NCBI GenBank assembly: GCA_963773815.1
Contig: CAVZCI010000003.1
Span: 219,669 to 283,668 of the forward strand
Direction of reading: 5' to 3'
From: an uncultured Acidobacteriota bacterium
GTDB lineage: Bacteria; Acidobacteriota; Thermoanaerobaculia; UBA5066; DATFVB01
Length of the DNA: 64,000 nucleotides
The notes beneath the pieces are model-generated. The model searched no databases, was not told the DNA's origin, and saw nothing but the letters and a program-made list of their open reading frames with translations. Made by a program: the position numbers and the translations under genes. Each line of letters begins with the position of its first letter. Within the stretch, counting starts at the first letter, position 1. This document shows positions 1 through 64,000 of the stretch, one piece after another.

Positions 1-1365
1 AAAGCGCGTCCTTCGCCGTGGCCTTGTCGATCGGGAATTCCAGGACGAGCTCGCCGTCCTTTTCTTCGATCCGGTTCGCGAGCGACGCGTAAGTCCCGAT
101 GAGCATCCGGCGGGTTTCGACGAGTTTCAGAAACCTTCGCGCGGGATCTTCGGCGGATGCAACGGGAGGAGCCGGTTCCGGCTCGGGAGCGGGGACGAGA
201 GAAACAAAGCGGGGCTCTCCCCTCGCGGGCGCGGGCGCCCCCCGCGCCCCCGCCGGTGCTCAGAGGAAGAGGACCGGCAGATCACGTCCTCGATCGCCCG
301 AAGCCGCGGCAGCTCCGCCATCTTCAGCAGCGCCATCTCCCAGACGATCCACGGGTCGGCCGCGCGGGGGAACTCCCGTTCGGTCTCGAGCTCGAGGGCG
401 ACGGCGCGAAGAAGGGTCTCGTACGGCGCGAGTCCGGCGAGCTTCGCGAGCCGATCGTCTTTCGACGGGGGATTGGCCGAAGCCATCAGCACCTCGCGGA
501 GAAACGACAGGAACTCGCGGGAGCCGTGCCGGGGGTCGAGCCCCTCTTCCCGGGCGCGGGACAGGATTCCGACGAGGGCGGCGCGGTCTCCCGCGACGAC
601 GGCTCCGAAGAGCGCTTCGAGGGTCGACCGGTCGACGAACGCGAAAATCTCCGCGCAGCGCTGTTCGTCGATCCGGCCCTCGGAGAGCGTCGCCGCCTGG
701 TCGAGGAGCGAAAGGGCGTCGCGCAGCGATCCGTCCGAGGCGCGCGCGATCGCCGAGAGGGCGCCGTCAGTCGCGGTGAGCGCTTCTTTCTCCGCGACCT
801 CGCGAAGGCGCTCCTCGATTTCCGGCTCGGTGAGCCGCCGAAACGAGAACCGCTGGCAGCGCGAGATGATCGTCGCGGGGATCTTGTGCAGCTCCGTGGA
901 GGCGAGGATGAAGATCGCGTGCGGCGGAGGCTCTTCGATCGTCTTCAACAGCGCGTTGAAGGCGGCTTTCGAGAGCATGTGGACTTCGTCGAGGATCAGG
1001 ATCCGGTACCGGTCGCGCTGCGGGGCGTAGCGCAGGATCTCGATCAGCTCGCGGGCGTCCTCGACGCTGTTGTTGGACGCGGCGTCGAGCTCGATCGTGT
1101 CGAGCGACTCGCCGCGCGCCGCGATCTCGACGCAGGAGGGGCACTTCCCGCACGGCGTGACCGTCGGGCCCTTCTCGCAGTTGAGGCTCGCCGCGAGCAG
1201 CCGCGCCGTCGTCGTCTTGCCGACCCCGCGGGGGCCCGTGAAGAGGTACGCGTGGTTGACCCTGCCCGACTCGAGCGCGTGCGAAAGCGTGCGGGAAACG
1301 GCGTCCTGTCCGACGAGCGCGTCGAAGGTCTGGGGGCGCCATTTTCGGGGAAGGGCAAGTTGCAT
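1..1365 (-). CDS. dnaX: DNA polymerase III subunit gamma/tau; C-terminal part frameshifted and running off the left edge
   Basis: RKWRPQTF, Walker A GPRGVGKTT, CxxCxxC zinc module, DEVHML, SRC. The ORF stops at 127, but a Pro/Ala linker and a tau-like tail (DPARRFLKLVETRRMLIG...) continue in another frame to position 1. Confidence 0.95.
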
Positions 1366-1383
1366 CGTCTAGCCTATAAGTCG

Positions 1384-1520
1384 AGAGCCGAGGCCGACGA
1401 TGAGTTCAGGCACCCCTGCGGCGCACGGTGGCATCTCCTGATCGCTGCTTCCTTCCGGACCTGACGAGGTTCGGAGACTTCCGTCGCACAGGACCCGAAC
1501 TCATCCTCGGCCCCGGCAGG
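1384..1520 (-). ncRNA. ffs: Signal recognition particle RNA (4.5S)
   Basis: The minus strand has the domain IV core GTCAGGTCCGGAAGGAAGCAGC (plus 1444-1465), closed by a long stem (CCGAGG..ATGAGTTC / GAACTCATCCTCGG). It lies directly upstream of dnaX. Ends are approximate. Confidence 0.93.
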
Positions 1521-1529
1521 GAGATTCTC

Positions 1530-1745
1530 TCACACTTCGCCGTTCGCTTGCCGATCGCGCCGGAGGGCCCAAAAGGCCGCGACCGCGCAGAGCACGAATC
1601 CGGCGGCGAGGTCGAATTCGCGCCCGAAACCGGGCGGCAGGTTCGGCCAGCCGGGGCCGAAGTCGATCCAGCTGAAGACCGCCGCGAACGCGATGGTCAG
1701 GAGGAGCGAGGCGAACACGACGCGGGTGACGAAAGCGTTGTTCAT
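1530..1745 (-). CDS. Small two-helix membrane protein, unknown function
   Basis: 71 aa with two hydrophobic segments; fills the gap between tRNA-Ser and ffs. Confidence 0.55.
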
Positions 1746-1774
1746 TCCGCTATACTTCCGTCCCCGCCACTTGC

Positions 1775-1864
1775 GGAGAGTTGTCCGAGTGGCTTAAGGA
1801 GCACGCTTGGAAAGCGTGTGTGCGGGAAACCGTACCCAGGGTTCGAATCCCTGACTCTCCGCCA
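1775..1864 (+). tRNA. tRNA-Ser(GGA)
   Basis: GGAGAGT acceptor, anticodon arm CACGC-TTGGAAA-GCGTG, long variable arm, GTTCGAATC T-loop, encoded CCA; TATACT -10 at 1751-1756. Confidence 0.97.
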
Positions 1865-1925
1865 AATTTCGCTCCACTGCGTTCCGCTGGCGCTTCGCGC
1901 GTCGTTCGCTGCGCTCCGACAATGG

Positions 1926-1970
1926 AGCTCGACCTCTCTCCTCCCGGCGGGAGAGGGTCGGGTGAGTCGA
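1926..1970. repeat. REP-like palindrome (CCTCTCC..GGAGAGG family), partial copy
   Basis: CGACCTCTCTCC...GGAGAGGGTCG hairpin followed by GGTGAG; related to the copies at 3771, 10576, 28059 and 34329. Confidence 0.6.
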
Positions 1971-2069
1971 ACCCGGGGTTCCCGCACACCGCTTTCCGCT
2001 CTGCGGCCGAGTCGGCAACTCTCCGCGAGCGAGCAGGAGGGGCAGTATGCCGACGCCGCGGCGAGCGCA

Positions 2070-3406
2070 ACTTCACTCGCACGTCCCCCATCAACCTCTG
2101 GAGCGGGCGGATCAGCGTGAAAAGCAGTAATCCGGACGCGAGGCAAACGACCGCGACGATCCCGAAGAGCCGGTCGAGCGGCATCGAGCTGAAGAGGCTC
2201 GCCGTGAATCCCGCGATCTTGTTCCCGGCCGCGTTCGAAAGGAACCACACGCCCATCATCAGCCCGACGATGCGGACCGGCGCGAGCTTCGTCACGACCG
2301 AGAGCCCGATCGGGGAGAGGCACAGCTCTCCGATCTCCTCGATGAAGTAAGCCCCCACGAGCCACAGCGGAGAGACGCGCATCCCTGCCCCCGCCTGGGC
2401 GAAACGCGCCGCGGGCATGAGGAAGAGGAACGCGAGGCCGCCGAACAGGAGCGCGAGCGCGAATTTCGTGGGGCTCGACGGCTCGCGCTTTCCGAGGCGC
2501 AGCCACAGCCATCCCATGACGGGCGCGAGGAGAATGACGAAGAAGGCCTGCACCGAAACGTACCAGGACGACGGGAACGCGAAGCCGAAGATCGTCGTGC
2601 GGGTGTATCGGTCGCCGAAGAGGTTCAGCGTCGACCCCGCCTGTTCGTAGGCGCCCCAGAAGAGCGAAGCGAACACGAAGAGGACGAAGATGGCCGCGAT
2701 TCGCTTCCACTCGTCGGGCGAGAATCCTCCCGCGGGGGCCGCCGCCTGCTGCGCGGGCCGGGGGTTCGCGCTTCGTCGAGAGCCGCTCGATCGCGGGCGC
2801 GAGCTTCTTCTTCCCGAGGACGTACTGGACGACTCCGAAGAGCATGCCGACGCCGGCGCACGCGAACCCGGCATGCCAGTTCACTTTCTGCGCGAGGTAC
2901 CCGGCGATGATCGGGCCGAGGAAGGCGCCGAGGTTGATGCCCATGTAGAAAACGGAGAACCCCGCGTCCCGGCGGTGATCGCCCGGCTCGTAGAGCGATC
3001 CGACGAGGATCGAAACGTTCGGCTTCAGAAGGCCGGTGCCGATGACGATCAGCGCGAGCCCGGCGTAGAACGAAGGGAGCACCTTGAACGCGAGCGTGAA
3101 ATGCCCCATCGCGATGATGATCCCTCCGGCGAGGACGCTCCGGTACTGGCCGAGCAGGCGGTCCGCAATGAGGCCGCCGAAGATCGCCGCGAGCCAGACG
3201 CTTCCGGTGTACGTGCCGTAGAGGGAGCCCGCGTGCCGGTCGTCGAAGCCGAGCCCCCCGGCGGCGACCGGGGCGACCATGTAGAGGATGAGGAACGCCC
3301 GCATTCCGTAGTAGCTGAACCGTTCCCACATTTCCGTGAAGAACAGGACCGGCAGGCCCGCGGGGTGTTTCGCCTTGACGGGTGAGGACGGGTCGGTCGT
3401 TGCCAA
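2070..3406 (-). CDS. Proton-dependent oligopeptide transporter (POT/PTR family), frameshifted near 2760
   Basis: [29 protein letters not shown] and FYMGINLG motifs. The C-half ([19 protein letters not shown]) is in a second frame. AAGGAGG RBS. 3' end approximate. Confidence 0.92.
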
Positions 3407-3424
3407 GCTCCCTCCTTCAGGCGG

Positions 3425-3739
3425 TCAGGGTCTGTTCGCCGAGTTTTCTGAAGAGTATTCGAAAGAATAGATCCCGTCGTTGTGGCCGTCCTGCCAGAAG
3501 ATCTGGATCGCGTAGCTCCCGACTTTCTGCCAGCCGTGCATCAGGAACGCGCCGAGGCCGTAGGGCCGGTCGGGGCCCTTGTAGACGTTGCCGAAAAGGT
3601 CCTGTTCCCCGCGACACATCGCGCAGGGGCAGTTGCGGCGGAGCGTTTCGAGCGAGAGATAGTCTTCGCGGCCGTCGGTCCAGGCGACGGCGAGCTCCTT
3701 GCCGATCTGTTGAATGGACGCTGGCGCCGCGGATCCCAC
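3425..3739 (-). CDS. DUF971 / gamma-butyrobetaine hydroxylase N-terminal-like protein
   Basis: LRRNCPCAMC and VGSYAIQIFWQDGHNDGIYSF motifs. Confidence 0.88.
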   Translation of the reverse strand: MGSAAPASIQQIGKELAVAWTDGREDYLSLETLRRNCPCAMCRGEQDLFGNVYKGPDRPYGLGAFLMHGWQKVGSYAIQIFWQDGHNDGIYSFEYSSENSANRP

Positions 3740-3770
3740 CGCCGAATTCTATCCCGGGCGGGCTTCAGCC

Positions 3771-3834
3771 GACCTCTCCTCGGCCTCTCGGCCACCCCTC
3801 TCCGTATTTACGGAGAGGGGCCGGGGGTGAGGTC
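3771..3834. repeat. REP-like palindrome
   Basis: CCCCTCTCCGTA-TT-TACGGAGAGGGG hairpin plus GGGGGTGAGGTC tail. Confidence 0.7.
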
Positions 3835-3882
3835 AGTCGCGCGATGCGCGACCGGCGACCCGTGCGGCTTTTCAGCCGCCTG

Positions 3883-4860
3883 CTAGGACTTTTCTTTCAT
3901 CTCTTTGAGCGCCGCGGCGTCGCCCGCCGCAAGGTCCTTGTCGAAAATCTTCACGTAGGCGGACTTGCGGAGATCGGCGAGATACTCCGCGAATTTTTTG
4001 TCGTAGATCTCTTCCGACATTTTCTTGCGGATTTCCTCTTTGACTTCGTCGAACGGGCGGAAGCCGGCCGGCTGCCGGCTTGTGACCGCGAACAGCGCGT
4101 AGCCGCCGCGGACCGGCACCGGCGACGAGAGGTCTCCGCCGAAGATCGCCGAGTCGACCTCCTGGGTGAGGTCGCCTTTCGCGACGATGCCGAGGTCTCC
4201 GCCCCGGTCCCGGGCGGGGCCTTCCGAAATCTCTCTCGCGACGTCCGCGAACGCCGCCCCGGCCTGGATCCGTTTCTGCGCCTCTTCGATCTTCGCCCGG
4301 GCGGCCTCCTGCGAGGCGGGGTCGTTCGGCGCGAACCGGACGAGGATCTCGGAGACTTTCGCTTTCTCGGGCACGGCGTAGAGCTTGTCCTTGGTTCGTT
4401 CGTATTCGGTTCGGAGGGCGTCGTCGTTGAGGTTGATCGGGACTTCGCGCGCGAGCAGCTTGTTCGTCAGGAGGGATTCCCGCAGCTGCGTCCGGAGGAG
4501 GTCCTTCGTCAGCCCCTGCGCGGCGAGCGCGCGGTCGAACTCCTCGTCGCTCTTCATCCCGTACTGGTTCTTGACGCGCTCGACGGCTTCCGCGATCTCG
4601 TCTTCCGACATGGTCAGACTCAGGGCCGCGGCCTTGTCGTCGACGAGCTTCTGGCGAATCATCTGCTCGAGCACGATGAGCCGGAGACGGTTCGCGTCCT
4701 GCGGAGCTGCCGGATCCAGCCGGGCCCGCTCGACATGGCGGTCGAGGTCTCCCTGCGAAATCATCGAATCGCCGACCCGCGCCACGACGCGGTCGACGAG
4801 CTCCGCCGCGCCGAGCGTCAGCGGGAGGCCGAGGGCGAGAAGACAGGCGAGTTTTTTCAT
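3883..4860 (-). CDS. surA: SurA-like periplasmic peptidyl-prolyl isomerase/chaperone
   Basis: Signal peptide MKKLACLLALGLPLTLGA, VDRVVARVG SurA N-domain, rotamase motif FADVAREISEGPARDRGGDLG. Confidence 0.82.
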   Translation of the reverse strand: MKKLACLLALGLPLTLGAAELVDRVVARVGDSMISQGDLDRHVERARLDPAAPQDANRLRLIVLEQMIRQKLVDDKAAALSLTMSEDEIAEAVERVKNQYGMKSDEEFDRALAAQGLTKDLLRTQLRESLLTNKLLAREVPINLNDDALRTEYERTKDKLYAVPEKAKVSEILVRFAPNDPASQEAARAKIEEAQKRIQAGAAFADVAREISEGPARDRGGDLGIVAKGDLTQEVDSAIFGGDLSSPVPVRGGYALFAVTSRQPAGFRPFDEVKEEIRKKMSEEIYDKKFAEYLADLRKSAYVKIFDKDLAAGDAAALKEMKEKS

Positions 4861-5706
4861 GATTCCTTTCCTGGCGGGAGAAACTCTCCCGTGTAGACGA
4901 ACGGCAACCGGTCCGGAAAGACGCGAACGCCCTGCTCGCGCCGCGCGTTCGTCGACGAGCGATTGAAGATAACGGTCGGCTTTCTCCCGAAGCAGGCGCC
5001 GGCGGATCTCCGGCCCGGCCTGTTCGATCGTGAGCTCCCGGGCCCCCGCCCGGTCTTCCGCCTTGAAGATCAGGTACCCCTCTTCCGCCGCGATCACCGG
5101 CGACATCTCTCCCGCTCGCAAACGAAAAATCGCTTCTTCGAATTCCGAAGGAAGGTCTCCGCGTTCGACCCAGCCCATCTGCCCGCCCGATGCGGCGTCG
5201 GGAGAGCGGGAGATCGCCTGCGCGACTTTCGCGAAATCCTCGCCTTTCGAGATCCGCAGGCGCGCCGAGTCGGCTTCGTCCCGCTGTTTCGTGAAGATCC
5301 TCTCGACTCTCACCTGTTCGGGCTTCCGATATCTCTCGCGGTGCAGATCATATTCCCTCTGAACGTCCTCCGCCGTCGGGAGGACGGCCGATCCGGCGCG
5401 GGAGAGCAGCAGGGAGGGGGCGTTGAGGCGGTCGACGACATCGTCGCTCCCCGAGAGCTTCGCGGCGGCACGCCAGATCTCTTCCCGCAGGAACTGATCG
5501 AACAGTCCCGAGACGACTTTCGGGGAGGATTCGGCGATCGGCCTTCCGGAGTTCGCCTCGAAGTACGCGCGAAAGGCTCGAAGGGAAACCGGCCTTCCCG
5601 CGACGAGCGCGGCGGTGTCGACGGAAATCGCGGGCGCGCGCCTCGCGCAGGCGGAAAAGGCCGCGCACGCGAGCAGGACGAGTCCGGCCGCGGCTGTCCG
5701 TCTCAC
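4857..5706 (-). CDS. PpiC/parvulin-type peptidyl-prolyl isomerase, probable lipoprotein; frameshift near 4950
   Basis: GTG start overlaps the mfd stop; lipobox-like FSAC; FAKVAQAISRSPDAASGGQMGWV rotamase motif; the stop overlaps the surA ATG in another frame. Confidence 0.8.
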
Positions 5707-8700
5707 GCGGCCTCCGGCAGCAGGAGGAGGTCGAGAAGGTCGATGACGGCCGGGATCGGCGTCTCCCCGGGGAGCGTCACGATGCCGGGCGGCGTCAGAG
5801 CGGCCCCCGAGACCCGCCCGATCGCGCGCACGAGGCGCGCGGGATCGACGCGGGCGCTCTCCTCGAACACGATCCGGTACGAGCTTCCGCGCTTCTCCAG
5901 CGAACGGATCTCGAGCTGCTCGGCGCGGCGGCGCAGCCGGCCGTATTGGAGGAGCCGGGCGACGGACTCCGGAGGGGCTCCGAACCGGTCCTCGGTCTCT
6001 CTCGCGATCTCGAAGATCTCGGAGTCGTCCCGGGCGCGGGCGATCCGCTTGTAGAGAGCGAGGCGCAGGCTTTCCTCGGGCAGGTAAGAAGGCGGGATCG
6101 AAAGCTCGTGGCCGAGCGAGATCGTGACGGTGCGTTCCTCCCGCACCTCTTCCCCGCGGAGCTCGCGCATCGCCTCGTCCAGGAGATCGAGGTACATTTC
6201 GAGCCCCACGGCGTTGATGTGGCCGGACTGCTCGGCGCCGAGAAAGTTGCCGGCTCCCCGGATCTCGAGATCCTTCGCGGCGATCCGGAACCCGGCCCCG
6301 AGGTCGCAGAATTCGCGGATCGTCGCGAGGCGGGCCCGCGCGGTTTCCGTCAGCGCCGCGTCCGGCTCCACGACGAGGTAGCAGTACGCGGCCTTGTCGC
6401 TTCGTCCCACGCGGCCCCGGAGCTGGTAGAGCTGCGAGAGGCCGAACGTGTCGGCCCGGTCGATGAGGATCGTGTTGACCGAAGGGATGTCGATCCCGTT
6501 TTCGAGGATCGTCGTCGCGAGGAGGATGTCCGATTTTCGCGAGACGAAATCCAGCATCGTCTTCTCGAGCTGTCCCTCTCCCATCTGTCCGTGCCCGACC
6601 GCGATACGCGCTTCCGGAAGCACGCTCCTCGAGAAACCTCTTCTCGGCGGCGATCGAGTCGACGCGATTGTGGATGTAGAAGACCTGGCCGCCCCGCGCG
6701 AGCTCGAACGCGATCGATTCCCGGACCACGTCGGCGCTCTTCGGAATGATCTGGGTCTCGATCGCGAGCCGGTCGCGCGGCGGCGTCTCGATGATCGACA
6801 GGTCGCGCAGCCCCGACAGGGAGAGGTTGAGGGATCGCGGGATCGGCGTCGCCGACATCGACAGCACGTCGATCGAGGCCTTCCACTCCTTGATCTTTTC
6901 CTTCTGCGCGACGCCGAAACGCTGTTCCTCGTCGATCACGAGCAGGCCGAGGTCGCGGAACCGGATGTCCTTCGAGAGGAGCCGGTGCGTCGCGATGAGG
7001 ATGTCGACCGTGCCTTCCGCGAGCTTTTCGGCGACCTTCTTCTGCTCCGAGCGGTCCCGGAAGCGGGAGAGCAGCTCGATCGTGACCGGAAACGACGAGA
7101 ACCGCCGCGTGAATGTTCGGAAGTGCTGGTCCGCGAGAATCGTCGTCGGGGCGAGCACGGCGACCTGCTTGCCGTCCAGAACGGCCTTGAACGCGGCGCG
7201 CATCGCGACCTCCGTCTTTCCGTAGCCGACGTCGCCGCAGAGGAGCCGGTCCATGGGAACGGGCCTCTCCATGTCGCGCTTCACGTCCGTGATCGCCTGG
7301 GCCTGGTCGGGGGTTTCGACATATTCGAACGCGTCTTCGAACTCCTTCTGCCACGGGGAGTCCTTCGAGAACGCGAAGCCCTGCGCCTGCGCTCGCCGCG
7401 CGTACACGCGCAGGAGGTCCTGCGACAGGTCGCGAACGGCCTTGCGAACGGCCGACTTCTTTCGCGACCAGGAAGCGCCTCCGAGACGGTCGAGCTTCGG
7501 CTCCGCGCCCTCCGCGCCGGAATATTTCTGGATCCGGTCGAGCTTCTCCACGGGGAGCAGCAGAGTCTTCTCCTCGCCGTAGGAAATCTCGACGAATTCG
7601 CGTTCTTCCGCGCCGACGGGAAGCCGTTTCAATCCGAGGAATTTCCCGACGCCATAATCGAGGTGCACGACGAAATCCCCGGGCTTCAGGTCGCGCAGGT
7701 CCGACAGGAACGCGTCGGCTGCCCGCTTCCGGGTCGGCGAGGCCGTTCGGTCCGCGCCGAAGATCTGCTCCTCCGAGACGAGGGAAAAACCGCTGCGCCG
7801 AAGGCGGAAGCCGGCCGAAATCTCGCCGGTGAAGATTTCGAGGGAGTCGAGCCCGTATTCCCGCGCGAGGCGCTGAAGCTTTTCGGCTCCGCCCCGGGGA
7901 TGGACGGCGATGCCGACCCGGGAGCCCGAGTCGAGCGCGATTCGGATCTGCGCGACGGCGTCGGGCAGCCTCCCTTCGAACGAGGGGAGCTCTTCTCCCG
8001 AGAGCTTCACCGGGATTCCCGGCGAGAGGCCGAGGCGGTCGAACAGAAGACCGGCGCGGGCGGCGATCGCCGATTCGACGTCCGAAGCCGCGTGGAGGAT
8101 CTCCTCGGGCGGGATCGCGGCGACGTCCGGGTCGTAGTCCTCGCGGATCCGTGCCTCCCACTCTTCGAGCGCGGCCGCGACGGACGCCGGCTCCAGCACC
8201 GCGACCATGGCATCCGGCGCGTGATCGAAAATCGTCGAAGCGCTCCCCGCGACCGCCGCCGAGAAGAGGGTCCGCTCCGCCGCGCTCGGGGGATGGCCGA
8301 GGCGCCGCTCGAGCCGGACGTCGGCGTCCCGCGACTCGGAGACCGCCGAGAGGGGCGCGATGACGACTCGTTCGAGCCTCGCCTCGGAGCGCTGCGTGTC
8401 GGGATCGAACGTGCGGAGGGATGCGACCTCGTCGCCGTCGAGCTCGATTCGGAAGGGCCGAGGGGAGTCGGCCGGGAAGACGTCCACGAGGCCGCCCCGC
8501 GCCGCGAAATCCCCCATCTCGAGGACGAGATCGGACCTCGTGTATCCCTCGCGGACGAGAAACGCGAGGAGCTCTTCCCGCGAGAGAGGGGTCCCCGCCG
8601 TGATCGAGAGCTGCCGGGAGGAAAATGACTCCCGGGTGGGAAGGCGCGAGCCGAGGAATCGGGCGGGAACGGCCGCGAGACGGCACGTTCCGTTCGCGAG

Positions 8701-8988
8701 GCCGGACAGGAGCGAGAACTCCGATTTCCGGTATTTCAGCGACGGGAGAACCTTCTGGTACGGCGTCAGGGAGGGCTCCGGCGCGACGCAGGTTCCCGAA
8801 AGGCCGAACGACGCGGCATCGGCGGCGACGGCCGCCGCGGAGCTCTCGTCGGGAGTCACGAGGAGGATCGTCTTGCCCTGGATCCGGGAGAGCTCGGCGA
8901 GGACGAGCCCCGGGAGAGCGCCGACGGCGCCCGAGAGGACGTACGGGCCGTTGTTTTGACCTACCACCGGTCGGTCATTTGGGCGCAC
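5703..8988 (-). CDS. mfd: Transcription-repair coupling factor; frameshift near 6625
   Basis: UvrB-like N-region, RID (DFVVHLDYGVG), GDVGYGKT, DEEQRFG, ATPIPRSL, QLRGRVGRS, DLEIRGAGNFLG and a TRCF C-domain. The true start may lie near 9085 across a C-homopolymer. Confidence 0.95.
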
Positions 8989-9142
8989 TTCCGCGCTCGC
9001 GAGCTGTTTTGCGAGCTCCGCGATTTCGGGGATTTCCCCGGCGAGGCGGGACAGGCTATCGGGCGATCTTCCCCCAGGTCTCCATGCGGAGATCCAACGG
9101 TTTCCGCAGGCGAATCATTTCACAGAACCGGCGTTTGCGGCC

Positions 9143-10303
9143 TTACCCCGCGGCTTCCTTCGTGATCGCCCGGCCGATGACGAGGCGCTGGATCTGGTTC
9201 GTGCCCTCGTAGATCTGCGTGATCTTCGCGTCGCGCATGAACTTCTCGATCGGGTAGTCCCTGCAGTAGCCGTAGCCGCCGAAGAGCTGCACGGCGTTGG
9301 TCGTCACTTCCATCGCGACGTCGGTGGCGAACACCTTGCACATCGCGGAGTACTTCGTGAAGTTCTTGACCCCGGCGTCGATCGCCGAGGCGGCGGCGTA
9401 GATGAGCTGCCGCGCCGCCTCGATGCGCGTCGCCATGTCGGCGAGCATCCACTGGACGCCCTGGAACGAAGCGACGGACTGGCCGAACTGCTGCCGGTCG
9501 CGCGTGTACCGGATCGCGAGGTCGAGCGCTCCCTGGGCGAGACCGAGCGCCTGCGCCGCGACGCCGGGCCGCGCCCGATCGAGCGTCATCATCGCGTTGC
9601 CGAATCCGCTGCCTTCCTTGCCGCCGAGGACCTGTTCCGCCGGAATCGAGCAGTTCTCGAAGTGCAGCTCGTGCACCGGAACGCACCGGATGCCCATGAG
9701 GTCTTCTTTCTTCCCGATGCGGAAGCCGGCGTGCCCCTTTTCGACGAGGAATGCCGTGATTCCGCGCGAGCCGCGCTCGGGGTTCGTCGACGCGTACACG
9801 GTGTAGAGCGACGCGGCGTCTCCGTTCGTGTTCCATTTCTTGTCGCCGTTGACGAGGAACGACCCGTCCGCCTGCTTCTCCGCCCGGCAGGAAAGGGAGC
9901 CGGCGTCGGAGCCGGATTTCTTCTCCGAGAGCCCGAACGCGATCAGTTTCTCGCCCGACGCGATCTTCGGGAGCCAGTGCTGCTTCTGTTCTTCGGTTCC
10001 GCCGAGGATGATCGGAAACGAGCCGAGCGAGTTGACGGCGTAGAGCACGCCGAATCCGCCGCACACCTTCGAGAGCTCCTCGACGACGAGGCACAGGTTC
10101 AGGACCCCGCCGCCGGCGCCGCCGTATTCCTTCGGGATCCAGACCTTGAAGAGATCGAACTTCTTGAGCCCCTCGACGGCCGACCAGGGATATTCGGCCG
10201 TGCGGTCCCATTCGGCCGCGTGGGGCGCGACGTACTTCTCCGCGCACTCTTTCGCGCGGGCGATCCAGTCCTGGTTTTCGGCGGACAGCATTTCGCGAAT
10301 CAT
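9143..10303 (-). CDS. Acyl-CoA dehydrogenase
   Basis: FGLSEKKSGSDA, NGDKKW, KEDLMGIR, QLFGGYGY and ITQIYEGTNQIQR motifs. Confidence 0.95.
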   Translation of the reverse strand: MIREMLSAENQDWIARAKECAEKYVAPHAAEWDRTAEYPWSAVEGLKKFDLFKVWIPKEYGGAGGGVLNLCLVVEELSKVCGGFGVLYAVNSLGSFPIILGGTEEQKQHWLPKIASGEKLIAFGLSEKKSGSDAGSLSCRAEKQADGSFLVNGDKKWNTNGDAASLYTVYASTNPERGSRGITAFLVEKGHAGFRIGKKEDLMGIRCVPVHELHFENCSIPAEQVLGGKEGSGFGNAMMTLDRARPGVAAQALGLAQGALDLAIRYTRDRQQFGQSVASFQGVQWMLADMATRIEAARQLIYAAASAIDAGVKNFTKYSAMCKVFATDVAMEVTTNAVQLFGGYGYCRDYPIEKFMRDAKITQIYEGTNQIQRLVIGRAITKEAAG

Positions 10304-10383
10304 GATTTCTCCTCGATTGAGCCGCGGTAGGATACCCGAAAATCCGGTTCCGCGCCGGGAGCCGGGGAGGCAGGAGGACCGCG

Positions 10384-10572
10384 ATGACGGCTCTCGTTTT
10401 CGGTCAGACGACCGGGTGCATCGGGTTGTTCGTCCTGATCGTCGACATCCTCTGCATCGTTCAGATCGTGGAGAGCGCGAAGTCGACGTTGAAGAAGACC
10501 CTGTGGATCGCCTTCGTCGTCTTCTGTCCGGTCCTCGGGGCGCTCGTGTGGCTGCTGTTGGGGAAGAAGTGA
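10384..10572 (+). CDS. Small PLDc_N-type membrane protein
   Basis: Two TM helices with the W..FVVFCPVLGALVWLLLG pattern; AGGAGG RBS. Confidence 0.75.
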   Translation: MTALVFGQTTGCIGLFVLIVDILCIVQIVESAKSTLKKTLWIAFVVFCPVLGALVWLLLGKK

Positions 10573-10575
10573 CGG

Positions 10576-10663
10576 ACCTCACCCCCGTCGCACGCCACCC
10601 CCTCCCGCGCTCACCTTTCGATCCAACGGCTGCCACATGGAGAGGGGGCCGGGCGGGTGAGGT
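10576..10663. repeat. REP-like palindrome
   Basis: ACCTCACCCCC ... GGAGAGGGGGCCGGGCGGGTGAGG; lies between convergent genes. Confidence 0.7.
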
Positions 10664-10664
10664 T

Positions 10665-11432
10665 TCAGAACGAGTGGCTGAGGCCGAGCAGCCCGCGGTA
10701 GCGGATGCGCGTGCGTTCGCCCGCGACTTCCGAAAGCAGGCCGGCGTAGAAGACCGTCTGCATTCCGATCCTGCGCTTCACGCCGAGCTCGACTCCCACC
10801 GTGGGCTGGCCGCCGGTCTCGACGCTCTGGCGGACGTACGCGTCCATCATTCCGAGCGTGTCGGTGTTCCAGCCGCCGCCCGGCGCCGCGTCGAAACCGA
10901 TCGCCGCGTAGAGGCGGTTGCGGCGTTCTTCCGGCCGCGTGCTGCCGATGTACATCGAGCCGAAGTTTCCGTGGATCCGAAAGCTGTCGAACGATTTCGA
11001 GACGAGAAGCTCGGGGACGAAATTCGTTCCGTGGGAGGCGAAGCCCGTCGCGAGCAGGGCGTCGAACCTCACGCCGATTCCCGGGCGGCCTCCGGTTTCG
11101 GAGGCGATTTGCGCGAGGACGTGCAGGTCGAGATCTCCCGAGCCGATTCCGCGGCGGGCGTTGAGCCGCGGGTTCGTCAGGAGGCGCGTTTCGCCCCCGA
11201 TTTCGAAGTTCGGCGCGAAACCGTAGACGAGCGCGAGGGCGGGGCCCGCGTAGTCGACGTGATCGAGGCGAACGGCATAGGCGTAATCGAACGAGCCGGA
11301 GTACGTTCCCGCGGAAATCGGGACCGAGTCCTCGATCGTGATCGGCCGCCCCGCCTCGAGGTTCGAGACCTCCTGCGCCCGCGCGCCCGCGGCGGACAGC
11401 AGGGCGAGCAGAAGGAAGAGCGCCTTGCTCAT
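10665..11432 (-). CDS. Putative outer-membrane beta-barrel (transporter/porin-like)
   Basis: Signal peptide MSKALFLLLALLSAAGARA, amphipathic strands, C-terminal aromatic residue (GLSHSF). Confidence 0.65.
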   Translation of the reverse strand: MSKALFLLLALLSAAGARAQEVSNLEAGRPITIEDSVPISAGTYSGSFDYAYAVRLDHVDYAGPALALVYGFAPNFEIGGETRLLTNPRLNARRGIGSGDLDLHVLAQIASETGGRPGIGVRFDALLATGFASHGTNFVPELLVSKSFDSFRIHGNFGSMYIGSTRPEERRNRLYAAIGFDAAPGGGWNTDTLGMMDAYVRQSVETGGQPTVGVELGVKRRIGMQTVFYAGLLSEVAGERTRIRYRGLLGLSHSF

Positions 11433-12262
11433 CGGAGGCCGTACCTTTTCTCGACCGATTTGACGCCCGCGCGGCGCGCCGCGGCGTCGGGGGACGAGAG
11501 CGCCTCGAAGACCTCGATCCGGAAATGCGTCGCGCGGTCGAGCGCCGCTGCGACGAGCGGATAGGCTTCCGTGAACGCGGGGGCGTACCGCGTGTACCAG
11601 GAAGCCTCGATCGAGTCCGGGGGCTGCTCGACTTCGCGGTCGTAGCGACCGACGCTGGCCTTGACCTTCCAGCGCTGCTCGCGGAAGTTCGCGACGGCAA
11701 GGTCTTCCGCCGACTGGGCAAAGAGCCAGTCGCCTTCGAGCAGGAGCCTCGCGGTTCTGAAATTGCCGAGGCCCGCGTCGATCCCGGCCGGCGCCGGTTC
11801 GGACAACGCGTACCGCGCGCGCCGATAGGCCGTCAGGCTTCGCTCGATCCGGACTTTCGTTTTGATCCCGAGCGCGTCCGTCGCGGCGAGAGCGTCGGCG
11901 ACCTGGCGTTCGAGCCGGTCGGCTTCGAGGATCGCGCCGAAAGCGCGGGGAGCCTCGCGCGAGAAGCGGGGAGCGCACAGCCGGGCGTCGGGCGGAAAAT
12001 CGGGAAGCCGCTGAATCGCCGCGAGAACGGAATCTTCGAGCGCCCCGTCGAGCTCGCGGCTGACTCCCCGGGTCCACGCGTTCTCGAGAGCCCTCCAGCG
12101 CCCGTACCGGATCGCGTTCTCGCGTCCGTCGAGATCGGGAAAGAAGCGGTGGACGGAATGGGAGGAGAGGCCCTGAAACGGAAGCCGGAGGGACGTCTGT
12201 CCGGAGCAGCCGATCCCGAGGAGGAGCGGCAGAAGCGTCAGTCGCAGCGTCGACGCCCTCAT
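11429..12262 (-). CDS. Hypothetical exported protein, possible lipoprotein
   Basis: Hydrophobic N-terminus ending LGIGC; ATGA overlaps on both sides. Confidence 0.6.
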   Translation of the reverse strand: MRASTLRLTLLPLLLGIGCSGQTSLRLPFQGLSSHSVHRFFPDLDGRENAIRYGRWRALENAWTRGVSRELDGALEDSVLAAIQRLPDFPPDARLCAPRFSREAPRAFGAILEADRLERQVADALAATDALGIKTKVRIERSLTAYRRARYALSEPAPAGIDAGLGNFRTARLLLEGDWLFAQSAEDLAVANFREQRWKVKASVGRYDREVEQPPDSIEASWYTRYAPAFTEAYPLVAAALDRATHFRIEVFEALSSPDAAARRAGVKSVEKRYGLR

Positions 12263-13647
12263 GGATTGGAGAATTTTAACCCGTAATCTCCCGGACACCG
12301 ACCGCTCCGGCGGGTGCGCGCGATTGCGAAGAGGAGGATCGCGAGGTTGACGGCGGTTCCCGCGACGACCGGGTCGACGTGAAAGAGGAGTCCGGGGAAA
12401 AATCGTCCGAGCACCGCGGCCGCCCCGCCGGCGAACATCGCCGCGATCGCGGCGCTCGGCGGAACCCAGAGGGCCGGGAAGAAGCCGAAGAGAATCGGCA
12501 GGATCATTCCCGCGGCGAAAATCGAATATCCGAGCTTCAGGGTTTCCACGATTTCCCGCATCCCGAGCGCGACGAGGAGCCCGAGCGCCCCGTAAATCGG
12601 CACGAGGAATCGGGCCGCGCGGAAATCCAGCGCCCGGCCCGCGAGCGGCGCCACGTCGCGGGCGGTCGCCGAGGCCGCCGTCAGGAGCACGGAATCCGCG
12701 GCAGACTGCATGGTCGCGAGCAGGGCGACGGTCGCAAACGACGCGAGAACCCCGGGAGGGAAGGTCGAGAGCGCCGCCGGGAGCGCCTCGGAAGGATTCG
12801 CCCGAGCGAGCCCCGCCGCGCGCGCGGCAAGGGCGATCGCGGCGACCGCGGCCCCGAAGACGACTTTCGACGCGGCCGCGCCGAACGCCGACAGGCGGGC
12901 GGAGCGCTCGTCGCGGCAGGAGAGCAGCTTCGAGTAGATGTCCCCGCCGACCAGGTGGGGAAGTCCGATCAGGAGGAGCCAGCCCGCGACCTCCTTCCAG
13001 CCGAGCGATCGCGACACCGGAAACGTGCCCGCCGCGCCGGGAAGCGCGGCGCGAAAATGCGGCGCGCTCGCGATCGTTCCCACGAGCAGGATGCCGGCGA
13101 TCATGAGCGCGTACTGGACGAGATCGGTCGCGACCACGGCGTACTGCCCCCCGATCGCGGTATACGCGATGAAGACGGCCGCCGAGACGAGAAGCGCCGC
13201 GGTCGGAGGCACGCCGAGCGCGGCCGTGAGCACGATTTGCGAGGCCTCCGTCAGCAGGGCGAACCACGCGATTTCGGCGACGACCACGAGGATTCCCGCC
13301 GCGGCCCGCGCCGAAGGCCCGTAGAAGCGGCCGGCGATTTCCGGGAGAGTGAAGGCGCCCGTGCGGCGCACCCTCCCCGCGAGAAAAACGCCGAGCAGGA
13401 GGAGGCCGATCGCGCCCGAGAGGTCGACCCAGACGCCGGCGAGGCCGTGGCGGTAAACGAGAGCCGCGCAGACGATCGTCGCGGACCCGCCCGTCGTCGT
13501 GGAAGCGAGCGCGGCAAAACCCCTCCAGGGTCCGTACGAACGGTCCGCGACATAGAAGGAGCGCTCGCCCGCGGACGCTTCGCGCCGCGTGGCGAGTCCG
13601 ATCGCGAGCATCGCCGCGAGGTAAACCGCGAGAAAGGCGACGGTCAT
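12259..13647 (-). CDS. Sodium:solute symporter (SSS family)
   Basis: FYVADRS, STTTGGS, RRTGAFTLPEIAGRFYG, YTAIGGQYAVVATDLVQ and AATMQSAADS-like motifs. Confidence 0.9.
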   Translation of the reverse strand: MTVAFLAVYLAAMLAIGLATRREASAGERSFYVADRSYGPWRGFAALASTTTGGSATIVCAALVYRHGLAGVWVDLSGAIGLLLLGVFLAGRVRRTGAFTLPEIAGRFYGPSARAAAGILVVVAEIAWFALLTEASQIVLTAALGVPPTAALLVSAAVFIAYTAIGGQYAVVATDLVQYALMIAGILLVGTIASAPHFRAALPGAAGTFPVSRSLGWKEVAGWLLLIGLPHLVGGDIYSKLLSCRDERSARLSAFGAAASKVVFGAAVAAIALAARAAGLARANPSEALPAALSTFPPGVLASFATVALLATMQSAADSVLLTAASATARDVAPLAGRALDFRAARFLVPIYGALGLLVALGMREIVETLKLGYSIFAAGMILPILFGFFPALWVPPSAAIAAMFAGGAAAVLGRFFPGLLFHVDPVVAGTAVNLAILLFAIARTRRSGRCPGDYGLKFSNP

Positions 13648-13654
13648 GTGCCGG

Positions 13655-14837
13655 TCAAGCGCCGGTCAGGCGGTCGCCGACGGCCCTCGCCGAGGCTTCG
13701 AGGACGAGCGTGCCGATCGCGAGAGCTTTCTCGTCGAAATCGAACACGGGGGAGTGGTGCGGGCGGTGAGGCCCGTCGAGGGCGGATCCGACGAAGAAGA
13801 AGCAACCCGGCACCCGGTCGAGGTAGACGGACATGTCCTCGCCCCCCATCGTCCGGGTCTCCACGATCGAACCGGGGCCGAGGACGCGCTCGATCGCTTC
13901 CGCGACGAGAGCGGAGATGCCGGGGTCGTTGACCGTCGCGCGGTTGATGCGCCGGTAGTCGACGCGGCACGAGAGGCCGTGCGCGGCCGCGACGCCGTTC
14001 GCGATCCTCGAGATCCGCTCCGGGATCGCGCGGAACGCGTCTTCGGAAAAGGAGCGCGCCGTCCCGAGAAGGCGAACCTCTTTCGGAATGATGTTGAACG
14101 CCGAACCGCCGTGGACGGAGCCGATCGTGACGACGGCCGGGTCGAACGGCGACATCTCCCGCGCGACGATGCCCTGGAGCGCTTCGACCAGGCGCGCGGC
14201 CGCGACGATCGGGTCGACCGTCTCGTGCGGCGAGGCGCCGTGGCCGCCCGGCCCCGAAAGGACGACTTCGAACTCGTCGACGGCCGCCATCTGAGGGCCC
14301 GCGACGAGGCCGATCTTTCCGACGGGAAGCTGGTTCCAGAGGTGGATGCCGAGCGCCGCGCCGACCCCTTCGAGCGCGCCGTCCGCGGCCATCGCTTCGG
14401 CCCCTCCCCCTCCCTCTTCCGCCGGCTGGAAGAGCGAGCGGATTCCCGATTGGGGAGGAGCCGCGAGGAGACGGCGCGCGACCGCGAGGCCGACCGCAAC
14501 GTGTCCGTCGTGGCCGCAGGCGTGCATGCGGCCGGACTCCTGCGACGCGTAGGGCACCGCGTTCTCTTCCTTCAAGGGGAGCGCGTCCATATCGGCGCGG
14601 ATCATCAGCCTCGGCGTTCCCGCCTGCCCGAAGTCGCACGTGACGCCCGTTCTTCCGATTCCCTCGCGCGGCGAGAGGCCGAGAGCGCGAATTTCCCGGG
14701 AGACGACCGACGCCGTTCGCGTTTCCGAAAACGCGAGCTCCGGGGTGCCGGTGAAGATCTCTTCGGATCGCGACGAGCGAGGCGAGCTCCGGCTCGGGAA
14801 AGGAATTTGCCGCCGTTCCGGGCATGGGGGCGATCAT
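13655..14837 (-). CDS. M20D family amidohydrolase; two frameshifts near the 5' end
   Basis: RRDLHRHP, RADMDALP, MHACGHDGH, QPAEEG, GGEDMS and HHSP motifs. Confidence 0.92.
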
Positions 14838-15226
14838 AGCTCTCCTTCGAGCCGCTCGATCTTGCCGCGGAGCTCTTCGGAGAACGGTCTCTTCGCGCCG
14901 GCGTTCCAGTCCCACAGCACCTGCGTGCTGCGGGCTTCGGCGACGAGCTCGTCCCCGCGCGTGAGCCGGTAGGAGAAATCGAAGGACGTCTGTCCGATGC
15001 GCGTGCAGTGGATCTCGACTTCGAGCCGATCGCCCATGTAGGCCGGGCGGCGGTACTCGATCGACGCGCTCGCCATGATGAATCCGATGTCGAGGACGCT
15101 CTTGAGCCCGACGAGGCGGTCCCAGTACTTCTGGCGCGCGAACTCGCAATAGCTGAAGTAGACGGCGTTGTTGAGGTGCCCCATGGCGTCGATGTCTCGA
15201 TACGGAACTTCGACGGAGACTTTCAC
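14834..15226 (-). CDS. Hotdog-fold acyl-CoA thioesterase (4HBT/YbgC family)
   Basis: YRDIDAMGHLNNAVYFSY motif; the GTG start overlaps the MFS stop. Confidence 0.9.
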   Translation of the reverse strand: MKVSVEVPYRDIDAMGHLNNAVYFSYCEFARQKYWDRLVGLKSVLDIGFIMASASIEYRRPAYMGDRLEVEIHCTRIGQTSFDFSYRLTRGDELVAEARSTQVLWDWNAGAKRPFSEELRGKIERLEGEL

Positions 15227-16390
15227 TCGTTCTCCGGATTTTCCGCCGGTTTGCCGGAAACCGCCCAGACCGCGAGGGCGGCGGCCGACGCCGCGACGAG
15301 CGCGCCCGTCCACTGCGGCCCCGTCGGCCCGAGGCGGAAATACGCGTACTCCCCCCAGAGGGGGCCGAGGATTCGTCCGAGCGACGACATCGACTGGTAG
15401 GCGCCCAGGACCGTTCCGCGCTCCCGGCTTCCGGAGAGCTTCGAAACGAACGACGAGAGCGCCGGGTTCGCGGCGCCGATTCCGAGCGTCAGGGGGACGC
15501 AGCACGAGCCGCAGGGCGCCCCCGTGCCCGAGAGCGGCATCAGGAAGAGCCCGAGCGCGACGAAAAGAATACCGGCGACCGCGAGCACGGGCTCTCCGAA
15601 GCGCTTCGAAAGGGGGCGAATGGCGCCGCCCTGGACAACCGAGATCAACACGCCGATGTAGACGAAGAAGAACGCGACCGCGGTCGGGTTCGCGCCCATC
15701 CGGTCGTGCAGGAACTGCGAGAACGTCGCTTCGAAGTTCGAGAACGCGAATGTCACGAGGAAAAAGACGACGAGGACGAGGAGAATCCGGCGGTCCCGGA
15801 TGGCCTGGAACATGCCGCGCCGGCTCGCCCTCGCCGGACCCGAGTGCTGCCGGCTCTTCGAGAAAGAACACGGTCGCGAGCAGCGCGCAGGCCGACATGG
15901 CCGCGGCCGCGAGACCGGGCGCCGCCGGGCCCCACAGGACCGTCACGCCCGCGATCGCCGGGCCGAAGATGAATCCCAGGCCGAACGCGGCTCCGACGAC
16001 CCCCATCCCCTTCGCGCGGTCTTCCGGCTTCGTCACGTCGGCGACGTATGCCTGCGCCGTCGAGATGTTGCCGCCCGAGATCCCGTCGATGATTCGCGCG
16101 GCGAACAGCGCGGCGAGGGAGCCGGCGAAAGCGAACAGCACGTACCCCGCGACCGAGCCCGCGAGGGAGACGAGCAGCACCGGCTTTCGCCCGAACCGGT
16201 CGGAGAGGCGGCCGAGGACGGGAGCGAACAGGAACTGCATCGCGGAGAACGACGAAAGCAGGAGCCCGAACTCGAGCGCCGAGGGATGGTACCGCTCGGC
16301 ATAGAGGGGGAGGAGCGGAATCACGATCCCGAACCCCAGCAGGTCGATGAAGACGATCGCGAAGATCGTCATGAGGGGGCGGGACTTCAC
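15223..16390 (-). CDS. MFS transporter, TetA/DHA1-like; frameshift near 15815
   Basis: FIDLLGFGIVIP, GRLSDRFGRKP, GISGGNISTAQAYVAD and AFGLGFIFGP; C-half in a second frame. Confidence 0.92.
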
Positions 16391-16446
16391 GCGGTGAATC
16401 TACCGGAGGGAAGCAGCGTTCGCAAAGCGGATGCGAAGAGTGCCCA

Positions 16447-16618
16447 CCGGCGGGAGGCGGTATGTCCCGTCGGGAAGACGCAGCGGCCACGGGAGTGGCA
16501 TCCTGTCCGGGGCCGCCGCTCGGCCAACTTTTCTCGCAACACCGGTCATCAAGATTTGGACTCTCGTATCCACTCGAAAAGTTACGCTTCCCTCCCGAGA
16601 CACATCGCCACCCGCCGG
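16447..16618. other. Unassigned 172-nt structured intergenic element
   Basis: 20-nt closing stem (16447-16466 with 16599-16618, 17 WC pairs plus 1 GU); internal GCCAC-GGGA-GTGGC hairpin and AACTTTTC/GAAAAGTT stem. Confidence 0.5.
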
Positions 16619-16715
16619 AAGGCGATCCGCCGCGGCCTACCGACGGAATACTCCGCCGCCCGGACCCGGCCCAGCAGAGGCCGCGATAAGATCAACTCTT
16701 CAGAAGGGGGTTCCC

Positions 16716-16964
16716 ATGGAAGACTTCTTGGATCCCGAAACTCCCGCCGGCGCGGCGAACGGCCCGGGCGACGACTCGTCGCTGTGGGAAGAGGCGAAGT
16801 CCAGGAGCCGAATGGCCGGCGAGCGGATCGGCCAGGAGTGGGAGCGTCTGTCCGAGGGCGCTCAGGAATACGCGGACGAGCATTCCGTGGGAGTCGCGCT
16901 CGGCTCCTTCGGCATCGGAATCGCCCTTGGCGTCCTGATCGGGATTCTCGTCGCCCGCGATTAG
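16716..16964 (+). CDS. ElaB/YqjD (DUF883)-like tail-anchored protein
   Basis: 82 aa; helical soluble N-terminus and a C-terminal TM segment (EHSVGVALGSFGIGIALGVLIG); GAAGGGGG RBS. Confidence 0.7.
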   Translation: MEDFLDPETPAGAANGPGDDSSLWEEAKSRSRMAGERIGQEWERLSEGAQEYADEHSVGVALGSFGIGIALGVLIGILVARD

Positions 16965-17317
16965 CGAACCGGCTCGATTTTCACGACGTGAATCTTCCCT
17001 GATTCCGTCTCCAGCGTTCCCAGGATCCGCACGAGCCGATTCGCGAAGCGGCGAGCCGCCTTCTGATCGTCGATCTGGTAGATGTCTCCGGTCGAGTGGT
17101 CGGCGAGAACGTAGTCCTGCCTGTACTTCTCGCAGCACTCCCGCGTGCAGACGAGGTCGTTGGGAAGGTGGTGCTGCTTCTTCATCCGCGCGTGGTCGAG
17201 CCCGCATTCGCTGTCGGACACGATGCCGGAGAACAGCGCCGGGGAATCCGCGGCGGCGGCAAACGTTGGGGTGAAGAGGAGCACGAAAGCGATGAGCGTT
17301 TCCATGGAACTGGCCAT
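16961..17317 (-). CDS. Small secreted OB-fold-like protein (resembles the DUF5818 family)
   Basis: Signal peptide; GIVSDSECG, CTRECC and YVL...IYQIDDQ...GTL pattern. Confidence 0.6.
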   Translation of the reverse strand: MASSMETLIAFVLLFTPTFAAAADSPALFSGIVSDSECGLDHARMKKQHHLPNDLVCTRECCEKYRQDYVLADHSTGDIYQIDDQKAARRFANRLVRILGTLETESGKIHVVKIEPVR

Positions 17318-17364
17318 AGCGCGATTCTAAACCTCCCCACCGAAGGGGGCTTATAATTCCTCGC

Positions 17365-17907
17365 ATGGCCACGACGGCGGTCCGATTCACCTATGCCGAC
17401 TACCTCAATCTTCCGGAGGAGTCTCGATATGAAATTCTCGATGGAGATCTGCTGATGTCGCCTGCACCGACGACGATTCACCAGAGCATCGTGAAGAAGT
17501 TGACTCGTATCCTCGCAAGAATCCTCGAAGATTCCGGGGCGGGCGAAGTGTTCGTCGCGCCTTGCGACGTTATTCTGTCCGATACCGACGTGGTTCAGCC
17601 AGATGTGTTCTTCGTCTCCAGGGAACGTGCACCGATTGTCAAGGAGCGAGGCGTCTTCGGCGCTCCCGACCTCGTCGTTGAAGTCCTTTCCTCCGCGACG
17701 GCGGAGCGCGACCGCACCGTCAAAGCCAAGCTCTACGCTCGCGCGGGAGTCAAGGAGCTCTGGCTCATCGATCCCGAATCGAAGACGATCGAGGTGCTCC
17801 AGCTCGGCGCCGCGGGCTTCGAGCGGAAGGCGCTCGCGAAGTCGGGTGAATCGGCGCAATCACCGACGTTCCCGGATCTACGAGTTCGACTCACAGACGT
17901 GTTCTGA
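17365..17907 (+). CDS. Uma2 (DUF820) family endonuclease
   Basis: YEILDGDLLMSPAP, VQPDVFF, PDLVVEVLS, KLYARAGVKELWLIDP. Confidence 0.93.
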   Translation: MATTAVRFTYADYLNLPEESRYEILDGDLLMSPAPTTIHQSIVKKLTRILARILEDSGAGEVFVAPCDVILSDTDVVQPDVFFVSRERAPIVKERGVFGAPDLVVEVLSSATAERDRTVKAKLYARAGVKELWLIDPESKTIEVLQLGAAGFERKALAKSGESAQSPTFPDLRVRLTDVF

Positions 17908-17926
17908 GGCGGCAACTCACCCCAGG

Positions 17927-18118
17927 TCAGCTCACTGAACGTCCAAAGCCCTTGGAGCCGGAGCCAATCAGCGTGTACTCACCGGCCGGCAGCGGTTGAG
18001 AAGGCGAAATCTTGAAGGATGACGAGCCGTATTTTTCGGCATCGAACGCGATCGACCCCTCGCTCAAAACGGACGAGCCGCCGGTAAATCCAACGGAAGC
18101 CGTTGCCATCTTTCGCAT
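17927..18118 (-). pseudogene. Possible C-terminal gene fragment
   Basis: 63-aa ORF (PLPAGEYTLIG) with visibly lower GC, no RBS and no N-terminal domain. Confidence 0.3.
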
Positions 18119-18216
18119 GCCATGGACGGGGCTTCCACCTCAAGATCTCCGGCCAATCGTGGGGCGCGATCCGGGGGCTCTCCTGTGAAGATCGGACGTG
18201 ATCGCGGGTCCTACTT

Positions 18217-18639
18217 CTAGTCTTTTGCGTTCGCGCACTCCGGGCACGGCGCCCACATGTCGCCGTCCGGGGGGACCGGGTGCTCTTTCGTCTCGAGCCG
18301 ACCGAACGCGCCTCCCTTGATGTGCCACAGGTAGCACTCGTGGCGGAAGCTTTCGAGCGGCGTCGAGGCCACCGTCCAGCCGAACAGAACGTTCTCGCAA
18401 TCGGAACCGCACCGCGCGATCAGCGCCTTGCGCAGGTCGCGCTCGTCGCGGCCCACCGATTCCCGGATTCCTCCGCGCGGAAGGACTTCCTTCAGGTAGA
18501 ACGCTCCGGGCAGCTGCGCGACGACGCAGCGGCGGACGATCTTCTCGGCGAGCCGCTGCGCCTGGTAGATGACGACCTCTTCTTCCAGGCCGGGAAAGAG
18601 CGAGGCCTGAAGAAACGGCTCGGAAACGGCCGCCTTCAA
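18217..18639 (-). CDS. Hypothetical Cys/His-containing protein
   Basis: TTG start overlaps the upstream stop (TTGA); contains HECYLWH and a terminal CPEC. Confidence 0.55.
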   Translation of the reverse strand: MKAAVSEPFLQASLFPGLEEEVVIYQAQRLAEKIVRRCVVAQLPGAFYLKEVLPRGGIRESVGRDERDLRKALIARCGSDCENVLFGWTVASTPLESFRHECYLWHIKGGAFGRLETKEHPVPPDGDMWAPCPECANAKD

Positions 18640-18896
18640 GGTTTGCCGACCGCGCGCAGCGCCTTTCGCCGGACCCGGCCCTCGGGAGAGAGCGCGATCA
18701 TTTCGCCGCACCCCGCGCAGTCGAATTCCGGAGACAGGGCCAGGAGCGAAGAATCGACGCACAGAACCGCGCCGCAGTCGGGACAGGAGACTTCGAAGAA
18801 CTCTCCCAATTCCGAAAAGCGCGAGTGGGGAACCTTGTCGGCGCTGCCGTGACGCAGGGCATAGGGGGGCGCTTCGAACGGTCGGGTTCGGTTCAT
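18636..18896 (-). CDS. Small zinc-ribbon protein
   Basis: GGAGG RBS before the ATG at 18896; CPDCG-x17-CAGCG. Confidence 0.6.
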   Translation of the reverse strand: MNRTRPFEAPPYALRHGSADKVPHSRFSELGEFFEVSCPDCGAVLCVDSSLLALSPEFDCAGCGEMIALSPEGRVRRKALRAVGKP

Positions 18897-18905
18897 CGGA
18901 TCCTC

Positions 18906-18919
18906 CATTTTCGAAAATG
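18906..18919. promoter_or_regulatory. Perfect 14-bp palindrome, candidate operator
   Basis: CATTTTCGAAAATG, adjacent to the RBS of the zinc-ribbon gene. Confidence 0.4.
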
Positions 18920-19025
18920 AGGGCTCGCCCGCAAGATTGAGGGGAGAGCGGCTTGGAAAGATCGCCTCGAGTTCCGGGAGGTGCGGAGTCATGCCGTTAA
19001 TCCTCTCGAACGCGACAGCTGAGTG

Positions 19026-20387
19026 TCAGTTCATTGTAGGTTGTCCCGGCCGAAATCGCAACGAAAAACGTTCGAAGTACGGCGAGATCCGCGCTCCCAG
19101 CACGAGGAAGAAAACGGGAAGGAGGGCGAGCGTGATGCGACCGAACGTCCACTGCAGGAAGAGGGTGGCGTCGGACCAGGCCGAGGCCGCCGGAGCGACG
19201 GCATACAGCGCGACCATCAGCGCGAGCGGAAGCAGGAGCAGGTCCGCCACCGTCGCGCGCGTGAGGAGGAGGATCAGGGCGCAAGCGAGGATCACGGGCG
19301 AGGGACGGAACGAGGATCGAGTGAAGCAGGCTGACTTCCGTTCCCTGGAGCCTGCGGAGAAAGCTCGGAAGGCCCCTCCGGGCGATCAGCGACCACTGGA
19401 AAGACGAGTCGGCGGCCGGCCCCCGGAGCCACCGCATGGCCGCCTGGTGGAGGATCGGGACCGCGGCGAGAACGGCCGCCCCGCCGAGAGCGTTTTGCTT
19501 TCGGAGAGCCAGGCGCCGCCGAGCAGCAGTGTCGCGACGGCGAGGAAGATCAGAAATACCGCCCCCTCTCTCTTCATGCCCGGAGCAGAAGAGCGCGGCG
19601 AGCAGGAGCTCACGGACGGGCGCGGGGCCTTCCGAGAGGAGGACGTCGAGGAGCGCGCACCCGGCGAGCGCGTAACCGAGCGCCATCGGGATTTCGGCCA
19701 GGCCGACGAGGAAGCTTTGGTAGAGCGGGAAGAGCCCCGCCGTCAGGACGACGGCGGCGGCCGCCGCCCCCGGCCCGTACCGCCGCCGCAGGAATCCCCC
19801 GATCAGGAGAAGGGTCGCGAGCTCGAAGGCGGGGTAAAGAAGCGCGAGCGCCTGGGAGTCCCAGCCGCCGGCGAGCGTCGAGAGCCCGGCGAAGAGCGCG
19901 GGAAGAAGCAGGGGGTACGACGGATGGAGGAATGCGAGTCCGGGGTCGCGAAAGAATCGAGCGGGCAGACCGCCGGAGAGGAAGAGCGTCTTTCCCTTCA
20001 GCCCCCAGAGGGCGATGAAGTCCCAGGCCCACATGGGTTCGGAGAGGGCGAGGACGGCGAAGAGCGCGACGCCGAGTAGAGCGATCGCCCAGGCTGCCGT
20101 TCCGACCCGTGTCGGGACCACGGCCGGCCGGGGCCGGCCCGCCGCGCGGCTGCGGAACGCGAGCGCCGCCGCGGCGATCAGTACCCAGAGCTTCCACGGG
20201 GCGGGTCGAATGCCGAGCAGAGCGAGGGTCCCCTCGGCGCCGCCGAGCGAAAGGAGGCCGGCGACCCACGCCCAGGCGGCGCGCTCGGCCCGGGAAAGGT
20301 CCGGCAGCCCGCGGACGAGCGGGAACCCGAAGACGCCGACCGCGCGAGAATCGCGGCCATTTCCGCGAGATCGCGGGCGGCCCTCAC
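19026..20387 (-). CDS. Polytopic membrane protein, GT-C/ArnT-like glycosyltransferase; several frameshifts
   Basis: Many TM helices; WAWDFIALWGLKGK and HPSYPLLLP loop motifs typical of lipid-carrier glycosyltransferases. Reconstructed from three frames. Confidence 0.6.
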
Positions 20388-20800
20388 CGCAGCGCGCTCA
20401 CGGTCCCGCCCGGGACCTCCCACGCAACGCGGTCCGGGGGCTTCGCTGCGGAACCGTAGACCGCGAGAAAGTCCGCCTTCGCGCCGTCCTGGAGCTCGAC
20501 GACGGGTCGGGGCGCGAGCACGTAGTGGGCGGTGTAGAGGTAGAGCCGGGTCGTCGCCGGCAGGGACACCGCGACCGAAGCGCCCGGAGGCACGTGCCGC
20601 GCGACGCCTTCCAGAAAGAGCCCGAAGGGCGGGTCGAACTCGTACATCGAGCCGCTCCGCTCCGCGACCTCGACCGGAAGCCCCGCGAGCTTCGGAAACT
20701 GAGCGGCCCGTTGCTTGAGCTCCCATCGGCGAAAGCTCGCCGCTTCGAAAAAGAGAAGACAGGCCACACTCAGGGCGAGGACAATTTCTCGGGCTCGCAC
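20384..20800 (-). CDS. Membrane-anchored hypothetical protein coupled to the GT-C-like gene
   Basis: N-terminal TM segment; HYVLAPRPV motif; GTGA overlap with the next gene. Confidence 0.55.
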   Translation of the reverse strand: MRAREIVLALSVACLLFFEAASFRRWELKQRAAQFPKLAGLPVEVAERSGSMYEFDPPFGLFLEGVARHVPPGASVAVSLPATTRLYLYTAHYVLAPRPVVELQDGAKADFLAVYGSAAKPPDRVAWEVPGGTVSALR

Positions 20801-20863
20801 GTTGGGGCAATAGTAGCAGCCCGGCATGCGCGCCCTTTTGTTAAGATCGCCCGGGAGGCGCAC

Positions 20864-22054
20864 GTGGCTGAACCGGACAAAGACGTCGTCATTCTTTCCG
20901 CGGTGAGAACGCCGATCGGGTCGTTTCTCGGTTCCCTTTCCTCGATGACGGCGCCGCAGCTCGGCTCGGCGGCGATCCGGTGCGCGCTCGAAAGGGCGGG
21001 CGTCGCCGGGTCCGAAATCGAGCAGGTCATCTTCGGAAACGTGCTCCAGGCCGGAATCGGCCAGGCGCCCGCGCGGCAGGCGTCGCTCGGCGCGGGAATT
21101 CCGGACACCGTTCCGTGCGTGACGCTCCACAAGGTCTGCGGTTCCGGCATGCGCGCGGTGATGGACGCCGCCAACGGAATCGCGGCCGGCGAATACGAGC
21201 TCGCGGTCGCGGGGGGAATGGAGTCGATGTCGAACGCGCCGTACCTCCTGCAGAAGGCCCGGACGGGCTACCGAATGGGGCCCGGCGAGCTCGTGGACTC
21301 GATGGTGCACGACGGCCTGTGGGACCCGTACAAGAACATCCACATGGGCAATTGCGCCGAGATGTGCGTCGAGAAGTACGCGTTCACGCGCGAGGCGCAG
21401 GACGCGTTCGCGCTCGAGTCGTACCGCCGCGCGCAGGAGGCGACGAGCTCCGGAAAATTCCGCGACGAGATCGTTCCGGTCATGGTTCCGCAGAGGAAGG
21501 GAGACCCGAAGGCGGTCGAGAAGGACGAGGAGCCCTTCGCGGCGCCGCTCGACAAGATCGGGCAGCTCAAGCCCGCCTTCCAGAAGAACGGCTCCGTCAC
21601 GGCCGCGAACTCGTCGAAGATCAACGACGGCGCCGCCGCGCTCGTCGTTTGCTCGGCCGGCCGGGCGAAGGCCATGGGGAAGCGCCCGATCGCCCGCATC
21701 GCCGGCTACGCCGGCGTCGCCCAGGCCCCGGAGTGGTTCACGACCGCGCCGATCGGGGCGATGGAGAAGCTGTTCGCGAAAACGAAAACGAAGAAAGAGG
21801 ACATGGACCTCTTCGAAATCAACGAGGCGTTTGCCGCCGTCGCGATGGCGGCGATCGCGGAGCTGAAGCTCGATCCCGCGAAAGTCAACATCCGGGGCGG
21901 CGCGGTCGCGCTCGGCCACCCGATCGGGGCTTCCGGGGCGCGAATCCTGACGACCCTGCTCCACGCGCTGCGGCAGGAGCACAAAGCGCGCGGAATGGCG
22001 TCGATCTGCATCGGGGGCGGCGAGGCGACCGCGATGATTCTCGAGACGGCCTGA
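20864..22054 (+). CDS. atoB: Acetyl-CoA C-acetyltransferase (thiolase)
   Basis: VRTPIGSF, KVCGSG, NEAFA, GHPIGASG and CIGGG motifs; GGAGG RBS. Confidence 0.95.
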   Translation: MAEPDKDVVILSAVRTPIGSFLGSLSSMTAPQLGSAAIRCALERAGVAGSEIEQVIFGNVLQAGIGQAPARQASLGAGIPDTVPCVTLHKVCGSGMRAVMDAANGIAAGEYELAVAGGMESMSNAPYLLQKARTGYRMGPGELVDSMVHDGLWDPYKNIHMGNCAEMCVEKYAFTREAQDAFALESYRRAQEATSSGKFRDEIVPVMVPQRKGDPKAVEKDEEPFAAPLDKIGQLKPAFQKNGSVTAANSSKINDGAAALVVCSAGRAKAMGKRPIARIAGYAGVAQAPEWFTTAPIGAMEKLFAKTKTKKEDMDLFEINEAFAAVAMAAIAELKLDPAKVNIRGGAVALGHPIGASGARILTTLLHALRQEHKARGMASICIGGGEATAMILETA

Positions 22055-22357
22055 TCAGGCGGCGAACGCTCCGGGCTTGACGTCGCGAAGGACCTTCTTT
22101 CCGACCTGCCGGCGAGCCTCTTCGAGGTCGTAGTCCGTCTGAAGCCCGAGCCAGAAGCGTTCCGAGTTCCCGAAAAAGCGGGCCAGCCGGAGCGCGGTGT
22201 CGGGCGAAATGGCCCGCTTGCAAAGAACGATTTCGTTGACTCGGCGCGGTGTCACGCCCAGCTCACGCGCGAGGCGATTTTGACTCAACCGCAGGGGCTT
22301 GAGGAATTCCTCGCTCAGAACGCGCCCGGGATGGATATTCGGCAACGGATGAGACAT
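22055..22357 (-). CDS. higA: HigA antitoxin (HTH)
   Basis: IHPGRVLSEEFL, ISPDTALRLARFFG, FWLGLQ. Confidence 0.93.
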   Translation of the reverse strand: MSHPLPNIHPGRVLSEEFLKPLRLSQNRLARELGVTPRRVNEIVLCKRAISPDTALRLARFFGNSERFWLGLQTDYDLEEARRQVGKKVLRDVKPGAFAA

Positions 22358-22378
22358 GTTTCGGCCCTCCTCGCCGTC

Positions 22379-22660
22379 TCAGTGGTAGTCCACGAACTCG
22401 ACTTCGTGGGCGTCCCGCGAACGCCAGACGAAGCAGAGCCGGTAGCGATCGTTGACGCGGATGCTGTGCTGCCCCCTGCGGTCTCCGCGGAGTTTCTCCA
22501 GTCGATTCGCGGGCGGGACGCGGAGGTCATTCAAGTTCTGCGCGTTGTTGAGCATTCTGAGCTTTCGGCGGATCACTTCCTGAACCTCCCGGGGAACCTT
22601 TCGCGATTCCTCTCCATTCCAGATCCTCGCCGTTTCGGGGGACCGGAAGGATCGGATCAC
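22379..22660 (-). CDS. higB: HigB toxin (RelE/ParE fold)
   Basis: LRVPPANRLEKLRGDRRGQHSIRVNDRYRLCFVW...VDYH; toxin-first order. Confidence 0.93.
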   Translation of the reverse strand: MIRSFRSPETARIWNGEESRKVPREVQEVIRRKLRMLNNAQNLNDLRVPPANRLEKLRGDRRGQHSIRVNDRYRLCFVWRSRDAHEVEFVDYH

Positions 22661-22666
22661 GTCGAG

Positions 22667-22697
22667 ACTATAACGCCTCGCGACATATGGCGTCAAG
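22667..22697 (-). promoter_or_regulatory. higBA sigma70 promoter with overlapping operator-like inverted repeat
   Basis: TTGACG (22691-96), 18-nt spacer, TATAGT (22667-72); imperfect IR TAACGCC..GGCGTCA spans the spacer. Confidence 0.65.
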
Positions 22698-22841
22698 CGA
22701 CATAGGCGTCGGCAGGGGCACGCGGCCACCGGCTCGCCGTCGAGCAAGTTCACGGGGCGCTCGAGGCCGGGGACGACGCCGCGAAAATCGTTGTCAGCTT
22801 TGAATTGCTCCGTTCGAACCCGGGGGCTATGATCGCGCTCG

Positions 22842-23537
22842 GTGATCAACAAGGTCGTCGCCTCCGCCGATGAAGCCGTCCGGGACGTGCCGGACGGCGC
22901 GGTGCTCGTCGTCGGAGGCTTCGGGCTGTGCGGCATCCCGGAGAACCTGATCGCCGCGCTCGTCCGGAAGAACGTCCGGAACCTCGTCGCCGTCTCGAAC
23001 AACTGCGGCGTCGACGACTGGGGTCTGGGACTGATGCTCCGCAACAAACAGATCCGGAAGATGATGTCCTCCTACGTCGGCGAGAACGCGGAGTTCGAGC
23101 GGCAGTTCATTTCCGGGGAGCTCGAGGTCGAGCTCGTCCCCCAGGGCACGCTCGCGGAGAGGATGCGGGCGGGAGGCGCCGGGATCCCCGCCTTCTACAC
23201 GCCGGCGGGCGCGGGCACGCTCGTCGCGGAGGGAAAAGAAACGCGGTCGTTCGACGGCCGCGAATATCTGCTCGAGCGCGGAATCGTGGGCGACTTCTCG
23301 ATGGTCGCCGCGTGGAAGGGAGATCGGTACGGGAATCTCGTGTACCGGAAGGCCGCCCGCAACTTCAACCCGATGGCCGCGACCGCCGGAAAGATCTCGA
23401 TCGCGGAGGTCGAAGAGCTCGTCGAACCGGGGCAGCTCGACCCGGAATGCGTTCACACGCCGGGAGTGTTCGTCCATCGCGTCGTCGTTGCGCCGCGCGA
23501 AAAGCGGATCGAGCGGCGAACGGTGTCGAAGGCGTGA
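22842..23537 (+). CDS. scoA: 3-oxoacid CoA-transferase subunit A
   Basis: [34 protein letters not shown]. Confidence 0.95.
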
Positions 23538-23549
23538 AGCGATGAAACG

Positions 23550-24215
23550 ATGACGCTGCCGCGCGAGGGGATCATCCGGCGGGCCACGAAAGAGCTGCGC
23601 GACGGATTTTTCGTCAATCTCGGAATCGGGATGCCGACGCTCGTCGCGAACCACATTCCTCCGGGAATGGAGGTCATTCTCCAGTCGGAAAACGGCATCC
23701 TCGGCGTCGGCCCGTACCCCGGGAGGACGAAGTCGACGCGGATCTGATCAATGCGGGAAAAGAGACCGTGACGGTCCTGCCCGGCGCTTCGTACTTCTCG
23801 TCGGCGGACTCGTTCGCGATGATCCGCGGCGGCCACATCGACCTCTCGATCCTCGGCGCCATGCAGGTGGACCGCGAGGGCTCGATCGCGAACTACATGA
23901 TCCCCGGAAAGATGGTCAAGGGGATGGGAGGCGCCATGGACCTCGTCGCCGGGGCGCGCCGGCTCGTCGTCACGATGGAGCACGTGTCGCGCGACGGCTC
24001 GCACAAGATCCTGGACGCCTGCACGCTGCCGCTGACCGGGCGGCGCTGCGTCCATCGGCTGATCACCGATCTCTGCGTGTTCGACGTGATCCCCGAGGGA
24101 CGAGGGCTTCGCCTCATCGAGACGGCGCCCGGCGTCTCGCTCGAAGAGATCCGGACGAAGACGGGATGCGATTTTTCGGTCGCGGAGCCGCTGGCAGTCA
24201 TGGATGTCTCTATAA
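23550..24215 (+). CDS. scoB: 3-oxoacid CoA-transferase subunit B; frameshift near 23725, 3' end approximate
   Basis: [17 protein letters not shown] (catalytic Glu), [19 protein letters not shown]. Confidence 0.92.
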
Positions 24216-26623
24216 CCGCTTCGGCGCGCGCAGAAGCTCGCTCTTCCTGGTTCTCTCTTTTCTGCGCGGGAGGTCTGGGGGCCCAGGTCGCCCAGAATTC
24301 CTTCGACGCGAGCGACCCGTTCGCTTCGAGGTTCAAGGAAAAATCCCACTTCGAGATCAAGTTGAAGACCCCGAAGCCGGGCGGACCCGTCAAGATCACC
24401 GCGAAACAGGAAAATTGCCACGAGGACCTGAACGTGTGCGTGGCCGAGGGCGACGTCGTCGTCGAGTACCAGGACGTGAAAATCCAGGCCGACAAGCTCA
24501 CATTCGACCGGCGGACGAACCGGGCCGAGGCGGAAGGGCACGTGGTCATCGATCAGGGCCCGACGCGGATGGCGGGAAGCTCCGCGACCTTCGACCTGAA
24601 CGCGAAAACGGGAACGCTCCACGAAGCGGAGGCGGATCTCGAGCCGACGTTCCACGTGATCGCGAAGACGATTTCCAAAGTCGGGGAAGAAACCTACGAG
24701 ATCGAGGACGGCATCTTCACCGCCTGCTCTGTTCCGCATCCGTCCTGGTCGTTCGCGATGAAAAAGGCGAGGATCACGCTCGACGACTACGCGAGGATGA
24801 AAAACGTCTCCTTCCGGGCGGGGCCCGTTCCCCTGCTGTTCTCGCCCTACCTCCTCTGGCCGACGAAGGAGGGGCGGGTATCCGGATTTCTCGTTCCGGG
24901 GCTCGGGTTCAACAGCACGCGCGGGGCATTTCTCGGGCTCACGTATTACTGGGTGACGGGGCGCTCGACCGACCTCACGTCGGAGCTCGACCTGTATTCG
25001 AAAGGCGTCATCGGGCTGGGAGAGGAGTTCCGATGGGCTCCTTCCGCGGAATCGGCGGGCGTTTTTCAGGGATTCGTGATCCGGGACAACCAGGCCGACA
25101 TCTGCGCCCCGGGAACGTCGGCCGACCCCGCGAAGTTCTGCATCCAGCCGAACGGGACGTCGGGAACTCTCGAAACGACCGCCCGGACCCAGACGCGGTG
25201 GAAGATCCGCCTGGATCACTCTTCGAGCGACCTTCCGTGGGACATGCGCGGCGTCCTTTCGATCCGCGACTATTCCGATCCGAACTATCTGCAGGATTTC
25301 GAGCGGTCTTACGCGCTCAACTCGGCCCGGCAGATCGTTTCCACCGGATTCCTGACGAAGAACATCGGCGACGACTCGCTGAACCTCCGGCTCGAGCGAA
25401 GCGAGACGTTCTTTTCGAACGACGTCCTTCTCGAGCGCACGCCGTCGCTCGAATTCTCGCATCGGACGTCGAAAATCGGGGAGACGCCGCTGTACGCGGC
25501 GCTCGACGCGTCGTTCTCGCGCCTCTTCGTCAACCGCGGGGCGAACGCCCCGCACGGCGGGTACGACCGCGCCGACCTGCATCCGGTTCTCTCGCTGCCC
25601 ATCAAGAACATCCCCTGGCTTTCCTTCACCGCGCGCGTCGGTGGACGCGTGACGGAGTACACCGATTCCGTGACGCCCCTGACCGGAGCGGGGCAATCTT
25701 TCGCGGGGCAGTCGCTCCGTCGGACGTATTCGGAGGCGAGCGCGTCGCTCGTCGGCCCGTCGTTTTCGCGGATCTACGATTTCTCGCTCGGGCCGTTCGA
25801 GCGCTGGAAGCACATCCTCGAACCGCGCGTCGACTACAACTACGTCGCCGACGTGCGTTTCTCGCCGTCGCGCGACTGCACGGGAATCTCTTCCGGCGCG
25901 GAGTGCCCGCAGAACACGCTCGCGAACGTGCCCCTGTTCGACGAGGTGGATTCCGTTTACGGGCAGAATTCCGTGACGTACCGGCTCGTGAACCGGCTTC
26001 TCGCGAAGACGGGAGGCGAAAACGCTCCCGCAGCCCAGGAGATCGCTTCGCTCGACGTGTCGCAGACCTACAACTTCCGCTATCCGCAGACCTCCGTCTC
26101 GCCCGGAACGACGATCGTCCTGCCGCCCCGATCGGGTCCGATCCAGGCCGTGCTGCGCATCGCTCCGGTGCCGGCGTTCCACCTCGACGCGCAGGCCGCG
26201 TACGACCAGTCGGTCTCGCGCGCGACCTCGTTTTCGTTTGCTGCGGGCGCGAACTGGAAGAACGAGTACGCCAGCGTCACGTGGACCGCCTCGCGGCCGA
26301 CCCTGACGACGCCCCCGGGGCCGCCCCCGCCGGTCGGGTACCCCGTGACGTCGCCGAATTCCGATTTCATCCGGGCGTCCGCGGGCGTCAACCTGTTCAC
26401 GCCGAAGCTTCGGCTCGACACGCTGTTGAACTACGACGCGCAGCTCAAGCAGGTCACGGAGGATCGGTCGCTCCTCACGTTCACCGGCTCCTGTTACACG
26501 ATCCTGCTCGAGGTCAGCAACCTCCGCGTCCCGGTCGCGCGCCACGACTACCGGCTCGTCATCAACCTGAAGAACATCGGGACGCTGCTGGATTTGAACG
26601 GGGGGTTGGACAAGATCTTCTGA
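24210..26623 (+). CDS. lptD: LPS-assembly protein LptD; signal peptide in a different frame, start uncertain
   Basis: OstA-like N-domain ([26 protein letters not shown]), PYLLWP, large beta-barrel. Confidence 0.85.
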
Positions 26624-26705
26624 GCACGAGCGCGGGTCACAGGCGCCTCCCTCGAGGAGACGCAGCGCGCCTGGCGGTGGCATCTTTCCGTGCGCGCTCC
26701 TCGGC

Positions 26706-26764
26706 TAAATTTTTTCGCAAGTTGTGCTAAACCGGAGTCTCAGCTGCTCCAGCGAAAAAACTTA
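26706..26764. repeat. AT-rich inverted repeat within a hairpin-rich intergenic region
   Basis: TAAATTTTTTCGC / GCGAAAAAACTTA (12 of 13 complementary), flanked by direct CGCTCCTC. Confidence 0.55.
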
Positions 26765-26978
26765 CGCTCCTCTCGGGCGCCCCGTGACCCGCGCCAGCTC
26801 GCCCGCGAAACTCGTCAGCGGCACGACAGCGAGGCGCGGCGAGCCGCGAGCCAGGTGAGATGCGGGCGAACGCGACGTCCCGAGGCGTACTGCGGCAAGT
26901 ACGTCGCAGGGCGACGCGGGCGGCACGCGCCCACATGGCTCGATGGATCGTCCGCGCCCTTGATAGGATGCCAACTCG

Positions 26979-28043
26979 ATGAAAGGTCTCATCCTCTCCG
27001 GCGGAAAGGGCACGCGGCTGCGGCCGCTGACGCACACGTCCGCGAAGCAGCTCGTGCCGGTCGCGAACAAGCCCGTTCTTTTCTACGCGATCGAGGCGAT
27101 CGTCGCCGCCGGCATCCGGGAGATCGGGATCGTCGTCGGAGACACGCGCGAAGAGGTCAAGGCCGCCGTCGGGGACGGCTCCCGGTTCGGCGCGAAGATC
27201 CGCTACATCGAGCAGGACGCGCCGCGCGGCCTCGCGCACGCGGTGCTGATCTCGGAGGATTTCCTTCGCGGCGAGCCGTTCGTCATGTACCTCGGCGACA
27301 ACCTCATCGCGAGCGGCATCACGTCGCTCGTCGACGAGTTCCAGCGGCTCAAATGCAACTCCCAGATCCTGCTCGCAAAGGTCCCGAATCCGTCGTCGTT
27401 CGGCGTCGCCGAGCTGTCGGACGGCAAAATCGTGCGCCTCGTCGAGAAGCCGGAACACCCGAAGTCGGACCTCGCCCTCGTCGGCGTGTACATGTTCGAC
27501 GACTCGATCTTCGAGGCCGTCCACGCCATTCGGCCTTCGTCCCGCAACGAGCTGGAAATCACCGACGCCATCCAGTGGCTCGTCGATCACGGCCGGTCGG
27601 TGCACCCGCACCTGGTGACCGGCTGGTGGAAAGACACGGGCAAGGTCGAGGACATGCTGGAGGCGAATCGAATCATCCTCGACACCGTTCAGGCGACCAT
27701 TCCGGCGACGCTGGGTCCGGGATCCCGCCTGGAGGGGAAGGTCGTGCTCGAAGAAGGCGCCACGCTCCACAACGCGATCGTCCGAGGCCCCGCCGTCATC
27801 GGAAAGGGCGCCCTGATCGAGAACGCGTTCGTCGGCCCCTACACGGCGATCGGCGCCGGCTGCCGGATCGTGAACTGCGAGATCGAAAATTCGATCGTCT
27901 GGGAGGGCTCGGAGATCCGCGACATCCCCGTGCGCATCGCGGATTCGCTGATCGGGCGCGGCGTCAAGATCCATCGCGGCGAAATCCGCCCGAAAGTCCA
28001 CCGGTTCCTCGTGGGGGACAACTCGGAGATCGGGATCGTATGA
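26979..28043 (+). CDS. rmlA: Glucose-1-phosphate thymidylyltransferase (long form)
   Basis: GGKGTRLRPLT, KQLVPVANKP, RNELEITDA, WWKDTG; C-terminal left-handed beta-helix. Confidence 0.95.
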   Translation: MKGLILSGGKGTRLRPLTHTSAKQLVPVANKPVLFYAIEAIVAAGIREIGIVVGDTREEVKAAVGDGSRFGAKIRYIEQDAPRGLAHAVLISEDFLRGEPFVMYLGDNLIASGITSLVDEFQRLKCNSQILLAKVPNPSSFGVAELSDGKIVRLVEKPEHPKSDLALVGVYMFDDSIFEAVHAIRPSSRNELEITDAIQWLVDHGRSVHPHLVTGWWKDTGKVEDMLEANRIILDTVQATIPATLGPGSRLEGKVVLEEGATLHNAIVRGPAVIGKGALIENAFVGPYTAIGAGCRIVNCEIENSIVWEGSEIRDIPVRIADSLIGRGVKIHRGEIRPKVHRFLVGDNSEIGIV

Positions 28044-28058
28044 ACGCGCTTCGCGCTC

Positions 28059-28120
28059 ACCTCACCCCCCGGCCTTCGGCCTACTCCACTCTGGGCGCAG
28101 CCGTGGAGAGGCGGGAAGGC
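28059..28120. repeat. REP-like palindrome
   Basis: ACCTCACCCCCCGGCCTTCGGCC...GGAGAGG. Confidence 0.6.
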
Positions 28121-28142
28121 CAGCGATTCGGGTTCGAGGTTC

Positions 28143-29155
28143 ATGAAGATCCTCGTCACCGGCGGCTGCGGCTTCATCGGCAGCGCGTTCATCCGCAACG
28201 TGCTCGGGAGCCGCCCCGGCGTTTCCGTCGTCAATCTCGACAAGCTGACCTATGCCGGCAATCCGCGAAACGTCGCGGAAGTCGCCGACTCTCCTTCGTA
28301 CCGCTTCGTTCTCGGCGACATCTGCGATCCCGCGGCCGTCGCCGACGCGATGGCGGGTTGCGACGTCGTCGTGAATTTCGCGGCGGAGACGCACGTCGAC
28401 CGGTCGCTGCTGGGAGACGCCTCGTTCATCGACACGGACGTCAAGGGCGTCTTCGTTCTTCTCGAGGAGGCGAAGCGCATCGGCGTGAAGAAGTTCATCC
28501 AGATCTCGACCGACGAAGTGTACGGTTCGATCGAGACCGGCAGCTTCACCGAGGACTCGAAGCTCACGCCCCGAAATCCGTATTCGGCCTCCAAGGCGGG
28601 AGGCGACCGGCTCGCGTATTCGTACTGGGCGTCTTACAAGGTGCCGGTCGTCATCACGAGGGCGTCGAACAACTACGGTCCCTACCAGTATCCGGAAAAG
28701 CTCATTCCCCTCTTCGTGACGAACGCGCTCGACGATCTCCCCGTCCCTCTTTACGGCGACGGGAAGAACGTGCGCGACTGGCTCCACGTCGACGACCACG
28801 CGGCCGCCGTCGAGTTCCTGATCGATCGGGGCAGCCGGGCGAGGTCTATAACGTCGCGGGCGGAAACGAGACGGAGAACATCGAGATCACGAAGAGAATC
28901 CTGAAGATCCTCGGAAAGCCGGAGAGCCTGATCCGGCCGGTCGTCGACCGGTCCGGCCACGACCGCCGCTATTCGCTCGACGCGGGCAAGCTCGCGCGGC
29001 TCGGCTTTTCGCCGAAGCGCCGCTTCGACGAGGCGATCGAGTCGACCGTGGCCTGGTACGTCGATCACCCCGAGTGGTGGAGGCCGATCAAGGACCACGA
29101 CCCCCACTACCGCGACTACTACAAGACCCAGTATTCCGAACGTCTGCGCTCGTGA
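28143..29155 (+). CDS. rmlB: dTDP-glucose 4,6-dehydratase; frameshift near 28835
   Basis: GGCGFIG, AAETHVDRS, STDEVYG, YSASK, NNYGPYQYPEKLIP; DRSGHDRRY in a second frame. Confidence 0.95.
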
Positions 29156-29167
29156 TTCTTCGCGAGA

Positions 29168-29370
29168 CTCGCTCGGCCCGGATCGCGGCCAGCCCCTGCG
29201 CCGGCTCGGCGAGCGGGTCCTGTCGCGGCACTCGACCCACTTTTCCGCTCGCTGCGGATCGAGGACTTTGCTACGACTCCGCGCCGCGAGCGGCAAAAGG
29301 GGTCTCGCGCCCCGCCACCCGCTCTATTCCTTGCGCCGGCGCCGGGGCTTTCAGCGGCCGGGCGAGCGAG
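29168..29370. mobile_element. MITE-like dispersed repeat, copy 1
   Basis: Terminal IR CTCGCTCGGCCCGG / CCGGGCGAGCGAG; shares a 38-nt identical block with 47472-47645. Confidence 0.6.
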
Positions 29371-29393
29371 ACCAGCGTTTGCGGTCGTCGAGG

Positions 29394-30272
29394 ATGACGT
29401 CCCGCGTTCTCGTCACCGGCGGCAGAGGGATGCTCGCGCTCGACCTGAAGCCGCGGCTCGAGGCGGCGGGCTACGAAGTCGTCTCGCCGAACAAGGCGCA
29501 GCTCGACATCACGCAGGCCGGACACGTCTCCGCGATCTTCGCGACGCTCAAGCCGCAGGCCGTCTTCAATTGCGCCGCATTCACGAAGGTCGACCTTTGC
29601 GAAACCGACCCGCTCGCGGGCGCCGTCAACGACGTGGCGGTCGGAAATCTCGCGGAGGCTTGCCGGCGATTCGGATCCCGGCTCGTGCACGTTTCGACCG
29701 ACTTCGTCTTCGGCGGGGAGAGCCGAGAGCCGTACCGGGAAGAAGACGAAGCCGCGCCCCTCTCGGCGTACGGCCGGACGAAGCGCGGCGGAGAGGTCCG
29801 GGCTTTGTCGCTGCCGGGCGCTCTCGTCGTGCGCGGGTCGTGGCTGTTCGGAAACGGCGGCCCGAACTTCGTCGAGGCGATCCTGAAGCAGGCGGAAGCC
29901 GGCAAGCGAAGCATCCACGTCGTGACCGACCAGACGGGCCGCCCAACGGCGACGACGGATCTCGCGGACGCGCTCGTCGAGCTGTATCGGCTCGGCGCCG
30001 CGGGGGTCGTTCACTTCGCCAACTCCGGAGCAGTCACGTGGAACGAGTTTGCGAAGGAGATCCTGCGCCAGGCGGGCCATGCGGCCGTTGAGGTCGTTCC
30101 GATCACGTCCGAGGAACTGAACCGACCCGCCCGCCGCCCGGCGTATTCGGTTCTGTCGACGGAAAAATTCGAACGATTGACGGGAATGAAGCCGCGCGAT
30201 TTTCGCGAGCCGCTCGCGGAGTACCTGGAACGGCGGGGGGAGCGCGTCGCGCGCGGGGAACATTCGACCTGA
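29394..30272 (+). CDS. rmlD: dTDP-4-dehydrorhamnose reductase
   Basis: GGRGMLA, CAAFTKVD, STDFVF, YGRTK, RPAYSVL. Confidence 0.95.
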   Translation: MTSRVLVTGGRGMLALDLKPRLEAAGYEVVSPNKAQLDITQAGHVSAIFATLKPQAVFNCAAFTKVDLCETDPLAGAVNDVAVGNLAEACRRFGSRLVHVSTDFVFGGESREPYREEDEAAPLSAYGRTKRGGEVRALSLPGALVVRGSWLFGNGGPNFVEAILKQAEAGKRSIHVVTDQTGRPTATTDLADALVELYRLGAAGVVHFANSGAVTWNEFAKEILRQAGHAAVEVVPITSEELNRPARRPAYSVLSTEKFERLTGMKPRDFREPLAEYLERRGERVARGEHST

Positions 30273-30292
30273 AGCGCTCGTATAGTCGGTGG

Positions 30293-31135
30293 ATGTCCGC
30301 CGCGTTGACCCGTTCCGAGCCCGTCGTCCTGCCGGCCAGTCCTTTCGTCCTGACCCTATGGCGATATGCTGTCGGGTTCCGGCAGCCGGCGCACGCCCAC
30401 GACTCCGCTCAGATCACGATTCTCCTTCGCGGAGCGATCCGCGAGAACGTGGAAGGGCGCGAAGAGAACGGAACGCCCCTGAGCGTTGTCGTCAAGCCCG
30501 CGGGGGTGCGCCATGCCGACGAGATCGGTCCCCGCGGCGCCCGCACTCTCCAGGTTGCGTTCGCCGGGGACTTCGCCGAGAACCTGGCTGCCACCGGCGA
30601 CCCCCTCGGGCGGTGGCGCTGGATGCACGCGGGCCCGGCGGTGCGGACGATGCTCGCCCTCGCGGCCGAATTCGGCGCTGCGGGTCCCCTCGATGCTTCT
30701 CTTCTGGAAGATCGCGCCTGGGACGTGCTGGGAGCGATCGGCGAAGACGGATGCGGGACGGGGCGCGATCCTTCGGCGTTACTGCGCCGCGTCAAGGAGA
30801 GGATCGACGATGGCGACGGTCTCTCTGTCCAAGCGCTCGCGCGGGAGGCGCGATTGCATCCCGCTTCGTTGACGCGGGCCTTCCGCCGGTCCTACGGCAT
30901 CTCGGTGGTCTCGTACCGGACGCGAGAGCGTTTTCGCCGCGTGGCCGCGGCGATCGCCGCCGGGGAAGGCGACCTGACGCGCGTCGCCCACGAGCACGGG
31001 TATGCGGACCACGCTCACTTGTGTCGGGACTTCCGGCGGCGCGCGGGGCTCACGCCGTCCGGGTATTCGCGCCTCGTCGCGCGCGTCTGCGCCGGGCTCG
31101 ATTCGTTCAAGCCGTCCCGCCTCGAGACGCGGTAA
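30293..31135 (+). CDS. AraC family transcriptional regulator
   Basis: Cupin-like HAHD N-domain; double HTH (LHPASLTRAFRR; GYADHAHLCRDFRR..GLTP). Confidence 0.92.
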   Translation: MSAALTRSEPVVLPASPFVLTLWRYAVGFRQPAHAHDSAQITILLRGAIRENVEGREENGTPLSVVVKPAGVRHADEIGPRGARTLQVAFAGDFAENLAATGDPLGRWRWMHAGPAVRTMLALAAEFGAAGPLDASLLEDRAWDVLGAIGEDGCGTGRDPSALLRRVKERIDDGDGLSVQALAREARLHPASLTRAFRRSYGISVVSYRTRERFRRVAAAIAAGEGDLTRVAHEHGYADHAHLCRDFRRRAGLTPSGYSRLVARVCAGLDSFKPSRLETR

Positions 31136-31160
31136 GTTCCCGAGCGATGGAGGTGCTGCC

Positions 31161-32681
31161 GTGATCGATACCAGAGGCCGAACTCTCGGAAGAATTCTCC
31201 TCGCGGCGTTCCTGGCGCGCGCGGCCGGGGCCGCGACCCCGCCGCCGGCGGGAGACTGGAGAAAGGATGTCGACGCGTTCGCGCGCCGCGTCGTCGAATC
31301 GGGGCTGGCGCCGGGCCTCTCGCTGTCGGTCGTCGACCGGGACTGGGTGATCCACGCGAAGGGGTTCGGCGTCGCCGACCGGGACACGGGACGCGGGGTC
31401 ACCGAAGACACGCCGTTCTACATCGCCTCCAGCACGAAGGCGTTCACGGCGCTCGCCGCCGTCCGCCTCGCCGACCGGGGCGAGCTCGATCTCGACGCGC
31501 CGCTCTCGCGCTATCTTCCCGATCTCAAACTCCGGCCGCCGCTCTCGGCCGACGCGCTCACGATTCGGAACCTCCTGACGATGACGCACGGGATCCGGGA
31601 CGCAGGGCCGGTCGAGTTCCGCACGGCGATTTCCGGAGATTTCACGCGCGACGGACTGATCGCGATTCTCGGGACTTACGGCCCGTCGACGACGGGACGG
31701 GAGTTCCACTACGGCAATCTCGGCTACAACATCCTCGGCCTCGTGCTGGAGGCCCGGACGAAATCGAGCTGGAAAGACGTGGTCCGGCGGGAAGTGCTCG
31801 AGCCGGCGGGCATGAGCGAGACGAAAGCGCGTCTCACCGAGCTCGACCCGGACGCGATCGCCCGTCCGCATGTCTTCGGCCCCGACGGCTGGCGGCGAAC
31901 CCCGCTCGCCAAGAGCGATGCGACCCTGCACGCGGCCGGGGGTCTCTTCTCCTCCGCGCGAGACCTCGGGCGATTTCTCGCGGCGGAGACCGGAGGCGGC
32001 GCGATTGAGGGCGAGCGGGTGTTCCCGGCGGAGACGATCGCGCGGACGCAGAAGGCCGCGGTGGAGCAGAACCGGGAGTTCGGGCCCTTCCACCGCTTCG
32101 CGTGGGGACTGGGGTGGGACCTCACGCGGTACGAAGGCGACCTCGTCGTGAGCCGGTTCGGCGCTTTCGCCGGTTACTTCTCGCACGTCTCGTTCATGCC
32201 GGATCACGGGATCGGCGTCGCCGTTCTCGTCAACGGAGAGAATCCCGCAACCTCCGCGGCGGACCTCGTCGCGACCTACGTGTACGACCGTCTGCTCGGA
32301 AAGTCCGGTCTCGAGGAGACGTACGCGGCAAGGCTCGCCGAGCTGAAATCGAAGGCGGACGCCTATCGCCGGAAGATTTCCGAGGAGCTCGCCCGCCGGG
32401 CGGCGCGTCAGAAGCCCCTTCCTCATCCGCTGGGCGATTACGCCGGCGTCTACGAGAACCCGCGGTACGGGCGCATGGACTGGCGCGTGGTCGCCGGGGG
32501 ACTGGAGGTCCGCGTCGGCGAAGCGACGAACCGGGCGGAAGTGTACGACGCGGCCGCCAATCAGCTGCGCATCGACCTCACGGAGAGCGGCGAGGTCGTG
32601 ACGTTCCGGTTCGCGGACGGAAAGGGCGCGGCGGCCTCGCTCGAATACCTCGAGGAGGAGTGGAAGAGAGTCGCCCGATAA
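31161..32681 (+). CDS. Secreted serine hydrolase, beta-lactamase/class C family with C-terminal DUF3471-like domain
   Basis: Signal peptide, SSTK (SxxK), FHYGNLGY, C-terminal YAGVYENPRYG; GGAGG RBS. Confidence 0.9.
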   Translation: MIDTRGRTLGRILLAAFLARAAGAATPPPAGDWRKDVDAFARRVVESGLAPGLSLSVVDRDWVIHAKGFGVADRDTGRGVTEDTPFYIASSTKAFTALAAVRLADRGELDLDAPLSRYLPDLKLRPPLSADALTIRNLLTMTHGIRDAGPVEFRTAISGDFTRDGLIAILGTYGPSTTGREFHYGNLGYNILGLVLEARTKSSWKDVVRREVLEPAGMSETKARLTELDPDAIARPHVFGPDGWRRTPLAKSDATLHAAGGLFSSARDLGRFLAAETGGGAIEGERVFPAETIARTQKAAVEQNREFGPFHRFAWGLGWDLTRYEGDLVVSRFGAFAGYFSHVSFMPDHGIGVAVLVNGENPATSAADLVATYVYDRLLGKSGLEETYAARLAELKSKADAYRRKISEELARRAARQKPLPHPLGDYAGVYENPRYGRMDWRVVAGGLEVRVGEATNRAEVYDAAANQLRIDLTESGEVVTFRFADGKGAAASLEYLEEEWKRVAR

Positions 32682-32721
32682 AACACGGAAGTCCTCGTGT
32701 TCCGTCCCGTCGACCGTCCTC

Positions 32722-33144
32722 TCAGAGCGGGTCGTGCACCTTCAGACCCGGAAGCGCAATGAAGTCCCGGTCGTGGGTCCAGACCTCGCCCGCGCCGTTT
32801 TCAAACGCCGCGAGCGCGATGTGAAGGTCAAAGACGCGATTTCCACGGACACCGAGATCCGACGCCAGCCGGGCGAGACGGAGGCCGAGCTCGCTCGTCT
32901 GGGGCCAGATCGCGAGGCCCGCGCCTTCCACGAGGCTGTTCAGGAACTCGAACGCCTCGTTCGGAGTCGAAGGCCTTCGAGACGACGCCGGATGCGTGAC
33001 GACAGCGAGGAATTCCGCAACCGTCGCGGCCGCGATCCCGCATCCGCGGTCCAGCGCGCGCTCGATCGCTCTCTGCGCCGGCCGGTGTTCGGGTGTCGAA
33101 GACCGATGAGCGTAGATCAGAAGGTTCGTGTCAATCGCGATCAT
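32722..33144 (-). CDS. vapC: VapC PIN-domain toxin
   Basis: MIAIDTNLLIYA, EF, DLHIA, THDRDF. Confidence 0.92.
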   Translation of the reverse strand: MIAIDTNLLIYAHRSSTPEHRPAQRAIERALDRGCGIAAATVAEFLAVVTHPASSRRPSTPNEAFEFLNSLVEGAGLAIWPQTSELGLRLARLASDLGVRGNRVFDLHIALAAFENGAGEVWTHDRDFIALPGLKVHDPL

Positions 33145-33382
33145 GTCGCCGCAGAAAGTCGCGCATCCGCTCCCGGCTCGCGAGATCGAGATCGTCCGCG
33201 AGGCGCCCGGCGACGACGACCCATCGAACCTTTCTCGCGGTTGTGCGCTTTCGGTGGCGAAGCGAGGTCAGCTCTCTTCGCAAGCCTCGCTCGAGAATCT
33301 TCTTGACCGTGCTCCTCGTTTCGGCGGCTCGTTTCTTCGCCGCGATCAGGAGCTCATCCGGCAATTCGACGGTCGTTTTCAT
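33131..33382 (-). CDS. vapB: VapB-type RHH antitoxin
   Basis: MKTTVELPDELL..AK; overlaps vapC; tandem CCATAT repeats upstream (33390-33404). Confidence 0.88.
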   Translation of the reverse strand: MKTTVELPDELLIAAKKRAAETRSTVKKILERGLRRELTSLRHRKRTTARKVRWVVVAGRLADDLDLASRERMRDFLRRHDRD

Positions 33383-34314
33383 GAGCGACCCATATTACCA
33401 TATCGGTGTTTCTCCGCCTCCGCGAGCGGGTAGCTGCGTTCCATTCCTTCCCTCACCCCGATCGGGTCGTAGCCAAGGTCCCGGCGGGCCTCGGAGTTGT
33501 CGGGCGCGGCGTCCTGCTCGATGCGGCTGATCGCGTAGCGCGTGAGCGGCGGGTTCTTCATCGTCTTTTCCATGAGGAACGCCGCCGCGCGGCAGACCGG
33601 CAGGGGAATGTAAACGAACGGTTTCGAGACTCCCTGGTGGCGCAGCATCAGCTTCGCGAGGTCGCGGATCGAGATCTCCTCGCCGCCGCTGAAGTTGTAG
33701 GTCTTGCCGTGGCTCTTCGGGTTGTTCGCGATCGCGAGGAGTCCTCGCCCGATGTCTTCGACGAAGACGGGGTTTTTCCGGGCAAGCCCCCGTCCGACGA
33801 AGGGGACGACGGGATACCGGAGCAGCGATTCCAGAAATCCCATGAATTCCAGCCCGCCGCCGCGCTCGTACGCGAGCGTCGGCCGCACGATCGTCCACGC
33901 CATCGGGCTCGCGGAGCGGACGATCTCTTCCGCGTCTGCCTTGGAGAGGGCGTATTCGGAGATCGGGTCGATTGCCGAAGTCGACGAAATGAAGACGAAG
34001 TGCCGGACGCCGGCTCGCTGCGCCGCCTCGACGACGTTCCTCGTTCCCTCCGTATTGACGCGCCGGAAGATCGTCGGATCGCTCGACAGGATGACTCCCG
34101 CCAGGTGAAACACCGTCTCGACTCCTTCGAAGAGTCCCGCGAGAGTCTCGCTTCGCGCGATGTCCCCGAACACGATTTCCGCGTTCACCCCTTCCAGCCG
34201 CGCCGCGTTCGGGTCGCCGGGCAGCGTCAGGGCGCGCACCTGGTGGCCGGCGGCGGCGAGGTCCTTCACGAACCGCGCGCCCATGACTCCCGCGCCCCCG
34301 GTGACGAAGATCAT
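33379..34314 (-). CDS. Atypical SDR / NAD-dependent epimerase (NDUFA9-like)
   Basis: TGGAGVMG, YALSK, IVRPT. Confidence 0.85.
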   Translation of the reverse strand: MIFVTGGAGVMGARFVKDLAAAGHQVRALTLPGDPNAARLEGVNAEIVFGDIARSETLAGLFEGVETVFHLAGVILSSDPTIFRRVNTEGTRNVVEAAQRAGVRHFVFISSTSAIDPISEYALSKADAEEIVRSASPMAWTIVRPTLAYERGGGLEFMGFLESLLRYPVVPFVGRGLARKNPVFVEDIGRGLLAIANNPKSHGKTYNFSGGEEISIRDLAKLMLRHQGVSKPFVYIPLPVCRAAAFLMEKTMKNPPLTRYAISRIEQDAAPDNSEARRDLGYDPIGVREGMERSYPLAEAEKHRYGNMGRS

Positions 34315-34328
34315 CAGACGCCCTCTCC

Positions 34329-34418
34329 GACCTCACCCCCGGCCTTCGGCCACCCCCTCCCGCGCTGACCCGTCTTCTGAAGGGCTGCCAGCGGGAGAGG
34401 GGGACGGGGGGTGAGGTT
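34329..34418. repeat. REP-like palindrome
   Basis: GACCTCACCCCCGGCCTTCGGCCACCCCCTCCC...GGGAGAGGGGGACGGGGGGTGAGG. Confidence 0.75.
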
Positions 34419-34435
34419 CAAGCGAATACCTCTTC

Positions 34436-35200
34436 TCATGCAGTTTCGATTGCGGTCTTGACGCCGAGAATCCGCTGATACTCGCCGCGCCGGTAGCGCC
34501 GCACGACGGCGAGCACGTCAAGGCCGTAGGAAACGGGCTTCAGGTGCGAGACCTCGTCCGCGTATCGCGTGGGAATCGCGACCTCCGCGATTCGCAGGCC
34601 GAGGATTCGCGCGCACACGAGCATTTCGAGGTCGAAGTCGAAGGAATCGGACAGCCGCGCGAACGGAATCGTCTCGAGCGCCCGGCGCGAATAGAGCATG
34701 TAGCCGCTGTGGAACTCCGCCAGGCGCATGCCGAACGCGCGGTTCTCGACGGCCGTCAGCAGCCGGTTCGCCGCGTACTTGTAGAACGGCATTCCGCCGG
34801 CGAGCGCTCCGCCGCCGAGCATCCGCGAACCCTGCACGAGATCGGCCTCGCCGCGGCGAAGGGGCGCGGAGAGCTCCGGGAGCTTTTCGGGGGCGTACTG
34901 CCCGTCGGCATGGACGATCGCGGCGATGTCCACCCCTGTTTCGAGCGCGTGGGCCAGGAGCGTCTTGACCGCGCCGCCGTAGCCGCGGTTCTTCGGATGC
35001 CGGAGAATCACGAGCGGCGGCAGCTCCGATCGGAGCCGCTCGAGAACCCGCGCCGTGTCGTCGGAGCTCCCGTCGTCCACGGCCGCGTAGGCGTAGCGCG
35101 TCGCCGTCGCGTCGGAATTCCGGGGGAGCCGGGCGACGAGCCGCTCCAGCGTGAGCGCCGCGTTGTAAGCCGGAATCGCGATCAGGAGGGAATCAGGCAT
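34436..35200 (-). CDS. GT2 glycosyltransferase (polyprenol-phosphate sugar synthase-like)
   Basis: IPAYN, VDDGSSD, NRGYGGA, HADGQY, FHSGY. Confidence 0.9.
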   Translation of the reverse strand: MPDSLLIAIPAYNAALTLERLVARLPRNSDATATRYAYAAVDDGSSDDTARVLERLRSELPPLVILRHPKNRGYGGAVKTLLAHALETGVDIAAIVHADGQYAPEKLPELSAPLRRGEADLVQGSRMLGGGALAGGMPFYKYAANRLLTAVENRAFGMRLAEFHSGYMLYSRRALETIPFARLSDSFDFDLEMLVCARILGLRIAEVAIPTRYADEVSHLKPVSYGLDVLAVVRRYRRGEYQRILGVKTAIETA

Positions 35201-36344
35201 CCGATCGGGTACGGCCGGACGAAACGCGGCCGCTCGAATTCGCCGCGGCCGGAAAATCAGCCGGTCCGGGCGATCGCAGAGCCGCCTCGCGCCGGGCGTT
35301 GACGTAGTACTGCATGGTGGGGATCAGCATTTCGGACAATCCGGTCCGGGGCTGCCATCCCAGAAGGCGCTGGGCCTTGCCGATGTCGGGGATGCGCCGG
35401 TCCGAATCCTCGTATCCGTCCCCGTAAAACTCCTTCGCGGAAACCTCGATGATCGCCGGCAGGGGGGCGCCGTCGGGGGCGAAGTGGCGCGCGTAGAGCT
35501 CCCGCATCAACTCGGCCAGCTGGCGGATCGAGACTTCGTTTCCCGGAGAGCCGATGTTGAAAATCTGGCGGTCGCACCCTCCGCCCGGGTTTTCCACGAT
35601 CCGCGCGACGCAATCGACCGCGTCCTTGATGTAGGTGTAGCACCGGCGCTGGCCGCCGCCATCGACGAGCTTCATCGGCGTGCCTTCGAGCAGCGCTTCC
35701 ATGAAATACGAAAAGACTCGCGGCACGCCGTCGGTGTCGCCCGGAAGGTAGTCGATCTTCGGTCCGATGAAGTTGAACGGCCGAATGATCGAGTAGTTGA
35801 GACGCCCCTCCAGCCCGTAGGCGTGGATCACGCGCTCCAGGAGCTGCTTGGCGCAGGCGTAGATCCACCGGTGCCGGCCGACGGGCCCCATGATGAGGTC
35901 GGTGCGGTCCTCCGCGAACGTCGCATACGCGGGGTTTTCGGGGTCCGCGATCAACTCTCCGAGCACGGCCACGGGCGTTTTTCCGTACACCTCGCAGGAG
36001 GAAAACTGGATCAGCCGCCGACTCTTGCGAATGCACGACTCGGCGATCCGGAGATTCTCCTGGAAGTTGAGCCGGAAGACCTCGAGCGGGCTTCGAACGT
36101 AAATCCCCGGGTTCGCGTGAGCGACGAGATCGATGACGACGTCCGCCGCGGCGACCGCTCCGTCGAGATCGAACGTCCGGTCGGTCACGTCCCTCTCGAC
36201 GAAGGTCAGGCGCGGGTGGTCGAGCAAATCCGCGATTTTGTCCGTGTGCACGTCGATTCCGGTCACGTCGTGCCCGCTTTCGAGCAGACGTTCCGCCAGA
36301 TGGGCTCCGATGAAACCGCCCGCCCCGAGACTCAACACCTTCAC
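35193..36344 (-). CDS. UDP-glucuronate decarboxylase family SDR, UDP-apiose/UDP-xylose synthase-like
   Basis: GAGGFIG, FSSCEVYGKT, RWIYACAKQLLER, RPFNFIGP, GVPRV, KLVDGG, KEFYGDGYEDSDRRIPD; AGGAGG RBS. Confidence 0.8.
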   Translation of the reverse strand: MKVLSLGAGGFIGAHLAERLLESGHDVTGIDVHTDKIADLLDHPRLTFVERDVTDRTFDLDGAVAAADVVIDLVAHANPGIYVRSPLEVFRLNFQENLRIAESCIRKSRRLIQFSSCEVYGKTPVAVLGELIADPENPAYATFAEDRTDLIMGPVGRHRWIYACAKQLLERVIHAYGLEGRLNYSIIRPFNFIGPKIDYLPGDTDGVPRVFSYFMEALLEGTPMKLVDGGGQRRCYTYIKDAVDCVARIVENPGGGCDRQIFNIGSPGNEVSIRQLAELMRELYARHFAPDGAPLPAIIEVSAKEFYGDGYEDSDRRIPDIGKAQRLLGWQPRTGLSEMLIPTMQYYVNARREAALRSPGPADFPAAANSSGRVSSGRTRSDA

Positions 36345-36494
36345 GATTCCCCCTCCTGTGCGGGCTCCCGGCGAATTCCGGCCGATGCCGGCGCGATTCC
36401 CTGGTTCCGCGGCGGATGAATTTCCGTTTATCTTATCCTCGCCCGGGGGCCATTCGGAAGGCGAAAATCGCGAAGGTGTTAGATTCCCGCCGAG

Positions 36495-37876
36495 ATGGCC
36501 CCGCAACCCCGAATTCCGGCCAACGACTGGAAGCGAAAGGCGCTCCATGCGGGAATGGGTCTTTTCGCCCTCGCTCTGCGCTTTCTCTCCTGGCCGGCCG
36601 CGGCGCTGCTCGCGGCAGCCGCATTGCTTTTCAACGTCGCGGTCATGCCCCGGCTCGGCCGCGGGGTCTACCGCGACGCCGGCCGCCGGCACGATCCGGG
36701 AATCGTCGCGTACCCGGCCGTCGTGCTCGCCGTCATCCTGCTTTTTCGGCATGATCTGGAGGTCGCGGCGGCGATCTGGGGGATGATGGCGCTTGGCGAC
36801 CCCCTGGCTTCCGTCGTGGGAAAGCTCATCGGCGGGCCGGCTCTTCCCTGGAACCGCAGGAAAACCTGGTCCGGCTCGATTGCCTACGCCGCGTTCGGGG
36901 CGGCCGCCGGCTCGCTGCTGTTCGCGTTCGTCGGGCGGATTCCCTTCGGAAGCGCGGTCTCGTCGTTCGCCCTCTTCGCGGTGCTCGGGGCATTCCTCGA
37001 ATCGATCGAGACCGGTTTCGACGACAACCTGACGCCGGGCCTCGGCGTCGCCTTTGCCTACGCGACGCTCCATCTCGGGGTGTTCGCCCGGGAGGGGTTC
37101 TCCCTTTCCGGCGTGCGCTCCCGTTTCGCTTCCCGTCGCTCTTGCGGTCAACGCGGCGATCGCCGGCCTCGCGACCGCGATTCGCGTGGTCTCCCTGTCG
37201 GGCGGAATCGCCGGCGCGCTCGCGGGTCTCGTCGTCCTTCGCTTCGGGGGCTGGGGAGCCTACGCGGTCCTCTGGGCGTTCTTTCTCTTCGGGACCGTCG
37301 CCTCGAAGCTCGGGTATTCGCGCAAGGAGAGGCTCGGCACCGCCCAGGCGAACCGGGCCCGCCGCGGCGCGCGCCATGTCGCGGCGAACGTCGGCGTCGG
37401 GGCCTGGCTCGCTTTCGCGGCCGGCGCCCGCTCGGCGGGCTCGCCGATCCTGGCGCTCGCGCTGGCCGGCTCGTTTGCCGCGGCTCTCGCCGACACGTTC
37501 GGCACGGAGCTCGGCACGCTGTACGGCGGCCGCCCTTACCTGCTCTCGAAGGGGAAGAGGGTCGCGCCGGGCACGAGGGGAGCGATTTCTCCGGCCGGCG
37601 TCGGCGGAGGCCTTCTCGGCGCGCTTCTGATCGGCGTGACGGGCGCTCTGGCCGGGCTCTACCCGGCGTCGGCTCCTGTGGATCGTGTTCCTCGGGGGCG
37701 TCCTCGGATCGCTCGCGGAAAGCCTCCTGATCGACCTTTCGGCCCGAATGGGGATCGACGCGGACCATGAATTCTGCAACGCGTTCAACACGTTCGTCGG
37801 CGCGGCGGCCGCGATCGAGATCGCGGCCTCGTTCGCTCTCGGCTCGGTCTTTGTTCCGTTCGGGAAGCTCGCTTGA
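36495..37876 (+). CDS. Fused prenol (phytol/dolichol) kinase-like + DUF92 membrane protein; two frameshifts
   Basis: N-half RKALH, GDPLASVVG, KTWSGS, DDNL; C-half KERLG, ADTFGTELG, PGTRGAIS, AESLL, NAFNT. Confidence 0.8.
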
Positions 37877-38868
37877 AGCCGCGGTCCGCGCTTGCGGCGC
37901 ACGTCGCTCTGTGGAGGCCCTTCACGCTGTTGCCGCCGCTGCTGGGCATTCTCTCCGGCGCGATCTGCGCATACGGGTCCGCGCACAACCCGGACCCCGC
38001 CCGCCGAGTGACGGGCGCGGTGCTTTTCACCGTGATCCTCGGCTCCATTTGCGCCTCGGCGATGAACGCCGCTTCGAACATCGTCAACCAGATCGCCGAC
38101 CTCGAGATCGACCGCAAGAACAAGCCGGGACGCCCCCTCGTCACGGGCGAGGTCACGATTCGATCTTCCTGGAAGATCGCCTGGGCGCTCTACGCGTTTT
38201 CGATCCTTCCGACCTGGTTCGTCGTGCCGTTTCCCCGGACGAGCTTCCACGAGCGCCTCACGGCGCCGTTGATCGAGCACGCGTGTTTCTTCATCTACGC
38301 GATCGGCCTCCTCGCGACGTTCGTGTATTCCTTCCGCGCGCTCGGCCGCACCAAACGCCACTGGTTCTGGGCGAATTTCACGATCGCGTCGACCCGGGGA
38401 TGCCTGCTGAAAGTCGCCGGGTGGTCCTTCCTCGCCCGCGTCAGCAGCTGGGAGCCGTGGGCGCTCGGGGGCGTGATGGGACTCTTCCTCCTCGGGGCGA
38501 CGTCGACGAAGGATTTCTCCGACATCGAGGGGGACGCGCTCCACGGGTGCCGGACGCTGCCGATTCGTTTCGGGGTCTCGGGCGCGGCGAAGATCATGGC
38601 CCCGTTCTTCGTCGTTCCGTGGCTGCTGCTTTCCGCGTTCTCGTTCGCGGCCGACCCGGCGCGTCCGGGGTCGCCCCTCCTGACGGGCAACCACGCCTTT
38701 CTCCTGTCGTTTGGGATCGCGATGGCGGCCTGGGGGGCCTACACGGCGTCGCTCCTCCTTCGGGACCCCGACGCCCTGACCTCGACGGAGAATCACCCGG
38801 CCTGGCGGCACATGTATTTGATGCTCATGGCCGCGCAAACGGGTTTCGCCGCGGCGTATCTGGTGTAA
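37873..38868 (+). CDS. UbiA superfamily prenyltransferase (DGGGP synthase / chlorophyll synthase-like)
   Basis: NQIADLEIDRKNKPGRPL and KDFSDIEGD..GCRTLP Asp-rich motifs; TTGA overlap. Confidence 0.88.
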   Translation: MKPRSALAAHVALWRPFTLLPPLLGILSGAICAYGSAHNPDPARRVTGAVLFTVILGSICASAMNAASNIVNQIADLEIDRKNKPGRPLVTGEVTIRSSWKIAWALYAFSILPTWFVVPFPRTSFHERLTAPLIEHACFFIYAIGLLATFVYSFRALGRTKRHWFWANFTIASTRGCLLKVAGWSFLARVSSWEPWALGGVMGLFLLGATSTKDFSDIEGDALHGCRTLPIRFGVSGAAKIMAPFFVVPWLLLSAFSFAADPARPGSPLLTGNHAFLLSFGIAMAAWGAYTASLLLRDPDALTSTENHPAWRHMYLMLMAAQTGFAAAYLV

Positions 38869-38877
38869 AATTTTTGC

Positions 38878-39246
38878 ATGAGCTGGGAACGCGCGGTCCA
38901 CTTCGCAGGTCCCGTCGCCCTCCTGCTCATCAGCCTGCGGCCGCTCCTGCGCCGCCGCGGCCACCACACGATCGACCGGCGAACCGCCTGGCTCTGCCTC
39001 CTCGGCGGTTTCGTTTGGCCCCTGTCGGTCGTGCTTCGCCTCGCCTCCGGCTTTCCGACGGACCGCGTGTTCGAGCTGCTCGACTCCGCCTCGATTTTCT
39101 TCGGCGGAGTTCTGTTCGCTTATGGATTCTGGGCCCTGCGTCGCGTCCGATTCTCGCTTCACTCCGATGGCGACGATTGGTCGTTGAGGTACCGGAACTC
39201 GGAGCGCCGCGTGAAGAATCGCTCGAACTCCGAGCGGCCCTCCTGA
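38878..39246 (+). CDS. Small membrane protein
   Basis: Three hydrophobic segments; TAAAAT 6 nt before the ATG. Confidence 0.5.
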   Translation: MSWERAVHFAGPVALLLISLRPLLRRRGHHTIDRRTAWLCLLGGFVWPLSVVLRLASGFPTDRVFELLDSASIFFGGVLFAYGFWALRRVRFSLHSDGDDWSLRYRNSERRVKNRSNSERPS

Positions 39247-39249
39247 CCA

Positions 39250-39843
39250 CTAACGCCGGTCTTTTCCCTCGGCGACGATGCGGACGTTGCCGTCTTCGCT
39301 TCGGATCGAGACGATGTCCCCCGGCCCGAGAGAATCGATGCGGCGGAGGATTTCCTTCGGCGAGATCGGCTTCTCCTGCGCGAGGCCCGCGAGGAGGAGT
39401 TTCGGCACGACGATTTCCGCTTCGCGGCGCCCGCCGTCGTGGATGACATGGACCCGCACCGCGGCTCCGTCCTGGAAGACGTCGAGAGCTTCGTCGTCCC
39501 CGTGAATCGCGATTCGCGAAGGATGCTCGGGGGTTCCCTTCTCCGCCGCGTCCAGGATGTCCCGCGGCGTGATCCGCCGTTCGTCTCCGCCGGCGGAGAA
39601 GGTCCAGTCCCGCCAATCGTCGTTGTCCCACGAATGCGAGACGAGCTGCGAGACTTTTCCGACCAGAAAGCCCGGGAGGTGGACGGAGATGTGTTTGTCG
39701 CGGCCGTTTTCGTGTCCGTCGATCTCGACCCGGAACGAGCGGACGCGCGTCATCCCCGGAGCCGGCCGCCGGAAAAAACCCCAGCCGAGCGCGATCAGCG
39801 CGATCACGACGAGGCCCAGGACGATCGCTCGAAGCTCTTTCAT
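39250..39843 (-). CDS. Membrane-anchored periplasmic hypothetical protein
   Basis: N-terminal TM helix; internal repeat (ITPRDILDAAE / ISPKEILRRID). Confidence 0.6.
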   Translation of the reverse strand: MKELRAIVLGLVVIALIALGWGFFRRPAPGMTRVRSFRVEIDGHENGRDKHISVHLPGFLVGKVSQLVSHSWDNDDWRDWTFSAGGDERRITPRDILDAAEKGTPEHPSRIAIHGDDEALDVFQDGAAVRVHVIHDGGRREAEIVVPKLLLAGLAQEKPISPKEILRRIDSLGPGDIVSIRSEDGNVRIVAEGKDRR

Positions 39844-39916
39844 CTCACCTGATCCTACGGCCGCCGGCTGGAAAAGTTCCCCGCGGGCGATTATGATACG
39901 CTGATTTTTTGGGAGC

Positions 39917-40369
39917 GTGATGCCTCATTTCATTCAAGATACGTGCATTGGTTGCGGGGTTTGCGAGGTCAAGTGCCCGACCCACACCATCACGGGCGAC
40001 AAGAAGGAAAAGTACGTCATCCACGCCGATCGCTGCATCGATTGCTCGGTCTGCGCCCGCTATTGTCCCGTCTCGTGCATCGAAAACAACGCCGGCCAGC
40101 TCGTCGAGAAGGTCAAGCCCAAGGACATTCCGAAGGCGATCGTCGACCGCGACCTGTGCACGGGCTGCGAGTTCTGCATCGACATCTGCCCGTTCGACTG
40201 CATCTACCTGATCGAGGATCCGCTCCACGAGACGATGGTGCACAAGATCGCGGAAGTCGAGGCGGGTCCCTGCGTGTCCTGCCGCCTGTGTGAAACGGTC
40301 TGCGACAAGGACGCGATTTTCGTCCCCAATCCCATCACCCAGGCCAAGCGTTTCCTCCCGGTGCTCTGA
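39917..40369 (+). CDS. Polyferredoxin, four [4Fe-4S] motifs
   Basis: CIGCGVC..CP, CIDCSVC..CP, CTGCEFC..CP, CVSCRLC..VC; no signal peptide. Confidence 0.9.
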   Translation: MMPHFIQDTCIGCGVCEVKCPTHTITGDKKEKYVIHADRCIDCSVCARYCPVSCIENNAGQLVEKVKPKDIPKAIVDRDLCTGCEFCIDICPFDCIYLIEDPLHETMVHKIAEVEAGPCVSCRLCETVCDKDAIFVPNPITQAKRFLPVL

Positions 40370-40370
40370 C

Positions 40371-41243
40371 GTGGACGAAGAACCCGCTCCTCCCGAGCCG
40401 CGCGGCGGCCGACTCGTCCTTCAGTTCTTCCTCGTTCCTCTGCTCGTCGTGGCCGTCTGCGTCGGGATCTTCTTTCTGTTCTCGCTCCTCACGTTCGAGC
40501 ACAAGTCGCCGGCCGACTACCTCGCCGACGTGAAAGGCGGAGCCGCGAACCAGCGCTGGCAATCCGCTTTCGAGTTGTCGCGCGCGGTCGCGAGGATTCC
40601 TCCCGGTCCGGAGCGCCAGAAGCTCGCCGCCGGCACGCTCGACGTCTTCACCCATCTGAAGAGCGACCGCGCCGACGACCGCGACGTGAAACGTTACCTC
40701 GCGCTCGTCCTCGGCCGCCTGCAGGACCGCTCGGCGATCCCGGCTCTCGAGGAGAGCGCGCGCGACTCCGACCCGATGGTCCGGCTCTATTCCGTCTGGG
40801 CCCTCGGGATGCTGGGGGACGCGGGCGCGGTGCCGACGGTGATCGCGGAATCCGAGGCCGAGGACCCCGGAGCCCGGAAGATGGCCGCCTACGTTCTCGG
40901 AAAAATCGGCGATCGCCGGGCCGTGCCGCGGCTGACGGCGATGACGGCGGATCACGTCGCCGACGTGCGGTGGAACGCCGCGATCGCGCTCGCGGAGCTC
41001 CGCGACGGCGGCGGGAAGGAAGTGCTCCGGTCGATGCTCGACCGCCGCGCGCTCGCGCGGCAGGCGGAAAACCTGCGGCCTTCCCAGGTCGAGGAAGCGA
41101 TGATCAACGCCGCGAAGGCCGAGGCCCTCCTCGGGGACGAGCAGGCGCGGCCGATCCTCGAAGAGCTCGCCCGGAGCGACGAGAGTTTGAAGGTCCGCGA
41201 CGCGGCGCGTCGGGCGGCCGAAGCGCTCAAACCGCCATCTTGA
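40371..41243 (+). CDS. Membrane-anchored HEAT-repeat protein
   Basis: One TM helix, then repeats (VRLYSVWALG, ARKMAAYVLG, VRWNAAIALA, VRDAARRA). Confidence 0.85.
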   Translation: MDEEPAPPEPRGGRLVLQFFLVPLLVVAVCVGIFFLFSLLTFEHKSPADYLADVKGGAANQRWQSAFELSRAVARIPPGPERQKLAAGTLDVFTHLKSDRADDRDVKRYLALVLGRLQDRSAIPALEESARDSDPMVRLYSVWALGMLGDAGAVPTVIAESEAEDPGARKMAAYVLGKIGDRRAVPRLTAMTADHVADVRWNAAIALAELRDGGGKEVLRSMLDRRALARQAENLRPSQVEEAMINAAKAEALLGDEQARPILEELARSDESLKVRDAARRAAEALKPPS

Positions 41244-41296
41244 GCGCGCAAGGAGGGTTTTGATATGGTGAATTCCTCAAAGATGGGAATGCTCTG

Positions 41297-41848
41297 ATGT
41301 CCGCCCGCGAGCCGAAAATCGTTTCGAGCGCGCGCCCTTCCCCGGCGTCCGATCCGGAGGCCATGACCCGGCGCGACGCCGTCAAGTGGATGACGCTCGC
41401 CTGGGTGGGTTTCGCCGCGGCGGTCGGAGCCGCGCTGACGGCGACCGCCCGTTTCATGTTTCCCAACGTCCTGTTCGAACCGCCGACCCTCTTCAAGGCC
41501 GGCCTTCCGTCCGATTACGGTCTCGGGGTCGACGAGCGGTGGAAGGAGCGGTACGGCGTCTGGGTCGTCCGGAACACGGCGGAGATCTACTCCCTCATTT
41601 CGGTCTGCGTGCACCTGGGGTGCACGCCGAACTGGCTTCCGGCGCAGAACAAGTTCAAGTGCCCGTGCCACGGATCGGGCTACTACATCTCCGGAATCAA
41701 TTTCGAGGGACCTGCGCCCCGAGCCCTGGAGCGGGCGGCGATTTCGGTTTCTCCCGACGACGGCCAGTTGATCGTCGACAAGGGAACGAAATTCCTGTTC
41801 GAGCAGGGCCAGTGGACCGACCCCAAAGCTTTCGTGAAAGTCGGATAA
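41297..41848 (+). CDS. qcrA: Rieske iron-sulfur subunit of a Rieske/cytochrome b complex
   Basis: Tat-like TRRD plus TM; CVHLGC and CPCHGS boxes; GPAPRAL. Confidence 0.93.
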   Translation: MSAREPKIVSSARPSPASDPEAMTRRDAVKWMTLAWVGFAAAVGAALTATARFMFPNVLFEPPTLFKAGLPSDYGLGVDERWKERYGVWVVRNTAEIYSLISVCVHLGCTPNWLPAQNKFKCPCHGSGYYISGINFEGPAPRALERAAISVSPDDGQLIVDKGTKFLFEQGQWTDPKAFVKVG

Positions 41849-41914
41849 GATCGCTCGCGATTTTTTGAGGATGCTTGTGAATCCACAGCTGCGTGACGAG
41901 TGCGAGGTTCGGGC

Positions 41915-42703
41915 ATGATCGGCAGGCTCCGCGACATTCAGAAGTCGGTCGTCGACAGCCAGATCTGGAAGTCGATCTTCCGGGTCGGCGTGCCCAACAC
42001 GAACCGCAAGCGCGTTCTCGCGATGCTCGGCAACGTCGTCCTCCACCTGCATCCGGTCAAGACGCGCAAGTCGGGCGTGAAAATGCGCTACACGTGGTGC
42101 GCCGGGGGAGTGACGTTCTTCCTCTTCCTCGTGCTGACGTTCACGGGTCTGCTCCTGATGTTCTACTACCGGCCGACCGTCGAATACGCCTACGTCGACG
42201 CTCTCGACCTGAGGGAGCAGGTGCCGTTCGGAATCATGCGCGAGATCCACCGCTGGGGCGCCCACGCGATGGTCATCGCGGTGTGGATCCACATGTTCCG
42301 CGTCTTCATGACCGGATCCTACAAGCCGCCGCGCGAGTTCAACTGGGTCGTCGGCGTGATCCTGCTCGTGCTGACGCTGCTCCTTTCCTTCACCGGCTAC
42401 CTTCTGCCGTGGGACCAGCTCGCGATCTGGGCGATCACGGTCGGCTCCAATATGGCGGGCGCCACGCCTCTCGTCGGCACGCAGGGTCCGGGCACGGCGT
42501 TGCTCAAGATCGGCGACATTTCGCTCGTGACGTCGACCGACGACGCGCGATTCGCGCTGCTCGGCGGGCGGTTCGTGGGCGCCGGAGCCCTGCTGCGCTT
42601 CTACGTTCTGCACTGCGTCGGCATCCCGCTCGTCGCGGCCTTTCTGATGGCGGTTCATTTCTGGCGCGTCCGGAAGGACGGCGGAATCAGCGGACCGGTC
42701 TGA
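41915..42703 (+). CDS. qcrB: Cytochrome b6-type N-terminal subunit
   Basis: WCAGG (heme ci Cys position), [26 protein letters not shown]...VHF, ends GISGPV. Confidence 0.92.
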
Positions 42704-42716
42704 GCGGCGGCCAGGA

Positions 42717-43802
42717 ATGATCGTCGTTCAGTTTCTCGAATCCGTCGTTAATTTTCTGTGCAAGCCGCAGATCTTCGTGCCTCTCATGGCCGTCGCGCTC
42801 TTCACGGCTCTCTACACGAAGTGGCTGTGGACTCCCCGCGGCGGATTCACGCTGATCCTGTCCGTCGGCCTCTTCTTCCTCGTTTCGTACTTCGACCCGA
42901 ATTTCAAGAAGGTCGCCTCCGCGCCGGACAACGTTCCGATCGTCGGGATGATCTTCATCATCCTGTTCTACCTCTGGTACGCGATGCACCAGGCGACGAA
43001 CAACGACGAGCGCATCGCGCAGGGCCTCGGGCCCAACGAGGGAGAGGATTCCTACCAGAAAGTCTTCTCGTGGCCCGACCTCGTGTACATCGAGCTGATC
43101 TGTCTCGTTCTGGTCTCCGCGCTGCTCATCGTGTGGTCGATCTTCCTGAAAGCCCCGTTGGAACAGCCCGCGAACCCGACGAACTCCCCGAATCCGGCGA
43201 AAGCCCCCTGGTACTTCCTCGGGCTGCAGGAAATGCTCGTGTACTTCGATCCCTGGCTTGCCGGCGTCGTGCTGCCGGGCCTGATCATCGTCGGCCTGAT
43301 GGCGATTCCGTACATCGACGTCAACCCGAAGGGGAACGGCTATTTCACGTTCAAGGAACGGAAGTGGGAGATCTCGATCTTCCTTCTCGGGTTCCTGATC
43401 TTCTGGATCGTCCTGATCTTCCTCGGAACGTTTCTCCGCGGCCCGAACTGGAACTTCTTCGGCCCGTACGAGCTCTGGGACCCGAACAAGCTGGAACCCC
43501 TGAACAACATCAACGTGTCCGAGATCGTCTGGGTCAAGATGCTGCACAAGGGGCTGCCCTCGTTCTGGCTCGTCCGGGAGATCGTCGGCCTCGGCTTCAT
43601 CTTCGGCTATCTCGGAATTCTTCCGGTCGTCCTGTCGAGGACCCTCTTCCGCAGGTTCTACGAGAAGATGGGGCCGGTCCGGTACTACGTCGGCTGCCTG
43701 CTGCTGCTCGTGATGCTGCTCATGCCGGTCAAGATGTTCCTGCGCTGGACGCTGAACCTGAAGTACATCGTCGCGATTCCGGAAGTCTCCTTCAACATCT
43801 GA
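42717..43802 (+). CDS. Subunit IV (PetD)-like cytochrome b C-terminal subunit with extra helices
   Basis: FSWPDLV, APLEQPANP, KAPWYFLGLQEML (PEWY equivalent). Confidence 0.85.
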   Translation: MIVVQFLESVVNFLCKPQIFVPLMAVALFTALYTKWLWTPRGGFTLILSVGLFFLVSYFDPNFKKVASAPDNVPIVGMIFIILFYLWYAMHQATNNDERIAQGLGPNEGEDSYQKVFSWPDLVYIELICLVLVSALLIVWSIFLKAPLEQPANPTNSPNPAKAPWYFLGLQEMLVYFDPWLAGVVLPGLIIVGLMAIPYIDVNPKGNGYFTFKERKWEISIFLLGFLIFWIVLIFLGTFLRGPNWNFFGPYELWDPNKLEPLNNINVSEIVWVKMLHKGLPSFWLVREIVGLGFIFGYLGILPVVLSRTLFRRFYEKMGPVRYYVGCLLLLVMLLMPVKMFLRWTLNLKYIVAIPEVSFNI

Positions 43803-43812
43803 GGAACCCGAA

Positions 43813-46800
43813 ATGCCGAGGAGACCTCCCGCCGAGCCCATCGACCACCACTACAACATCTCCCGGCTGACGCGCGTCTTCGCGCTCTCCGGCCTGATCG
43901 TCCTCGTCTGTTCGGTCGCGATGATCTGGACGGACTACGCGAGCGGCTGGAGCTTCACGAAGAGCTGGAAGGGTTACCAGCTTCGCTTTCTCCAGTGGGA
44001 TCGCTTCAAGACGAAGCAGGATCTGGACGCCGCCCGCGAGAAGGTCTCGCGCGACGAATACGACGCCGCGGAGGCGCAGTTGCACTCGGCGGAGGCGGAG
44101 CAGGCCGAGAGCCGGAAGGCGATCGCGAAGCTGAACCAGGAAATCAAGGATACCGACGCCGTCCGGTACCGGGACGACCAGAACTACCGGTTCGAGAAAG
44201 CGGTCGTCGACACGTCGCGCTACGAGCTCGAAGTGGCTGAAGACTCCGGAGATGACTCCGCGATCCGGAAGCGGCGAAAGGCGTTCGAAGATCTCGCCGC
44301 CGACCTGCAGAAAAAGCAGCTCCAGCTCCAGACGACGACCGCGAAGTTGAACGATTTCAAGTCGCAAGCCGACGCGCTGACCGAGAAGTCGACCGACGCG
44401 GACAAGAAGATCAAGGCGCTGACGGCGAACTTCACGCTCGCGGCCAAGAAGCTCGGGTCGATGAAGGAAGACGCGATCTTCAAGAGCCGGAACGCCCCGA
44501 TCCTCGACATGGTCAATCCGTCGCTGAAGGTCCAGCAGGTGATTCTCCCGGACCTGTTCAACGACGTGAACTTCATGAAGATCCCGCGGGTCGACCGCTG
44601 CATGTCGTGCCACATGGGCGCCGACAAGAAGGGCTACACGCCCGACGCCGTCGCGAAGATCCCGGAAGTCTTCCAGAGCCACACGAACCTGCCCCTGATT
44701 CTCGGCAGCGAGTCGCCGCACACGCTCGCGGATTTCGGGTGCACGTCCTGCCATGGCGGACACGACCGCTCGACGTCGTTCTTCCACACGGCCCACCAGC
44801 CTTCGAGCAGGGCCGAGGAAGCCCGATGGAAGAAGAAGTACGGCTGGGAGCTCGACGAGTTCGTCGAGATGCCGATCTACCCGATTCGCTACGCGCAGGC
44901 GGGCTGTTACCGCTGCCATTCGAAAGAGGTGAACTTTCCGACCGCTCCGCGGCTCGACGCCGGCCTGCGCGTCATCGAGTCCCTCGGCTGCTGGGGGTGC
45001 CATCGGATCAAGGGCCTCGAGGAGCAGCACCTGCTGAAAGTCGGCCCATCGCTCGCGAAGATCGCCGGAAAGGTCAGCCCGGATTGGGCGATTCGCTGGA
45101 TCTCGAATCCGACGGTATTCCGCCCGAACACGAAGATGCCGCGATTCTTCTACCTCGACAATTTCATTCACAACGAAGGGATCGACCCGAAGACCGGCCG
45201 GTACCGCACTCCCACCCGGATGCAGCAGAGCCAGAACGAAGAAGGGCGCCGCATCAACGACACGATGGTGCGCGCGATCGCCGCGTACCTGTTCGACAAG
45301 TCCCAGAAACCCGCGGTTCCGGCCGCTGCGAAGACGGGCGATCCCGTCCACGGCAAGTGGCTGTTCGAAAACCGCGGGTGCATGGGCTGCCACATTCTCG
45401 ACCCCGGGGCGAAGCGCGACCTGATCGGGACGTACCGGCAGTTCGGGCCGAACCTCGCGGGCGTCGGGTCCAAGGACAGCCGGGACTGGATTTTCGCCTG
45501 GATCAAGGACCCGAAAGCCTGGAACCCCGACACGAAGATGCCGAATCTCCGCCTGTCCGACGAAGACGCGGCGGACCTCTCGGAGTACCTGTCCCGCCAG
45601 AAGGCCTCCGCCGGGTTCGAGTCCGAAAGGATTCCGGAACCCGACAAGGCGTCGCTCGACAAGATTTCCATGTACTTCGAGACGACGACGAAATCGATCG
45701 TCGACGCGAAGGCCGACCTCGCGAAGATGTCGCAGCCGCAGGAGTTGTCCTACGCCGGCGAGAAGCTGATCGCCCATTACGGCTGCTATGCGTGCCACGA
45801 CATTCCCGGATTCGAGGACGCGAAGCCGATCGGCACGGAGCTTTCCGAATGGGGAAACAAGGCCGTTCACCGGCTCGATTTCGGGTTCGTCGACATCGAC
45901 CACACGCGGCAGGACTGGATCCGCACGAAGCTCGGCAACACCCGCATCTACGACCAGGACAAGGTCCGGGGCTGGGAAGAGAAGCTGAAGATGCCTCTGT
46001 TCGGATTTTCGGAGCCGGAAAAAGACGCCGTGATCACGGCCGTGCTCGGTTTCCAGAAGGACGACATGGCGGACTCGAAGAAGAAGCGGCTTTCGCCCGA
46101 GGAAGCCTCGATCGAGCGCGGCCGGCGCATCATCAAGGACCACAACTGCCAGGGTTGCCACGTCCTGGAGGGCCGGGGAGGCTCGATCCGCGACACGATG
46201 CCCGACGTTTCTCTCGCGCCGCCGATCATCAAAGGCGAAGGCGCGAAGGTCCAGAGCGACTGGCTCTTTTCTTTCCTGAATGCCCCGAAGACCGGACAGA
46301 TCCGGCCCTGGCTCCAGGTCCACATGCCGACCTTCGGATTCACCGACGCCCAGTTGAACGACCTGACGCGCTATTTCGCGTCGCTGTCGAAAGCGCCGTA
46401 CCCGTTCCTCCTCGCCGACAGCCAGCCCGATCCGAAGTCGCTCGCTTCGGGCAAGAAGGTCTTCGAGATGTACCGATGCTTCCAGTGCCATCCGAAGAGC
46501 CAGCAGGAAATGGAGAAGGTGGAGGACAAGTCGTCGCTCGCGCCGAACCTTCAGATGGCGCACAGCCGGCTGCGCCACGACTGGATCAACGACTGGATCT
46601 CCCGTCCCGACGAGTGGATGCCGGGGACGAGAATGCCGACGAACTTCCCGAAGGACGACACGACCGGCAAACGCTACGTGACGCTCGCGCTCGGCTGGGA
46701 CTCTCCCCAGATCGCGAAGGACCGGGCGGAGCTCGAGCGGATCTGGGGGAGCCCGCAGGCGGCCGCCGACTTCATCCATGACGTCGACCGTGTGACGCGC

Positions 46801-46902
46801 TCGCTTCGGGACTACGTCTGGTCGCTCGGGGAAGGCGCGCCGGCGCAGGCCGAAGGCGCCCCGAAACCGGCGAAGGCCCGCCGGCTCTCGGCCTCCCGGT
46901 GA
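43813..46902 (+). CDS. Membrane-anchored octaheme c-type cytochrome
   Basis: Eight CxxCH motifs (CMSCH, CTSCH, CYRCH, CWGCH, CMGCH, CYACH, CQGCH, CFQCH); N-terminal TM and coiled coil. Confidence 0.92.
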   Translation: MPRRPPAEPIDHHYNISRLTRVFALSGLIVLVCSVAMIWTDYASGWSFTKSWKGYQLRFLQWDRFKTKQDLDAAREKVSRDEYDAAEAQLHSAEAEQAESRKAIAKLNQEIKDTDAVRYRDDQNYRFEKAVVDTSRYELEVAEDSGDDSAIRKRRKAFEDLAADLQKKQLQLQTTTAKLNDFKSQADALTEKSTDADKKIKALTANFTLAAKKLGSMKEDAIFKSRNAPILDMVNPSLKVQQVILPDLFNDVNFMKIPRVDRCMSCHMGADKKGYTPDAVAKIPEVFQSHTNLPLILGSESPHTLADFGCTSCHGGHDRSTSFFHTAHQPSSRAEEARWKKKYGWELDEFVEMPIYPIRYAQAGCYRCHSKEVNFPTAPRLDAGLRVIESLGCWGCHRIKGLEEQHLLKVGPSLAKIAGKVSPDWAIRWISNPTVFRPNTKMPRFFYLDNFIHNEGIDPKTGRYRTPTRMQQSQNEEGRRINDTMVRAIAAYLFDKSQKPAVPAAAKTGDPVHGKWLFENRGCMGCHILDPGAKRDLIGTYRQFGPNLAGVGSKDSRDWIFAWIKDPKAWNPDTKMPNLRLSDEDAADLSEYLSRQKASAGFESERIPEPDKASLDKISMYFETTTKSIVDAKADLAKMSQPQELSYAGEKLIAHYGCYACHDIPGFEDAKPIGTELSEWGNKAVHRLDFGFVDIDHTRQDWIRTKLGNTRIYDQDKVRGWEEKLKMPLFGFSEPEKDAVITAVLGFQKDDMADSKKKRLSPEEASIERGRRIIKDHNCQGCHVLEGRGGSIRDTMPDVSLAPPIIKGEGAKVQSDWLFSFLNAPKTGQIRPWLQVHMPTFGFTDAQLNDLTRYFASLSKAPYPFLLADSQPDPKSLASGKKVFEMYRCFQCHPKSQQEMEKVEDKSSLAPNLQMAHSRLRHDWINDWISRPDEWMPGTRMPTNFPKDDTTGKRYVTLALGWDSPQIAKDRAELERIWGSPQAAADFIHDVDRVTRSLRDYVWSLGEGAPAQAEGAPKPAKARRLSASR

Positions 46903-47471
46903 CGCCCTCCGCCGCCATTCTTCCCGTGCTGCTCCTGGCGGCGGCGGGGGGACAGGCGGCGCCCGGCACTGTCTTGGGCCGCTGCCCGGCGGCAACGGTC
47001 GTGTTCCTCTCGGTGCCGGTTGCCGAGCTTCCGCGGCCGGCGCCGGGGCTCGCGGTCCGGCTCGCCGTTCAGAACGGACGCGTCGCGCCGAGGATTTCCG
47101 CGGCCCCGGCGGGTTCGTCGCTCCAGATTACGCTGCTCGACACGGTGTTCGCGGACCTTTCCGTGTATTTCGGGCTCTCCGACCTCGCGTTCCGCCACAA
47201 GTTCGTGACACAGGGCGATGTCTCGAAAACGAGGCTCTCGCGTCCGGGATTGATGACAATCGAAAACGAGAACGCCCCGACGGAGCGCGCCTACGTCTAC
47301 GTGACGCCGACGTCGCACTTCGCGGTCGCGGGCAGCGACGGCCGCTACCGCCTGGAAGGCGTTCCCGCCGGAAAGCGCCGCGTGACGGCGTGGGACGAGA
47401 AGCACGGGACGCAGGACAGGGACGTCGTCGTGCCGGCGGGTGGGACGGTCGAGCTCAACTTCGGCAAGTAG
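46899..47471 (+). CDS. Secreted cupredoxin-like / carboxypeptidase-regulatory-like domain protein
   Basis: Signal peptide; DGRYRLEGVPAG..VTAWD C-domain; GTGA overlap with the cytochrome gene. Confidence 0.65.
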   Translation: MTPSAAILPVLLLAAAGGQAAPGTVLGRCPAATVVFLSVPVAELPRPAPGLAVRLAVQNGRVAPRISAAPAGSSLQITLLDTVFADLSVYFGLSDLAFRHKFVTQGDVSKTRLSRPGLMTIENENAPTERAYVYVTPTSHFAVAGSDGRYRLEGVPAGKRRVTAWDEKHGTQDRDVVVPAGGTVELNFGK

Positions 47472-47645
47472 CTCGCTCGGCCCGATTCGCGGCTAAGCCC
47501 CAGCGCCGGCTCGGAGAGCGGGTCCTGTCACGGGACTCGACCCGCTTTTCCGCTCGCTGCGGGTTGAGGACTCTGCTACGACTCCGCGCCGCGAGCGGCA
47601 AAAGGGGTCTCCTCCCGCGCCACCCGCGCTCTATCGCGCCGGCGC
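47472..47645. mobile_element. MITE-like dispersed repeat, copy 2
   Basis: Homologous to 29168-29342; internal hairpin CTTTTCCGCTCGC / GCGAGCGGCAAAAG. Confidence 0.6.
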
Positions 47646-47698
47646 GTTGGCCCGGCCGCTCTCGGGTCTTCGCTCGCCGGCGGCGGTAGAATCCTCCC

Positions 47699-47827
47699 GT
47701 GCACGCCTCGATCTACATCTTCTACATGGTCCTCTTCACGGGGCTCGTCGCGTTCTGTGTCTTTCTGTGGGCCGTGAGAGAGGACGACGACGACGGCGAG
47801 GCGTCGAAAGAGGACAAGGACGAGTAG
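47699..47827 (+). CDS. 42-aa single-TM small protein, CcoS/FixS-like
   Basis: MHASIYIFYMVLFTGLVAFCVFLWAVREDDDDGEASKEDKDE; TAGAAT 6 nt before the GTG; not in the supplied ORF track. Confidence 0.55.
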   Translation: MHASIYIFYMVLFTGLVAFCVFLWAVREDDDDGEASKEDKDE

Positions 47828-48370
47828 CTATTCCTTCTGCGCGAGCAGCGCTTCGACGTTCTGCGTGACCTGGGCGGAGTCCCAGTCGATCGCCTCGGCG
47901 AGGTGGTACAGGATCCTCCCGTTCCGGTTCGCGATGTACGTCTCCGGAAACTTCGCCGTCCCGAACTTGTGGGCGGTCTTCGCGCCCGGATCCCGATATT
48001 GCGGAAGGTCGAACGGCGTCTTCTTCCGGAAGTCGTCGATCGCCTGCCACGAGTCGTCGACCGAAACGCTGTAGAGCGCGATGTCCGGGTTGTTCCTGAA
48101 CTTCGCCCAGAAGGTGTTCAGCTCCGGGAGCTCCTCGACGCAGGGAGGGCACCAGGTCGCCCAGAAGTGGACGACGACGATCTTTCCCTTCAGCTTCGAG
48201 AGGTTGACCTTCTTCCCGTCGCGCGTGAACACGTCGAGCTTCGAGATCGAGGAGAGCGACGTGATCGCGTTGGAGCCGTTCTCCGGCGGCTTGAGCGAAG
48301 TGGTGAAGACGAACGCAACGGCGATCGCGACTCCGAGAGCGGCGAGCAGCAGGACGGTCCGGGTCTTCAC
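47828..48370 (-). CDS. TlpA/ResA-like thiol-disulfide oxidoreductase
   Basis: N-terminal TM; HFWATWCPPCVEELP; PETYI. Confidence 0.92.
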   Translation of the reverse strand: MKTRTVLLLAALGVAIAVAFVFTTSLKPPENGSNAITSLSSISKLDVFTRDGKKVNLSKLKGKIVVVHFWATWCPPCVEELPELNTFWAKFRNNPDIALYSVSVDDSWQAIDDFRKKTPFDLPQYRDPGAKTAHKFGTAKFPETYIANRNGRILYHLAEAIDWDSAQVTQNVEALLAQKE

Positions 48371-48377
48371 GCAACTC

Positions 48378-48428
48378 TCCGACTCGCGACTCGCTGACTC
48401 CAGCTCGCTGACTCGAGACTCGCCGACT
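48378..48428. repeat. Imperfect heptameric tandem repeat (GACTCG-C core, about 7 units)
   Basis: CCGACTCGCGACTCGCTGACTCCAGCTCGCTGACTCGAGACTCGCCGACT. Confidence 0.65.
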
Positions 48429-49256
48429 TCCTACCGGGCACACCGGCTGCGCGATGCAGCGATGGCACTCCGAAAGGCGGGGCCGTGTCCGGCAGATCTC
48501 GAGGATTCCCAGCCGGCAGATCGCGTAGTCGAACTTCACGGGGTCATCCGCGTCGAGGCGGGCGAGTCGCCGGGTGATCTCGACGGCCGTCGTCCAGTCG
48601 GCGGTCTTGCGCCGCGTCAGGCCGAGGCGGCGCGACACCCGGTGAACGTGCGTGTCGGTGGGGACGACGAGAGCGCGCGGCGGAATCCGGTCCCAGATTC
48701 CGAAGTCGATCGCGTCGCGGCGAACCATCCAGCGCAGGTAGAGATTCCATCTCTTGCACGCGGAACCCCCGGAAGGCGACGGAAAGAGGAAGCGCAGCGC
48801 CGCGTTCGCCTCCGGCGCCCCTGCGAGCAGGTCGGCGCAGACGCGGTCGAGAACGGGGCCGATATCCGATTCTCCCTGGTACCGGCTCTCGAAGAAGGCC
48901 TTCACCGATCCTTCGCTTCGAATGACGCCGCCGATGAGGGAAAGGAGCTTCGCCGCTTCTTCCGGCCCGTGGAAGCGATGGCGAAAGAACGAGAGCACGG
49001 CGGCGCCGGGCGGGTTCGACGCGAGCGTTTCCGCCGGATGCCGCCCGAGCGATTCGAGGAGGCGCGAGACGTTCGCGAGGATGATGTCAACGCGCCCGTA
49101 GGCGAACGCGGAGGCGATCCAGCCCGCGACCTCCACGTCCCGGGGATCGGAATAGCGGTGAACGAGACTGACCGGATCCGAGTCCATCGAGTCCGCTCCG
49201 TACCGCAGGGAGAGGCTTTCGAACACCGCGCGAAGCTCTGCGTCCCGCCGGGACAT
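48425..49256 (-). CDS. TIGR02757/DUF2400 family protein (HhH-GPD-like); ends approximate
   Basis: SDPVSLVHRY, AFAYGRV, SACKRWNLYLRWMVR, DTHVHRV, DPVKFDYA. Confidence 0.85.
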
Positions 49257-49359
49257 CCCGAGCGCGCCTTGCCGGCGCGACATTGACTCCATCCGCGCGA
49301 TATCCTACTCTATCGGCGATGCTTCCGGGCCGAGGCCTCCGTCGACATCGTTCAAAACA

Positions 49360-50577
49360 TTGTCCAGCACGTTGACTAAAGAAAAAGTCGTTGTCGTCGG
49401 CGTCGTGACGCGCGGCCTTCGCCGGGCCGAAGTCGAAAAACACCTGGACGAGCTGGAGCGCCTCGTCGACACGGCGGGAGGCGAGGTCGTCGCCCGCGAA
49501 GTCCGCGAGCGCTCGTCGCTGGATCCCGCGACGTTCATCGGCTCCGGCGCGGTCGAGGAGATCGCGGCGGAGGCGGCCGCTCTCTCGGCGGGGCTCGTCG
49601 TTTTCGACGACGACCTCTCTCCGGGCCAGGTCAAGAACCTCGAGAAATCGCTTCCGCGCGTGACCGATCGCGCCGGGCTCATCCTCGAAATTTTCTCGCT
49701 CCACGCCCGGAGCCGCGAGGCGCGCACCCAGGTCGAGCTTGCCCGCTACGAGTACCTGCTGCCTCGCCTGACGGGAAAGTACAAGGGGCTGTCCCGTCTC
49801 GGCGGCGGCATCGGAGGACGAGGAGCGGGCGAACAGCAACTCGAGCTCGACCGACGCAAGATCCGGCACCGGATCTCGCTTCTCAAGAAGGACCTCGCGA
49901 AAATCGAGACGTCCCGGCGCGTGCAGAAGCGCGGACGCCGGCACTCGTTCCAGATCGCGATCGCGGGCTACACGAACGCCGGCAAGACAACGCTCTTCAA
50001 CCGCCTGACGTCGGGTTCGGAGCTCGCGGCCGACCGCCTTTTCGCGACGCTCGACGCCCGGGTCGGAAAGCTCCAGGGAACCGGCGCGCTCGTCATCGAT
50101 ACGGTCGGCCTGATTCGCAAACTCCCGCCCGGTCTCGTCGCCTCGTTCCGCTCCACGCTTTCGGAAATTCGCGACGCGGATCTCGTCCTTCATGCCGTCG
50201 ACGGTTCGTCGGAGTCGGCGGACGAGGAAAAGGAGATCGCCGAGGAGACGTTCTCCGGGCTCGGGGTGGATCCGGCGCGCGTCCTGACGGTCTACACGAA
50301 AGCGGATCTCGGCTCCCGGCGCAACGGGGCCCTCGAAGTATCCTCCGTGACGGGCGAGGGATTCGACCGGCTCCTCGCGGAAATCGAGAAGAGGAGCAGC
50401 CCCGACGAGCTCGAAATGGCCGTTCGCATTCCGTATTCCGATTCCCGGGAGATCGCGCGCGCTCGGTCGGGAGCGCGGGTCCTCTCGGAATCGGACGAGG
50501 GCGACGCGCTCGTGCTTCGCCTCTCCGGCCCTCGCCGGCAGCTCGACCCGCTCTCCGCGTACGAAATCGACCGCTAG
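49360..50577 (+). CDS. hflX: GTPase HflX
   Basis: ELERLVDTAG, QVELA, GEQQLELDRR, GYTNAGKTT, LFATLD, DTVG. Confidence 0.95.
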   Translation: MSSTLTKEKVVVVGVVTRGLRRAEVEKHLDELERLVDTAGGEVVAREVRERSSLDPATFIGSGAVEEIAAEAAALSAGLVVFDDDLSPGQVKNLEKSLPRVTDRAGLILEIFSLHARSREARTQVELARYEYLLPRLTGKYKGLSRLGGGIGGRGAGEQQLELDRRKIRHRISLLKKDLAKIETSRRVQKRGRRHSFQIAIAGYTNAGKTTLFNRLTSGSELAADRLFATLDARVGKLQGTGALVIDTVGLIRKLPPGLVASFRSTLSEIRDADLVLHAVDGSSESADEEKEIAEETFSGLGVDPARVLTVYTKADLGSRRNGALEVSSVTGEGFDRLLAEIEKRSSPDELEMAVRIPYSDSREIARARSGARVLSESDEGDALVLRLSGPRRQLDPLSAYEIDR

Positions 50578-50600
50578 CTGGTAGACTCGCGCTTCTCGGA

Positions 50601-50698
50601 GGAAGCGCAAGGAGTCTGGTGGCTTCCGCGGACTTCAAATCCGTTCGAGTCGCGGCTCAGCCGGGACTGGTGGGTTCGATTCCCATGCGCTTCCGCCA
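50601..50698 (+). tRNA. selC: tRNA-Sec (UCA)
   Basis: 8-bp acceptor GGAAGCGC/GCGCTTCC, anticodon loop C-T-TCA-A-A, long variable arm, GGTTCGATT, G73, CCA; 98 nt. Confidence 0.95.
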
Positions 50699-50721
50699 CA
50701 TTTCATGCTCTGATTGAGTCT

Positions 50722-52658
50722 GTGGCGGATCGGGATTTCGAGCGCAAGACCCGTGGGGAGCCTTCCGCGGTCGCGGCCGAGGCGAGGCCTTCCGGGAAGC
50801 GCCTCGCCGTGCTGGTCGCTCGAGCGCGCTCGGCATCGTCTACGGAGACATCGGAACGAGCCCGCTGTACGCGCTCAAGGTCTGCTTTTCCGGGCTGCAT
50901 TCGATTCCGCCCGGCCGCGAGAACGTGCTCGGCGTCCTTTCGCTCGTGTTCTGGTCGCTCGTCGTCGTCGTGACGCTCAAGTACCACGTCTACGTTCTGC
51001 GGCTCGACAATCGCGGCGAAGGCGGAATCCTCGCGCTGATGAGCCTCGTTCGGAAGAAGAAGCGGAGGAGCCGGCGCGCGCACGCGGTTCTCGTCACGCT
51101 CGGGGTCTTCGGCGCCGCGCTGCTCTACGGCGACGGAATGATCACGCCGGCGATCTCGGTCCTCTCGGCGCGTCGAAGGGCTGGACGTCGCGACGCCGAT
51201 CTTCGAGCCGTTCGTCATCCCCATCACGATCGCGATCCTCGTGGGGCTCTTCCTCTTCCAGCAGCCGCGGGACCGCGGCGATCGGCAAGGTCTTCGGCCC
51301 CGTGATGCTCGTGTGGTTCCTCACGCTCGCGACGCTCGGCCTCGCGAGCATTCTGCGCTACCCGGGCGTGCTCGCGGCGGTGAACCCCGTGCACGCGGCC
51401 GCGTTCTTCGCCCGCAACCGGGTCCACGGCTTTCTGGTGCTCGGAGCGGTCTTTCTCGTCGCGACGGGCGGCGAGGCGCTCTACGCGGACCTCGGCCACT
51501 TCGGCGAGAAGCCGATCCAGATCGACTGGTTCTCGATCGTCGGGCCGTCCGCTGCTGCTGAATTACTTCGGCCAGGGCGCTCTCCTGATCCGCTTTCCGG
51601 AAGCGGCGCGAAACCCGTTCTACCGCCTCGCCCCCCCGTGGGCGCTGTATCCGCTCGTCGCGCTCGCGACGATGGCGACGATCATCGCGTCCCAGGCGAT
51701 CGTTTCCGGAGCGTTCTCGCTGACCCGGCAGGCCGTTCAGCTCGGTTATCTCCCGAGGGTCAAGATCGTGCACACGTCGGCGACCGACATCGGCCAGATC
51801 TACATCCCCGGCCTCAACTGGCTGCTCATGGCGGCGACGATCGGCCTCGTTCTCGGGTTCCGCGATTCGAACAACCTCGCGGCGGCCTACGGAGTCGCCG
51901 TGTCCGCCACGATGGTCATCACGACGCTGCTCGCCCATTCCGTGACGAAGGACCTGTTCGGCTGGAAGCCGTGGGCGTCCGGTCTCGTGACGGTCGGATT
52001 CCTGGTTTTCGACGTCTCGTTCTTCGCGGCGAACATCGTGAAGATCGCGAAGGGCGGATGGTTTCCGATCGCCGTCGCGGTCGCGGTGTTCACGTTGATG
52101 ACGACGTGGCGAACGGGAAGGCGGCTGCTGAACCGGCAGCTCCGGCGGCGGCTCTTTTCCGTGCCGGACTTCATCGCCGAAGTCGAGGCGAAACGGCCGG
52201 TGAGGGTCTCCGGCACGGCGATCTACCTTTCGATGATCCCGGAGGTCATTCCGCCGGCGCTCCTGAACAATTACCGGCACAACCAGATCGTTCACGAGCA
52301 GGTCCTGCTCGTGACGATCCTGACGGAGGAGGTTCCGCGCGTGCGAGAGGAGAATCGCATCGACGTGGAGACGTTTTCGTCCGGCTTCTCCCGGATCCTT
52401 CTCCACTTCGGGTTCATGGAGGACCCGGAGCTTCTCGGACCGCTCCGGAAGGCGGTGGGGAAGGGCGTCGCTCTCGAGGAGAAGACGACGACGTTCTTCC
52501 TCGGAAAGGAGACGATTCTCCCGTCCGAGGTCGCGGGAATGGCCGGCTGGAGGGAGCGTTTGTTTTCCGTTCTCTCGAACAATTCCCGCAGCGCGACGGC
52601 GTTTTTCCGGCTGCCCGTGGATCAGGTCGTGGAAATCAGAGGTCAAGTCAAAATTTAG
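50722..52658 (+). CDS. kup: KUP/HAK/KT potassium transporter; at least three frameshifts
   Basis: [65 protein letters not shown]. Confidence 0.92.
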
Positions 52659-52854
52659 AACTTCGTGCGCAAGGTCCGCGGTCATCCTTCGAGAAGCCGG
52701 ACGCACTGTCTGAGCCACCGGATTCAAGCCGAGCCGGAGACGGGAACCGCGGAGGCGAGGCCGTCAAGATGAAGCGAGTTTGCGGCCGGCGACGAGAAGG
52801 CGTGACCGTGGACCATCTCCTCGGATCAGCGATGTCCGAATAGAATCGCGTTCC

Positions 52855-54129
52855 ATGTCTGCCGCAGCCAATCCCGCGCGCGCGAGCTACATCGAGGTCA
52901 TCCGCGAGAATCCCGATTTTCGCCGCGTCTGGATCGGCCAGGTCGGCAGCCTGCTCGGGGACTGGTTCAATCAGGTCGCGATCCTTTCCCTCCTGCTCCG
53001 GCTCACCGGATCCGGCAGCGCGGCGGGCCTCTTCTACGTGCTCCAGATGGTGCCGATCTTTCTCGTCAGTCCGATCGCCGGCCGCGTCGTCGATCACCTC
53101 CCGAGAAAACTCGTCATGGTCTCGGCCGATCTCGCGCGCGCGGGAGTCGTGCTCGCGTTCCTTCTCGTGGACCGTCCCGGGCGGATCTGGATCATTTATG
53201 TCGCGACGGCCGTCCAGATGTCGCTGTCGTCGTTTTTCGAGCCGGCGCGCAACGCCGTGATGCCGAAGGTCGTGAAACCGGAGCACCTCGTCGGCGCGAA
53301 CGCCGTCACCGCGACGACGTGGTCCGTGATGCTCGCGGCGGGCGCGGCGGTTGGCGGCCTCATCACGGCGCTGCTCGGCGAGCGCGCCGCCTTTCTGCTG
53401 AATTCCGCGAGCTATCTGTGGTCCGCGGCCTTCGTGCTGCGCGCCGTGATCCCGCCGATCGAATCTCGGCCGCACCATTCGGAGCGCGGCTTTGTTTCCG
53501 GGCTGCGCGAGGCGCTGCAGGCGCCCACGCTGCTGCCGATTCTGTGCGCGAAGGCGCTGCTCGGCTTCGCCGGAGGAATGGGGCTGCTCCTCGCGATCTG
53601 GGGCGACCGTGTCTTCCGGATCGGCGCGACGGCGGCCGGCGGTATCGGAGCGCTGTTCGCGGCCCGCGGAATCGGCACCGCGATCGGGCCGATCGTCGCG
53701 CGCCGCTGGGGAAAGTCCCGCGGCGAAGGCGCTCGGCGCACGATCGCGGTCGGATACCTCGTGTGCGGAGTGTTCTTTCTGGCGGCCTCGCTCGCGCGGT
53801 CGCTGCCCGTGGCGCTCGCGTGCCTCGTCGGCTCCGGCATCGGAACGGCAATTACCTGGGTCTTCTCGACCGTCGCGCTGCAGCAGGAGACGTCGGACCG
53901 CGTGCGGGGCCGCGTCTTCGCGGCCGAGCAGACGCTGTTCACGCTGACGGTGTCGATCTCGATGCTCGCGACCGGGCGGGCGCTCGACCATCCGGGCTGG
54001 ACGCCGAGGGGAGTCGGGATCGCGCTCTCGCTCGTCTACTTCCTGGGCGCGGCGGTTTTCGAGCTGCTCCTCCTCCAGGCGCGGGTCAGGACGGCGGCTC
54101 GAAAACTCGTCGTCGATGCGGAAGAATAG
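52855..54129 (+). CDS. MFS transporter (DHA3/MFS_3-like)
   Basis: SLLGDWFNQVA, GRVVDHLPRK..MVSADLAR, FEPARNA, RGRVFA. Confidence 0.9.
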   Translation: MSAAANPARASYIEVIRENPDFRRVWIGQVGSLLGDWFNQVAILSLLLRLTGSGSAAGLFYVLQMVPIFLVSPIAGRVVDHLPRKLVMVSADLARAGVVLAFLLVDRPGRIWIIYVATAVQMSLSSFFEPARNAVMPKVVKPEHLVGANAVTATTWSVMLAAGAAVGGLITALLGERAAFLLNSASYLWSAAFVLRAVIPPIESRPHHSERGFVSGLREALQAPTLLPILCAKALLGFAGGMGLLLAIWGDRVFRIGATAAGGIGALFAARGIGTAIGPIVARRWGKSRGEGARRTIAVGYLVCGVFFLAASLARSLPVALACLVGSGIGTAITWVFSTVALQQETSDRVRGRVFAAEQTLFTLTVSISMLATGRALDHPGWTPRGVGIALSLVYFLGAAVFELLLLQARVRTAARKLVVDAEE

Positions 54130-54137
54130 ACAGGACG

Positions 54138-54287
54138 ATGATGGATCCGCTCTTCCTGGCGCTCGGCTGGACGGGCGCCGGATTCGCGGCGCTCTTCGGG
54201 ATTGCTCTCCTGACCCGGCGCGCGGACGCGAACGAACGCTGGCTCGGCGCCGGTTTCCTCGCGGCGGCTCCAACTCCGCGTCCGTGA
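54138..54287 (+). CDS. Possible 49-aa membrane peptide or gene fragment
   Basis: MMDPLFLALGWTGAGFAALFGIALL; AGGA RBS. Confidence 0.3.
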   Translation: MMDPLFLALGWTGAGFAALFGIALLTRRADANERWLGAGFLAAAPTPRP

Positions 54288-54324
54288 GGCGTGGGCGGCG
54301 TGTTGCGCGTCTTGCCGATCGGTT

Positions 54325-55416
54325 TTACGAATCCAGTGTTTCCGACGGGACGTCGCCCGGCTCGGCGTCTCGGTCGATCTCGGCGCGGAGCCTCGGAAGG
54401 ACGTTCGGGCGGCGGCGCTGCAGGAACTCGATCAGGCGCTCGCGCACCTCGCAGCGCAGGTCCCACGCCGTCGGCCCGTCGGAAGCGCTCATGAGCGCGC
54501 GCAGCTCGATCGTCCGATCGGAGGCGCCGGTCACCTGCAGATTCCATACTTTGCCGTTCCAGAGGCGCGATGCCTGGAGGATGCGATGGAGCTCACCGCG
54601 GATCTCGTCCACGGAAGCCGTGTAGTCGACGTGAAGGGAGACGGTTCCGAGGATGTTCGCCGTCGTCCGCGTCCAGTTCTGGAACGGTTTCTCGATGAAA
54701 TACGACAGCGGCACGACCAGGCGCCGCTCGTCCCAGATCCGGACGACGACGTAGGTCATGCGGATCTCCTCGATGCGGCCCCACTCCCCCTCGATGACGA
54801 CGACGTCGTCGAGCCGGATCGGCTCGGTCAGGGCGACCTGGATCCCGGCGAGAAGATTCGAGATCGTCTCCCGCGCTGCGAGGCCGAGGATAATCCCTGC
54901 CACGCCCGCCGAGGCGAGCAGGCTCGTTCCGAAGCGGCGGATCGCGGGAAACGTCATCAACATCAGCCCGGCCGCGACGGTGGCGACGATGATGACGACG
55001 ATGCGCCGCAGCATCTGCGTGCGGGTCCGGGCCCGGCGCGCGGCGAGATTGTCGGCGGCCGCGATGTCGAAACGGTTCGAGACGAAATCGTCCAGGACGT
55101 TCGTCATCGCGATGATCAGATACGCGACGGCTGCGATCAGGAGGAGCCCGGCTCCGTGCTGGATGGGCCCTTCGAGCGCGGCGGGAAGAGTCGTGGCGGG
55201 CAGCGCCAGGAAGAGGGCCGCAAAGACGGCGAGCAGCCGCGCCGGACGGCGGGCGCGTCGAACGATCGAGGAGTCGACGACGTTGCGGGTCCGCGCGGTG
55301 ATCCGTGCGAGCGCCGAGAACGCGAGATGGTGGATCCCGAGCGCCACGAGGATCGCGCCGGCCAGGATTGCCATCGACCACGCGCCTTCGCGCCCGATCG
55401 CGAGGTAACCGGTCAC
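54325..55416 (-). CDS. Small-conductance mechanosensitive channel (MscS family)
   Basis: SLLASAGVAGIILGLAA, ISNLLAG, PIRLDD..GRIEEI, WDERRLVVP. Confidence 0.92.
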   Translation of the reverse strand: MTGYLAIGREGAWSMAILAGAILVALGIHHLAFSALARITARTRNVVDSSIVRRARRPARLLAVFAALFLALPATTLPAALEGPIQHGAGLLLIAAVAYLIIAMTNVLDDFVSNRFDIAAADNLAARRARTRTQMLRRIVVIIVATVAAGLMLMTFPAIRRFGTSLLASAGVAGIILGLAARETISNLLAGIQVALTEPIRLDDVVVIEGEWGRIEEIRMTYVVVRIWDERRLVVPLSYFIEKPFQNWTRTTANILGTVSLHVDYTASVDEIRGELHRILQASRLWNGKVWNLQVTGASDRTIELRALMSASDGPTAWDLRCEVRERLIEFLQRRRPNVLPRLRAEIDRDAEPGDVPSETLDS

Positions 55417-55527
55417 CCTGCCAGATTACCAGCACCGGGCGTGGACGCCGCCTCGAAATGCACGAGAGGGGCTGATCCGTGACGTGGGGCGGCTCGCCGG
55501 GAAGACCCGGGGCCCTCGAAGACCGGT

Positions 55528-55556
55528 TTGACGGAACCCCCTCGCTCGACTAGGAT
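55528..55556 (+). promoter_or_regulatory. sigma70 promoter of tRNA-Ala
   Basis: TTGACG (55528-33), 17-nt spacer, TAGGAT (55551-56). Confidence 0.75.
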
Positions 55557-55571
55557 TTCCCTCTTCCCCGT

Positions 55572-55648
55572 GGGGCTGTAGCTCAGCTTGGGAGAGCACC
55601 TGAATGGCATTCAGGGGGTCGCCAGTTCGATCCTGGTCAGCTCCACCA
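55572..55648 (+). tRNA. tRNA-Ala(GGC)
   Basis: GGGGCTG/CAGCTCC acceptor with G3:U70, CCTGA-ATGGCAT-TCAGG anticodon arm, CCA. Confidence 0.97.
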
Positions 55649-55791
55649 TCCTCCTTCGCCCTCCTCAGCACTCCGTGCGTCGGAGGGCTTCGGAGGACAA
55701 GTCCGACTTCTGAATTGACGGAATCGAGCCGGGCGAAGGAGGATGCGCTCCGAAGCCCTCCGCAGCTTTAGCGAAGGACGGGCGAAGGAGG
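55648..55791. repeat. Interleaved inverted repeats between tRNA-Ala and the GIY-YIG gene
   Basis: 14-bp IR 55648-61/55731-44, 15-bp IR 55681-95/55748-62, extra copy of one arm at 55780-91. Confidence 0.8.
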
Positions 55792-55796
55792 GCAAG

Positions 55797-56039
55797 TTGA
55801 AATACGTCTACCTTCTCCGTTCCATAGCCAATCCGACAAAGACCTATGTTGGATTGACGGACGACCCCTCGCGACGCCTCGAGGAACACAACTCGGGAAA
55901 ATCCACGTTTACGTCACGCCACCTGCCCTGGAAGGTCGAAGTCTTACTCGGCTTCGAAGATGAAAATCGGGCGGTTGAATTCGAACGCTATCTGAAGACC
56001 GGGTCCGGGATTGCCTTCGCGCGGAAACACTTCTGGTAG
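55797..56039 (+). CDS. Small stand-alone GIY-YIG nuclease (YhbQ/SLX1-like)
   Basis: YVYLLRS..YVGLT..RRLEEHN..FERYLK; AAGGAGG RBS. Confidence 0.92.
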   Translation: MKYVYLLRSIANPTKTYVGLTDDPSRRLEEHNSGKSTFTSRHLPWKVEVLLGFEDENRAVEFERYLKTGSGIAFARKHFW

Positions 56040-56067
56040 AAGAGGCGATCGTTGACCGCGTCGCCCT

Positions 56068-56499
56068 CTACTTCGGCAGCGTCACCTTGAATTCGATCCT
56101 CGCCAGCTGCTCCGGCGCCTTGCCGATCTTGCGCAGGAACGGCAGCCAGCGCGGGTCGGCGTGGATCTTGTCGAACAGGTTGTCCGTCAGTATGTCGCCG
56201 AGGCCGGTGTCGACATACTTGACCGCTTTGTCGAGCCATTCGAACGCCTTGTCACCCTCGCCGCGGTAGGCGTAGACGTAGGCGATGTTGTAGGGCCCGT
56301 CCTTTTCGAATTTCGCGATCAGGGCGGCCAGCGCGGCGTCCGAATCGGCCTTGCGCCCGAGCGCGTGGTACGCCATCGGCAGGCCGATCATCTTCCACAT
56401 CTCGATCGTCTCGTGCTCGAGCTCCGCCAACGCGCCCTGCGCGTCGCCCTTCAGCAGCAGCGCATTGCCGAGTTCCGCGTGCGCGGCGCCGCGGCCCGG
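56068..56499 (-). pseudogene. C-terminal fragment of a TPR-containing signalling protein
   Basis: AYVYAYRGE.DKAFEWL.KA, DPRWLPFLRKIG; no N-terminus. Confidence 0.7.
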
Positions 56500-56564
56500 G
56501 GAAATGCCATGTGGTCGATGTAGCCGTCCAGGGACTGGTTCATTCCAAAGACAAACTTCGCCAT
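56500..56564 (-). pseudogene. N-terminal stub of a dihydrofolate reductase/RibD-C family gene
   Basis: MAKFVFGMNQSLDGYIDHMAF, then an abrupt switch into the TPR fragment. Confidence 0.65.
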
Positions 56565-56566
56565 GC

Positions 56567-57603
56567 TCAGCGCGCGCCGATGCGCAGAAGCGACTTGGTC
56601 GCGCGGCGCTGATCCATCGCGTCGTACGCTTCCCGGACGTGTTTCAGGGTGGTTTCGAAGTCGAACACGCGTCCGGGATCGATGCGCCCGTCCAGCACGT
56701 CCGGAAGCAGTTCGGGAATGTATCTTCGAACCGGGGACACGCCCCCGCGGAGGCCGATGTTGCGGAAAATGACTGTGTTGATCGGCACCTCGACGCCGTG
56801 CGGAGCGCCGATCGCGCCGACGACCGAGCCCGGCCGAGCGATCGCAAATGCGGTCTGCATGGATTCGTTCACGCCAACGCATTCCAGCGCCGCATCGACG
56901 CCGACGCCGTTCGTCATTTCGAGAATTCTCTTGCTGGCCTCTTCGCCCCGCTCGGGCAGCACTTCGGTTGCTCCGAACTCGCGGGCGAGCTTCTGGCGAG
57001 TGGGATTTCGGCTCAAAGCGATGATGCGCTCGGCTCCCAGTCGCTTCGCGGCGATGATGGCGCACAGTCCCACGGCGCCGTCGCCCACGAGGGCGACCGT
57101 GTCGCCTTTTGACGCCGGCGCTCGCCGCCGCATGGTGACCGGTGCACATGACGTCCGTGAGCGTGACGAGCGATTTCATGACCTCGTCCGATACCCGAGA
57201 CTCCCGAACGCTGACGAGTGTCGAGTCCGCGAAAGGGGCGCGCACGGCTTCGCCCTGGCCTCCGTCGACGCCGTGGTTCCCGAACGAGCCCCCGCGGGCG
57301 CAGTTCGAAGTCCATCCGGCGCGGCAGTGCGGGCAGGTGCCGTCGTTGAATGTGAAAGGCGCGACGACGAAATCGCCCTTTCGGATGCTGCGGACTTCCG
57401 TCCCCGTTTCCTCGACCACGCCGATGAATTGTGGCCAATCGGCCCCGGCGCGTGGGCGACTCGCCGCGGTAATACCAGAGGTCGGAGCCGCAAACGCTGC
57501 CCAGGACGACGCGGACGATAGCATCGGTGGGTTCCTGGATGACAGGATCGGGGCGTTCGCCGAGGTCGATGGAACGGGGCCCGCCGTAAATCGCGGCTCT
57601 CAT
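56567..57603 (-). CDS. Zinc-dependent alcohol dehydrogenase family; multiple frameshifts (pseudogene or read errors)
   Basis: MRAAIYGGP, VCGSDLW, GH-EFIG, C..C.HC, GDGAVGL, FRNIGLRGG. Confidence 0.8.
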
Positions 57604-58151
57604 CGCTTCGGGATCATCGCGCGACGGGGAAGATCGGCCGCGAGCGCCCACCAGAGCGCGAACGGCAGCGCGAACATGCCGGCGATCCGATAAAAATGCG
57701 CGCCCGTCGCCCAGAAATTCCGGCCGAACGACCCGTAGTGGGCGCGGCTCCACTCGCCGAGGTCGAGCGCGTAAAGAGACTCGACGGCGAACACGAGCGC
57801 AAGGACGTGCGAGAGATAGAGAAGCGCGCACGCGAGGAGAAGCCGACCGAGTCCCCGGTCGGACAGGGGTTTTCGCGTGGAGGCGAAGAGGGCGCCGAGC
57901 AGCGCGATGTTGAAATCGAGGTCGGAAGCCGGAATGCCCGGCCGGGGAGAGGAGGGGGGGAAATCCTCGCGATCGACGATCACCTCCCTGTCGCTCGCCT
58001 TCAGCCGCGTCTCCCCGGGCGATTCGAAAGAGCGAATCAGGAGCTGCGCGGGCGCCGCGACGGCGGCATGGTACGGCCCGGCGAAAAGAAACCAGAGCGC
58101 GGCGCCCGCGAGAAAGCCCGCGGCTGCCTTCGCGAAAATCTCAGGCCGCAA
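57600..58151 (-). CDS. Exosortase H-associated membrane protein; start uncertain
   Basis: Four TM segments; directly downstream of and overlapping the exosortase gene. Confidence 0.7.
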   Translation of the reverse strand: MRPEIFAKAAAGFLAGAALWFLFAGPYHAAVAAPAQLLIRSFESPGETRLKASDREVIVDREDFPPSSPRPGIPASDLDFNIALLGALFASTRKPLSDRGLGRLLLACALLYLSHVLALVFAVESLYALDLGEWSRAHYGSFGRNFWATGAHFYRIAGMFALPFALWWALAADLPRRAMIPKR

Positions 58152-58647
58152 CGCGATTCGCGGCACGCCCGGCCCATGCGACGAAGAATCCCACACCGAA
58201 CAGGACGACGATCGTCTGCCACACGAGCGTGTGGGCCGGCCCGAACCAGGAGGGCCGGTGAGCGCCGATCCAGAAAAGCGTGACGACCCGCACCAGATTG
58301 ACGGCCTGGATCGCGAAGAAGCCGCCGAAGATTCCGGCGGCGCGCGCTTTCCAGCTCGCGGGAAACGCGAAAACCGCTGCCGCGAGGAGGAGCACCGTCT
58401 CGAGTCCGTTGCATCCGTTCTCGATGTTGACGGAGAACTTTCCCGAGGAAATGACGGTTCCCGCCACGGAGACCCTTTCGCCGAGGGTCCGGAGGAGCGC
58501 TGCGGAGATTCCCGCGACGGCCGACGTGAAGGGGACGACGACGTGGTCGTTGACGGGATGGACTCCGATCACGACATAGAACGCAACGAGCAGAATCCCG
58601 AAGAGAACGAGGAAACGCGCGGGAGAACGGCGACGAGCGGGTTTCAT
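58141..58647 (-). CDS. xrtH: Exosortase H-type (exosortase/archaeosortase family) transpeptidase
   Basis: Catalytic triad context IENGCNG (Cys), NLVRV (Arg), AHTLVWQ (His); 168 aa, multi-TM. Confidence 0.85.
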   Translation of the reverse strand: MKPARRRSPARFLVLFGILLVAFYVVIGVHPVNDHVVVPFTSAVAGISAALLRTLGERVSVAGTVISSGKFSVNIENGCNGLETVLLLAAAVFAFPASWKARAAGIFGGFFAIQAVNLVRVVTLFWIGAHRPSWFGPAHTLVWQTIVVLFGVGFFVAWAGRAANRVAA

Positions 58648-58904
58648 CGCCGGAACCGCTCGAACCGGTAGGCCAGTTCCGGGCCGCCCTTTCCTTCGTA
58701 CGCGAGCCGGGCGACGAGCAGCGCGAACGGCTCGGTGTAGCGGGCGACTCGTGCGGTTCCCTGCGTCCGGCGTCTGGAATTTGGTTCGCGAGCCGCTGCA
58801 GCTTCTGGTCGCTGCGCGCATAGCTGAAAACCACCTCGTGCCCGGCGGCGCCGATCGTCCCGATGCCGCCCAAAACCGGATCCCGAGGATGCCGATCCGC
58901 ATGC
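58644..58904 (-). pseudogene. Internally deleted NADP oxidoreductase (F420-dependent family) remnant
   Basis: MRIGILG...GHEVVFSYARS N-terminus joined to the family-like C-terminus ARYTEPFALLVARLAYEGKGGPELAYRFERF. Confidence 0.65.
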
Positions 58905-58919
58905 GCACCTCTCCTTTCC

Positions 58920-59333
58920 CTACGGACAGTCGAAAGCAGCGGTGTCTTCGATGGGCGGAAACGGGGTTCCGAACGCGCTGCCATAATTCCGGACGGCTCC
59001 GGTCTCCGTGTCCGTCACGGTGATGCTGACCTCGACGTTCGTCAGGCCCCCCGCGAAGACCCAGGCGTGGCCGTTGATCGCGCACCCGTCGAGAACCTTG
59101 ACGATGATTTCGACATTGGAGCTGTCGAAGAACCAGAAATAGCCGCTCTGGTCCGTCAGGGGAACGGCGTTCGACAGGATCAGGGGACTCAATCCCGGAC
59201 CGATCTTGAAGGCCGTCTCGACGGCGAAGCGGGAGGCGTTCAGGCAGAGAGTGTGAGAGTCGGGAACACACGAGCCGGCGCGCGCCGCCGCGGAAGCCAG
59301 GAGAAACGCGACCGAAATCAGGAGTCGTTTCAT
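58920..59333 (-). CDS. Secreted protein made of a single uncharacterised Thermoanaerobaculia-type domain
   Basis: Signal peptide; CLNASRF..GYFWFFDSSNVEIIVKVLDGC..WVFAGGLTNVEV..VTDTETG..DTAAF; GGAGG RBS. Confidence 0.8.
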   Translation of the reverse strand: MKRLLISVAFLLASAAARAGSCVPDSHTLCLNASRFAVETAFKIGPGLSPLILSNAVPLTDQSGYFWFFDSSNVEIIVKVLDGCAINGHAWVFAGGLTNVEVSITVTDTETGAVRNYGSAFGTPFPPIEDTAAFDCP

Positions 59334-59423
59334 GGCCGACCCTCCTCTGTCGAAGCACGATACTCCTCCGCCGGCGCGTTGTGCCATCCGGGCCGCAGGC
59401 GGCCCCGCAGCGCCGCCGCGCCG

Positions 59424-60509
<1,086 letters not shown>

Positions 60510-60550
60510 TCATTGGAAGAGCCGTCGTAGAATCGGCGCGGAAACTGGGA

Positions 60551-63500
60551 ATGGAAGACGATAGAACCTATCGTTTCGAAGGCGGGGCTCGCTTCGCGGC
60601 CTTCGTTTCTTCTCTTCTCGTCTGCGCGGCTTCGACGGCCAAGCCGCTCTCGCCGTGGGCGAACGTCGCCGACCCGGTGTTCCGGAGGATCGATCAAAGC
60701 CGTTCTGGCGCATCCCGCCGTCGACGCAGTGACCCAGGATGCCGCGGGATTCCTCTGGGTCGGCACGCCGGCGGGCATCGCCCGCTACGACGGATACGAG
60801 TTTCGCAATTTCCCGTCGGACGGTAACCATCCGAACGCTCCCGCCGGCGCCGAAGCGCTCGTCGCGGACCCGGACGGCAGGCTCTGGATTGGAACGCCGT
60901 CGAGCGGGTTGGTGTGCCTCGACGAATCGACGGAGACGTTTCGCGCCTGGCCGGCCGATCCAGCGGGTCGGGCGGGCCCGAGGAGCGCGACTGTCGTGGC
61001 GCTGGCGAGGGAGCCGGGCGGGCGCCTCTGGGTGGGCGGCGACAGCGGCCTGGACTCCTTCGACCCGGCGATCGGCCGATTCGAGCCTGCGGATCTGGCG
61101 GATCCGGGACAGGCGCAGCCGCGGGTGGAAGCGATATTCGTCGACCGAACGGCAACCGTATGGGTCGCGACCGTCCGCGGGCTGTACCGACGTTTGCGTT
61201 CCGAGAAGACTTTTTCGCTGTTTATTCCGGCTGGCGGCGGCGAGGAGTTCGGCTCGCGAAGCTTCTTCAGCCTGTACGAAGACGCTGACGGGCGCCTGTG
61301 GATCGGATCCGTCGATCGAGTATTCGTCCTTTCCCCAGAGCGCCGCATCGTGCGGACGTACGCGTCGGGCAACGAGGCATCGGCGCTGGCACCCGGCGAG
61401 CAATGGGGGGTGATCGAAGTGACCCCCGGCGTTTTCTGGGTCGCGAGCTATGACGGCGGGATTTCGATCGTCGACGATACGACCCGCCGCGTTCGCCGGA
61501 TTGCGATTGACCGCGCGAATCCGGGAGGGCTCACGGCCGGCGACGTGTGGCAGTTCTTGCGCGACCGATCGGGGTTGATCTGGATTGCGAACGGGCCCGG
61601 AGGTCTTCTCGCACACAATCCGTTGAACCGCGGCATCTACGAGCTTTTTTCGACCGACAAGCGTCTGGGCGCGGGCGACATCGGAGCTCGGGCGGTCGCC
61701 TCTGCTCCCGACGGCGCGCTCTGGCTCGGCGGATCGGACAGGGTTGTGCGGCTCGATGCGCAAACCGGCTCTTCCACGGCGTTCACCGCGCCGAATCATG
61801 CGAGCGTGCAAACGCTCCAGAGCGGAGCGGATGGCACGCTGTGGATCGGCACGGTCGCCGGTCTTTGCCATCTGGTACCGCGGGGACGCGCGATTGACTG
61901 TCCGGCCGGGCCCGATCGGGAACTGGGCCGCGTGTTCTCTCTCCTCGACCGGGGCGACACGCTCTGGGTCGGGACGAGCTCGGGTCTCGCGGTTCTGCCC
62001 AAGCGTGGGGGAGCGGTGACACGCTACCGGCGCGGCGAGGGCCTCGATACCCTCTCGAACGACTTTGTCACCGTGCTGTACGCGGATCGCGAGGGACGAA
62101 TCTGGGCCGGAACCCGGAACGGCCTCAACCGAATCGATACCGCGTCGGGACGGGTCGTCCGGTTCGTCCACGATCCGCACGACCCCAATTCCCTGGGTCC
62201 CGGCGCCGTCGGCTCGATCGTCCAGGATCGCCGCGGACGGATCTGGGCCGGCGCCGTCGGCGGCCCGGTGAACGTGCTGTCGGAAAGAGACGGCGGAAGC
62301 GTTATCCGCCGGGTTGGCGCCGCCGAGGGATTGCCCGAGCATCTCGGCGGCCTGGCCGAAGGCGCGGACGGCCGGATCTGGGCGACCGCGACGAACGCGC
62401 TCGCGAGCATCGATCCCGACAGCTTCCGCATGAAAGTGTTCGGGCCCGCCGAGGGGATTCAGGAAACCGAGTTCTGGACGGGATCGGTTGCCGTCGCCGG
62501 CGACGGCACGATTTTCTTCGCGGGGACTCGCGCCGTCGCGGTCATCGCGCCGGCAGCGAGTGCCGAGTGGAGCTATTCGCCGCCGCTCGAGATCACGGCG
62601 TTGAAACTGGGTGAGCGGGCGGTATCGACTCGGGGCGGTTCGACCTTCGAGCTGCCTGCCCGGGCGCGAGATATCACGGTCGAGTTCGCGTCGCTCGACT
62701 ATTCCGCGCCCGACGCACTCCATTACGCCTACAAGCTCGACGGCTACAACCGCGACTGGATCGGCGCGGACCCGGCGCACCGCCTTGCGACCTATACCAA
62801 CCTCTCGCCGGGAACGTACACGCTGCGCGTGCGCGGCACGAATCGGCTGGGCGTCTGGAGCCCGAGCGCTCTCGCGCTCGACTTCCGAGCTCTTCCCGCC
62901 TGGCACGAAACCCTGGGGTTCCGTTCGCTCGTCGTCGTCTTGCTCTCGCTTCTGATCCTGGGGTTCATTCGCGCGCGGACGAGAGTCCTTCGCCGGCGAG
63001 CCGAGCGGCTGGAGGAGACCGTCGCCGAGCGGACGAGCGCCCTCGCGAAGGCCAACGCGGCCCTGGAAGACATGGCGATCACCGACGCGCTGACCGGCCT
63101 GAAGAATCGCCGATTTCTGCTGCAGCGCATCGACGACGACGTGTCGCTGGCCCTTCGTCAGGGGACTGATCTCGTTTTCTTTCTCGTCGACATCGACTTT
63201 TTCAAGAAAGTGAACGATGAGCTCGGTCATGCGGCGGGCGACCGGGTTCTCACGCAGTTGCGCGAGCGAATGGAGCAGGTCTTTCGCGCGTCGGACTACA
63301 TGCTTCGTTGGGGCGGGGAAGAGTTCCTCGTGGTCGCTCGCGGAAGCCGCCGCGAGGACGCTCCGGAGGTCGCGGAGCGACTGCGCGCGGCGATCGCGGA
63401 GCGACCGTTTGCGCTCGAGGGGGGACAATCCCTCTCGAAGACGGCGTCAATCGGGTTCGCCGCGTATCCGTTCGTGCCGTCGTCTCCCCGCGCGATCGCG

Positions 63501-63722
63501 TGGTCGCAGGTCGTGGATCTCGCGGATCAGGCGCTCTACCGGGCGAAGAACGGTGGCAGGAACACTTGGGCGGGCCTCGTCGCGACGGCGAGAACCGACC
63601 CGAACCTGCTGTCCCGACGATTGGCGGCTTCGCCCGAGGATGCGGCGGGCGACGCCGCGCTGGAGATCGTCGGGCCAATGGAAAGCCCGGGCTCGGCTCG
63701 GAGCGTCGGCCGCGGTACTTGA
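60551..63722 (+). CDS. Diguanylate cyclase with periplasmic beta-propeller and Y_Y_Y domains; frameshift near 60715
   Basis: Reg_prop repeats (GFLWVGT, GRLWIG), YAYKLDG/YTNLSPGTY, TM, DALTGLKNRR, RASD I-site and GGEEF. Confidence 0.92.
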
Positions 63723-63746
63723 GCTCGGCGGTCCCGCGATGCGCCG

Positions 63747-63915
63747 TCACGCTGTCGGCTTCGGATCCGCCGGGGGCGCGCAGCCCCATCGCGCCCGCAT
63801 GCCCTCGCGGAACTTCTCGCGCGCCGTCGTCGCCCTCGAGGGTGGCGTCCCCGAAAGAGTCGGGCTTCTTCTTGCGCAGGAGATCCGTGATGAGGTTGCG
63901 CGCGACGCATCGCCA
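63747..63915 (-). pseudogene. Remnant: ECF sigma-like fragment fused to the C-terminal tail of another gene
   Basis: VARNLITDLLRKKKPDSF in one frame, REKFREGMRARWGC..PTA-stop in another. Confidence 0.5.
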
Positions 63916-63921
63916 GGGGCC

Positions 63922-63961
63922 GAAAAGAAAGACGGACCGGGACGCGTGCGCCCCGGTCCGT
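63922..63961 (-). terminator. Rho-independent terminator of a gene ending near 63989
   Basis: 10-bp stem ACGGACCGGG/CCCGGTCCGT followed on the minus strand by CTTTCTTTTC. Confidence 0.75.
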
Positions 63962-64000
63962 TCCGTGAGGAATGTCGGGATTCTTCGGTTACGCCATCCG

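What the first reader, a model, noticed from the sequence alone, without database searches (positions are those of the whole stretch)
33379..36344. Plant-type UDP-apiose/UDP-xylose synthase-like gene in a bacterial glycosylation operon
Seen: FSSCEVYGKT, RWIYACAKQLLER, RPFNFIGPKIDYLPG, GVPRV, KLVDGG, NEVSIRQLAE and KEFYGDGYEDSDRRIPD. Established (recalled motifs): these match plant AXS/UAS (FSTCEVYGKT, YACAKQ, EFYGEGYDDSDKRIPD) much better than ArnA (STSEVYG, YSVSKQ) or UXS. Bacterial apiose synthesis is known from only a few genera. One catalytic Cys (SCE) is kept, but the position of the second (AAICTP in Arabidopsis) reads VAHANP, so the apiose/xylose ratio is uncertain. The gene is coupled to a GT2 of the polyprenol-P-sugar synthase type and an atypical SDR. 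Inference: a lipid-carrier route placing apiose or xylose on the cell surface.
Basis: partly seen in the sequence, partly recalled or inferred. Interest (0 to 1): 0.72.

Follow-up and report, generated by a model that had tools for sequence, protein, structure and literature searches.

The report
Bacterial apiose-synthase and lipid-carrier glycosyltransferase operon
An uncultured Thermoanaerobaculia (Acidobacteriota) bacterium carries a close relative of the one proven Entotheonella enzyme that makes the "plant" sugar apiose, fused in an operon to an enzyme that most likely loads that sugar onto a membrane lipid carrier; the same gene pair is conserved across at least 17 bacterial phyla, so bacterial apiose may be far commoner than the literature says.

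Summary
Window 35193-36344(-) encodes an intact 383-aa extended SDR carrying every quoted motif. It is 57% identical to CeUAS, the Candidatus Entotheonella enzyme shown in vitro to make UDP-apiose plus UDP-xylose. It is 43% identical to Arabidopsis UAXS1, 41% to the ArnA C-domain and 25% to UXS.

CeUAS also lacks the "second" Cys (Cys100 of Arabidopsis). That substitution therefore does not argue against apiose synthesis.

The same genome separately encodes a canonical UXS, a UDP-glucose dehydrogenase and a true ArnA-type decarboxylase.

The downstream 254-aa GT2 overlaps the synthase stop codon by 8 nt. An orthologue sits beside the synthase in 66 of 80 related loci from 17 phyla, Entotheonella included. 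Its predicted fold matches polyprenyl-phosphate glycosyltransferases best (ArnC, DPMS, GtrB).

In other genomes the pair adjoins PMT_2-type GT-C transferases. None is adjacent here.

The third gene is a canonical extended SDR, not an atypical one, and is an accessory found in 15 of 80 loci.

Verdict: this is a new member of the CeUAS-type synthases, set in a conserved and undescribed lipid-carrier pentosylation module. Whether the sugar is apiose or xylose, the acceptor, and the lipid intermediate are all untested.

The parts
35193..36344 (-). [quoted passage not shown] Arabidopsis residue -> residue here: GxxGxxG = G7-G13; Cys100 -> Ala77; Tyr105 -> Tyr82; Thr139 -> Ser116; Cys140 -> Cys117; Glu141 -> Glu118; Arg182 -> Arg159; Tyr185 -> Tyr162; Lys189 -> Lys166; Asn214 -> Asn191; Arg341 -> Arg317.
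   Evidence: 57% identical to CeUAS and 43% to AtUAXS1. Loop of 37 residues, as in plant UAS.
34436..35200 (-). 254-aa GT2 glycosyltransferase of the DPM1/ArnC/GtrB class with no transmembrane helix; probably a polyprenyl-phosphate pentosyl (apiosyl or xylosyl) transferase. Translationally coupled: its ATG at 35200 overlaps the synthase stop by 8 nt.
   Evidence: An orthologue lies beside the synthase in 66 of 80 loci: 62 start within -8..+103 nt of its stop and 4 lie directly upstream.
34315..34435 (-). 121-nt G+C-rich spacer between GT2 and SDR with an inverted repeat (CCCCCTCTCCCGC ... GCGGGAGGGGG). Role unknown; it has no T-tail, so it is not a classical terminator.
   Evidence: sequence. 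One search reports no terminator there. One search finds no Rfam match.
33379..34314 (-). 311-aa extended SDR (TGGAGVMG, S111, Y121xxxK125), an accessory member of the module. Substrate unknown; it could act on the nucleotide- or lipid-linked pentose as an epimerase or reductase.
   Evidence: An orthologue lies next to the GT2 in 15 of 80 loci.
36345..36494 (.). Divergent intergenic region upstream of the synthase; presumed promoter region of the operon.
   Evidence: sequence. No sigma-70 consensus and no Rfam family.

Best explanation
The three minus-strand genes form the cytoplasmic half of a lipid-carrier pentosylation pathway.

Step 1, inferred from a 57%-identical characterised orthologue. 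The 383-aa SDR uses tightly bound NAD+ to oxidise UDP-glucuronic acid at C4. It then opens, decarboxylates and re-closes the ring to give UDP-alpha-D-apiofuranose, with UDP-xylose as co-product. UDP-GlcA would come from the genome's own UDP-glucose dehydrogenase.

Step 2, inferred from fold, motifs and conserved gene context. The translationally coupled GT2 transfers the pentose from UDP to a polyprenyl (undecaprenyl-type) phosphate at the inner face of the membrane. The favoured sugar is the labile UDP-apiose, because these genomes have a separate UXS for UDP-xylose.

Step 3, inferred only from other genomes. The lipid-linked sugar is flipped and used by a GT-C (PMT_2-type, often TPR-bearing) transferase to decorate an unknown envelope acceptor. 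That enzyme is not encoded next to the operon in this organism.

The extended SDR is an optional tailoring enzyme of unknown substrate.
For: Synthase:
- Best PDB hit is AtUAXS1, 313 bits.
- 57% identical to CeUAS.
- Nests in the clade holding CeUAS and its Entotheonella orthologue L079.
- In the better-sampled tree this clade joins the Cys100-type UAS (plants, Gr/Xp/YpUAS) with SH-aLRT 97, apart from ArnA/U4kpxs.
- It has the UAS-length loop, Cys140, Glu141, Arg182, Tyr185, Lys189, Asn214 and Arg341.

Non-redundancy:
- The same genome has a canonical UXS (55% to human), a UGD, and an ArnA-type decarboxylase 60% identical to the E. coli ArnA C-domain. The latter scores 566 bits on NF008872 against 330 for the query.
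- 19 of 20 other genomes with the module also have a UXS.

GT2:
- Pfam PF00535.
- Best PDB sequence hits are DPMS and ArnC.
- The model has pLDDT 90.9, and its 25 best Foldseek hits are all ArnC, DPMS or GtrB, with TM about 0.70.
- The 8-nt overlap with the synthase stop recurs identically in 18 loci. GT2 is adjacent in 66 of 80 loci from 17 phyla.

GT-C link:
- 48 of 80 loci have a large polytopic ORF nearby.
- 6 of 10 tested are PMT_2 above Pfam's threshold, some in overlapping-stop operons of the form UAS-GT2-SDR-GT-C.
Against: - No enzyme of this operon has been assayed.
- CeUAS product ratios were not quantified, and its in-microbe signal was weak (shown amplified 10x).
- The AU test does not reject a tree joining the CeUAS clade to ArnA/U4kpxs (p = 0.143), and a sparsely sampled tree showed exactly that.
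- The query passes NCBIfam's U4kpxs cut-off (330 against 294).
- The GT2 has no transmembrane helix. It replaces the DAD metal motif by an invariant H-x-D-G-Q and reaches no NCBIfam equivalog cut-off.
- Soluble GpgS is the next-best fold match (TM 0.65).
- No GT-C, flippase or acceptor gene lies in the window, and no orthologue of the module-linked GT-Cs was found in this 79%-complete genome.
- The sugar actually transferred (apiose or xylose) is not determinable from sequence.
Confidence: 0.6

Rival explanations
1. The pathway delivers xylose (or a 4-keto-pentose), not apiose. In vivo the CeUAS-type enzyme would work mainly as a UDP-xylose or UDP-4-keto-xylose synthase, as NCBI's name for the clade says, and the GT2 would make polyprenyl-phosphate-xylose.
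For: - Cys100, described as key for proton transfer and ring opening in AtUAXS (PMC12820599), is Ala here.
- NF008872 (U4kpxs) is passed at 330 bits against a cut-off of 294.
- The AU test does not exclude sisterhood with ArnA/U4kpxs.
- All UAS enzymes co-produce UDP-Xyl.
Against: - CeUAS has the same Ala and still makes UDP-Api.
- NF008872 does not discriminate. The Entotheonella orthologue scores 352 and Arabidopsis UAXS1 293, while the genome's true ArnA-type paralogue scores 566.
- The genome, and 19 of 20 other module carriers, already have a canonical UXS.
- The UAS-type loop and Cys140 are kept.
Confidence: 0.2
2. The GT2 is not a lipid-carrier enzyme. It would transfer the pentose directly to a final acceptor in the cytoplasm: a small phosphorylated acid as GpgS does, a membrane lipid, or a secondary metabolite.
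For: - There is no transmembrane helix in 254 aa.
- GpgS is a good second-tier fold match (E = 4e-10, TM 0.65).
- No GT-C lies in this window.
- In G. roseus and X. pisi, apiose was found in methanol-soluble material and not in chloroform extracts.
Against: - The 25 best fold matches are all polyprenyl-phosphate GTs.
- The GSR...GG...P-F-Y-K/R segment aligns with the acceptor-side helix region of DPMS. Assigning a function to that segment rests on my own knowledge of DPMS.
- PMT_2 GT-C genes, which need a polyprenyl-phosphate-sugar donor, sit in the same operon in several phyla.
- TM-less members of this class are known, such as human DPM1 (own knowledge).
Confidence: 0.13
3. The operon is an Arn-like (Ara4N-type) lipid A modification pathway in which the SDR stands in for ArnA.
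For: 41% identity to the ArnA C-domain, and an ArnC-like fold for the GT2.
Against: - There is no aminotransferase, formyltransferase, deformylase or ArnT in the window.
- The genome has a separate Arn-like locus on contig C14, with an ArnA-type decarboxylase 60% identical to E. coli's plus ArnC- and ArnD-like genes.
- The ArnA-diagnostic AIATP/STSE/short loop is absent.
Confidence: 0.03

Closest known systems
CeUAS, the UDP-apiose/UDP-xylose synthase of Candidatus Entotheonella (Smith & Bar-Peled 2017, PMC5607165)
   Same: - Same clade and 57% identity.
- Same A-[YH]-A-N-P in place of A-I-C-T-P.
- Same S-[ST]-C-E, same 37-residue loop and same DSDRRIPD.
- The Entotheonella orthologue (L079) has the same GT2 8 nt downstream.
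   Different: Not assayed. The host is a Thermoanaerobaculia MAG. The operon carries an extra SDR. The 2017 paper reported 'no apparent conserved operon' around bUAS genes, whereas the GT2 partner is in fact conserved.
Arabidopsis UAXS1/AXS1 (PDB 6H0N/6H0P) and the Cys100-type bacterial UAS (GrUAS, XpUAS, YpUAS)
   Same: Best PDB hit. All catalytic and substrate-binding residues except Cys100 are conserved, and the loop has the same length. The two groups join in the sampled tree with SH-aLRT 97.
   Different: 43-45% identity. Cys100 is Ala here. Gr/Xp/YpUAS keep Cys100 but have Ser at position 140. X. pisi uses a Leloir GT90 apiosyltransferase and a different GT2 (PF13704), not a DPM1-like GT2.
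ArnA C-terminal decarboxylase and Ralstonia U4kpxs, with ArnC and ArnT
   Same: Same SDR superfamily and same substrate, UDP-GlcA. The pathway logic is the same: decarboxylase, then a GT2 that loads the product on undecaprenyl phosphate, then a GT-C.
   Different: The loop is 22 residues, with AIATP and STSE motifs, and the enzyme releases a 4-keto-pentose that needs an aminotransferase. None of that applies here, and the genome has its own ArnA-type enzyme elsewhere.
Three-component polyprenyl-phosphate-sugar decoration systems (GtrA/GtrB/GtrC; DPMS with PMT; ArnC/ArnT; PpgS-type)
   Same: The GT2 fold matches GtrB, ArnC and DPMS. PMT_2 GT-C partners are adjacent in many related loci.
   Different: - The donor sugar would be apiose or xylose, which no paper in the searched library reports on a polyprenyl carrier.
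- The GT2 lacks TM helices and has HxDGQ in place of DADLQ.
- No GtrA-like flippase was identified.
- No GT-C lies in this window.

Membership tests
UDP-apiose/UDP-xylose synthase (UAXS/UAS) | Extended SDR with GxxGxxG and a Ser/Thr-Tyr-Lys triad, plus the decarboxylase residues Glu141, Arg182, Asn214, Arg341 and Tyr105 | tested here: met
   G7-G13, S116, Y162, K166, E118, R159, N191, R317 and Y82, read from the alignments. The residue list comes from PMC12820599 Table 3.
UDP-apiose/UDP-xylose synthase (UAXS/UAS) | Cys140 next to the catalytic Thr/Ser (S-T-C-E) | tested here: met
   S-S-C-E, with Cys117. It is invariant in 16 clade members. One clade member, L015, has Ser.
UDP-apiose/UDP-xylose synthase (UAXS/UAS) | Cys100 (A-I-C-T-P), the proposed proton-transfer residue for ring opening in the plant enzyme | tested here: not met
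   The query reads A-H-A-N-P (Ala77). The proven CeUAS (A-Y-A-N-P) and L079 lack it too, so it is not defining for the bacterial CeUAS type.
UDP-apiose/UDP-xylose synthase (UAXS/UAS) | Insertion of about 15 residues between EVYG and RW-x-Y-xxx-K | tested here: met
   37 residues, as in plants (36-37). ArnA and U4kpxs have 22 and UXS has 20.
UDP-apiose/UDP-xylose synthase (UAXS/UAS) | Groups phylogenetically with experimentally proven UAS enzymes | tested here: met
   The query lies in the clade containing CeUAS. The join with plant and Gr/Xp/Yp UAS has SH-aLRT 97. However, sisterhood of the CeUAS clade with ArnA is not rejected (AU p = 0.143).
UDP-apiose/UDP-xylose synthase (UAXS/UAS) | Converts UDP-GlcA to UDP-apiose | not testable with these tools
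   Needs an enzyme assay. It is shown only for CeUAS, 57% identical.
[quoted passage not shown] | Score above the curated NCBIfam cut-off | tested here: inconclusive
   330 bits against a cut-off of 294. The control shows the cut-off does not separate UAS from U4kpxs: L079 scores 352, AtUAXS1 293, and the genome's true paralogue 566.
[quoted passage not shown] | A-I-A-T-P, S-T-S-E and a short (21-22 residue) loop; operon with an aminotransferase and ArnT | tested here: not met
   for the motifs. No such genes lie in the window. A separate Arn-like locus lies on C14.
UDP-xylose synthase (UXS) | High similarity to UXS and the UXS motif set (PASP, RxCYDEGK) | tested here: not met
   25% identity to human UXS. 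The genome's real UXS is at C12:35276-36103.
Polyprenyl-phosphate glycosyltransferase GT2 (DPM1/GtrB/ArnC class) | GT-A fold closest to solved members of the class | tested here: met
   The top 25 Foldseek PDB hits are ArnC, DPMS or GtrB, with E down to 2e-14 and TM about 0.70. phmmer best hits are DPMS and ArnC.
Polyprenyl-phosphate glycosyltransferase GT2 (DPM1/GtrB/ArnC class) | D-A-D-L-Q metal-binding motif | tested here: not met
   H97-A-D99-G-Q101. His, Asp, Gly and Gln are invariant in 36 orthologues, so this is a variant motif.
Polyprenyl-phosphate glycosyltransferase GT2 (DPM1/GtrB/ArnC class) | C-terminal transmembrane helices | tested here: not met
   The 254-aa protein ends in short amphipathic helices. 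This feature is not universal in the class; human DPM1 lacks them (own knowledge).
Polyprenyl-phosphate glycosyltransferase GT2 (DPM1/GtrB/ArnC class) | Genomic partnership with a GT-C transferase that consumes the lipid-linked sugar | tested here: inconclusive
   Met in related loci: PMT_2 above threshold in 6 of 10 tested neighbours. Not met in this window or detectably in this genome.
Polyprenyl-phosphate glycosyltransferase GT2 (DPM1/GtrB/ArnC class) | Forms a polyprenyl-phosphate-sugar | not testable with these tools
   Needs a membrane assay and lipid LC-MS.

The most novel reading that the evidence does not exclude
The synthase-GT2 pair would be the core of the first lipid-linked (non-Leloir) apiosylation pathway. 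Polyprenyl-phosphate-apiofuranose would be made in the cytoplasm and used by GT-C enzymes to put apiose on envelope glycans, lipids or proteins. Because the pair is conserved in about 200 species genomes from at least 17 phyla, notably soil Acidobacteriota, apiose would be a widespread bacterial surface sugar rather than a plant speciality with a few bacterial exceptions. The clade would also show that ring contraction can proceed without the Cys100 used by the plant enzyme.
Probability: 0.4. Interest if true: 0.78.

Novelty: new variant of a known kind. Interest (0 to 1): 0.62.

Why it matters
Published evidence for bacterial apiose covers two organisms plus three recombinant enzymes, and the authors saw no conserved gene context. 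Here the CeUAS-type synthase turns out to be one half of a tightly coupled two-gene module. The identical 8-nt overlap recurs in 18 loci. The module spreads across 17 phyla and is often joined to GT-C transferases.

If the sugar carried is apiose, three things follow:
- A new class of lipid-linked donor would be defined.
- There would be a biochemical rationale for the coupling, since channelling would protect the labile UDP-apiose.
- There would be a new and probably common envelope decoration in abundant, poorly studied soil bacteria.

The finding also flags a systematic annotation problem. [quoted passage not shown] In addition, the clade offers a natural experiment on the role of Cys100 in the ring-contraction mechanism.

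Tried and rejected
1. A sparse tree of references plus 80 clade members put ArnA and U4kpxs as sister to the CeUAS clade, with a long-branch warning. Adding 58 cluster representatives moved ArnA/U4kpxs outside a UAS supergroup. The AU test could not reject the first topology, so deep placement is reported as unresolved.

2. An early tblastn table suggested that a gene of about 1.8 kb lies between the synthase and the GT2 in some loci. Inspecting the ORFs showed this came from secondary hits; the GT2 is directly adjacent.

3. Savino et al. 2019, the primary source on Cys100, is not held in the library. Its role is cited second-hand from PMC12820599.

4. The rest of the S1 Fig text was unreadable, so the reference sequences for Ce, Gr, Xp, Yp and Rs are C-terminally truncated machine-read transcriptions with possible errors. 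L079 provided an exact Entotheonella sequence as a check; it is 83% identical to the transcribed CeUAS.

5. The DUF92-fusion and UbiA genes across the divergent promoter were considered as part of the system. They were rejected because they co-occur with the module only in the two closest relatives.

6. A hopanoid HpnA/HpnB reading of the SDR and GT2 was considered. It was rejected: HpnA scores 107 bits against a cut-off of 368, and there is no HpnB hit.

7. The fold search of the SDR was uninformative. It gave a generic extended SDR, with Gox2253, NDUFA9 and sugar epimerases all scoring about equally.

8. No riboswitch, known RNA or sigma-70 consensus was found around the operon.


Full report
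**1. What is in the window**

The finding's span holds three co-oriented minus-strand genes.

The first gene runs 35193-36344. It starts at GTG 36344, behind a GGAGGGGG ribosome-binding site, and encodes 383 aa. At the position of Arabidopsis Cys100 the protein reads V-A-H-A-N-P.

The second gene, 34436-35200, encodes a 254-aa family-2 glycosyltransferase. Its ATG sits inside the last codons of the first gene, giving an 8-nt overlap.

A 121-nt G+C-rich spacer with an inverted repeat follows. Then comes a 311-aa SDR at 33379-34314. All three reading frames are intact.

That needed checking, because neighbouring genes carry frameshifts. These are rmlB and the DUF92 fusion gene at 36495-37770, which is a single 459-aa ORF in the closest relative L001.

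**2. Identity of the first gene**

- Pfam sees only the generic epimerase/dehydratase family.
- Against PDB sequences the best hit is Arabidopsis UDP-apiose/UDP-xylose synthase (6h0p/6h0n, 313 bits). ArnA follows at 280 bits and human UXS at 83 bits.
- Reference sequences were transcribed from supplementary Figure S1 of Smith & Bar-Peled 2017 (PMC5607165). Identity of the protein to each reference:

| Reference | Identity |
|---|---|
| CeUAS (Candidatus Entotheonella) | 57% |
| GrUAS / XpUAS | 43-45% |
| AtUAXS1 | 43% |
| ArnA C-domain | 41% |
| Ralstonia U4kpxs | 38% |
| human UXS | 25% |

CeUAS was expressed, purified and shown by LC-MS/MS and 1H-NMR to convert UDP-GlcA into UDP-apiose and UDP-xylose.

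The residue table confirms that the query keeps the whole catalytic and substrate set listed for UAXS in PMC12820599, with one exception: Cys100 is Ala77. The equivalents are Tyr82, Ser116, Cys117, Glu118, Arg159, Tyr162, Lys166, Asn191 and Arg317.

CeUAS (A-Y-A-N-P) and its exact Entotheonella orthologue from locus L079 (A-H-A-N-P) lack that Cys too. The loop between EVYG and RW-Y-K is 37 residues here, as in plants, against 22 in ArnA/U4kpxs and 20 in UXS.

**3. Phylogeny**

A first tree (references plus 80 clade members) placed the query firmly with CeUAS. It also made ArnA and U4kpxs the sister of that clade, with a long-branch warning.

Fifty-eight representatives of 50%-identity clusters from the 1.8-billion-protein library were then added. 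The resulting tree separates an ArnA/U4kpxs clade (SH-aLRT 95) from a UAS supergroup (SH-aLRT 97). The supergroup contains both the Cys100-type enzymes (plants, GrUAS, XpUAS, YpUAS) and the CeUAS-type clade with the query.

An AU test does not reject forcing the CeUAS clade and ArnA together (p = 0.143). Membership of the CeUAS clade is therefore robust. The deeper statement "nearer to plant AXS than to ArnA" is favoured but not proven.

**4. The NCBI name is not evidence against this reading**

[quoted passage not shown] This explains NCBI's label on relatives.

A control shows that the model does not discriminate:

| Protein | NF008872 score (bits) |
|---|---|
| This genome's ArnA-type paralogue | 566 |
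| Entotheonella orthologue of CeUAS (L079) | 352 |
| Query | 330 |
| Arabidopsis UAXS1 | 293 |

JGI already names many members "UDP-apiose/xylose synthase".

**5. The genome has the other UDP-GlcA decarboxylases as well**

In the window's 3.24-Mb, 79%-complete assembly, tblastn finds the following:
- a canonical UXS at C12:35276-36103, 55% identical to human UXS;
- a UDP-glucose dehydrogenase-type gene at C12:39045-40274;
- an ArnA-type decarboxylase at C14:336475-337494, 60% identical to the E. coli ArnA C-domain. It lies in a locus with ArnC-like and ArnD-like genes.

Of 20 other genomes carrying the module, 19 also have a canonical UXS. The CeUAS-type enzyme is thus not the cell's source of UDP-xylose or of the Ara4N precursor. 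Smith & Bar-Peled used the same argument for a dedicated apiose role.

**6. The conserved partner**

A scan of 185,579 species genomes with two clade-specific peptide patterns found 198 genomes. The 80 best loci come from 17 named phyla, 35 of them Acidobacteriota, and all are MAGs.

An orthologue of the window's GT2 (47-91% identical) lies beside the synthase in 66 loci:
- In 62 its start is within -8 to +103 nt of the synthase stop.
- 18 loci have exactly the window's 8-nt overlap.
- In four Verrucomicrobiota loci the order is reversed.

Two further loci hold a GT2 orthologue farther downstream, at +210 nt (L039) and +891 nt (L004).

Entotheonella has the pair too (L079, +8 nt). The 2017 paper reported no conserved operon around bUAS genes. 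With today's data the synthase-GT2 pair is clearly a unit.

Among 61 relatives of the window's genome, the CeUAS-type gene occurs in four: the window's own genome, the two other genomes of its genus, and one genome of the sister genus. The others have only the ArnA type. Together with the phylum-mixing gene tree, this points to lateral spread of the module.

**7. What the GT2 is**

- Pfam gives PF00535.
- NCBIfam gives only weak hits to polyprenyl-phosphate transferases (PpgS, dolichyl-phosphate hexose transferase, AglJ, ArnC), all far below their cut-offs.
- The best PDB sequence hits are Pyrococcus dolichyl-phosphate-mannose synthase and ArnC.
- An AlphaFold2 model built on 36 orthologues (pLDDT 90.9) has ArnC, DPMS and GtrB as its 25 best Foldseek matches, with E down to 2e-14 and TM about 0.70. 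Soluble glucosyl-3-phosphoglycerate synthase comes next (E = 4e-10, TM 0.65).

The protein differs from the solved members in two ways. It has no transmembrane helix, and an invariant H-x-D-G-Q stands where they have D-A-D-L-Q.

**8. Evidence for the extracytoplasmic half of the pathway**

Forty-eight of the 80 loci encode a polytopic protein of at least 380 aa within about 4 kb of the synthase.

Ten were tested, and six match Pfam PMT_2 above its gathering score. PMT_2 is the GT-C family of ArnT and protein O-mannosyltransferases, which use polyprenyl-phosphate sugars. Several of the six carry C-terminal TPR repeats.

- In L023 and L058 the order is synthase-GT2-SDR-GT-C, with overlapping stops and starts.
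- In L046 the GT-C precedes the synthase.
- Nineteen Bryobacterales-type loci have instead a divergent, unclassified polytopic protein of about 650 aa.

This is the anatomy of the three-component lipid-linked decoration systems (GtrB/GtrC, ArnC/ArnT, DPMS/PMT).

In this window no such gene is adjacent. After the SDR comes a VapBC pair, then a beta-lactamase-family gene and an AraC-type regulator. In L001 the rml genes follow directly.

No orthologue of the module-linked GT-Cs was found in the incomplete genome. Only distant GT-C-like candidates exist, for example C12:89558-91600 and C14:348206-350197.

**9. The SDR**

It carries TGGAGVMG and an invariant Ser111, Tyr121 and Lys125. It is therefore a canonical extended SDR, not an atypical one.

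Sequence and fold searches give only generic neighbours: Gox2253, the complex-I subunit NDUFA9, and nucleotide-sugar epimerases and dehydratases. HpnA is hit far below its cut-off.

It accompanies the pair in 15 of 80 loci scattered over the tree. It is thus an optional tailoring enzyme. Its substrate, nucleotide-linked or lipid-linked pentose, is unknown.

**10. Mechanism proposed, with status of each step**

- UDP-GlcA supply by a UGD: the gene is present.
- Oxidative decarboxylation with ring contraction to UDP-apiose, plus UDP-xylose: inferred from a 57%-identical characterised orthologue and conserved residues.
- Transfer to polyprenyl phosphate by the coupled GT2: inferred from fold and from conserved context with GT-C enzymes.
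- Choice of apiose over xylose: inferred from the independent UXS and from the tight coupling, which suits a labile donor (UDP-apiose cyclises in vitro).
- Flipping, and transfer by a GT-C to an unknown acceptor: inferred only from other genomes.

No paper in the searched library connects apiose with a polyprenyl carrier.

**11. Relation to earlier notes of this scan**

Other agents described loci in Polyangia with a UAXS-type synthase, a DPM1-like GT2, a GT-C and O-acetylation genes, and reached the same reading. These are AI notes and were not used as support.

The loci analysed here independently show the synthase-GT2-GT-C association in other phyla. The window adds a minimal three-gene version in Thermoanaerobaculia, the direct link to the characterised CeUAS, and the demonstration that the pair is conserved in Entotheonella itself.

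**12. Verdict**

The synthase is a new member of a known, characterised kind. The conserved synthase-GT2(-SDR)(-GT-C) module is a new variant of the polyprenyl-phosphate-sugar decoration systems. Its sugar and its acceptor are both unproven.

Noticed in passing
window 36495-37770 (+): A membrane-domain/DUF92 fusion gene is broken by two frameshifts, near 37090 and near 37690, relative to an intact 459-aa ORF in the closest relative (L001:8472-9851, minus strand). This is either a pseudogene or indel errors in the assembly. The N-terminal half has no Pfam hit.
   Followed up: partly
window 28143-29155 (+): rmlB (dTDP-glucose 4,6-dehydratase) is split by a frameshift near 28850. The C-terminal third reads in the frame of the long ORF 26690-29155. 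rmlA (26979-28043) and rmlD (to 30272) look intact.
   Followed up: no
window 32722-33382 (-): A VapB-like (83 aa) and PIN/VapC (140 aa) pair begins 4 nt inside the SDR stop. This pair, the beta-lactamase-family gene (31002-32681) and the AraC-type regulator (30293-31135) are absent at this position in L001, where the rml genes directly follow the SDR. That suggests an insertion.
   Followed up: partly
own genome, contig C14:334600-351700: A separate Arn-like locus holds an ArnC-like GT2 with TM helices, an ArnA-type decarboxylase (60% identical to E. coli), an ArnD-like deacetylase, a 250-aa paralogue of the window's GT2 (38% identical), a 663-aa polytopic protein and a GT2-methyltransferase fusion.
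   Followed up: partly
NCBIfam NF008872, tested on the window protein, L079 and AtUAXS1: [quoted passage not shown] RefSeq names for this clade are therefore probably wrong.
   Followed up: yes
L009, L014, L019 and others, e.g. L014:7982-9940 (-): A family of polytopic membrane proteins of about 650 aa, with no Pfam or NCBIfam match and a DDEFSF motif in the first loop, is encoded divergently next to the synthase in 19 Bryobacterales-type loci. It may be an unclassified GT-C.
   Followed up: partly
L015 (Planctomycetaceae MAG) synthase: This clade member has neither Cys100 (A-Y-A-N-P) nor Cys140 (S-S-S-E). If it is active as a UAS, neither cysteine would be essential.
   Followed up: no
window 37873-38868 (+): A UbiA-family prenyltransferase scores closest to the chlorophyll-synthase and DGGGP-synthase models, but far below their cut-offs. 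It is conserved next to the DUF92 fusion only in L001 and L002.
   Followed up: no

What the first reader, a model, noticed from the sequence alone, without database searches (positions are those of the whole stretch)
36495..38868. Prenol kinase-DUF92 fusion coupled to a DGGGP-synthase-like UbiA: candidate isoprenoid salvage pathway
Seen: a CTP_transf_1-type kinase domain fused to DUF92, overlapping a UbiA gene whose Asp-rich motifs resemble the DGGGP/chlorophyll synthase branch. Established: plant VTE5 (same kinase family) and VTE6 (DUF92) convert phytol to phytyl-PP, which UbiA enzymes use. Inference: free polyprenol is re-phosphorylated twice and transferred to an unknown acceptor in a non-phototroph, giving an unusual ether lipid or prenylated compound. 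The operon is divergent from the GT2/UAS-like operon, which needs polyprenyl phosphate.
Basis: partly seen in the sequence, partly recalled or inferred. Interest (0 to 1): 0.62.

Follow-up and report, generated by a model that had tools for sequence, protein, structure and literature searches.

The report
Fused prenol kinases beside a prenyltransferase
An uncultured soil or sediment Acidobacterium carries a gene pair kept across its phylum: one membrane protein joining two probable isoprenoid-alcohol kinases, coupled to an unclassified prenyltransferase. The pair probably makes an unidentified prenylated lipid, and in this assembly the kinase gene is broken by two single-base insertions that look like sequencing errors.

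Summary
The domains and the gene order are real. A prenol-kinase-like domain (36495-37114) runs into a DUF92/VTE6-like domain (37116-37876). A UbiA gene (37873-38868) starts on the fusion's stop codon (cTTGAa).

The window's copy is not one open frame. Two uncompensated +1 insertions, at 37115 and 37669, split it over three frames. All 40 relatives in the order have a single frame covering residues 1-461. Many other conserved genes of this assembly are also frame-shifted, so assembly error is the likely cause.

In 301 sampled Acidobacteriota, 98 have the UbiA ortholog and 96 of those also have the kinase/DUF92 gene. The two are adjacent in 64.

The UbiA forms its own clade. It lies outside the quinone/haem enzymes and outside ChlG/BchG, and is nearest by profile to archaeal DGGGP synthase and chlorophyll synthase. 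Its Mg/diphosphate motifs are intact. GGGP synthase, tocopherol cyclase, geranylgeranyl reductase and bacteriochlorophyll genes are absent, so the acceptor is unknown.

The divergent GT2/ArnA-like operon is found only in this genus. The phylum-wide context is LptD, then SDR genes, then fusion and UbiA.

This is a new variant of the VTE5/VTE6-to-UbiA scheme, already seen repeatedly in this scan.

The parts
36495..37114 (+). N-terminal domain of the fusion (about 205 aa, frame 0). It is a prenol/polyprenol-kinase-like membrane domain and a divergent member of CTP_transf_1.
   Evidence: The window copy has no Pfam or NCBIfam hit. Of 23 orthologs, 9 hit PF01148, with the best E 3.7e-6 and one at the gathering score of 24.0, covering profile positions 64-222 of 264. 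hhalign against E. coli CdsA gives probability 56% and E 1e-4 on the GDxxAxxxG...K(S/T)WxG signature. The conserved residues are R14 and H18 (near-invariant; K15 in most copies), G101-D102, K123, G127, E169 and D177-N178. The AF2 model has pLDDT 89.5 and 7 helices.
37115..37115 (+). First uncompensated single-base insertion (extra G). It shifts the reading from frame 0 to frame 1.
   Evidence: The DNA alignment with the intact ortholog of G002 reads TCCGGCGT[G]CGCTCCCG against TCCGGCGT[-]CGCTCCCG. The tblastn matches change frame between 37112 and 37117.
37116..37668 (+). Main part of the DUF92 (VTE6-like, COG1836/TIGR00297) domain, in frame 1.
   Evidence: PF01940 scores E 5.3e-36 and 124.7 bits, covering profile 3-177 of 251. 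TIGR00297 scores 95.9 bits, below its cut-off of 205.85, on this piece.
37669..37669 (+). Second uncompensated single-base insertion. It shifts the reading from frame 1 to frame 2.
   Evidence: The alignment reads ACCCGGCG[T]CGGCTCCT against ACGCCGCC[-]CGTCTCGT. The tblastn matches change frame between 37665 and 37670.
37670..37876 (+). C-terminal 68 residues of DUF92 (frame 2), with the TGA stop at 37874-37876.
   Evidence: This stretch is 63-75% identical to the C-termini of intact orthologs. With both insertions removed conceptually, the DUF92 match extends to profile position 204 and 137.5 bits.
37873..38868 (+). UbiA-family prenyltransferase (331 aa) of an uncharacterised acidobacterial clade. 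Its TTG start overlaps the fusion's stop.
   Evidence: PF01040 scores 107.3 bits. A profile of 18 orthologs against the PDB scores MjDGGGPS at 89 bits, ChlG at 77, AfUbiA at 43 and ApUbiA at 34.5. In the tree the clade has 99/99 support and is separate from ChlG/BchG and from the quinone/haem group. N72, D76, D80, Y152, K161, D214, D217 and D221 are invariant.
38878..39246 (+). Small predicted membrane protein (122 aa) directly downstream. It is conserved only within this family of genomes.
   Evidence: It has no family match. It is present after the UbiA in L002, L006, L007 and L014 but not in other families or classes.
33379..36224 (-). Divergent three-gene operon, given as context only. It holds an ArnA-C-terminal/UDP-xylose-synthase-like decarboxylase (35193-36224), a GT2 polyprenyl-phosphate glycosyltransferase-like gene (34436-35200) and an SDR (33379-34314).
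   Evidence: The NCBIfam scores are 284 bits for PRK11908 and 272 for ArnA. The GT2 matches PpgS, dolichyl-P hexose transferase and ArnC only weakly. The SDR's N-terminal part scores 107 bits to HpnA. The operon sits next to the fusion only in the same genus and not in L014 or other families.
24257..30236 (+). Upstream conserved context: lptD (24257-26620), rmlA (26979-27686), rmlB (28143-29152, frame-shifted near 28830) and rmlD (29394-30233).
   Evidence: This is shown by tblastn with L014 proteins and by NCBIfam equivalog hits above their cut-offs for RmlA, RmlB and RmlD. LptD lies upstream of the module in most loci across the phylum.

Best explanation
One membrane protein carries two consecutive lipid kinases. 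The N-terminal domain resembles the CTP-dependent prenol kinases (VTE5, FOLK, PolK, dolichol kinase). It would phosphorylate a free isoprenoid alcohol, probably in the C15-C20 range. The C-terminal DUF92 domain, the family of plant VTE6, would add the second phosphate. The resulting allylic prenyl diphosphate would be used by the translationally coupled UbiA enzyme. That enzyme keeps the complete Mg2+/diphosphate-binding motifs and would transfer the prenyl group to an acceptor that is not yet known. The acceptor is not GGGP, not chlorophyllide, and probably not a tocopherol-type homogentisate route. The likely product is a prenylated membrane or envelope lipid.

Shown here: the domain families, the fusion, the coupling, the phylum-wide co-occurrence and adjacency, and the separate UbiA clade with intact catalytic residues.

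Inferred: both kinase activities, the chain length, the origin of the alcohol (salvaged from outside, recycled from the product, or made by the neighbouring SDR reductases), and the acceptor.

In this window the gene is read in three frames because of two single-base insertions. These are most likely assembly errors (about 80%).
For: Fusion: a single open frame covers residues 1-461 in 40 of 40 relatives. More than 100 database proteins of 430-470 aa align at 92-100% coverage.

N-domain: PF01148 matches in 9 of 23 orthologs. The CdsA signature is aligned by hhalign. An R-K-x-x-H motif has the same spacing as the Arg29/Lys30/His33 'charged clamp' proposed for the CTP pocket of the assayed prenol kinase PfPolK (PMC10849223).

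DUF92: 124.7 bits to PF01940. VTE6 is a phytyl-phosphate kinase of this family (PMC9782597, PMC10849223).

Coupling: the TTG start overlaps the TGA stop, and the two genes overlap by 4 bp in L014.

Co-distribution in 301 Acidobacteriota: the UbiA is in 98 and the kinase/DUF92 gene in 130. Both occur in 96, the UbiA alone in 2, and neither in 169. The Fisher odds ratio is 239 with p = 2e-46, not corrected for phylogeny. The two are adjacent within 1.5 kb in 64 genomes and on the same strand in 60.

UbiA motifs: the residues equivalent to MjDGGGPS N62, D66, D70, Y125, K130, D180, D183 and D187 are invariant (PMC9385802).

Assembly error: the window and the same-genus G002 differ by 76 single-base indels in 48 kb. 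There are 13 frame switches in 9 of 27 conserved ORFs of the window and 5 frame switches against L014. The genome's MqnP-like and UbiX genes are broken too. The closest relatives are long-contig MAGs of one metagenome series (MFD isolates; one record is named like a nanopore assembly).
Against: - No enzyme of this clade has been assayed.
- The window's own N-domain has no significant family match. Its fold search is not significant: the best TM-score is 0.41, to CdsA, at E 0.77.
- The genome has three polyprenyl diphosphate synthases, so a dedicated salvage route is not obviously needed for FPP or GGPP.
- No geranylgeranyl reductase was found that could make phytol-type chains.
- The frameshifts could be real, and reads could not be checked.
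- The co-occurrence statistics ignore shared ancestry.
Confidence: 0.55

Rival explanations
1. The module belongs to lipid-linked glycan synthesis. The kinase regenerates polyprenyl phosphate as a sugar carrier for the neighbouring GT2, ArnA-like and rhamnose genes. The UbiA acts like mycobacterial decaprenyl-phosphate phosphoribosyltransferase, loading a sugar phosphate onto polyprenyl phosphate.
For: The module is adjacent to a GT2 with weak similarity to polyprenyl-phosphate glycosyltransferases and to an ArnA-C-terminal-like enzyme. It also lies next to rmlA/B/D and lptD. LptD and sugar-nucleotide-type SDR genes lie upstream across the phylum.
Against: The UbiA's similarity to DPPR synthase is marginal: 16.9 bits in NCBIfam and 21 bits in the PDB search. 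This compares with 77-93 bits for ChlG, DGGGPS and PRK12884. A second kinase (DUF92) making the diphosphate would be pointless for a monophosphate carrier. The GT2/ArnA-like operon is specific to this genus.
Confidence: 0.1
2. The N-terminal domain is a cytidylyltransferase (CdsA/CarS-like), not a kinase. It would activate the UbiA product to a CDP-lipid, as in the archaeal route from DGGGP synthase to CDP-archaeol synthase.
For: The only detectable family is CTP_transf_1, which also contains CDP-diacylglycerol synthases. CdsA is the best structural neighbour by TM-score. The UbiA is nearest to DGGGPS among solved structures.
Against: GGGP synthase is absent from all 41 relatives. The match covers only profile positions 64-222 of 264. 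The domain ends in a conserved E...DDN motif, with no match to the profile's last 40 positions. From memory, that is where CdsA carries its C-terminal HGG..DR.D signature. The R-K-x-x-H clamp matches an assayed prenol kinase (PMC10849223). Fusion to a VTE6-family domain fits two successive phosphorylations.
Confidence: 0.07
3. In this particular genome the fusion gene is a true pseudogene. The two insertions are real, and the pathway is being lost or works through the UbiA alone.
For: There are two independent frame-breaking insertions in a 1.4-kb gene, neither in a long homopolymer. The reads could not be inspected.
Against: No stop codon, deletion or other damage remains once the two bases are ignored. 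The corrected product is 83% identical to the intact same-genus ortholog over its full length. Similar frame breaks affect many conserved genes here, including rmlB, a CoA-transferase subunit, the Fer4/HEAT protein, and MqnP-like and UbiX genes. The sister assembly shows the same kind of noise in other genes.
Confidence: 0.18

Closest known systems
Plant and cyanobacterial phytol salvage: VTE5 (phytol kinase), then VTE6 (phytyl-phosphate kinase, DUF92/COG1836), feeding the UbiA enzymes HPT/VTE2 and chlorophyll synthase
   Same: Both have the same two protein families in the same logical order, two successive phosphorylations of an isoprenoid alcohol, and a UbiA-family enzyme as consumer of the diphosphate (PMC9782597, PMC10849223).
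   Different: Here the two kinases are one polypeptide, translationally coupled to the UbiA. The host has no photosynthesis genes, no tocopherol cyclase and no geranylgeranyl reductase over its cut-off. The UbiA is neither ChlG nor HPT by curated cut-offs. From memory, unverified because the paper is not held, the PlantSEED study that predicted VTE6 used clustering of COG1836 with phytol kinase in prokaryotes.
Archaeal DGGGP synthase (M. jannaschii, PDB 6M31)
   Same: It is the best-scoring solved relative, at 89 bits and E 2.7e-24. The residues corresponding to N62, D66-x3-D70, Y125...K130 and D180/D183/D187 are conserved (PMC9385802).
   Different: The equivalog cut-offs are missed by a wide margin: 53 bits against 296. 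Its position relative to DGGGPS in the tree is unresolved. The enzyme that makes its substrate, GGGP synthase, is absent in 41 of 41 relatives.
Chlorophyll / bacteriochlorophyll synthase (ChlG, BchG; PDB 9SAU)
   Same: It is the second-best solved relative, at 77 bits. ChlG/BchG genes are the only UbiA genes on 72,556 plasmids that the window protein matches.
   Different: The protein lies outside the ChlG+BchG clade, which has 100/99 support. It scores 86.5 bits against a cut-off of 313. No Bch or Puf genes are present in the genome.
Prenol kinase PolK of Plasmodium, FOLK of Arabidopsis, and dolichol kinase (CTP-dependent, CTP_transf_1-related)
   Same: They share the R-K-x-x-H clamp, the GD..A...G...K(S/T)..G signature, a multi-helix membrane domain of similar size, and a conserved acidic residue near the C-terminus (PMC10849223).
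   Different: Sequence similarity is too low for a direct match from the window copy. The activity is untested. This domain is fused to the second kinase, whereas no such fusion is described in the papers read.

Membership tests
UbiA prenyltransferase superfamily (PF01040) | Pfam match above the gathering score | tested here: met
   The score is 107.3 bits against a cut-off of 34.2.
UbiA prenyltransferase superfamily (PF01040) | Two Asp-rich motifs plus the Y...K motif that bind Mg2+ and the prenyl diphosphate | tested here: met
   N72, D76, D80, Y152, K161, D214, D217 and D221 are invariant in 18 orthologs. They were aligned to the MjDGGGPS motifs (PMC9385802).
DGGGP synthase | NCBIfam equivalog score for DGGGPS | tested here: not met
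   The scores are 53.1 bits against 296 and 50.3 against 353.
DGGGP synthase | The pathway partner GGGP synthase (PcrB family), which supplies the acceptor | tested here: not met
   None of 41 genomes is over the cut-off. There are only four sub-threshold fragments.
DGGGP synthase | Placement inside the DGGGPS clade | tested here: inconclusive
   The tree has a single DGGGPS reference, and that is a fragment. The node joining DGGGPS, ChlG/BchG and the acidobacterial clade is unresolved.
Chlorophyll/bacteriochlorophyll synthase | Equivalog or subfamily score, and placement in the ChlG/BchG clade | tested here: not met
   The scores are 86.5 bits against 313 and 70.9 against 212.3. The ChlG+BchG clade (100/99) excludes the protein.
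Chlorophyll/bacteriochlorophyll synthase | Presence of a (bacterio)chlorophyllide pathway in the genome | tested here: not met
   There is no PufL/M, BchX/Y/Z, BchC, BchD or BchP hit at E < 1e-5 in the genome, which is 79% complete.
Homogentisate phytyltransferase (VTE2/HPT) | Equivalog score and the tocopherol cyclase partner | tested here: not met
   The score is 55.8 bits against 226. PF14249 is absent in 41 of 41 genomes. No HPT reference was available for the tree.
Quinone/haem UbiA enzymes (UbiA, MenA, MqnP, CyoE/CtaB) | Profile score and tree placement | tested here: not met
   The scores are 21-37 bits. The protein lies outside the group of UbiA, MqnP-like and CyoE/CtaB (95/95) and outside MenA. 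The genome has its own CtaB (268.6 bits against 210.3) and an MqnP/UbiA-like gene (219 against 180.8).
DUF92 / VTE6 (PF01940, TIGR00297, COG1836) | Pfam match above the gathering score | tested here: met
   The broken piece scores 124.7 bits against 27.5. The conceptually joined protein scores 137.5 bits.
DUF92 / VTE6 (PF01940, TIGR00297, COG1836) | TIGR00297 curated cut-off | tested here: not met
   The score is 95.9 bits against 205.85, measured on the 193-residue middle piece only.
DUF92 / VTE6 (PF01940, TIGR00297, COG1836) | Prenyl-phosphate kinase activity | not testable with these tools
   Activity is known only for plant VTE6 (PMC9782597).
Prenol kinases of the CTP_transf_1 family (VTE5, FOLK, PolK, dolichol kinase) | Pfam PF01148 match | tested here: inconclusive
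   The window copy gives no match. Of 23 orthologs, 9 match, with the best E 3.7e-6 and one exactly at the gathering score. hhalign against CdsA gives probability 56%.
Prenol kinases of the CTP_transf_1 family (VTE5, FOLK, PolK, dolichol kinase) | Charged clamp R-K-x-x-H and the GD..A...G...K(S/T)..G signature | tested here: met
   R14 and H18 are nearly invariant, with K15 in most copies. G101, D102, K123 and G127 are invariant. The clamp is as described for PfPolK (PMC10849223).
Prenol kinases of the CTP_transf_1 family (VTE5, FOLK, PolK, dolichol kinase) | CTP-dependent phosphorylation of a prenol | not testable with these tools
   This needs an enzyme assay.

The most novel reading that the evidence does not exclude
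Much of the phylum Acidobacteriota makes an undescribed prenylated envelope lipid by a self-contained route encoded next to lptD. One or two SDR reductases would produce an isoprenoid alcohol. A single bifunctional enzyme would convert it to the diphosphate. A UbiA clade with a new acceptor specificity would attach it by an ester- or ether-type O-prenylation of a non-archaeal acceptor. An ester product would explain why recycling kinases are built into the operon.
Probability: 0.2. Interest if true: 0.75.

Novelty: new variant of a known kind. Interest (0 to 1): 0.45.

Why it matters
Acidobacteriota are among the most abundant soil and sediment bacteria, and their lipids are used as environmental proxies. 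This gene pair is present in about a third of sampled genomes of the phylum. It joins both steps of isoprenoid-alcohol activation in one protein and couples them to a UbiA clade of unknown acceptor. That points to a lipid or cofactor missing from current lipid inventories.

The fused enzyme would also be a compact, bacterial handle on the second step, prenyl phosphate to prenyl diphosphate. Outside plants the genes for that step are still unidentified (PMC10849223).

For this window specifically, the practical message is that the assembly has many single-base indels. Broken genes here should not be read as pseudogenes.

Tried and rejected
- Look-ups that found nothing: the window's UbiA and P0246 are not on record.
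- A stand-alone 199-aa kinase homolog (P0251) sits on short contigs without DUF92 or SDR neighbours, so it was uninformative.
- An N-domain profile against PDB sequences found nothing.
- Foldseek found no significant match.
- The one genome-contig scan returned only Acidobacteriota/Thermoanaerobaculia MAGs. It gave nothing on other phyla or on cultured hosts.
- Geranylgeranyl reductase: all 41 relatives have near-cut-off TIGR02032 matches. The example protein read (G004) carries a GWWWFIP motif typical of flavin-dependent halogenases, and BchP finds nothing in the genome. I therefore rejected these as GGR.
- The promoter and terminator scan was at chance level.
- The PlantSEED and vom Dorp VTE6 papers are not held.
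- Rejected readings of the UbiA: haem O synthase, or a quinone prenyltransferase serving the adjacent Rieske/cytochrome b genes. Both are covered by paralogs, and the cytochrome neighbourhood is specific to this family.
- orf122 was rejected as a core partner because it is found only in this family.
Full report
**What is in the sequence.**
Translating 36400-37960 in three frames shows three consecutive pieces of one protein.
- A membrane domain lies in frame 0, from the ATG at 36495 to about 37114.
- Most of a DUF92 domain lies in frame 1, about 37116-37668.
- The last 68 residues of DUF92 lie in frame 2, ending at the TGA at 37874-37876.

The listed ORF 36495-37730 (411 aa) is therefore real protein only in its first half. 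The rest is an Arg-rich out-of-frame read-through. DUF92 (PF01940) scores 124.7 bits on the middle piece, and the UbiA family (PF01040) scores 107.3 bits on 37873-38868. The UbiA's first possible start is the TTG at 37873, inside cTTGAa, so it overlaps the fusion's stop.

**The frameshifts.**
I aligned the DNA with the ortholog of a same-genus genome (G002; 83% amino-acid identity; a 463-aa open frame). The window has two uncompensated single-base insertions, at 37115 and 37669. Other small indels in the gene come in compensating pairs.

These breaks are not special to this gene.
- Against L014, four of 19 conserved genes in 26 kb change frame in the window: a CoA-transferase subunit near 23720, rmlB near 28830, the fusion twice, and the Fer4/HEAT protein near 40350.
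- Against G002, 9 of 27 conserved ORFs show 13 frame switches in the window. G002 itself shows 7.
- The two assemblies are about 90% identical in DNA and differ by 76 single-base indels in 48 kb.
- Elsewhere in the genome an MqnP-like gene, a UbiX gene and a third UbiA-like gene are also split.
- The genome is 20 long contigs yet only 79% 'complete'. Its nearest relatives are long-contig MAGs of one metagenome series (MFD isolates; one record name suggests a nanopore assembly).

I read the two insertions as assembly errors, at about 80%.

**The fusion is real and conserved.**
A conceptual 461-aa protein matches a single open frame over residues 1-461 in all 40 relatives of the order, which span 3 families and 13 genera. 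It also matches more than 100 database proteins of 430-470 aa, named only 'DUF92 domain-containing' or 'TIGR00297 family', from Thermoanaerobaculia. The UbiA follows the fusion in all 12 loci first examined.

In an even sample of 301 Acidobacteriota genomes:
- the UbiA ortholog is present in 98, across 68 of 186 genera;
- a kinase/DUF92 match is present in 130;
- both are present in 96, the UbiA alone in 2, and neither in 169;
- the Fisher odds ratio is 239 with p = 2e-46, not corrected for phylogeny;
- the two genes lie within 1.5 kb in 64 genomes, on the same strand in 60, and mostly on different contigs in the rest.

**The N-terminal domain.**
The window copy has no Pfam or NCBIfam match. 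The case rests on orthologs and motifs.
- Of 23 orthologous domains, 9 match PF01148 (CTP_transf_1). The best E is 3.7e-6, one reaches the gathering score, and the matches cover profile positions 64-222 of 264.
- A profile of the 23 aligns with E. coli CdsA on the family signature GD..A...G...K(S/T)W.G (hhalign probability 56%, E 1e-4).
- The alignment also shows an R-K-x-x-H motif near the N-terminus, with R and H nearly invariant, and a conserved E...DDN near the end.
- R-K-x-x-H has exactly the spacing of the Arg29/Lys30/His33 'charged clamp' proposed for the CTP pocket of the assayed Plasmodium prenol kinase (PMC10849223).
- The AF2 model is confident (pLDDT 89.5, seven helices). Its fold search is not significant, though CdsA has the best TM-score, 0.41.
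- A profile search of 1.84 billion representatives finds 7153 relatives. The best 150 are mostly fused forms of about 450 aa, with some of about 200 aa.

I conclude that this is a divergent prenol-kinase-type member of CTP_transf_1. A cytidylyltransferase role is less likely.

**The UbiA.**
- NCBIfam puts it nearest to PRK12884 (92.9 bits), ChlG (86.5), BchG (70.9), HPT (55.8) and DGGGPS (53). All are far below their cut-offs. Quinone and haem enzymes score 21-37 bits.
- A profile of 18 orthologs ranks solved structures as MjDGGGPS (89 bits), ChlG (77), AfUbiA (43), ApUbiA (34.5), UBIAD1 (22) and DPPR synthase (21).
- On 72,556 plasmids the only genes it matches are ChlG/BchG.
- In a maximum-likelihood tree the acidobacterial sequences form one clade (99/99). 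It is separate from ChlG+BchG (100/99) and from the group of E. coli UbiA, the MqnP-like gene and CyoE/CtaB (95/95). Its relation to DGGGPS and ChlG is unresolved, and no HPT reference was available.
- The residues equivalent to the catalytic N62, D66, D70, Y125, K130, D180, D183 and D187 of MjDGGGPS are invariant (PMC9385802). The enzyme should therefore bind a prenyl diphosphate.
- The genome has a separate haem O synthase, above its cut-off, and an MqnP/UbiA-like quinone enzyme.
- According to PMC9385802 (citing Hemmi 2004), UbiA clades follow the acceptor. A separate clade therefore argues for a different acceptor.

**What the acceptor is not.**
- GGGP synthase is over its cut-off in 0 of 41 relatives.
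- Tocopherol cyclase is absent in 41 of 41.
- The geranylgeranyl reductase model is below its cut-off in all 41. The near-cut-off example read (G004) carries a halogenase-type GWWWFIP motif.
- Sulfitobacter BchP, PufL/M, BchX/Y/Z, BchC and BchD find nothing in the genome, while CrtE finds three polyprenyl synthases.

So the organism is not a phototroph. An archaeal diether route, a tocopherol route and endogenous phytol synthesis are all unsupported.

**Context.**
Across classes the arrangement is lptD, then variable dTDP-sugar or RmlD-like genes, then an HpnA-like SDR, then the fusion, then the UbiA.
- The HpnA-like SDR scores 182-222 bits to TIGR03466. It also resembles SdmB, OleD and thioester reductases.
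- It sits directly upstream of the fusion in 15 of 20 phylum loci.
- In this window's order the HpnA-like gene is missing, and rmlA-rmlB-rmlD precede the fusion.
- Only in this genus is a divergent operon wedged between rmlD and the fusion. It holds an ArnA-C/UDP-xylose-synthase-like gene, a GT2 and an SDR.
- This window also has a 3.2-kb insert with an AmpH-like hydrolase and a PIN-domain (VapC-like) toxin pair that G002 lacks.
- The downstream Fer4/HEAT, Rieske, cytochrome b and multihaem genes and orf122 are conserved only within the family.

Earlier notes of this scan on other genomes describe the same module and context. I used them as leads, and my own tests agree with them.

**Literature.**
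Four full-text searches found no description of this fused kinase or of the acidobacterial UbiA clade. Bacterial DGGGPS homologs, including some in Acidobacteria, are noted as widespread and of unknown function (PMC6431249, PMC7852524). Outside plants, genes for the prenyl-phosphate kinase step are said to be unidentified (PMC10849223).

**Verdict.**
The module is a fused, non-phototroph variant of the VTE5/VTE6-to-UbiA scheme with an unknown acceptor. It is of moderate interest, and this window adds little beyond a frame-shifted copy.

Noticed in passing
window 21826-51552 (for example 23720, 28830, 40350, 50826-51550): Many conserved genes of this assembly change reading frame relative to close relatives. 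Examples are a CoA-transferase subunit, rmlB and the Fer4/HEAT protein. One ORF near 50.7-51.6 kb has four switches. The window and the same-genus G002 differ by 76 single-base indels in 48 kb, so both assemblies carry indel noise.
   Followed up: partly
window 30237-33414: A 3.2-kb stretch is absent from the same-genus genome G002. It carries an AmpH / class-C beta-lactamase-like serine hydrolase (31002-32681). It also carries a small PIN-domain (VapC-like) gene with an overlapping antitoxin-sized ORF (32722-33382).
   Followed up: partly
window 39917-46893: Downstream lies a cluster conserved within the family. It holds a Fer4/HEAT-repeat protein (frame-shifted here), a Rieske protein, a split cytochrome b (267 aa plus 361 aa) and a 1029-aa multihaem cytochrome c. 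A sigma-70-like promoter match lies at 39869-39897.
   Followed up: no
loci L028-L044 (for example L034:10358-11392, L042:10668-12559): In other classes of the phylum, an HpnA-like lipid-type SDR sits between lptD and the fusion, often preceded by an RmlD-like SDR without rmlA or rmlB. The HpnA-like gene is missing in this window's order.
   Followed up: partly
L138:4425-5684 (G004) and equivalents in all 41 relatives: There are full-length matches to the geranylgeranyl-reductase superfamily model just below its cut-off (110-157 bits against 158.8). The example read, a 419-aa protein of G004, has a GWWWFIP motif typical of flavin-dependent halogenases. In two genomes of the neighbouring genus the gene lies 12-17 kb from the fusion.
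   Followed up: partly
G000:C3:62631-64145 and G000:C10:261509-262412 (outside the window): A UbiX-like flavin prenyltransferase runs into an MqnP/UbiA-like prenyltransferase in one stop-free frame, with frame breaks. A third, weak UbiA-like gene is also split.
   Followed up: no
proteins P0246 and P0287: In two representatives of about 450-470 aa, the kinase-like domain lies in the C-terminal half (residues 219-390 and 259-405). This suggests a reversed domain order or another fusion partner.
   Followed up: no
G000 whole genome: No convincing Dxs or type-1 Idi homolog was found by tblastn. The genome, which is 79% complete, may therefore use the mevalonate route. A CrtI-like gene lies 7 kb from a polyprenyl synthase on contig C12.
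   Followed up: no

What the first reader, a model, noticed from the sequence alone, without database searches (positions are those of the whole stretch)
58920..59333. Stand-alone secreted copy of the uncharacterised GYFWFF-VKVLDG domain next to an exosortase
Seen: a signal peptide plus a single about 115-aa domain with four Cys (CVPDSHTLCL, DGC, terminal CP). From memory, not from a search: this domain is appended in many copies to the C-termini of secreted Thermoanaerobaculia proteins and has no assigned function. Inference: it is a surface-targeting or polymerising module, analogous to a secretion CTD or S-layer anchor. A free-standing form adjacent to an exosortase could be the structural subunit or adaptor of an undescribed surface-display system.
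Basis: inference. Interest (0 to 1): 0.62.

Follow-up and report, generated by a model that had tools for sequence, protein, structure and literature searches.

The report
Free-standing unnamed acidobacterial tail domain
This small secreted protein is a cargo-less copy of a very large, unnamed, disulfide-locked domain that usually ends secreted proteins of Thermoanaerobaculia soil bacteria, and its position beside an exosortase gene is an accident of this one genome.

Summary
Window 58920-59333 (-) encodes a 137-aa protein: a signal peptide plus one 118-aa all-beta domain with four Cys. The domain matches nothing in Pfam, NCBIfam or the PDB. It has 9,698 relatives among 50%-identity cluster representatives. 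It sits, singly or as a tandem pair, at the very C-terminus of unrelated secreted proteins (90 of 99 ORFs in 80 loci), and it is concentrated in Thermoanaerobaculia.

The proposed link to exosortase XrtH fails every test:
- xrtH is real but lies 272 nt away, behind a gene remnant.
- The closest relative (86% nt identity) and all other relatives lack the adjacency.
- 20 other xrtH neighbourhoods hold no copy of the domain, and 80 domain loci hold no xrtH.
- Across 251 genomes the two do not co-occur; the richest genus lacks xrtH.
- The protein ends one residue after its last Cys, so there is no room for an exosortase signal.
- IPTL-CTERM substrates lie elsewhere in the genome.

The gene is under purifying selection (dN/dS 0.16). 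My best reading is an autonomous extracellular binding or tethering module, here without cargo. That function is inferred, not shown.

The parts
58920..59333 (-). Gene for the 137-aa secreted single-domain protein (P0001), stop codon included
   Evidence: Translation; homologues; dN/dS 0.16
59277..59333 (-). Signal peptide, residues 1-19 (MKRLLISVAFLLASAAARA, cleavage ARA|G). Not a lipobox, because Cys22 is a conserved domain residue that is also present in C-terminal copies.
   Evidence: Sequence; conservation; judged by eye, no predictor run
58923..59276 (-). The unnamed ~118-aa all-beta domain (residues 20-137), with inferred disulfides C22-C30 and C84-C136 and a Cys-Pro-COOH end
   Evidence: AF2 pLDDT 90.9; Cys co-loss in 479 copies; terminal Pro statistics
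59341..59345 (-). Shine-Dalgarno GGAGG, 7 nt upstream of the ATG
   Evidence: Read from the sequence
58648..58902 (-). Remnant of an NADP-oxidoreductase gene (MRIGILG..., frameshifted and truncated) filling the gap between the small gene and xrtH. Not part of the feature, but it shows that the two genes are not a tight pair.
   Evidence: ORFs, sequence; the homologous remnant in L116
58141..58647 (-). xrtH (exosortase H): a neighbour, not functionally linked
   Evidence: TIGR04177 116.8 bits against a cut-off of 86
57600..58196 (-). Probable XrtH-associated membrane protein. This gene and xrtH are the only part of the region that is syntenic with genomes of the same genus and family.
   Evidence: NF041730 at 20.7 bits, below the cut-off of 35; synteny limited to 57628-58632

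Best explanation
P0001 is a Sec-exported, cargo-less member of a very large, unnamed domain family centred on the class Thermoanaerobaculia. The module is about 115 residues, all-beta, and stapled by two disulfides (C22-C30 and C84-C136). It normally forms the last one or two domains of otherwise unrelated secreted proteins (PKD, LRR, BNR/sortilin propellers, BACON, FN3, peptidases, cupredoxins), and the chain then typically ends in Cys-Pro-COOH. Shown here: the family, its architecture, its distribution, purifying selection on this gene, and the absence of any tie to XrtH. Inferred: the module is an autonomous extracellular binding or association domain. It would hold its passenger non-covalently on a shared partner, either a cell-envelope or matrix component or another copy of the module, rather than act as a cleaved export tag. 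The free-standing form would bind the same partner without delivering anything, for example as a cap, competitor or cross-linker. Its position 272 nt upstream of xrtH results from a local rearrangement in a decaying gene neighbourhood and has no functional meaning.
For: Family and architecture:
- 9,698 representative clusters match at E<=1e-3.
- The last copy ends within 15 aa of the C-terminus in 129 of 149 top proteins and within 12 aa of the stop in 90 of 99 ORFs from 80 genomic loci.
- No Pfam, NCBIfam or PDB sequence match. No Foldseek match for two independent confident models.
- Partner domains are adhesin-like, propeller or Ig-like.

Autonomy of the domain:
- 49 of the listed homologues are signal peptide plus a single domain.
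- This gene has dN/dS 0.16 against a relative that is 86% identical in DNA.
- About 10% of proteins carry the module directly after the signal peptide at the N-terminus.
- Tandem pairs are common, joined by variable low-complexity linkers.
- AF2 gives pTM 0.79 for a 275-aa tandem pair despite a disordered linker, which suggests the two copies pack against each other.

No XrtH link:
- Class-wide 2x2 table of 110/41/89/11 (both / domain only / XrtH only / neither), odds ratio 0.33.
- No domain in 20 xrtH neighbourhoods, and no xrtH in 861 kb around 80 domain copies.
- Synteny with the same genus and family covers only the xrtH pair.
- In the closest relative, L116, homology stops 47 nt past the stop codon, and a convergent amidohydrolase follows instead of xrtH.
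- IPTL-CTERM proteins lie elsewhere in the genome.
Against: No ligand, partner or localisation is known, so the binding function is inferred from architecture only. The very strong C-terminal bias also fits a sorting tag. So does the selection for a terminal Pro: 72.5% after the last Cys of terminal copies against 8% for internal copies. The pTM argument for copy-copy packing has no PAE behind it, and AF2 can over-pack duplicated domains. No conserved neighbour gene was found that could point to a partner. The same-genus genome G104 has no free-standing orthologue, so the cargo-less form is not a core component.
Confidence: 0.5

Rival explanations
1. The module is the cargo-recognition tag of an undescribed secretion or surface-attachment pathway. 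It would be functionally like the T9SS C-terminal domain, read at the free Cys-Pro-COOH end.
For: About 90% of proteins carry a copy at the exact C-terminus. 176 of 200 terminal copies stop one residue after the last Cys, and that residue is Pro in 72.5% of terminal copies against 8% of internal copies. Some genomes hold dozens to more than 100 candidate copies. The family is lineage-restricted.
Against: Cargo-less free-standing copies are common and under purifying selection. Tandem duplication is the rule in many proteins. About 10% of proteins carry the pair at the N-terminus, directly after the signal peptide. No linked machinery was found in 861 kb of flanks. There is no sequence or fold similarity to T9SS CTDs. 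SprA was not detected in 34 genomes, although the control did not ring, so that test is inconclusive.
Confidence: 0.2
2. The module is a carbohydrate-binding (lectin or CBM-like) domain. It would target its passengers to an environmental polymer rather than to the cell's own envelope.
For: An invariant aromatic cluster (W67, F68, F69, W91, F93) and invariant E75, K79 and D108. The fold is a small beta module. Tandem copies would add avidity. It co-occurs with BACON, PKD and FN3 domains.
Against: Partners are rarely glycoside hydrolases: none appeared in the census of 63 proteins. Identity of 50-60% across paralogues and genera suggests a single conserved partner. No CBM family or CBM structure matched. 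Most of the invariant aromatics probably lie in the core, but I had no coordinates to check this.
Confidence: 0.12
3. The module is a homotypic assembly or dimerisation domain. Tandem copies would form an intramolecular pseudo-dimer, single copies would dimerise, and free P0001 would be a building block or chain terminator of an extracellular lattice.
For: pTM is 0.79 for a 275-aa tandem pair whose linker has pLDDT 42-50. Two independent 115-aa bodies should give a pTM of roughly 0.4-0.45 (my arithmetic). Arrays of 3-5 consecutive genes each end in the module.
Against: No PAE or multimer prediction was available. AF2 is known to over-pack duplicated domains. Linkers of 14-70 residues vary freely.
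Confidence: 0.1
4. One reading: free-standing P0001 is the structural subunit or adaptor of an XrtH-dependent surface-display system.
For: P0001 lies on the same strand 272 nt upstream of a genuine xrtH.
Against: A pseudogene remnant separates the two genes. The adjacency is absent in the closest relative, in relatives 68% and 79% identical, in the same genus and family, in 20 other xrtH loci and in 80 domain loci. The genus with the most domain copies lacks xrtH, and 89 genomes with xrtH lack the domain. P0001 has no C-terminal transmembrane sorting signal. IPTL-CTERM substrates exist elsewhere in the genome.
Confidence: 0.03

Closest known systems
T9SS C-terminal sorting domain (type A, TIGR04183 / PF18962 Por_Secre_tail)
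   Same: A small all-beta module at the extreme C-terminus of dozens of unrelated secreted proteins per genome. It is lineage-restricted and shared by adhesins, peptidases and propeller proteins.
   Different: No sequence or fold similarity. This domain has two disulfides. Tandem pairs are frequent. N-terminal placement occurs. Cargo-less free-standing genes are under purifying selection. The host phylum is not known to use T9SS, and SprA was not detected, though that test is inconclusive.
PPC / prepeptidase C-terminal and collagen-binding domains (PF04151), such as the tandem s3a-s3b domains of clostridial collagenases
   Same: A beta module of about 100-120 aa, single or in tandem, at the C-terminus of secreted enzymes, acting as a non-catalytic binding or tethering unit. 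This is the working analogy for the mechanism.
   Different: No sequence match. PPC co-occurs with this module in the same proteins as a separate domain. No Ca-binding motif is evident. This family ends in Cys-Pro-COOH with a terminal disulfide.
Exosortase sorting signals (IPTLxxWG-CTERM TIGR04174 for XrtH; PEP-CTERM)
   Same: Both are C-terminal features shared by many secreted proteins of a genome. An exosortase gene lies nearby in this window.
   Different: Exosortase signals are tails of about 25 aa made of a motif, a transmembrane helix and a basic cluster. This is a folded 115-aa domain with no transmembrane segment, and the protein ends one residue after its last Cys. The genome's IPTL-CTERM proteins are different genes.
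Anchoring and assembly modules of surface proteins (SLH domains, dockerins)
   Same: Modular, placed at either terminus, often repeated, attached to many different passengers, and highly conserved among paralogues because they share one partner.
   Different: No homology. No cognate partner (an SCWP or cohesin equivalent) has been identified. The host is a diderm.

Membership tests
Unnamed Thermoanaerobaculia four-Cys terminal domain family (this report's HMM) | Full-length match to the ~118-position profile, including the motifs C-x7-LCL, RF-x-V, GYFWFF, NVE-x3-KVL, WVF-x-GGLTNV, VTDT and PIQDT-x-AF-x(1-2)-C | tested here: met
   P0001 is 45-90% identical to family members over residues 20-137. 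All invariant columns are present.
Unnamed Thermoanaerobaculia four-Cys terminal domain family (this report's HMM) | Two disulfide pairs (C1-C2 and C3-C4) and a chain ending in Cys-Pro | tested here: met
   P0001 has C22, C30, C84 and C136 followed by P137 and the stop. The pairing is inferred from co-loss: 426 copies have all four Cys, 37 lack only C3+C4, and 6 lack only C1+C2. The disulfides themselves were not observed.
Exosortase H substrate (IPTLxxWG-CTERM, TIGR04174) | A C-terminal IPTLxxWG motif followed by a transmembrane helix and a basic cluster | tested here: not met
   P0001 ends ...AAFDCP with no tail. TIGR04174 hits in the genome are at C11:515502, C10:306042 and (sub-threshold) C16:284595, none of them in a domain-bearing gene.
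Exosortase H substrate (IPTLxxWG-CTERM, TIGR04174) | Phyletic co-occurrence with xrtH | tested here: not met
   Of 251 class genomes, 110 have both, 41 have the domain only, 89 have XrtH only and 11 have neither; odds ratio 0.33. This is not phylogenetically corrected.
Exosortase H (the neighbouring gene, TIGR04177) | Score above the curated cut-off for the equivalog-level model | tested here: met
   116.8 bits against a cut-off of 86. This applies to the neighbour at 58141-58647, not to the finding itself.
T9SS C-terminal domain (TIGR04183 / PF18962) | Sequence match to the CTD models | tested here: not met
   No Pfam or NCBIfam hit at E<=1 for P0001, and none in 83 family members.
T9SS C-terminal domain (TIGR04183 / PF18962) | Ig-like beta-sandwich fold resembling solved CTDs | tested here: not met
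   Foldseek against the PDB: best E 0.16 with TM<=0.35 for the single domain, and best E 3e-3 with TM 0.14 for the tandem model. No CTD structure is listed.
T9SS C-terminal domain (TIGR04183 / PF18962) | The genome encodes the T9SS core (for example SprA, TIGR04189) | tested here: inconclusive
   0 of 34 genomes matched, but the control genomes did not ring either, so absence is not demonstrated.
Carbohydrate-binding modules / PPC (PF04151) | Sequence or structural match to a curated CBM or PPC family | tested here: not met
   No match on the domain region in 83 members. A PDB profile search returned 0 hits at E<=10. No Foldseek hit.
Carbohydrate-binding modules / PPC (PF04151) | Demonstrated ligand binding | not testable with these tools
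   Needs recombinant protein and binding assays.

The most novel reading that the evidence does not exclude
The module, with its disulfide-pinned free Cys-Pro-COOH end, marks the cargo set of an undescribed surface-retention or display system of Thermoanaerobaculia that is independent of exosortases and T9SS. The receptor or processing factor would be encoded elsewhere. Cargo-less copies such as P0001 would be dedicated components (caps, competitors or lattice subunits) that tune how much cargo is displayed. The module would also represent a fold not yet seen in solved structures.
Probability: 0.17. Interest if true: 0.75.

Novelty: new variant of a known kind. Interest (0 to 1): 0.38.

Why it matters
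Thermoanaerobaculia and related Acidobacteriota are abundant soil bacteria that are rarely cultured. Some genomes attach this one unnamed module to dozens of secreted proteins, and possibly more than a hundred. Knowing what it binds would therefore explain where a large share of their exoproteome ends up: at the cell surface, in the matrix or on a substrate. The family deserves a curated domain model and a solved structure, because about 10^4 clusters at 50% identity are currently labelled 'hypothetical' in that region. The free-standing 137-aa form is the simplest reagent for such work. The finding also carries a caution: adjacency to a sorting enzyme in a single genome is not evidence of a system.

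Tried and rejected
- XrtH linkage was rejected. I tested it by synteny, by reciprocal neighbourhood scans and by presence/absence in 251 genomes.
- I looked for any recurrent neighbour gene in +-6 kb around 80 domain copies, using all-against-all BLAST clustering. No family appeared in more than 7 of 80 loci: a sensor-kinase-like protein in 7 and a TonB-receptor-like protein in 6. Synteny among free-standing loci exists only between close relatives.
- Sequence searches against Pfam, NCBIfam and PDB chains, and Foldseek against the PDB and BFVD, named nothing.
- The T9SS core test (SprA) returned nothing in 34 genomes, but it returned nothing in the controls either, so it is uninformative.
- Four literature searches found no description of the domain, of XrtH in this class or of IPTL-CTERM.
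- The promoter and terminator scan was uninformative.
- A lipoprotein reading of Cys22 was rejected: that Cys is a conserved domain residue in C-terminal copies and is lost together with Cys30.
- In the tree, free-standing copies cluster (14 state changes against about 44 in shuffles). I do not rely on this result, because the free-standing sequences were sampled by similarity to the query.

Full report
**1. What is there.**
Window 58920-59333 on the minus strand encodes a 137-residue protein. A GGAGG Shine-Dalgarno lies at 59341-59345, seven bases before the ATG. The longer 155-aa reading from an upstream ATG is less likely for that reason. Residues 1-19 (MKRLLISVAFLLASAAARA) look like a Sec signal peptide with an ARA|G cleavage site; this was judged by eye, with no predictor run. 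The remainder is one domain with Cys at positions 22, 30, 84 and 136, and the chain ends ...AAFDCP. AlphaFold2 with an 83-sequence alignment gives a confident all-beta model: pLDDT 90.9, pTM 0.81, nine strands and one short helix.

**2. The neighbours.**
All genes described here are on the minus strand.
- Upstream is an intact aldo/keto-reductase-like gene at 59424-60437.
- Seventeen bases after the stop of the small gene comes a new SD and ATG (58900-58902). It opens with MRIGILG and then loses frame. This is the N-terminal remnant of an NADP-oxidoreductase gene.
- xrtH begins only at 58647 and runs down to 58141. It scores 116.8 bits on TIGR04177 against a cut-off of 86.
- A membrane protein at 57600-58196 follows. 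It resembles the XrtH-associated family below threshold: NF041730, 20.7 bits against a cut-off of 35.
- So an exosortase is nearby, 272 nt away, but a decayed gene lies between the two.

**3. The domain family.**
The protein has no hit in Pfam or NCBIfam. A scan of all 83 aligned relatives found no Pfam family on the domain region. A profile search of all PDB chain sequences returned nothing at E<=10.

Foldseek against the PDB and the viral BFVD library gave only noise: best E 0.16 and 0.015, with TM at most 0.38. A second, independent model of a tandem pair also found nothing, with best E 3e-3 and TM 0.14. No AlphaFold DB library was available. The correct statement is therefore 'no detectable solved analogue', not proof of a new fold.

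Yet the family is very large:
- 339 homologues in the length-restricted search.
- 9,698 representatives of 50%-identity clusters at E<=1e-3, of which 8,021 are at E<=1e-10.

**4. Architecture of the family.**
- All of the top 149 representatives carry two or four copies. That list is biased towards multi-copy proteins because scores add up. In 129 of them the last copy ends within 15 residues of the C-terminus, usually at the very last residue.
- A less biased sample comes from 80 genomic loci found by pattern search. There, 90 of 99 domain-bearing ORFs end with the domain and about 7 are free-standing.
- Partner domains are PKD, LRR, sortilin/BNR and other beta-propellers, BACON, FN3, Calx-beta, cadherin-like and Big domains, PPC, trypsin and metallopeptidases.
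- The window's own genome has seven copies. Five end proteins with pre-peptidase-C-terminal-like, LamG-like, cupredoxin-like (after a poly-Pro linker) or unassigned N-terminal parts; I judged these partner assignments by eye. One copy precedes a cupredoxin-like domain. The seventh is the free-standing P0001.
- About a tenth of proteins carry a tandem pair immediately after the signal peptide, at the N-terminus. These are complete genes.

**5. Disulfides and the chain end.**
I examined 479 distinct copies:
- 426 have all four Cys.
- 37 lack exactly C3 and C4.
- 6 lack exactly C1 and C2.
- Only 10 show an odd pattern.

This implies the pairs C22-C30 and C84-C136, so the C-terminus is pinned to the core.

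In 176 of 200 terminal copies the protein stops exactly one residue after C4. That residue is Pro in 72.5% of terminal copies, but in only 8% of cases after the same Cys in internal copies. A free Cys-Pro-COOH end is therefore selected specifically when the module is terminal. P0001 has this terminal-type end.

**6. Distribution.**
- In 251 genomes sampled across the class, 151 genomes (50 of 91 genera) have the domain.
- Across 201 genomes of the phylum, only 9 genomes outside the class have it, with 1-3 copies each.
- All but a few of the 80 best loci in the species-representative collection are titled Thermoanaerobaculia or Acidobacteriota MAGs. The exceptions are three titled Holophagales, one Deltaproteobacteria and one 'uncultured bacterium'.

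**7. Test of the exosortase idea.**
- (a) Closest relatives. P0004 is 90% identical in protein and 86% in DNA. Its homology with the window covers the reductase 3' end and the small gene, and stops 47 nt after the stop codon. Beyond that point the contig carries an oxidoreductase remnant and a convergent amidohydrolase, not xrtH. That sequence has no neighbouring counterpart in the window's genome. Relatives at 79% and 68% identity sit beside a topoisomerase IB gene and an alanine dehydrogenase gene respectively.
- (b) Same genus and family. Genomes of the same genus and family share synteny only over 57628-58632, which is the xrtH pair. In G080, guaA lies upstream of xrtH. The same-genus genome G104 has no free-standing orthologue; its best match is 50% identical and lies inside larger ORFs.
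- (c) Reciprocal neighbourhood scans. Twenty xrtH neighbourhoods of +-6 kb from other genomes of the class contain no copy of the domain. The 861 kb around 80 domain copies contain no xrtH.
- (d) Presence and absence. XrtH is found in 199 of 251 genomes of the class, and the two features do not co-occur: 110 have both, 41 have the domain only, 89 have XrtH only and 11 have neither. The odds ratio is 0.33, not phylogenetically corrected. The genus with the most copies (f14/g32) has no xrtH hit in any sampled genome that carries the domain.
- (e) No sorting signal. Exosortase substrates need a C-terminal motif, a transmembrane helix and a basic tail. These proteins end one residue after a disulfide Cys.
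- (f) Other substrates exist. The genome encodes two IPTL-CTERM proteins above the TIGR04174 cut-off and one below it, in other genes. These are the expected XrtH clients according to the NCBIfam family definitions.
- The adjacency is therefore a local accident in a neighbourhood that shows gene decay.

**8. Is the free-standing gene functional?**
Yes, as far as sequence can tell. dN/dS against P0004 is 0.16, from 26 synonymous and 14 non-synonymous differences. Forty-nine of the listed homologues are likewise a signal peptide plus a single domain. Small open frames of this type occur in many genomes of the class, including the genus that lacks xrtH. On a tree, free-standing copies cluster, with 14 state changes against about 44 in shuffles, and fused copies are interspersed. 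The sampling was biased towards relatives of the query, so I draw only a limited conclusion: switches between fused and free forms have happened repeatedly.

**9. Mechanism.**
Two readings fit a module shared by dozens of secreted proteins: a sorting tag that is read and perhaps removed, or a binding module that holds its passenger on a common partner. I favour the second, for these reasons:
- A tag without cargo makes little sense, yet cargo-less genes are conserved.
- The module also works from the N-terminus.
- It is often duplicated, which gives avidity.
- Paralogues remain 45-60% identical across genera, as expected if all must fit one partner.

The tandem-pair model reached pTM 0.79 although its 40-residue linker is disordered (pLDDT 42-50). 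Two independent 115-residue bodies in a 275-residue chain should give roughly 0.4-0.45 by my arithmetic. AF2 therefore seems to pack the two copies together. This hints at homotypic association, but no PAE was available and AF2 can over-pack duplicated domains.

The terminal Cys-Pro could be a recognition element. It could equally be a cap that protects the terminal disulfide from carboxypeptidases; that second idea is inference. No recurrent neighbour gene points to a partner. All of this is architecture-based inference. Neither ligand nor localisation is known.

**10. Comparison with known systems and verdict.**
The module works most like non-catalytic C-terminal tethering domains, such as PPC/collagen-binding domains, SLH domains and dockerins. 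It shares the 'one tail on many cargos' pattern with the T9SS CTD. It is a member of none of these: sequence and fold tests were not met.

It is an unannotated domain family, and P0001 is a genuine free-standing member of it. Earlier notes from this scan had already flagged the same family in other genomes and reached similar conclusions. I treated them as leads only, and my counts are independent of them.

Noticed in passing
window 58648-58902 (-) and 56451-57524 (-): The xrtH pair is flanked by decayed genes. Upstream is an NADP-oxidoreductase N-terminal remnant (MRIGILG..., frame lost). Downstream is an alcohol-dehydrogenase-like gene split over two frames. The same oxidoreductase remnant follows the orthologous small gene in the metagenomic contig L116.
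   Followed up: partly
class scan, handles G036 and G076 versus G120 (genus g7); genera g6 and g13: Within one genus, two genomes have at least 15 copies of the domain and a third (94% complete, 3 contigs) has none. Two further genera of the same order have none. This is a natural contrast for finding genes that travel with the domain.
   Followed up: no
class scan, family f14 genus g32 (for example G025, G029, G057, G117): This genus has the largest expansion of the domain (up to 161 first-look candidates per genome). It shows no XrtH hit in any sampled genome that carries the domain, whereas XrtH is found in 80 of the 91 genera sampled in the class.
   Followed up: partly
L036 1481-10972; L055 3883-10771; L105 3316-10672; L062 3862-9760: These are head-to-tail arrays of 3-5 consecutive genes. 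Each gene encodes a different secreted protein ending in the module, and the first gene of each array carries a tandem pair.
   Followed up: no
genome contig C16:179343-180242 (+): A paralogue is built from a cupredoxin-like domain, an uninterrupted run of about 35 prolines and the terminal module. This is an extreme rigid-spacer linker.
   Followed up: no
genome contig C14:5242-6327 (-): In this paralogue the module comes directly after the signal peptide and is followed by a cupredoxin-like domain. This copy lacks both C3 and C4, consistent with the inferred disulfide pairing.
   Followed up: partly
L011 (G080) 4518-6569: In a genome of the same family, xrtH is preceded by guaA (GMP synthase). 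The upstream context of the xrtH pair therefore varies even among close relatives.
   Followed up: no
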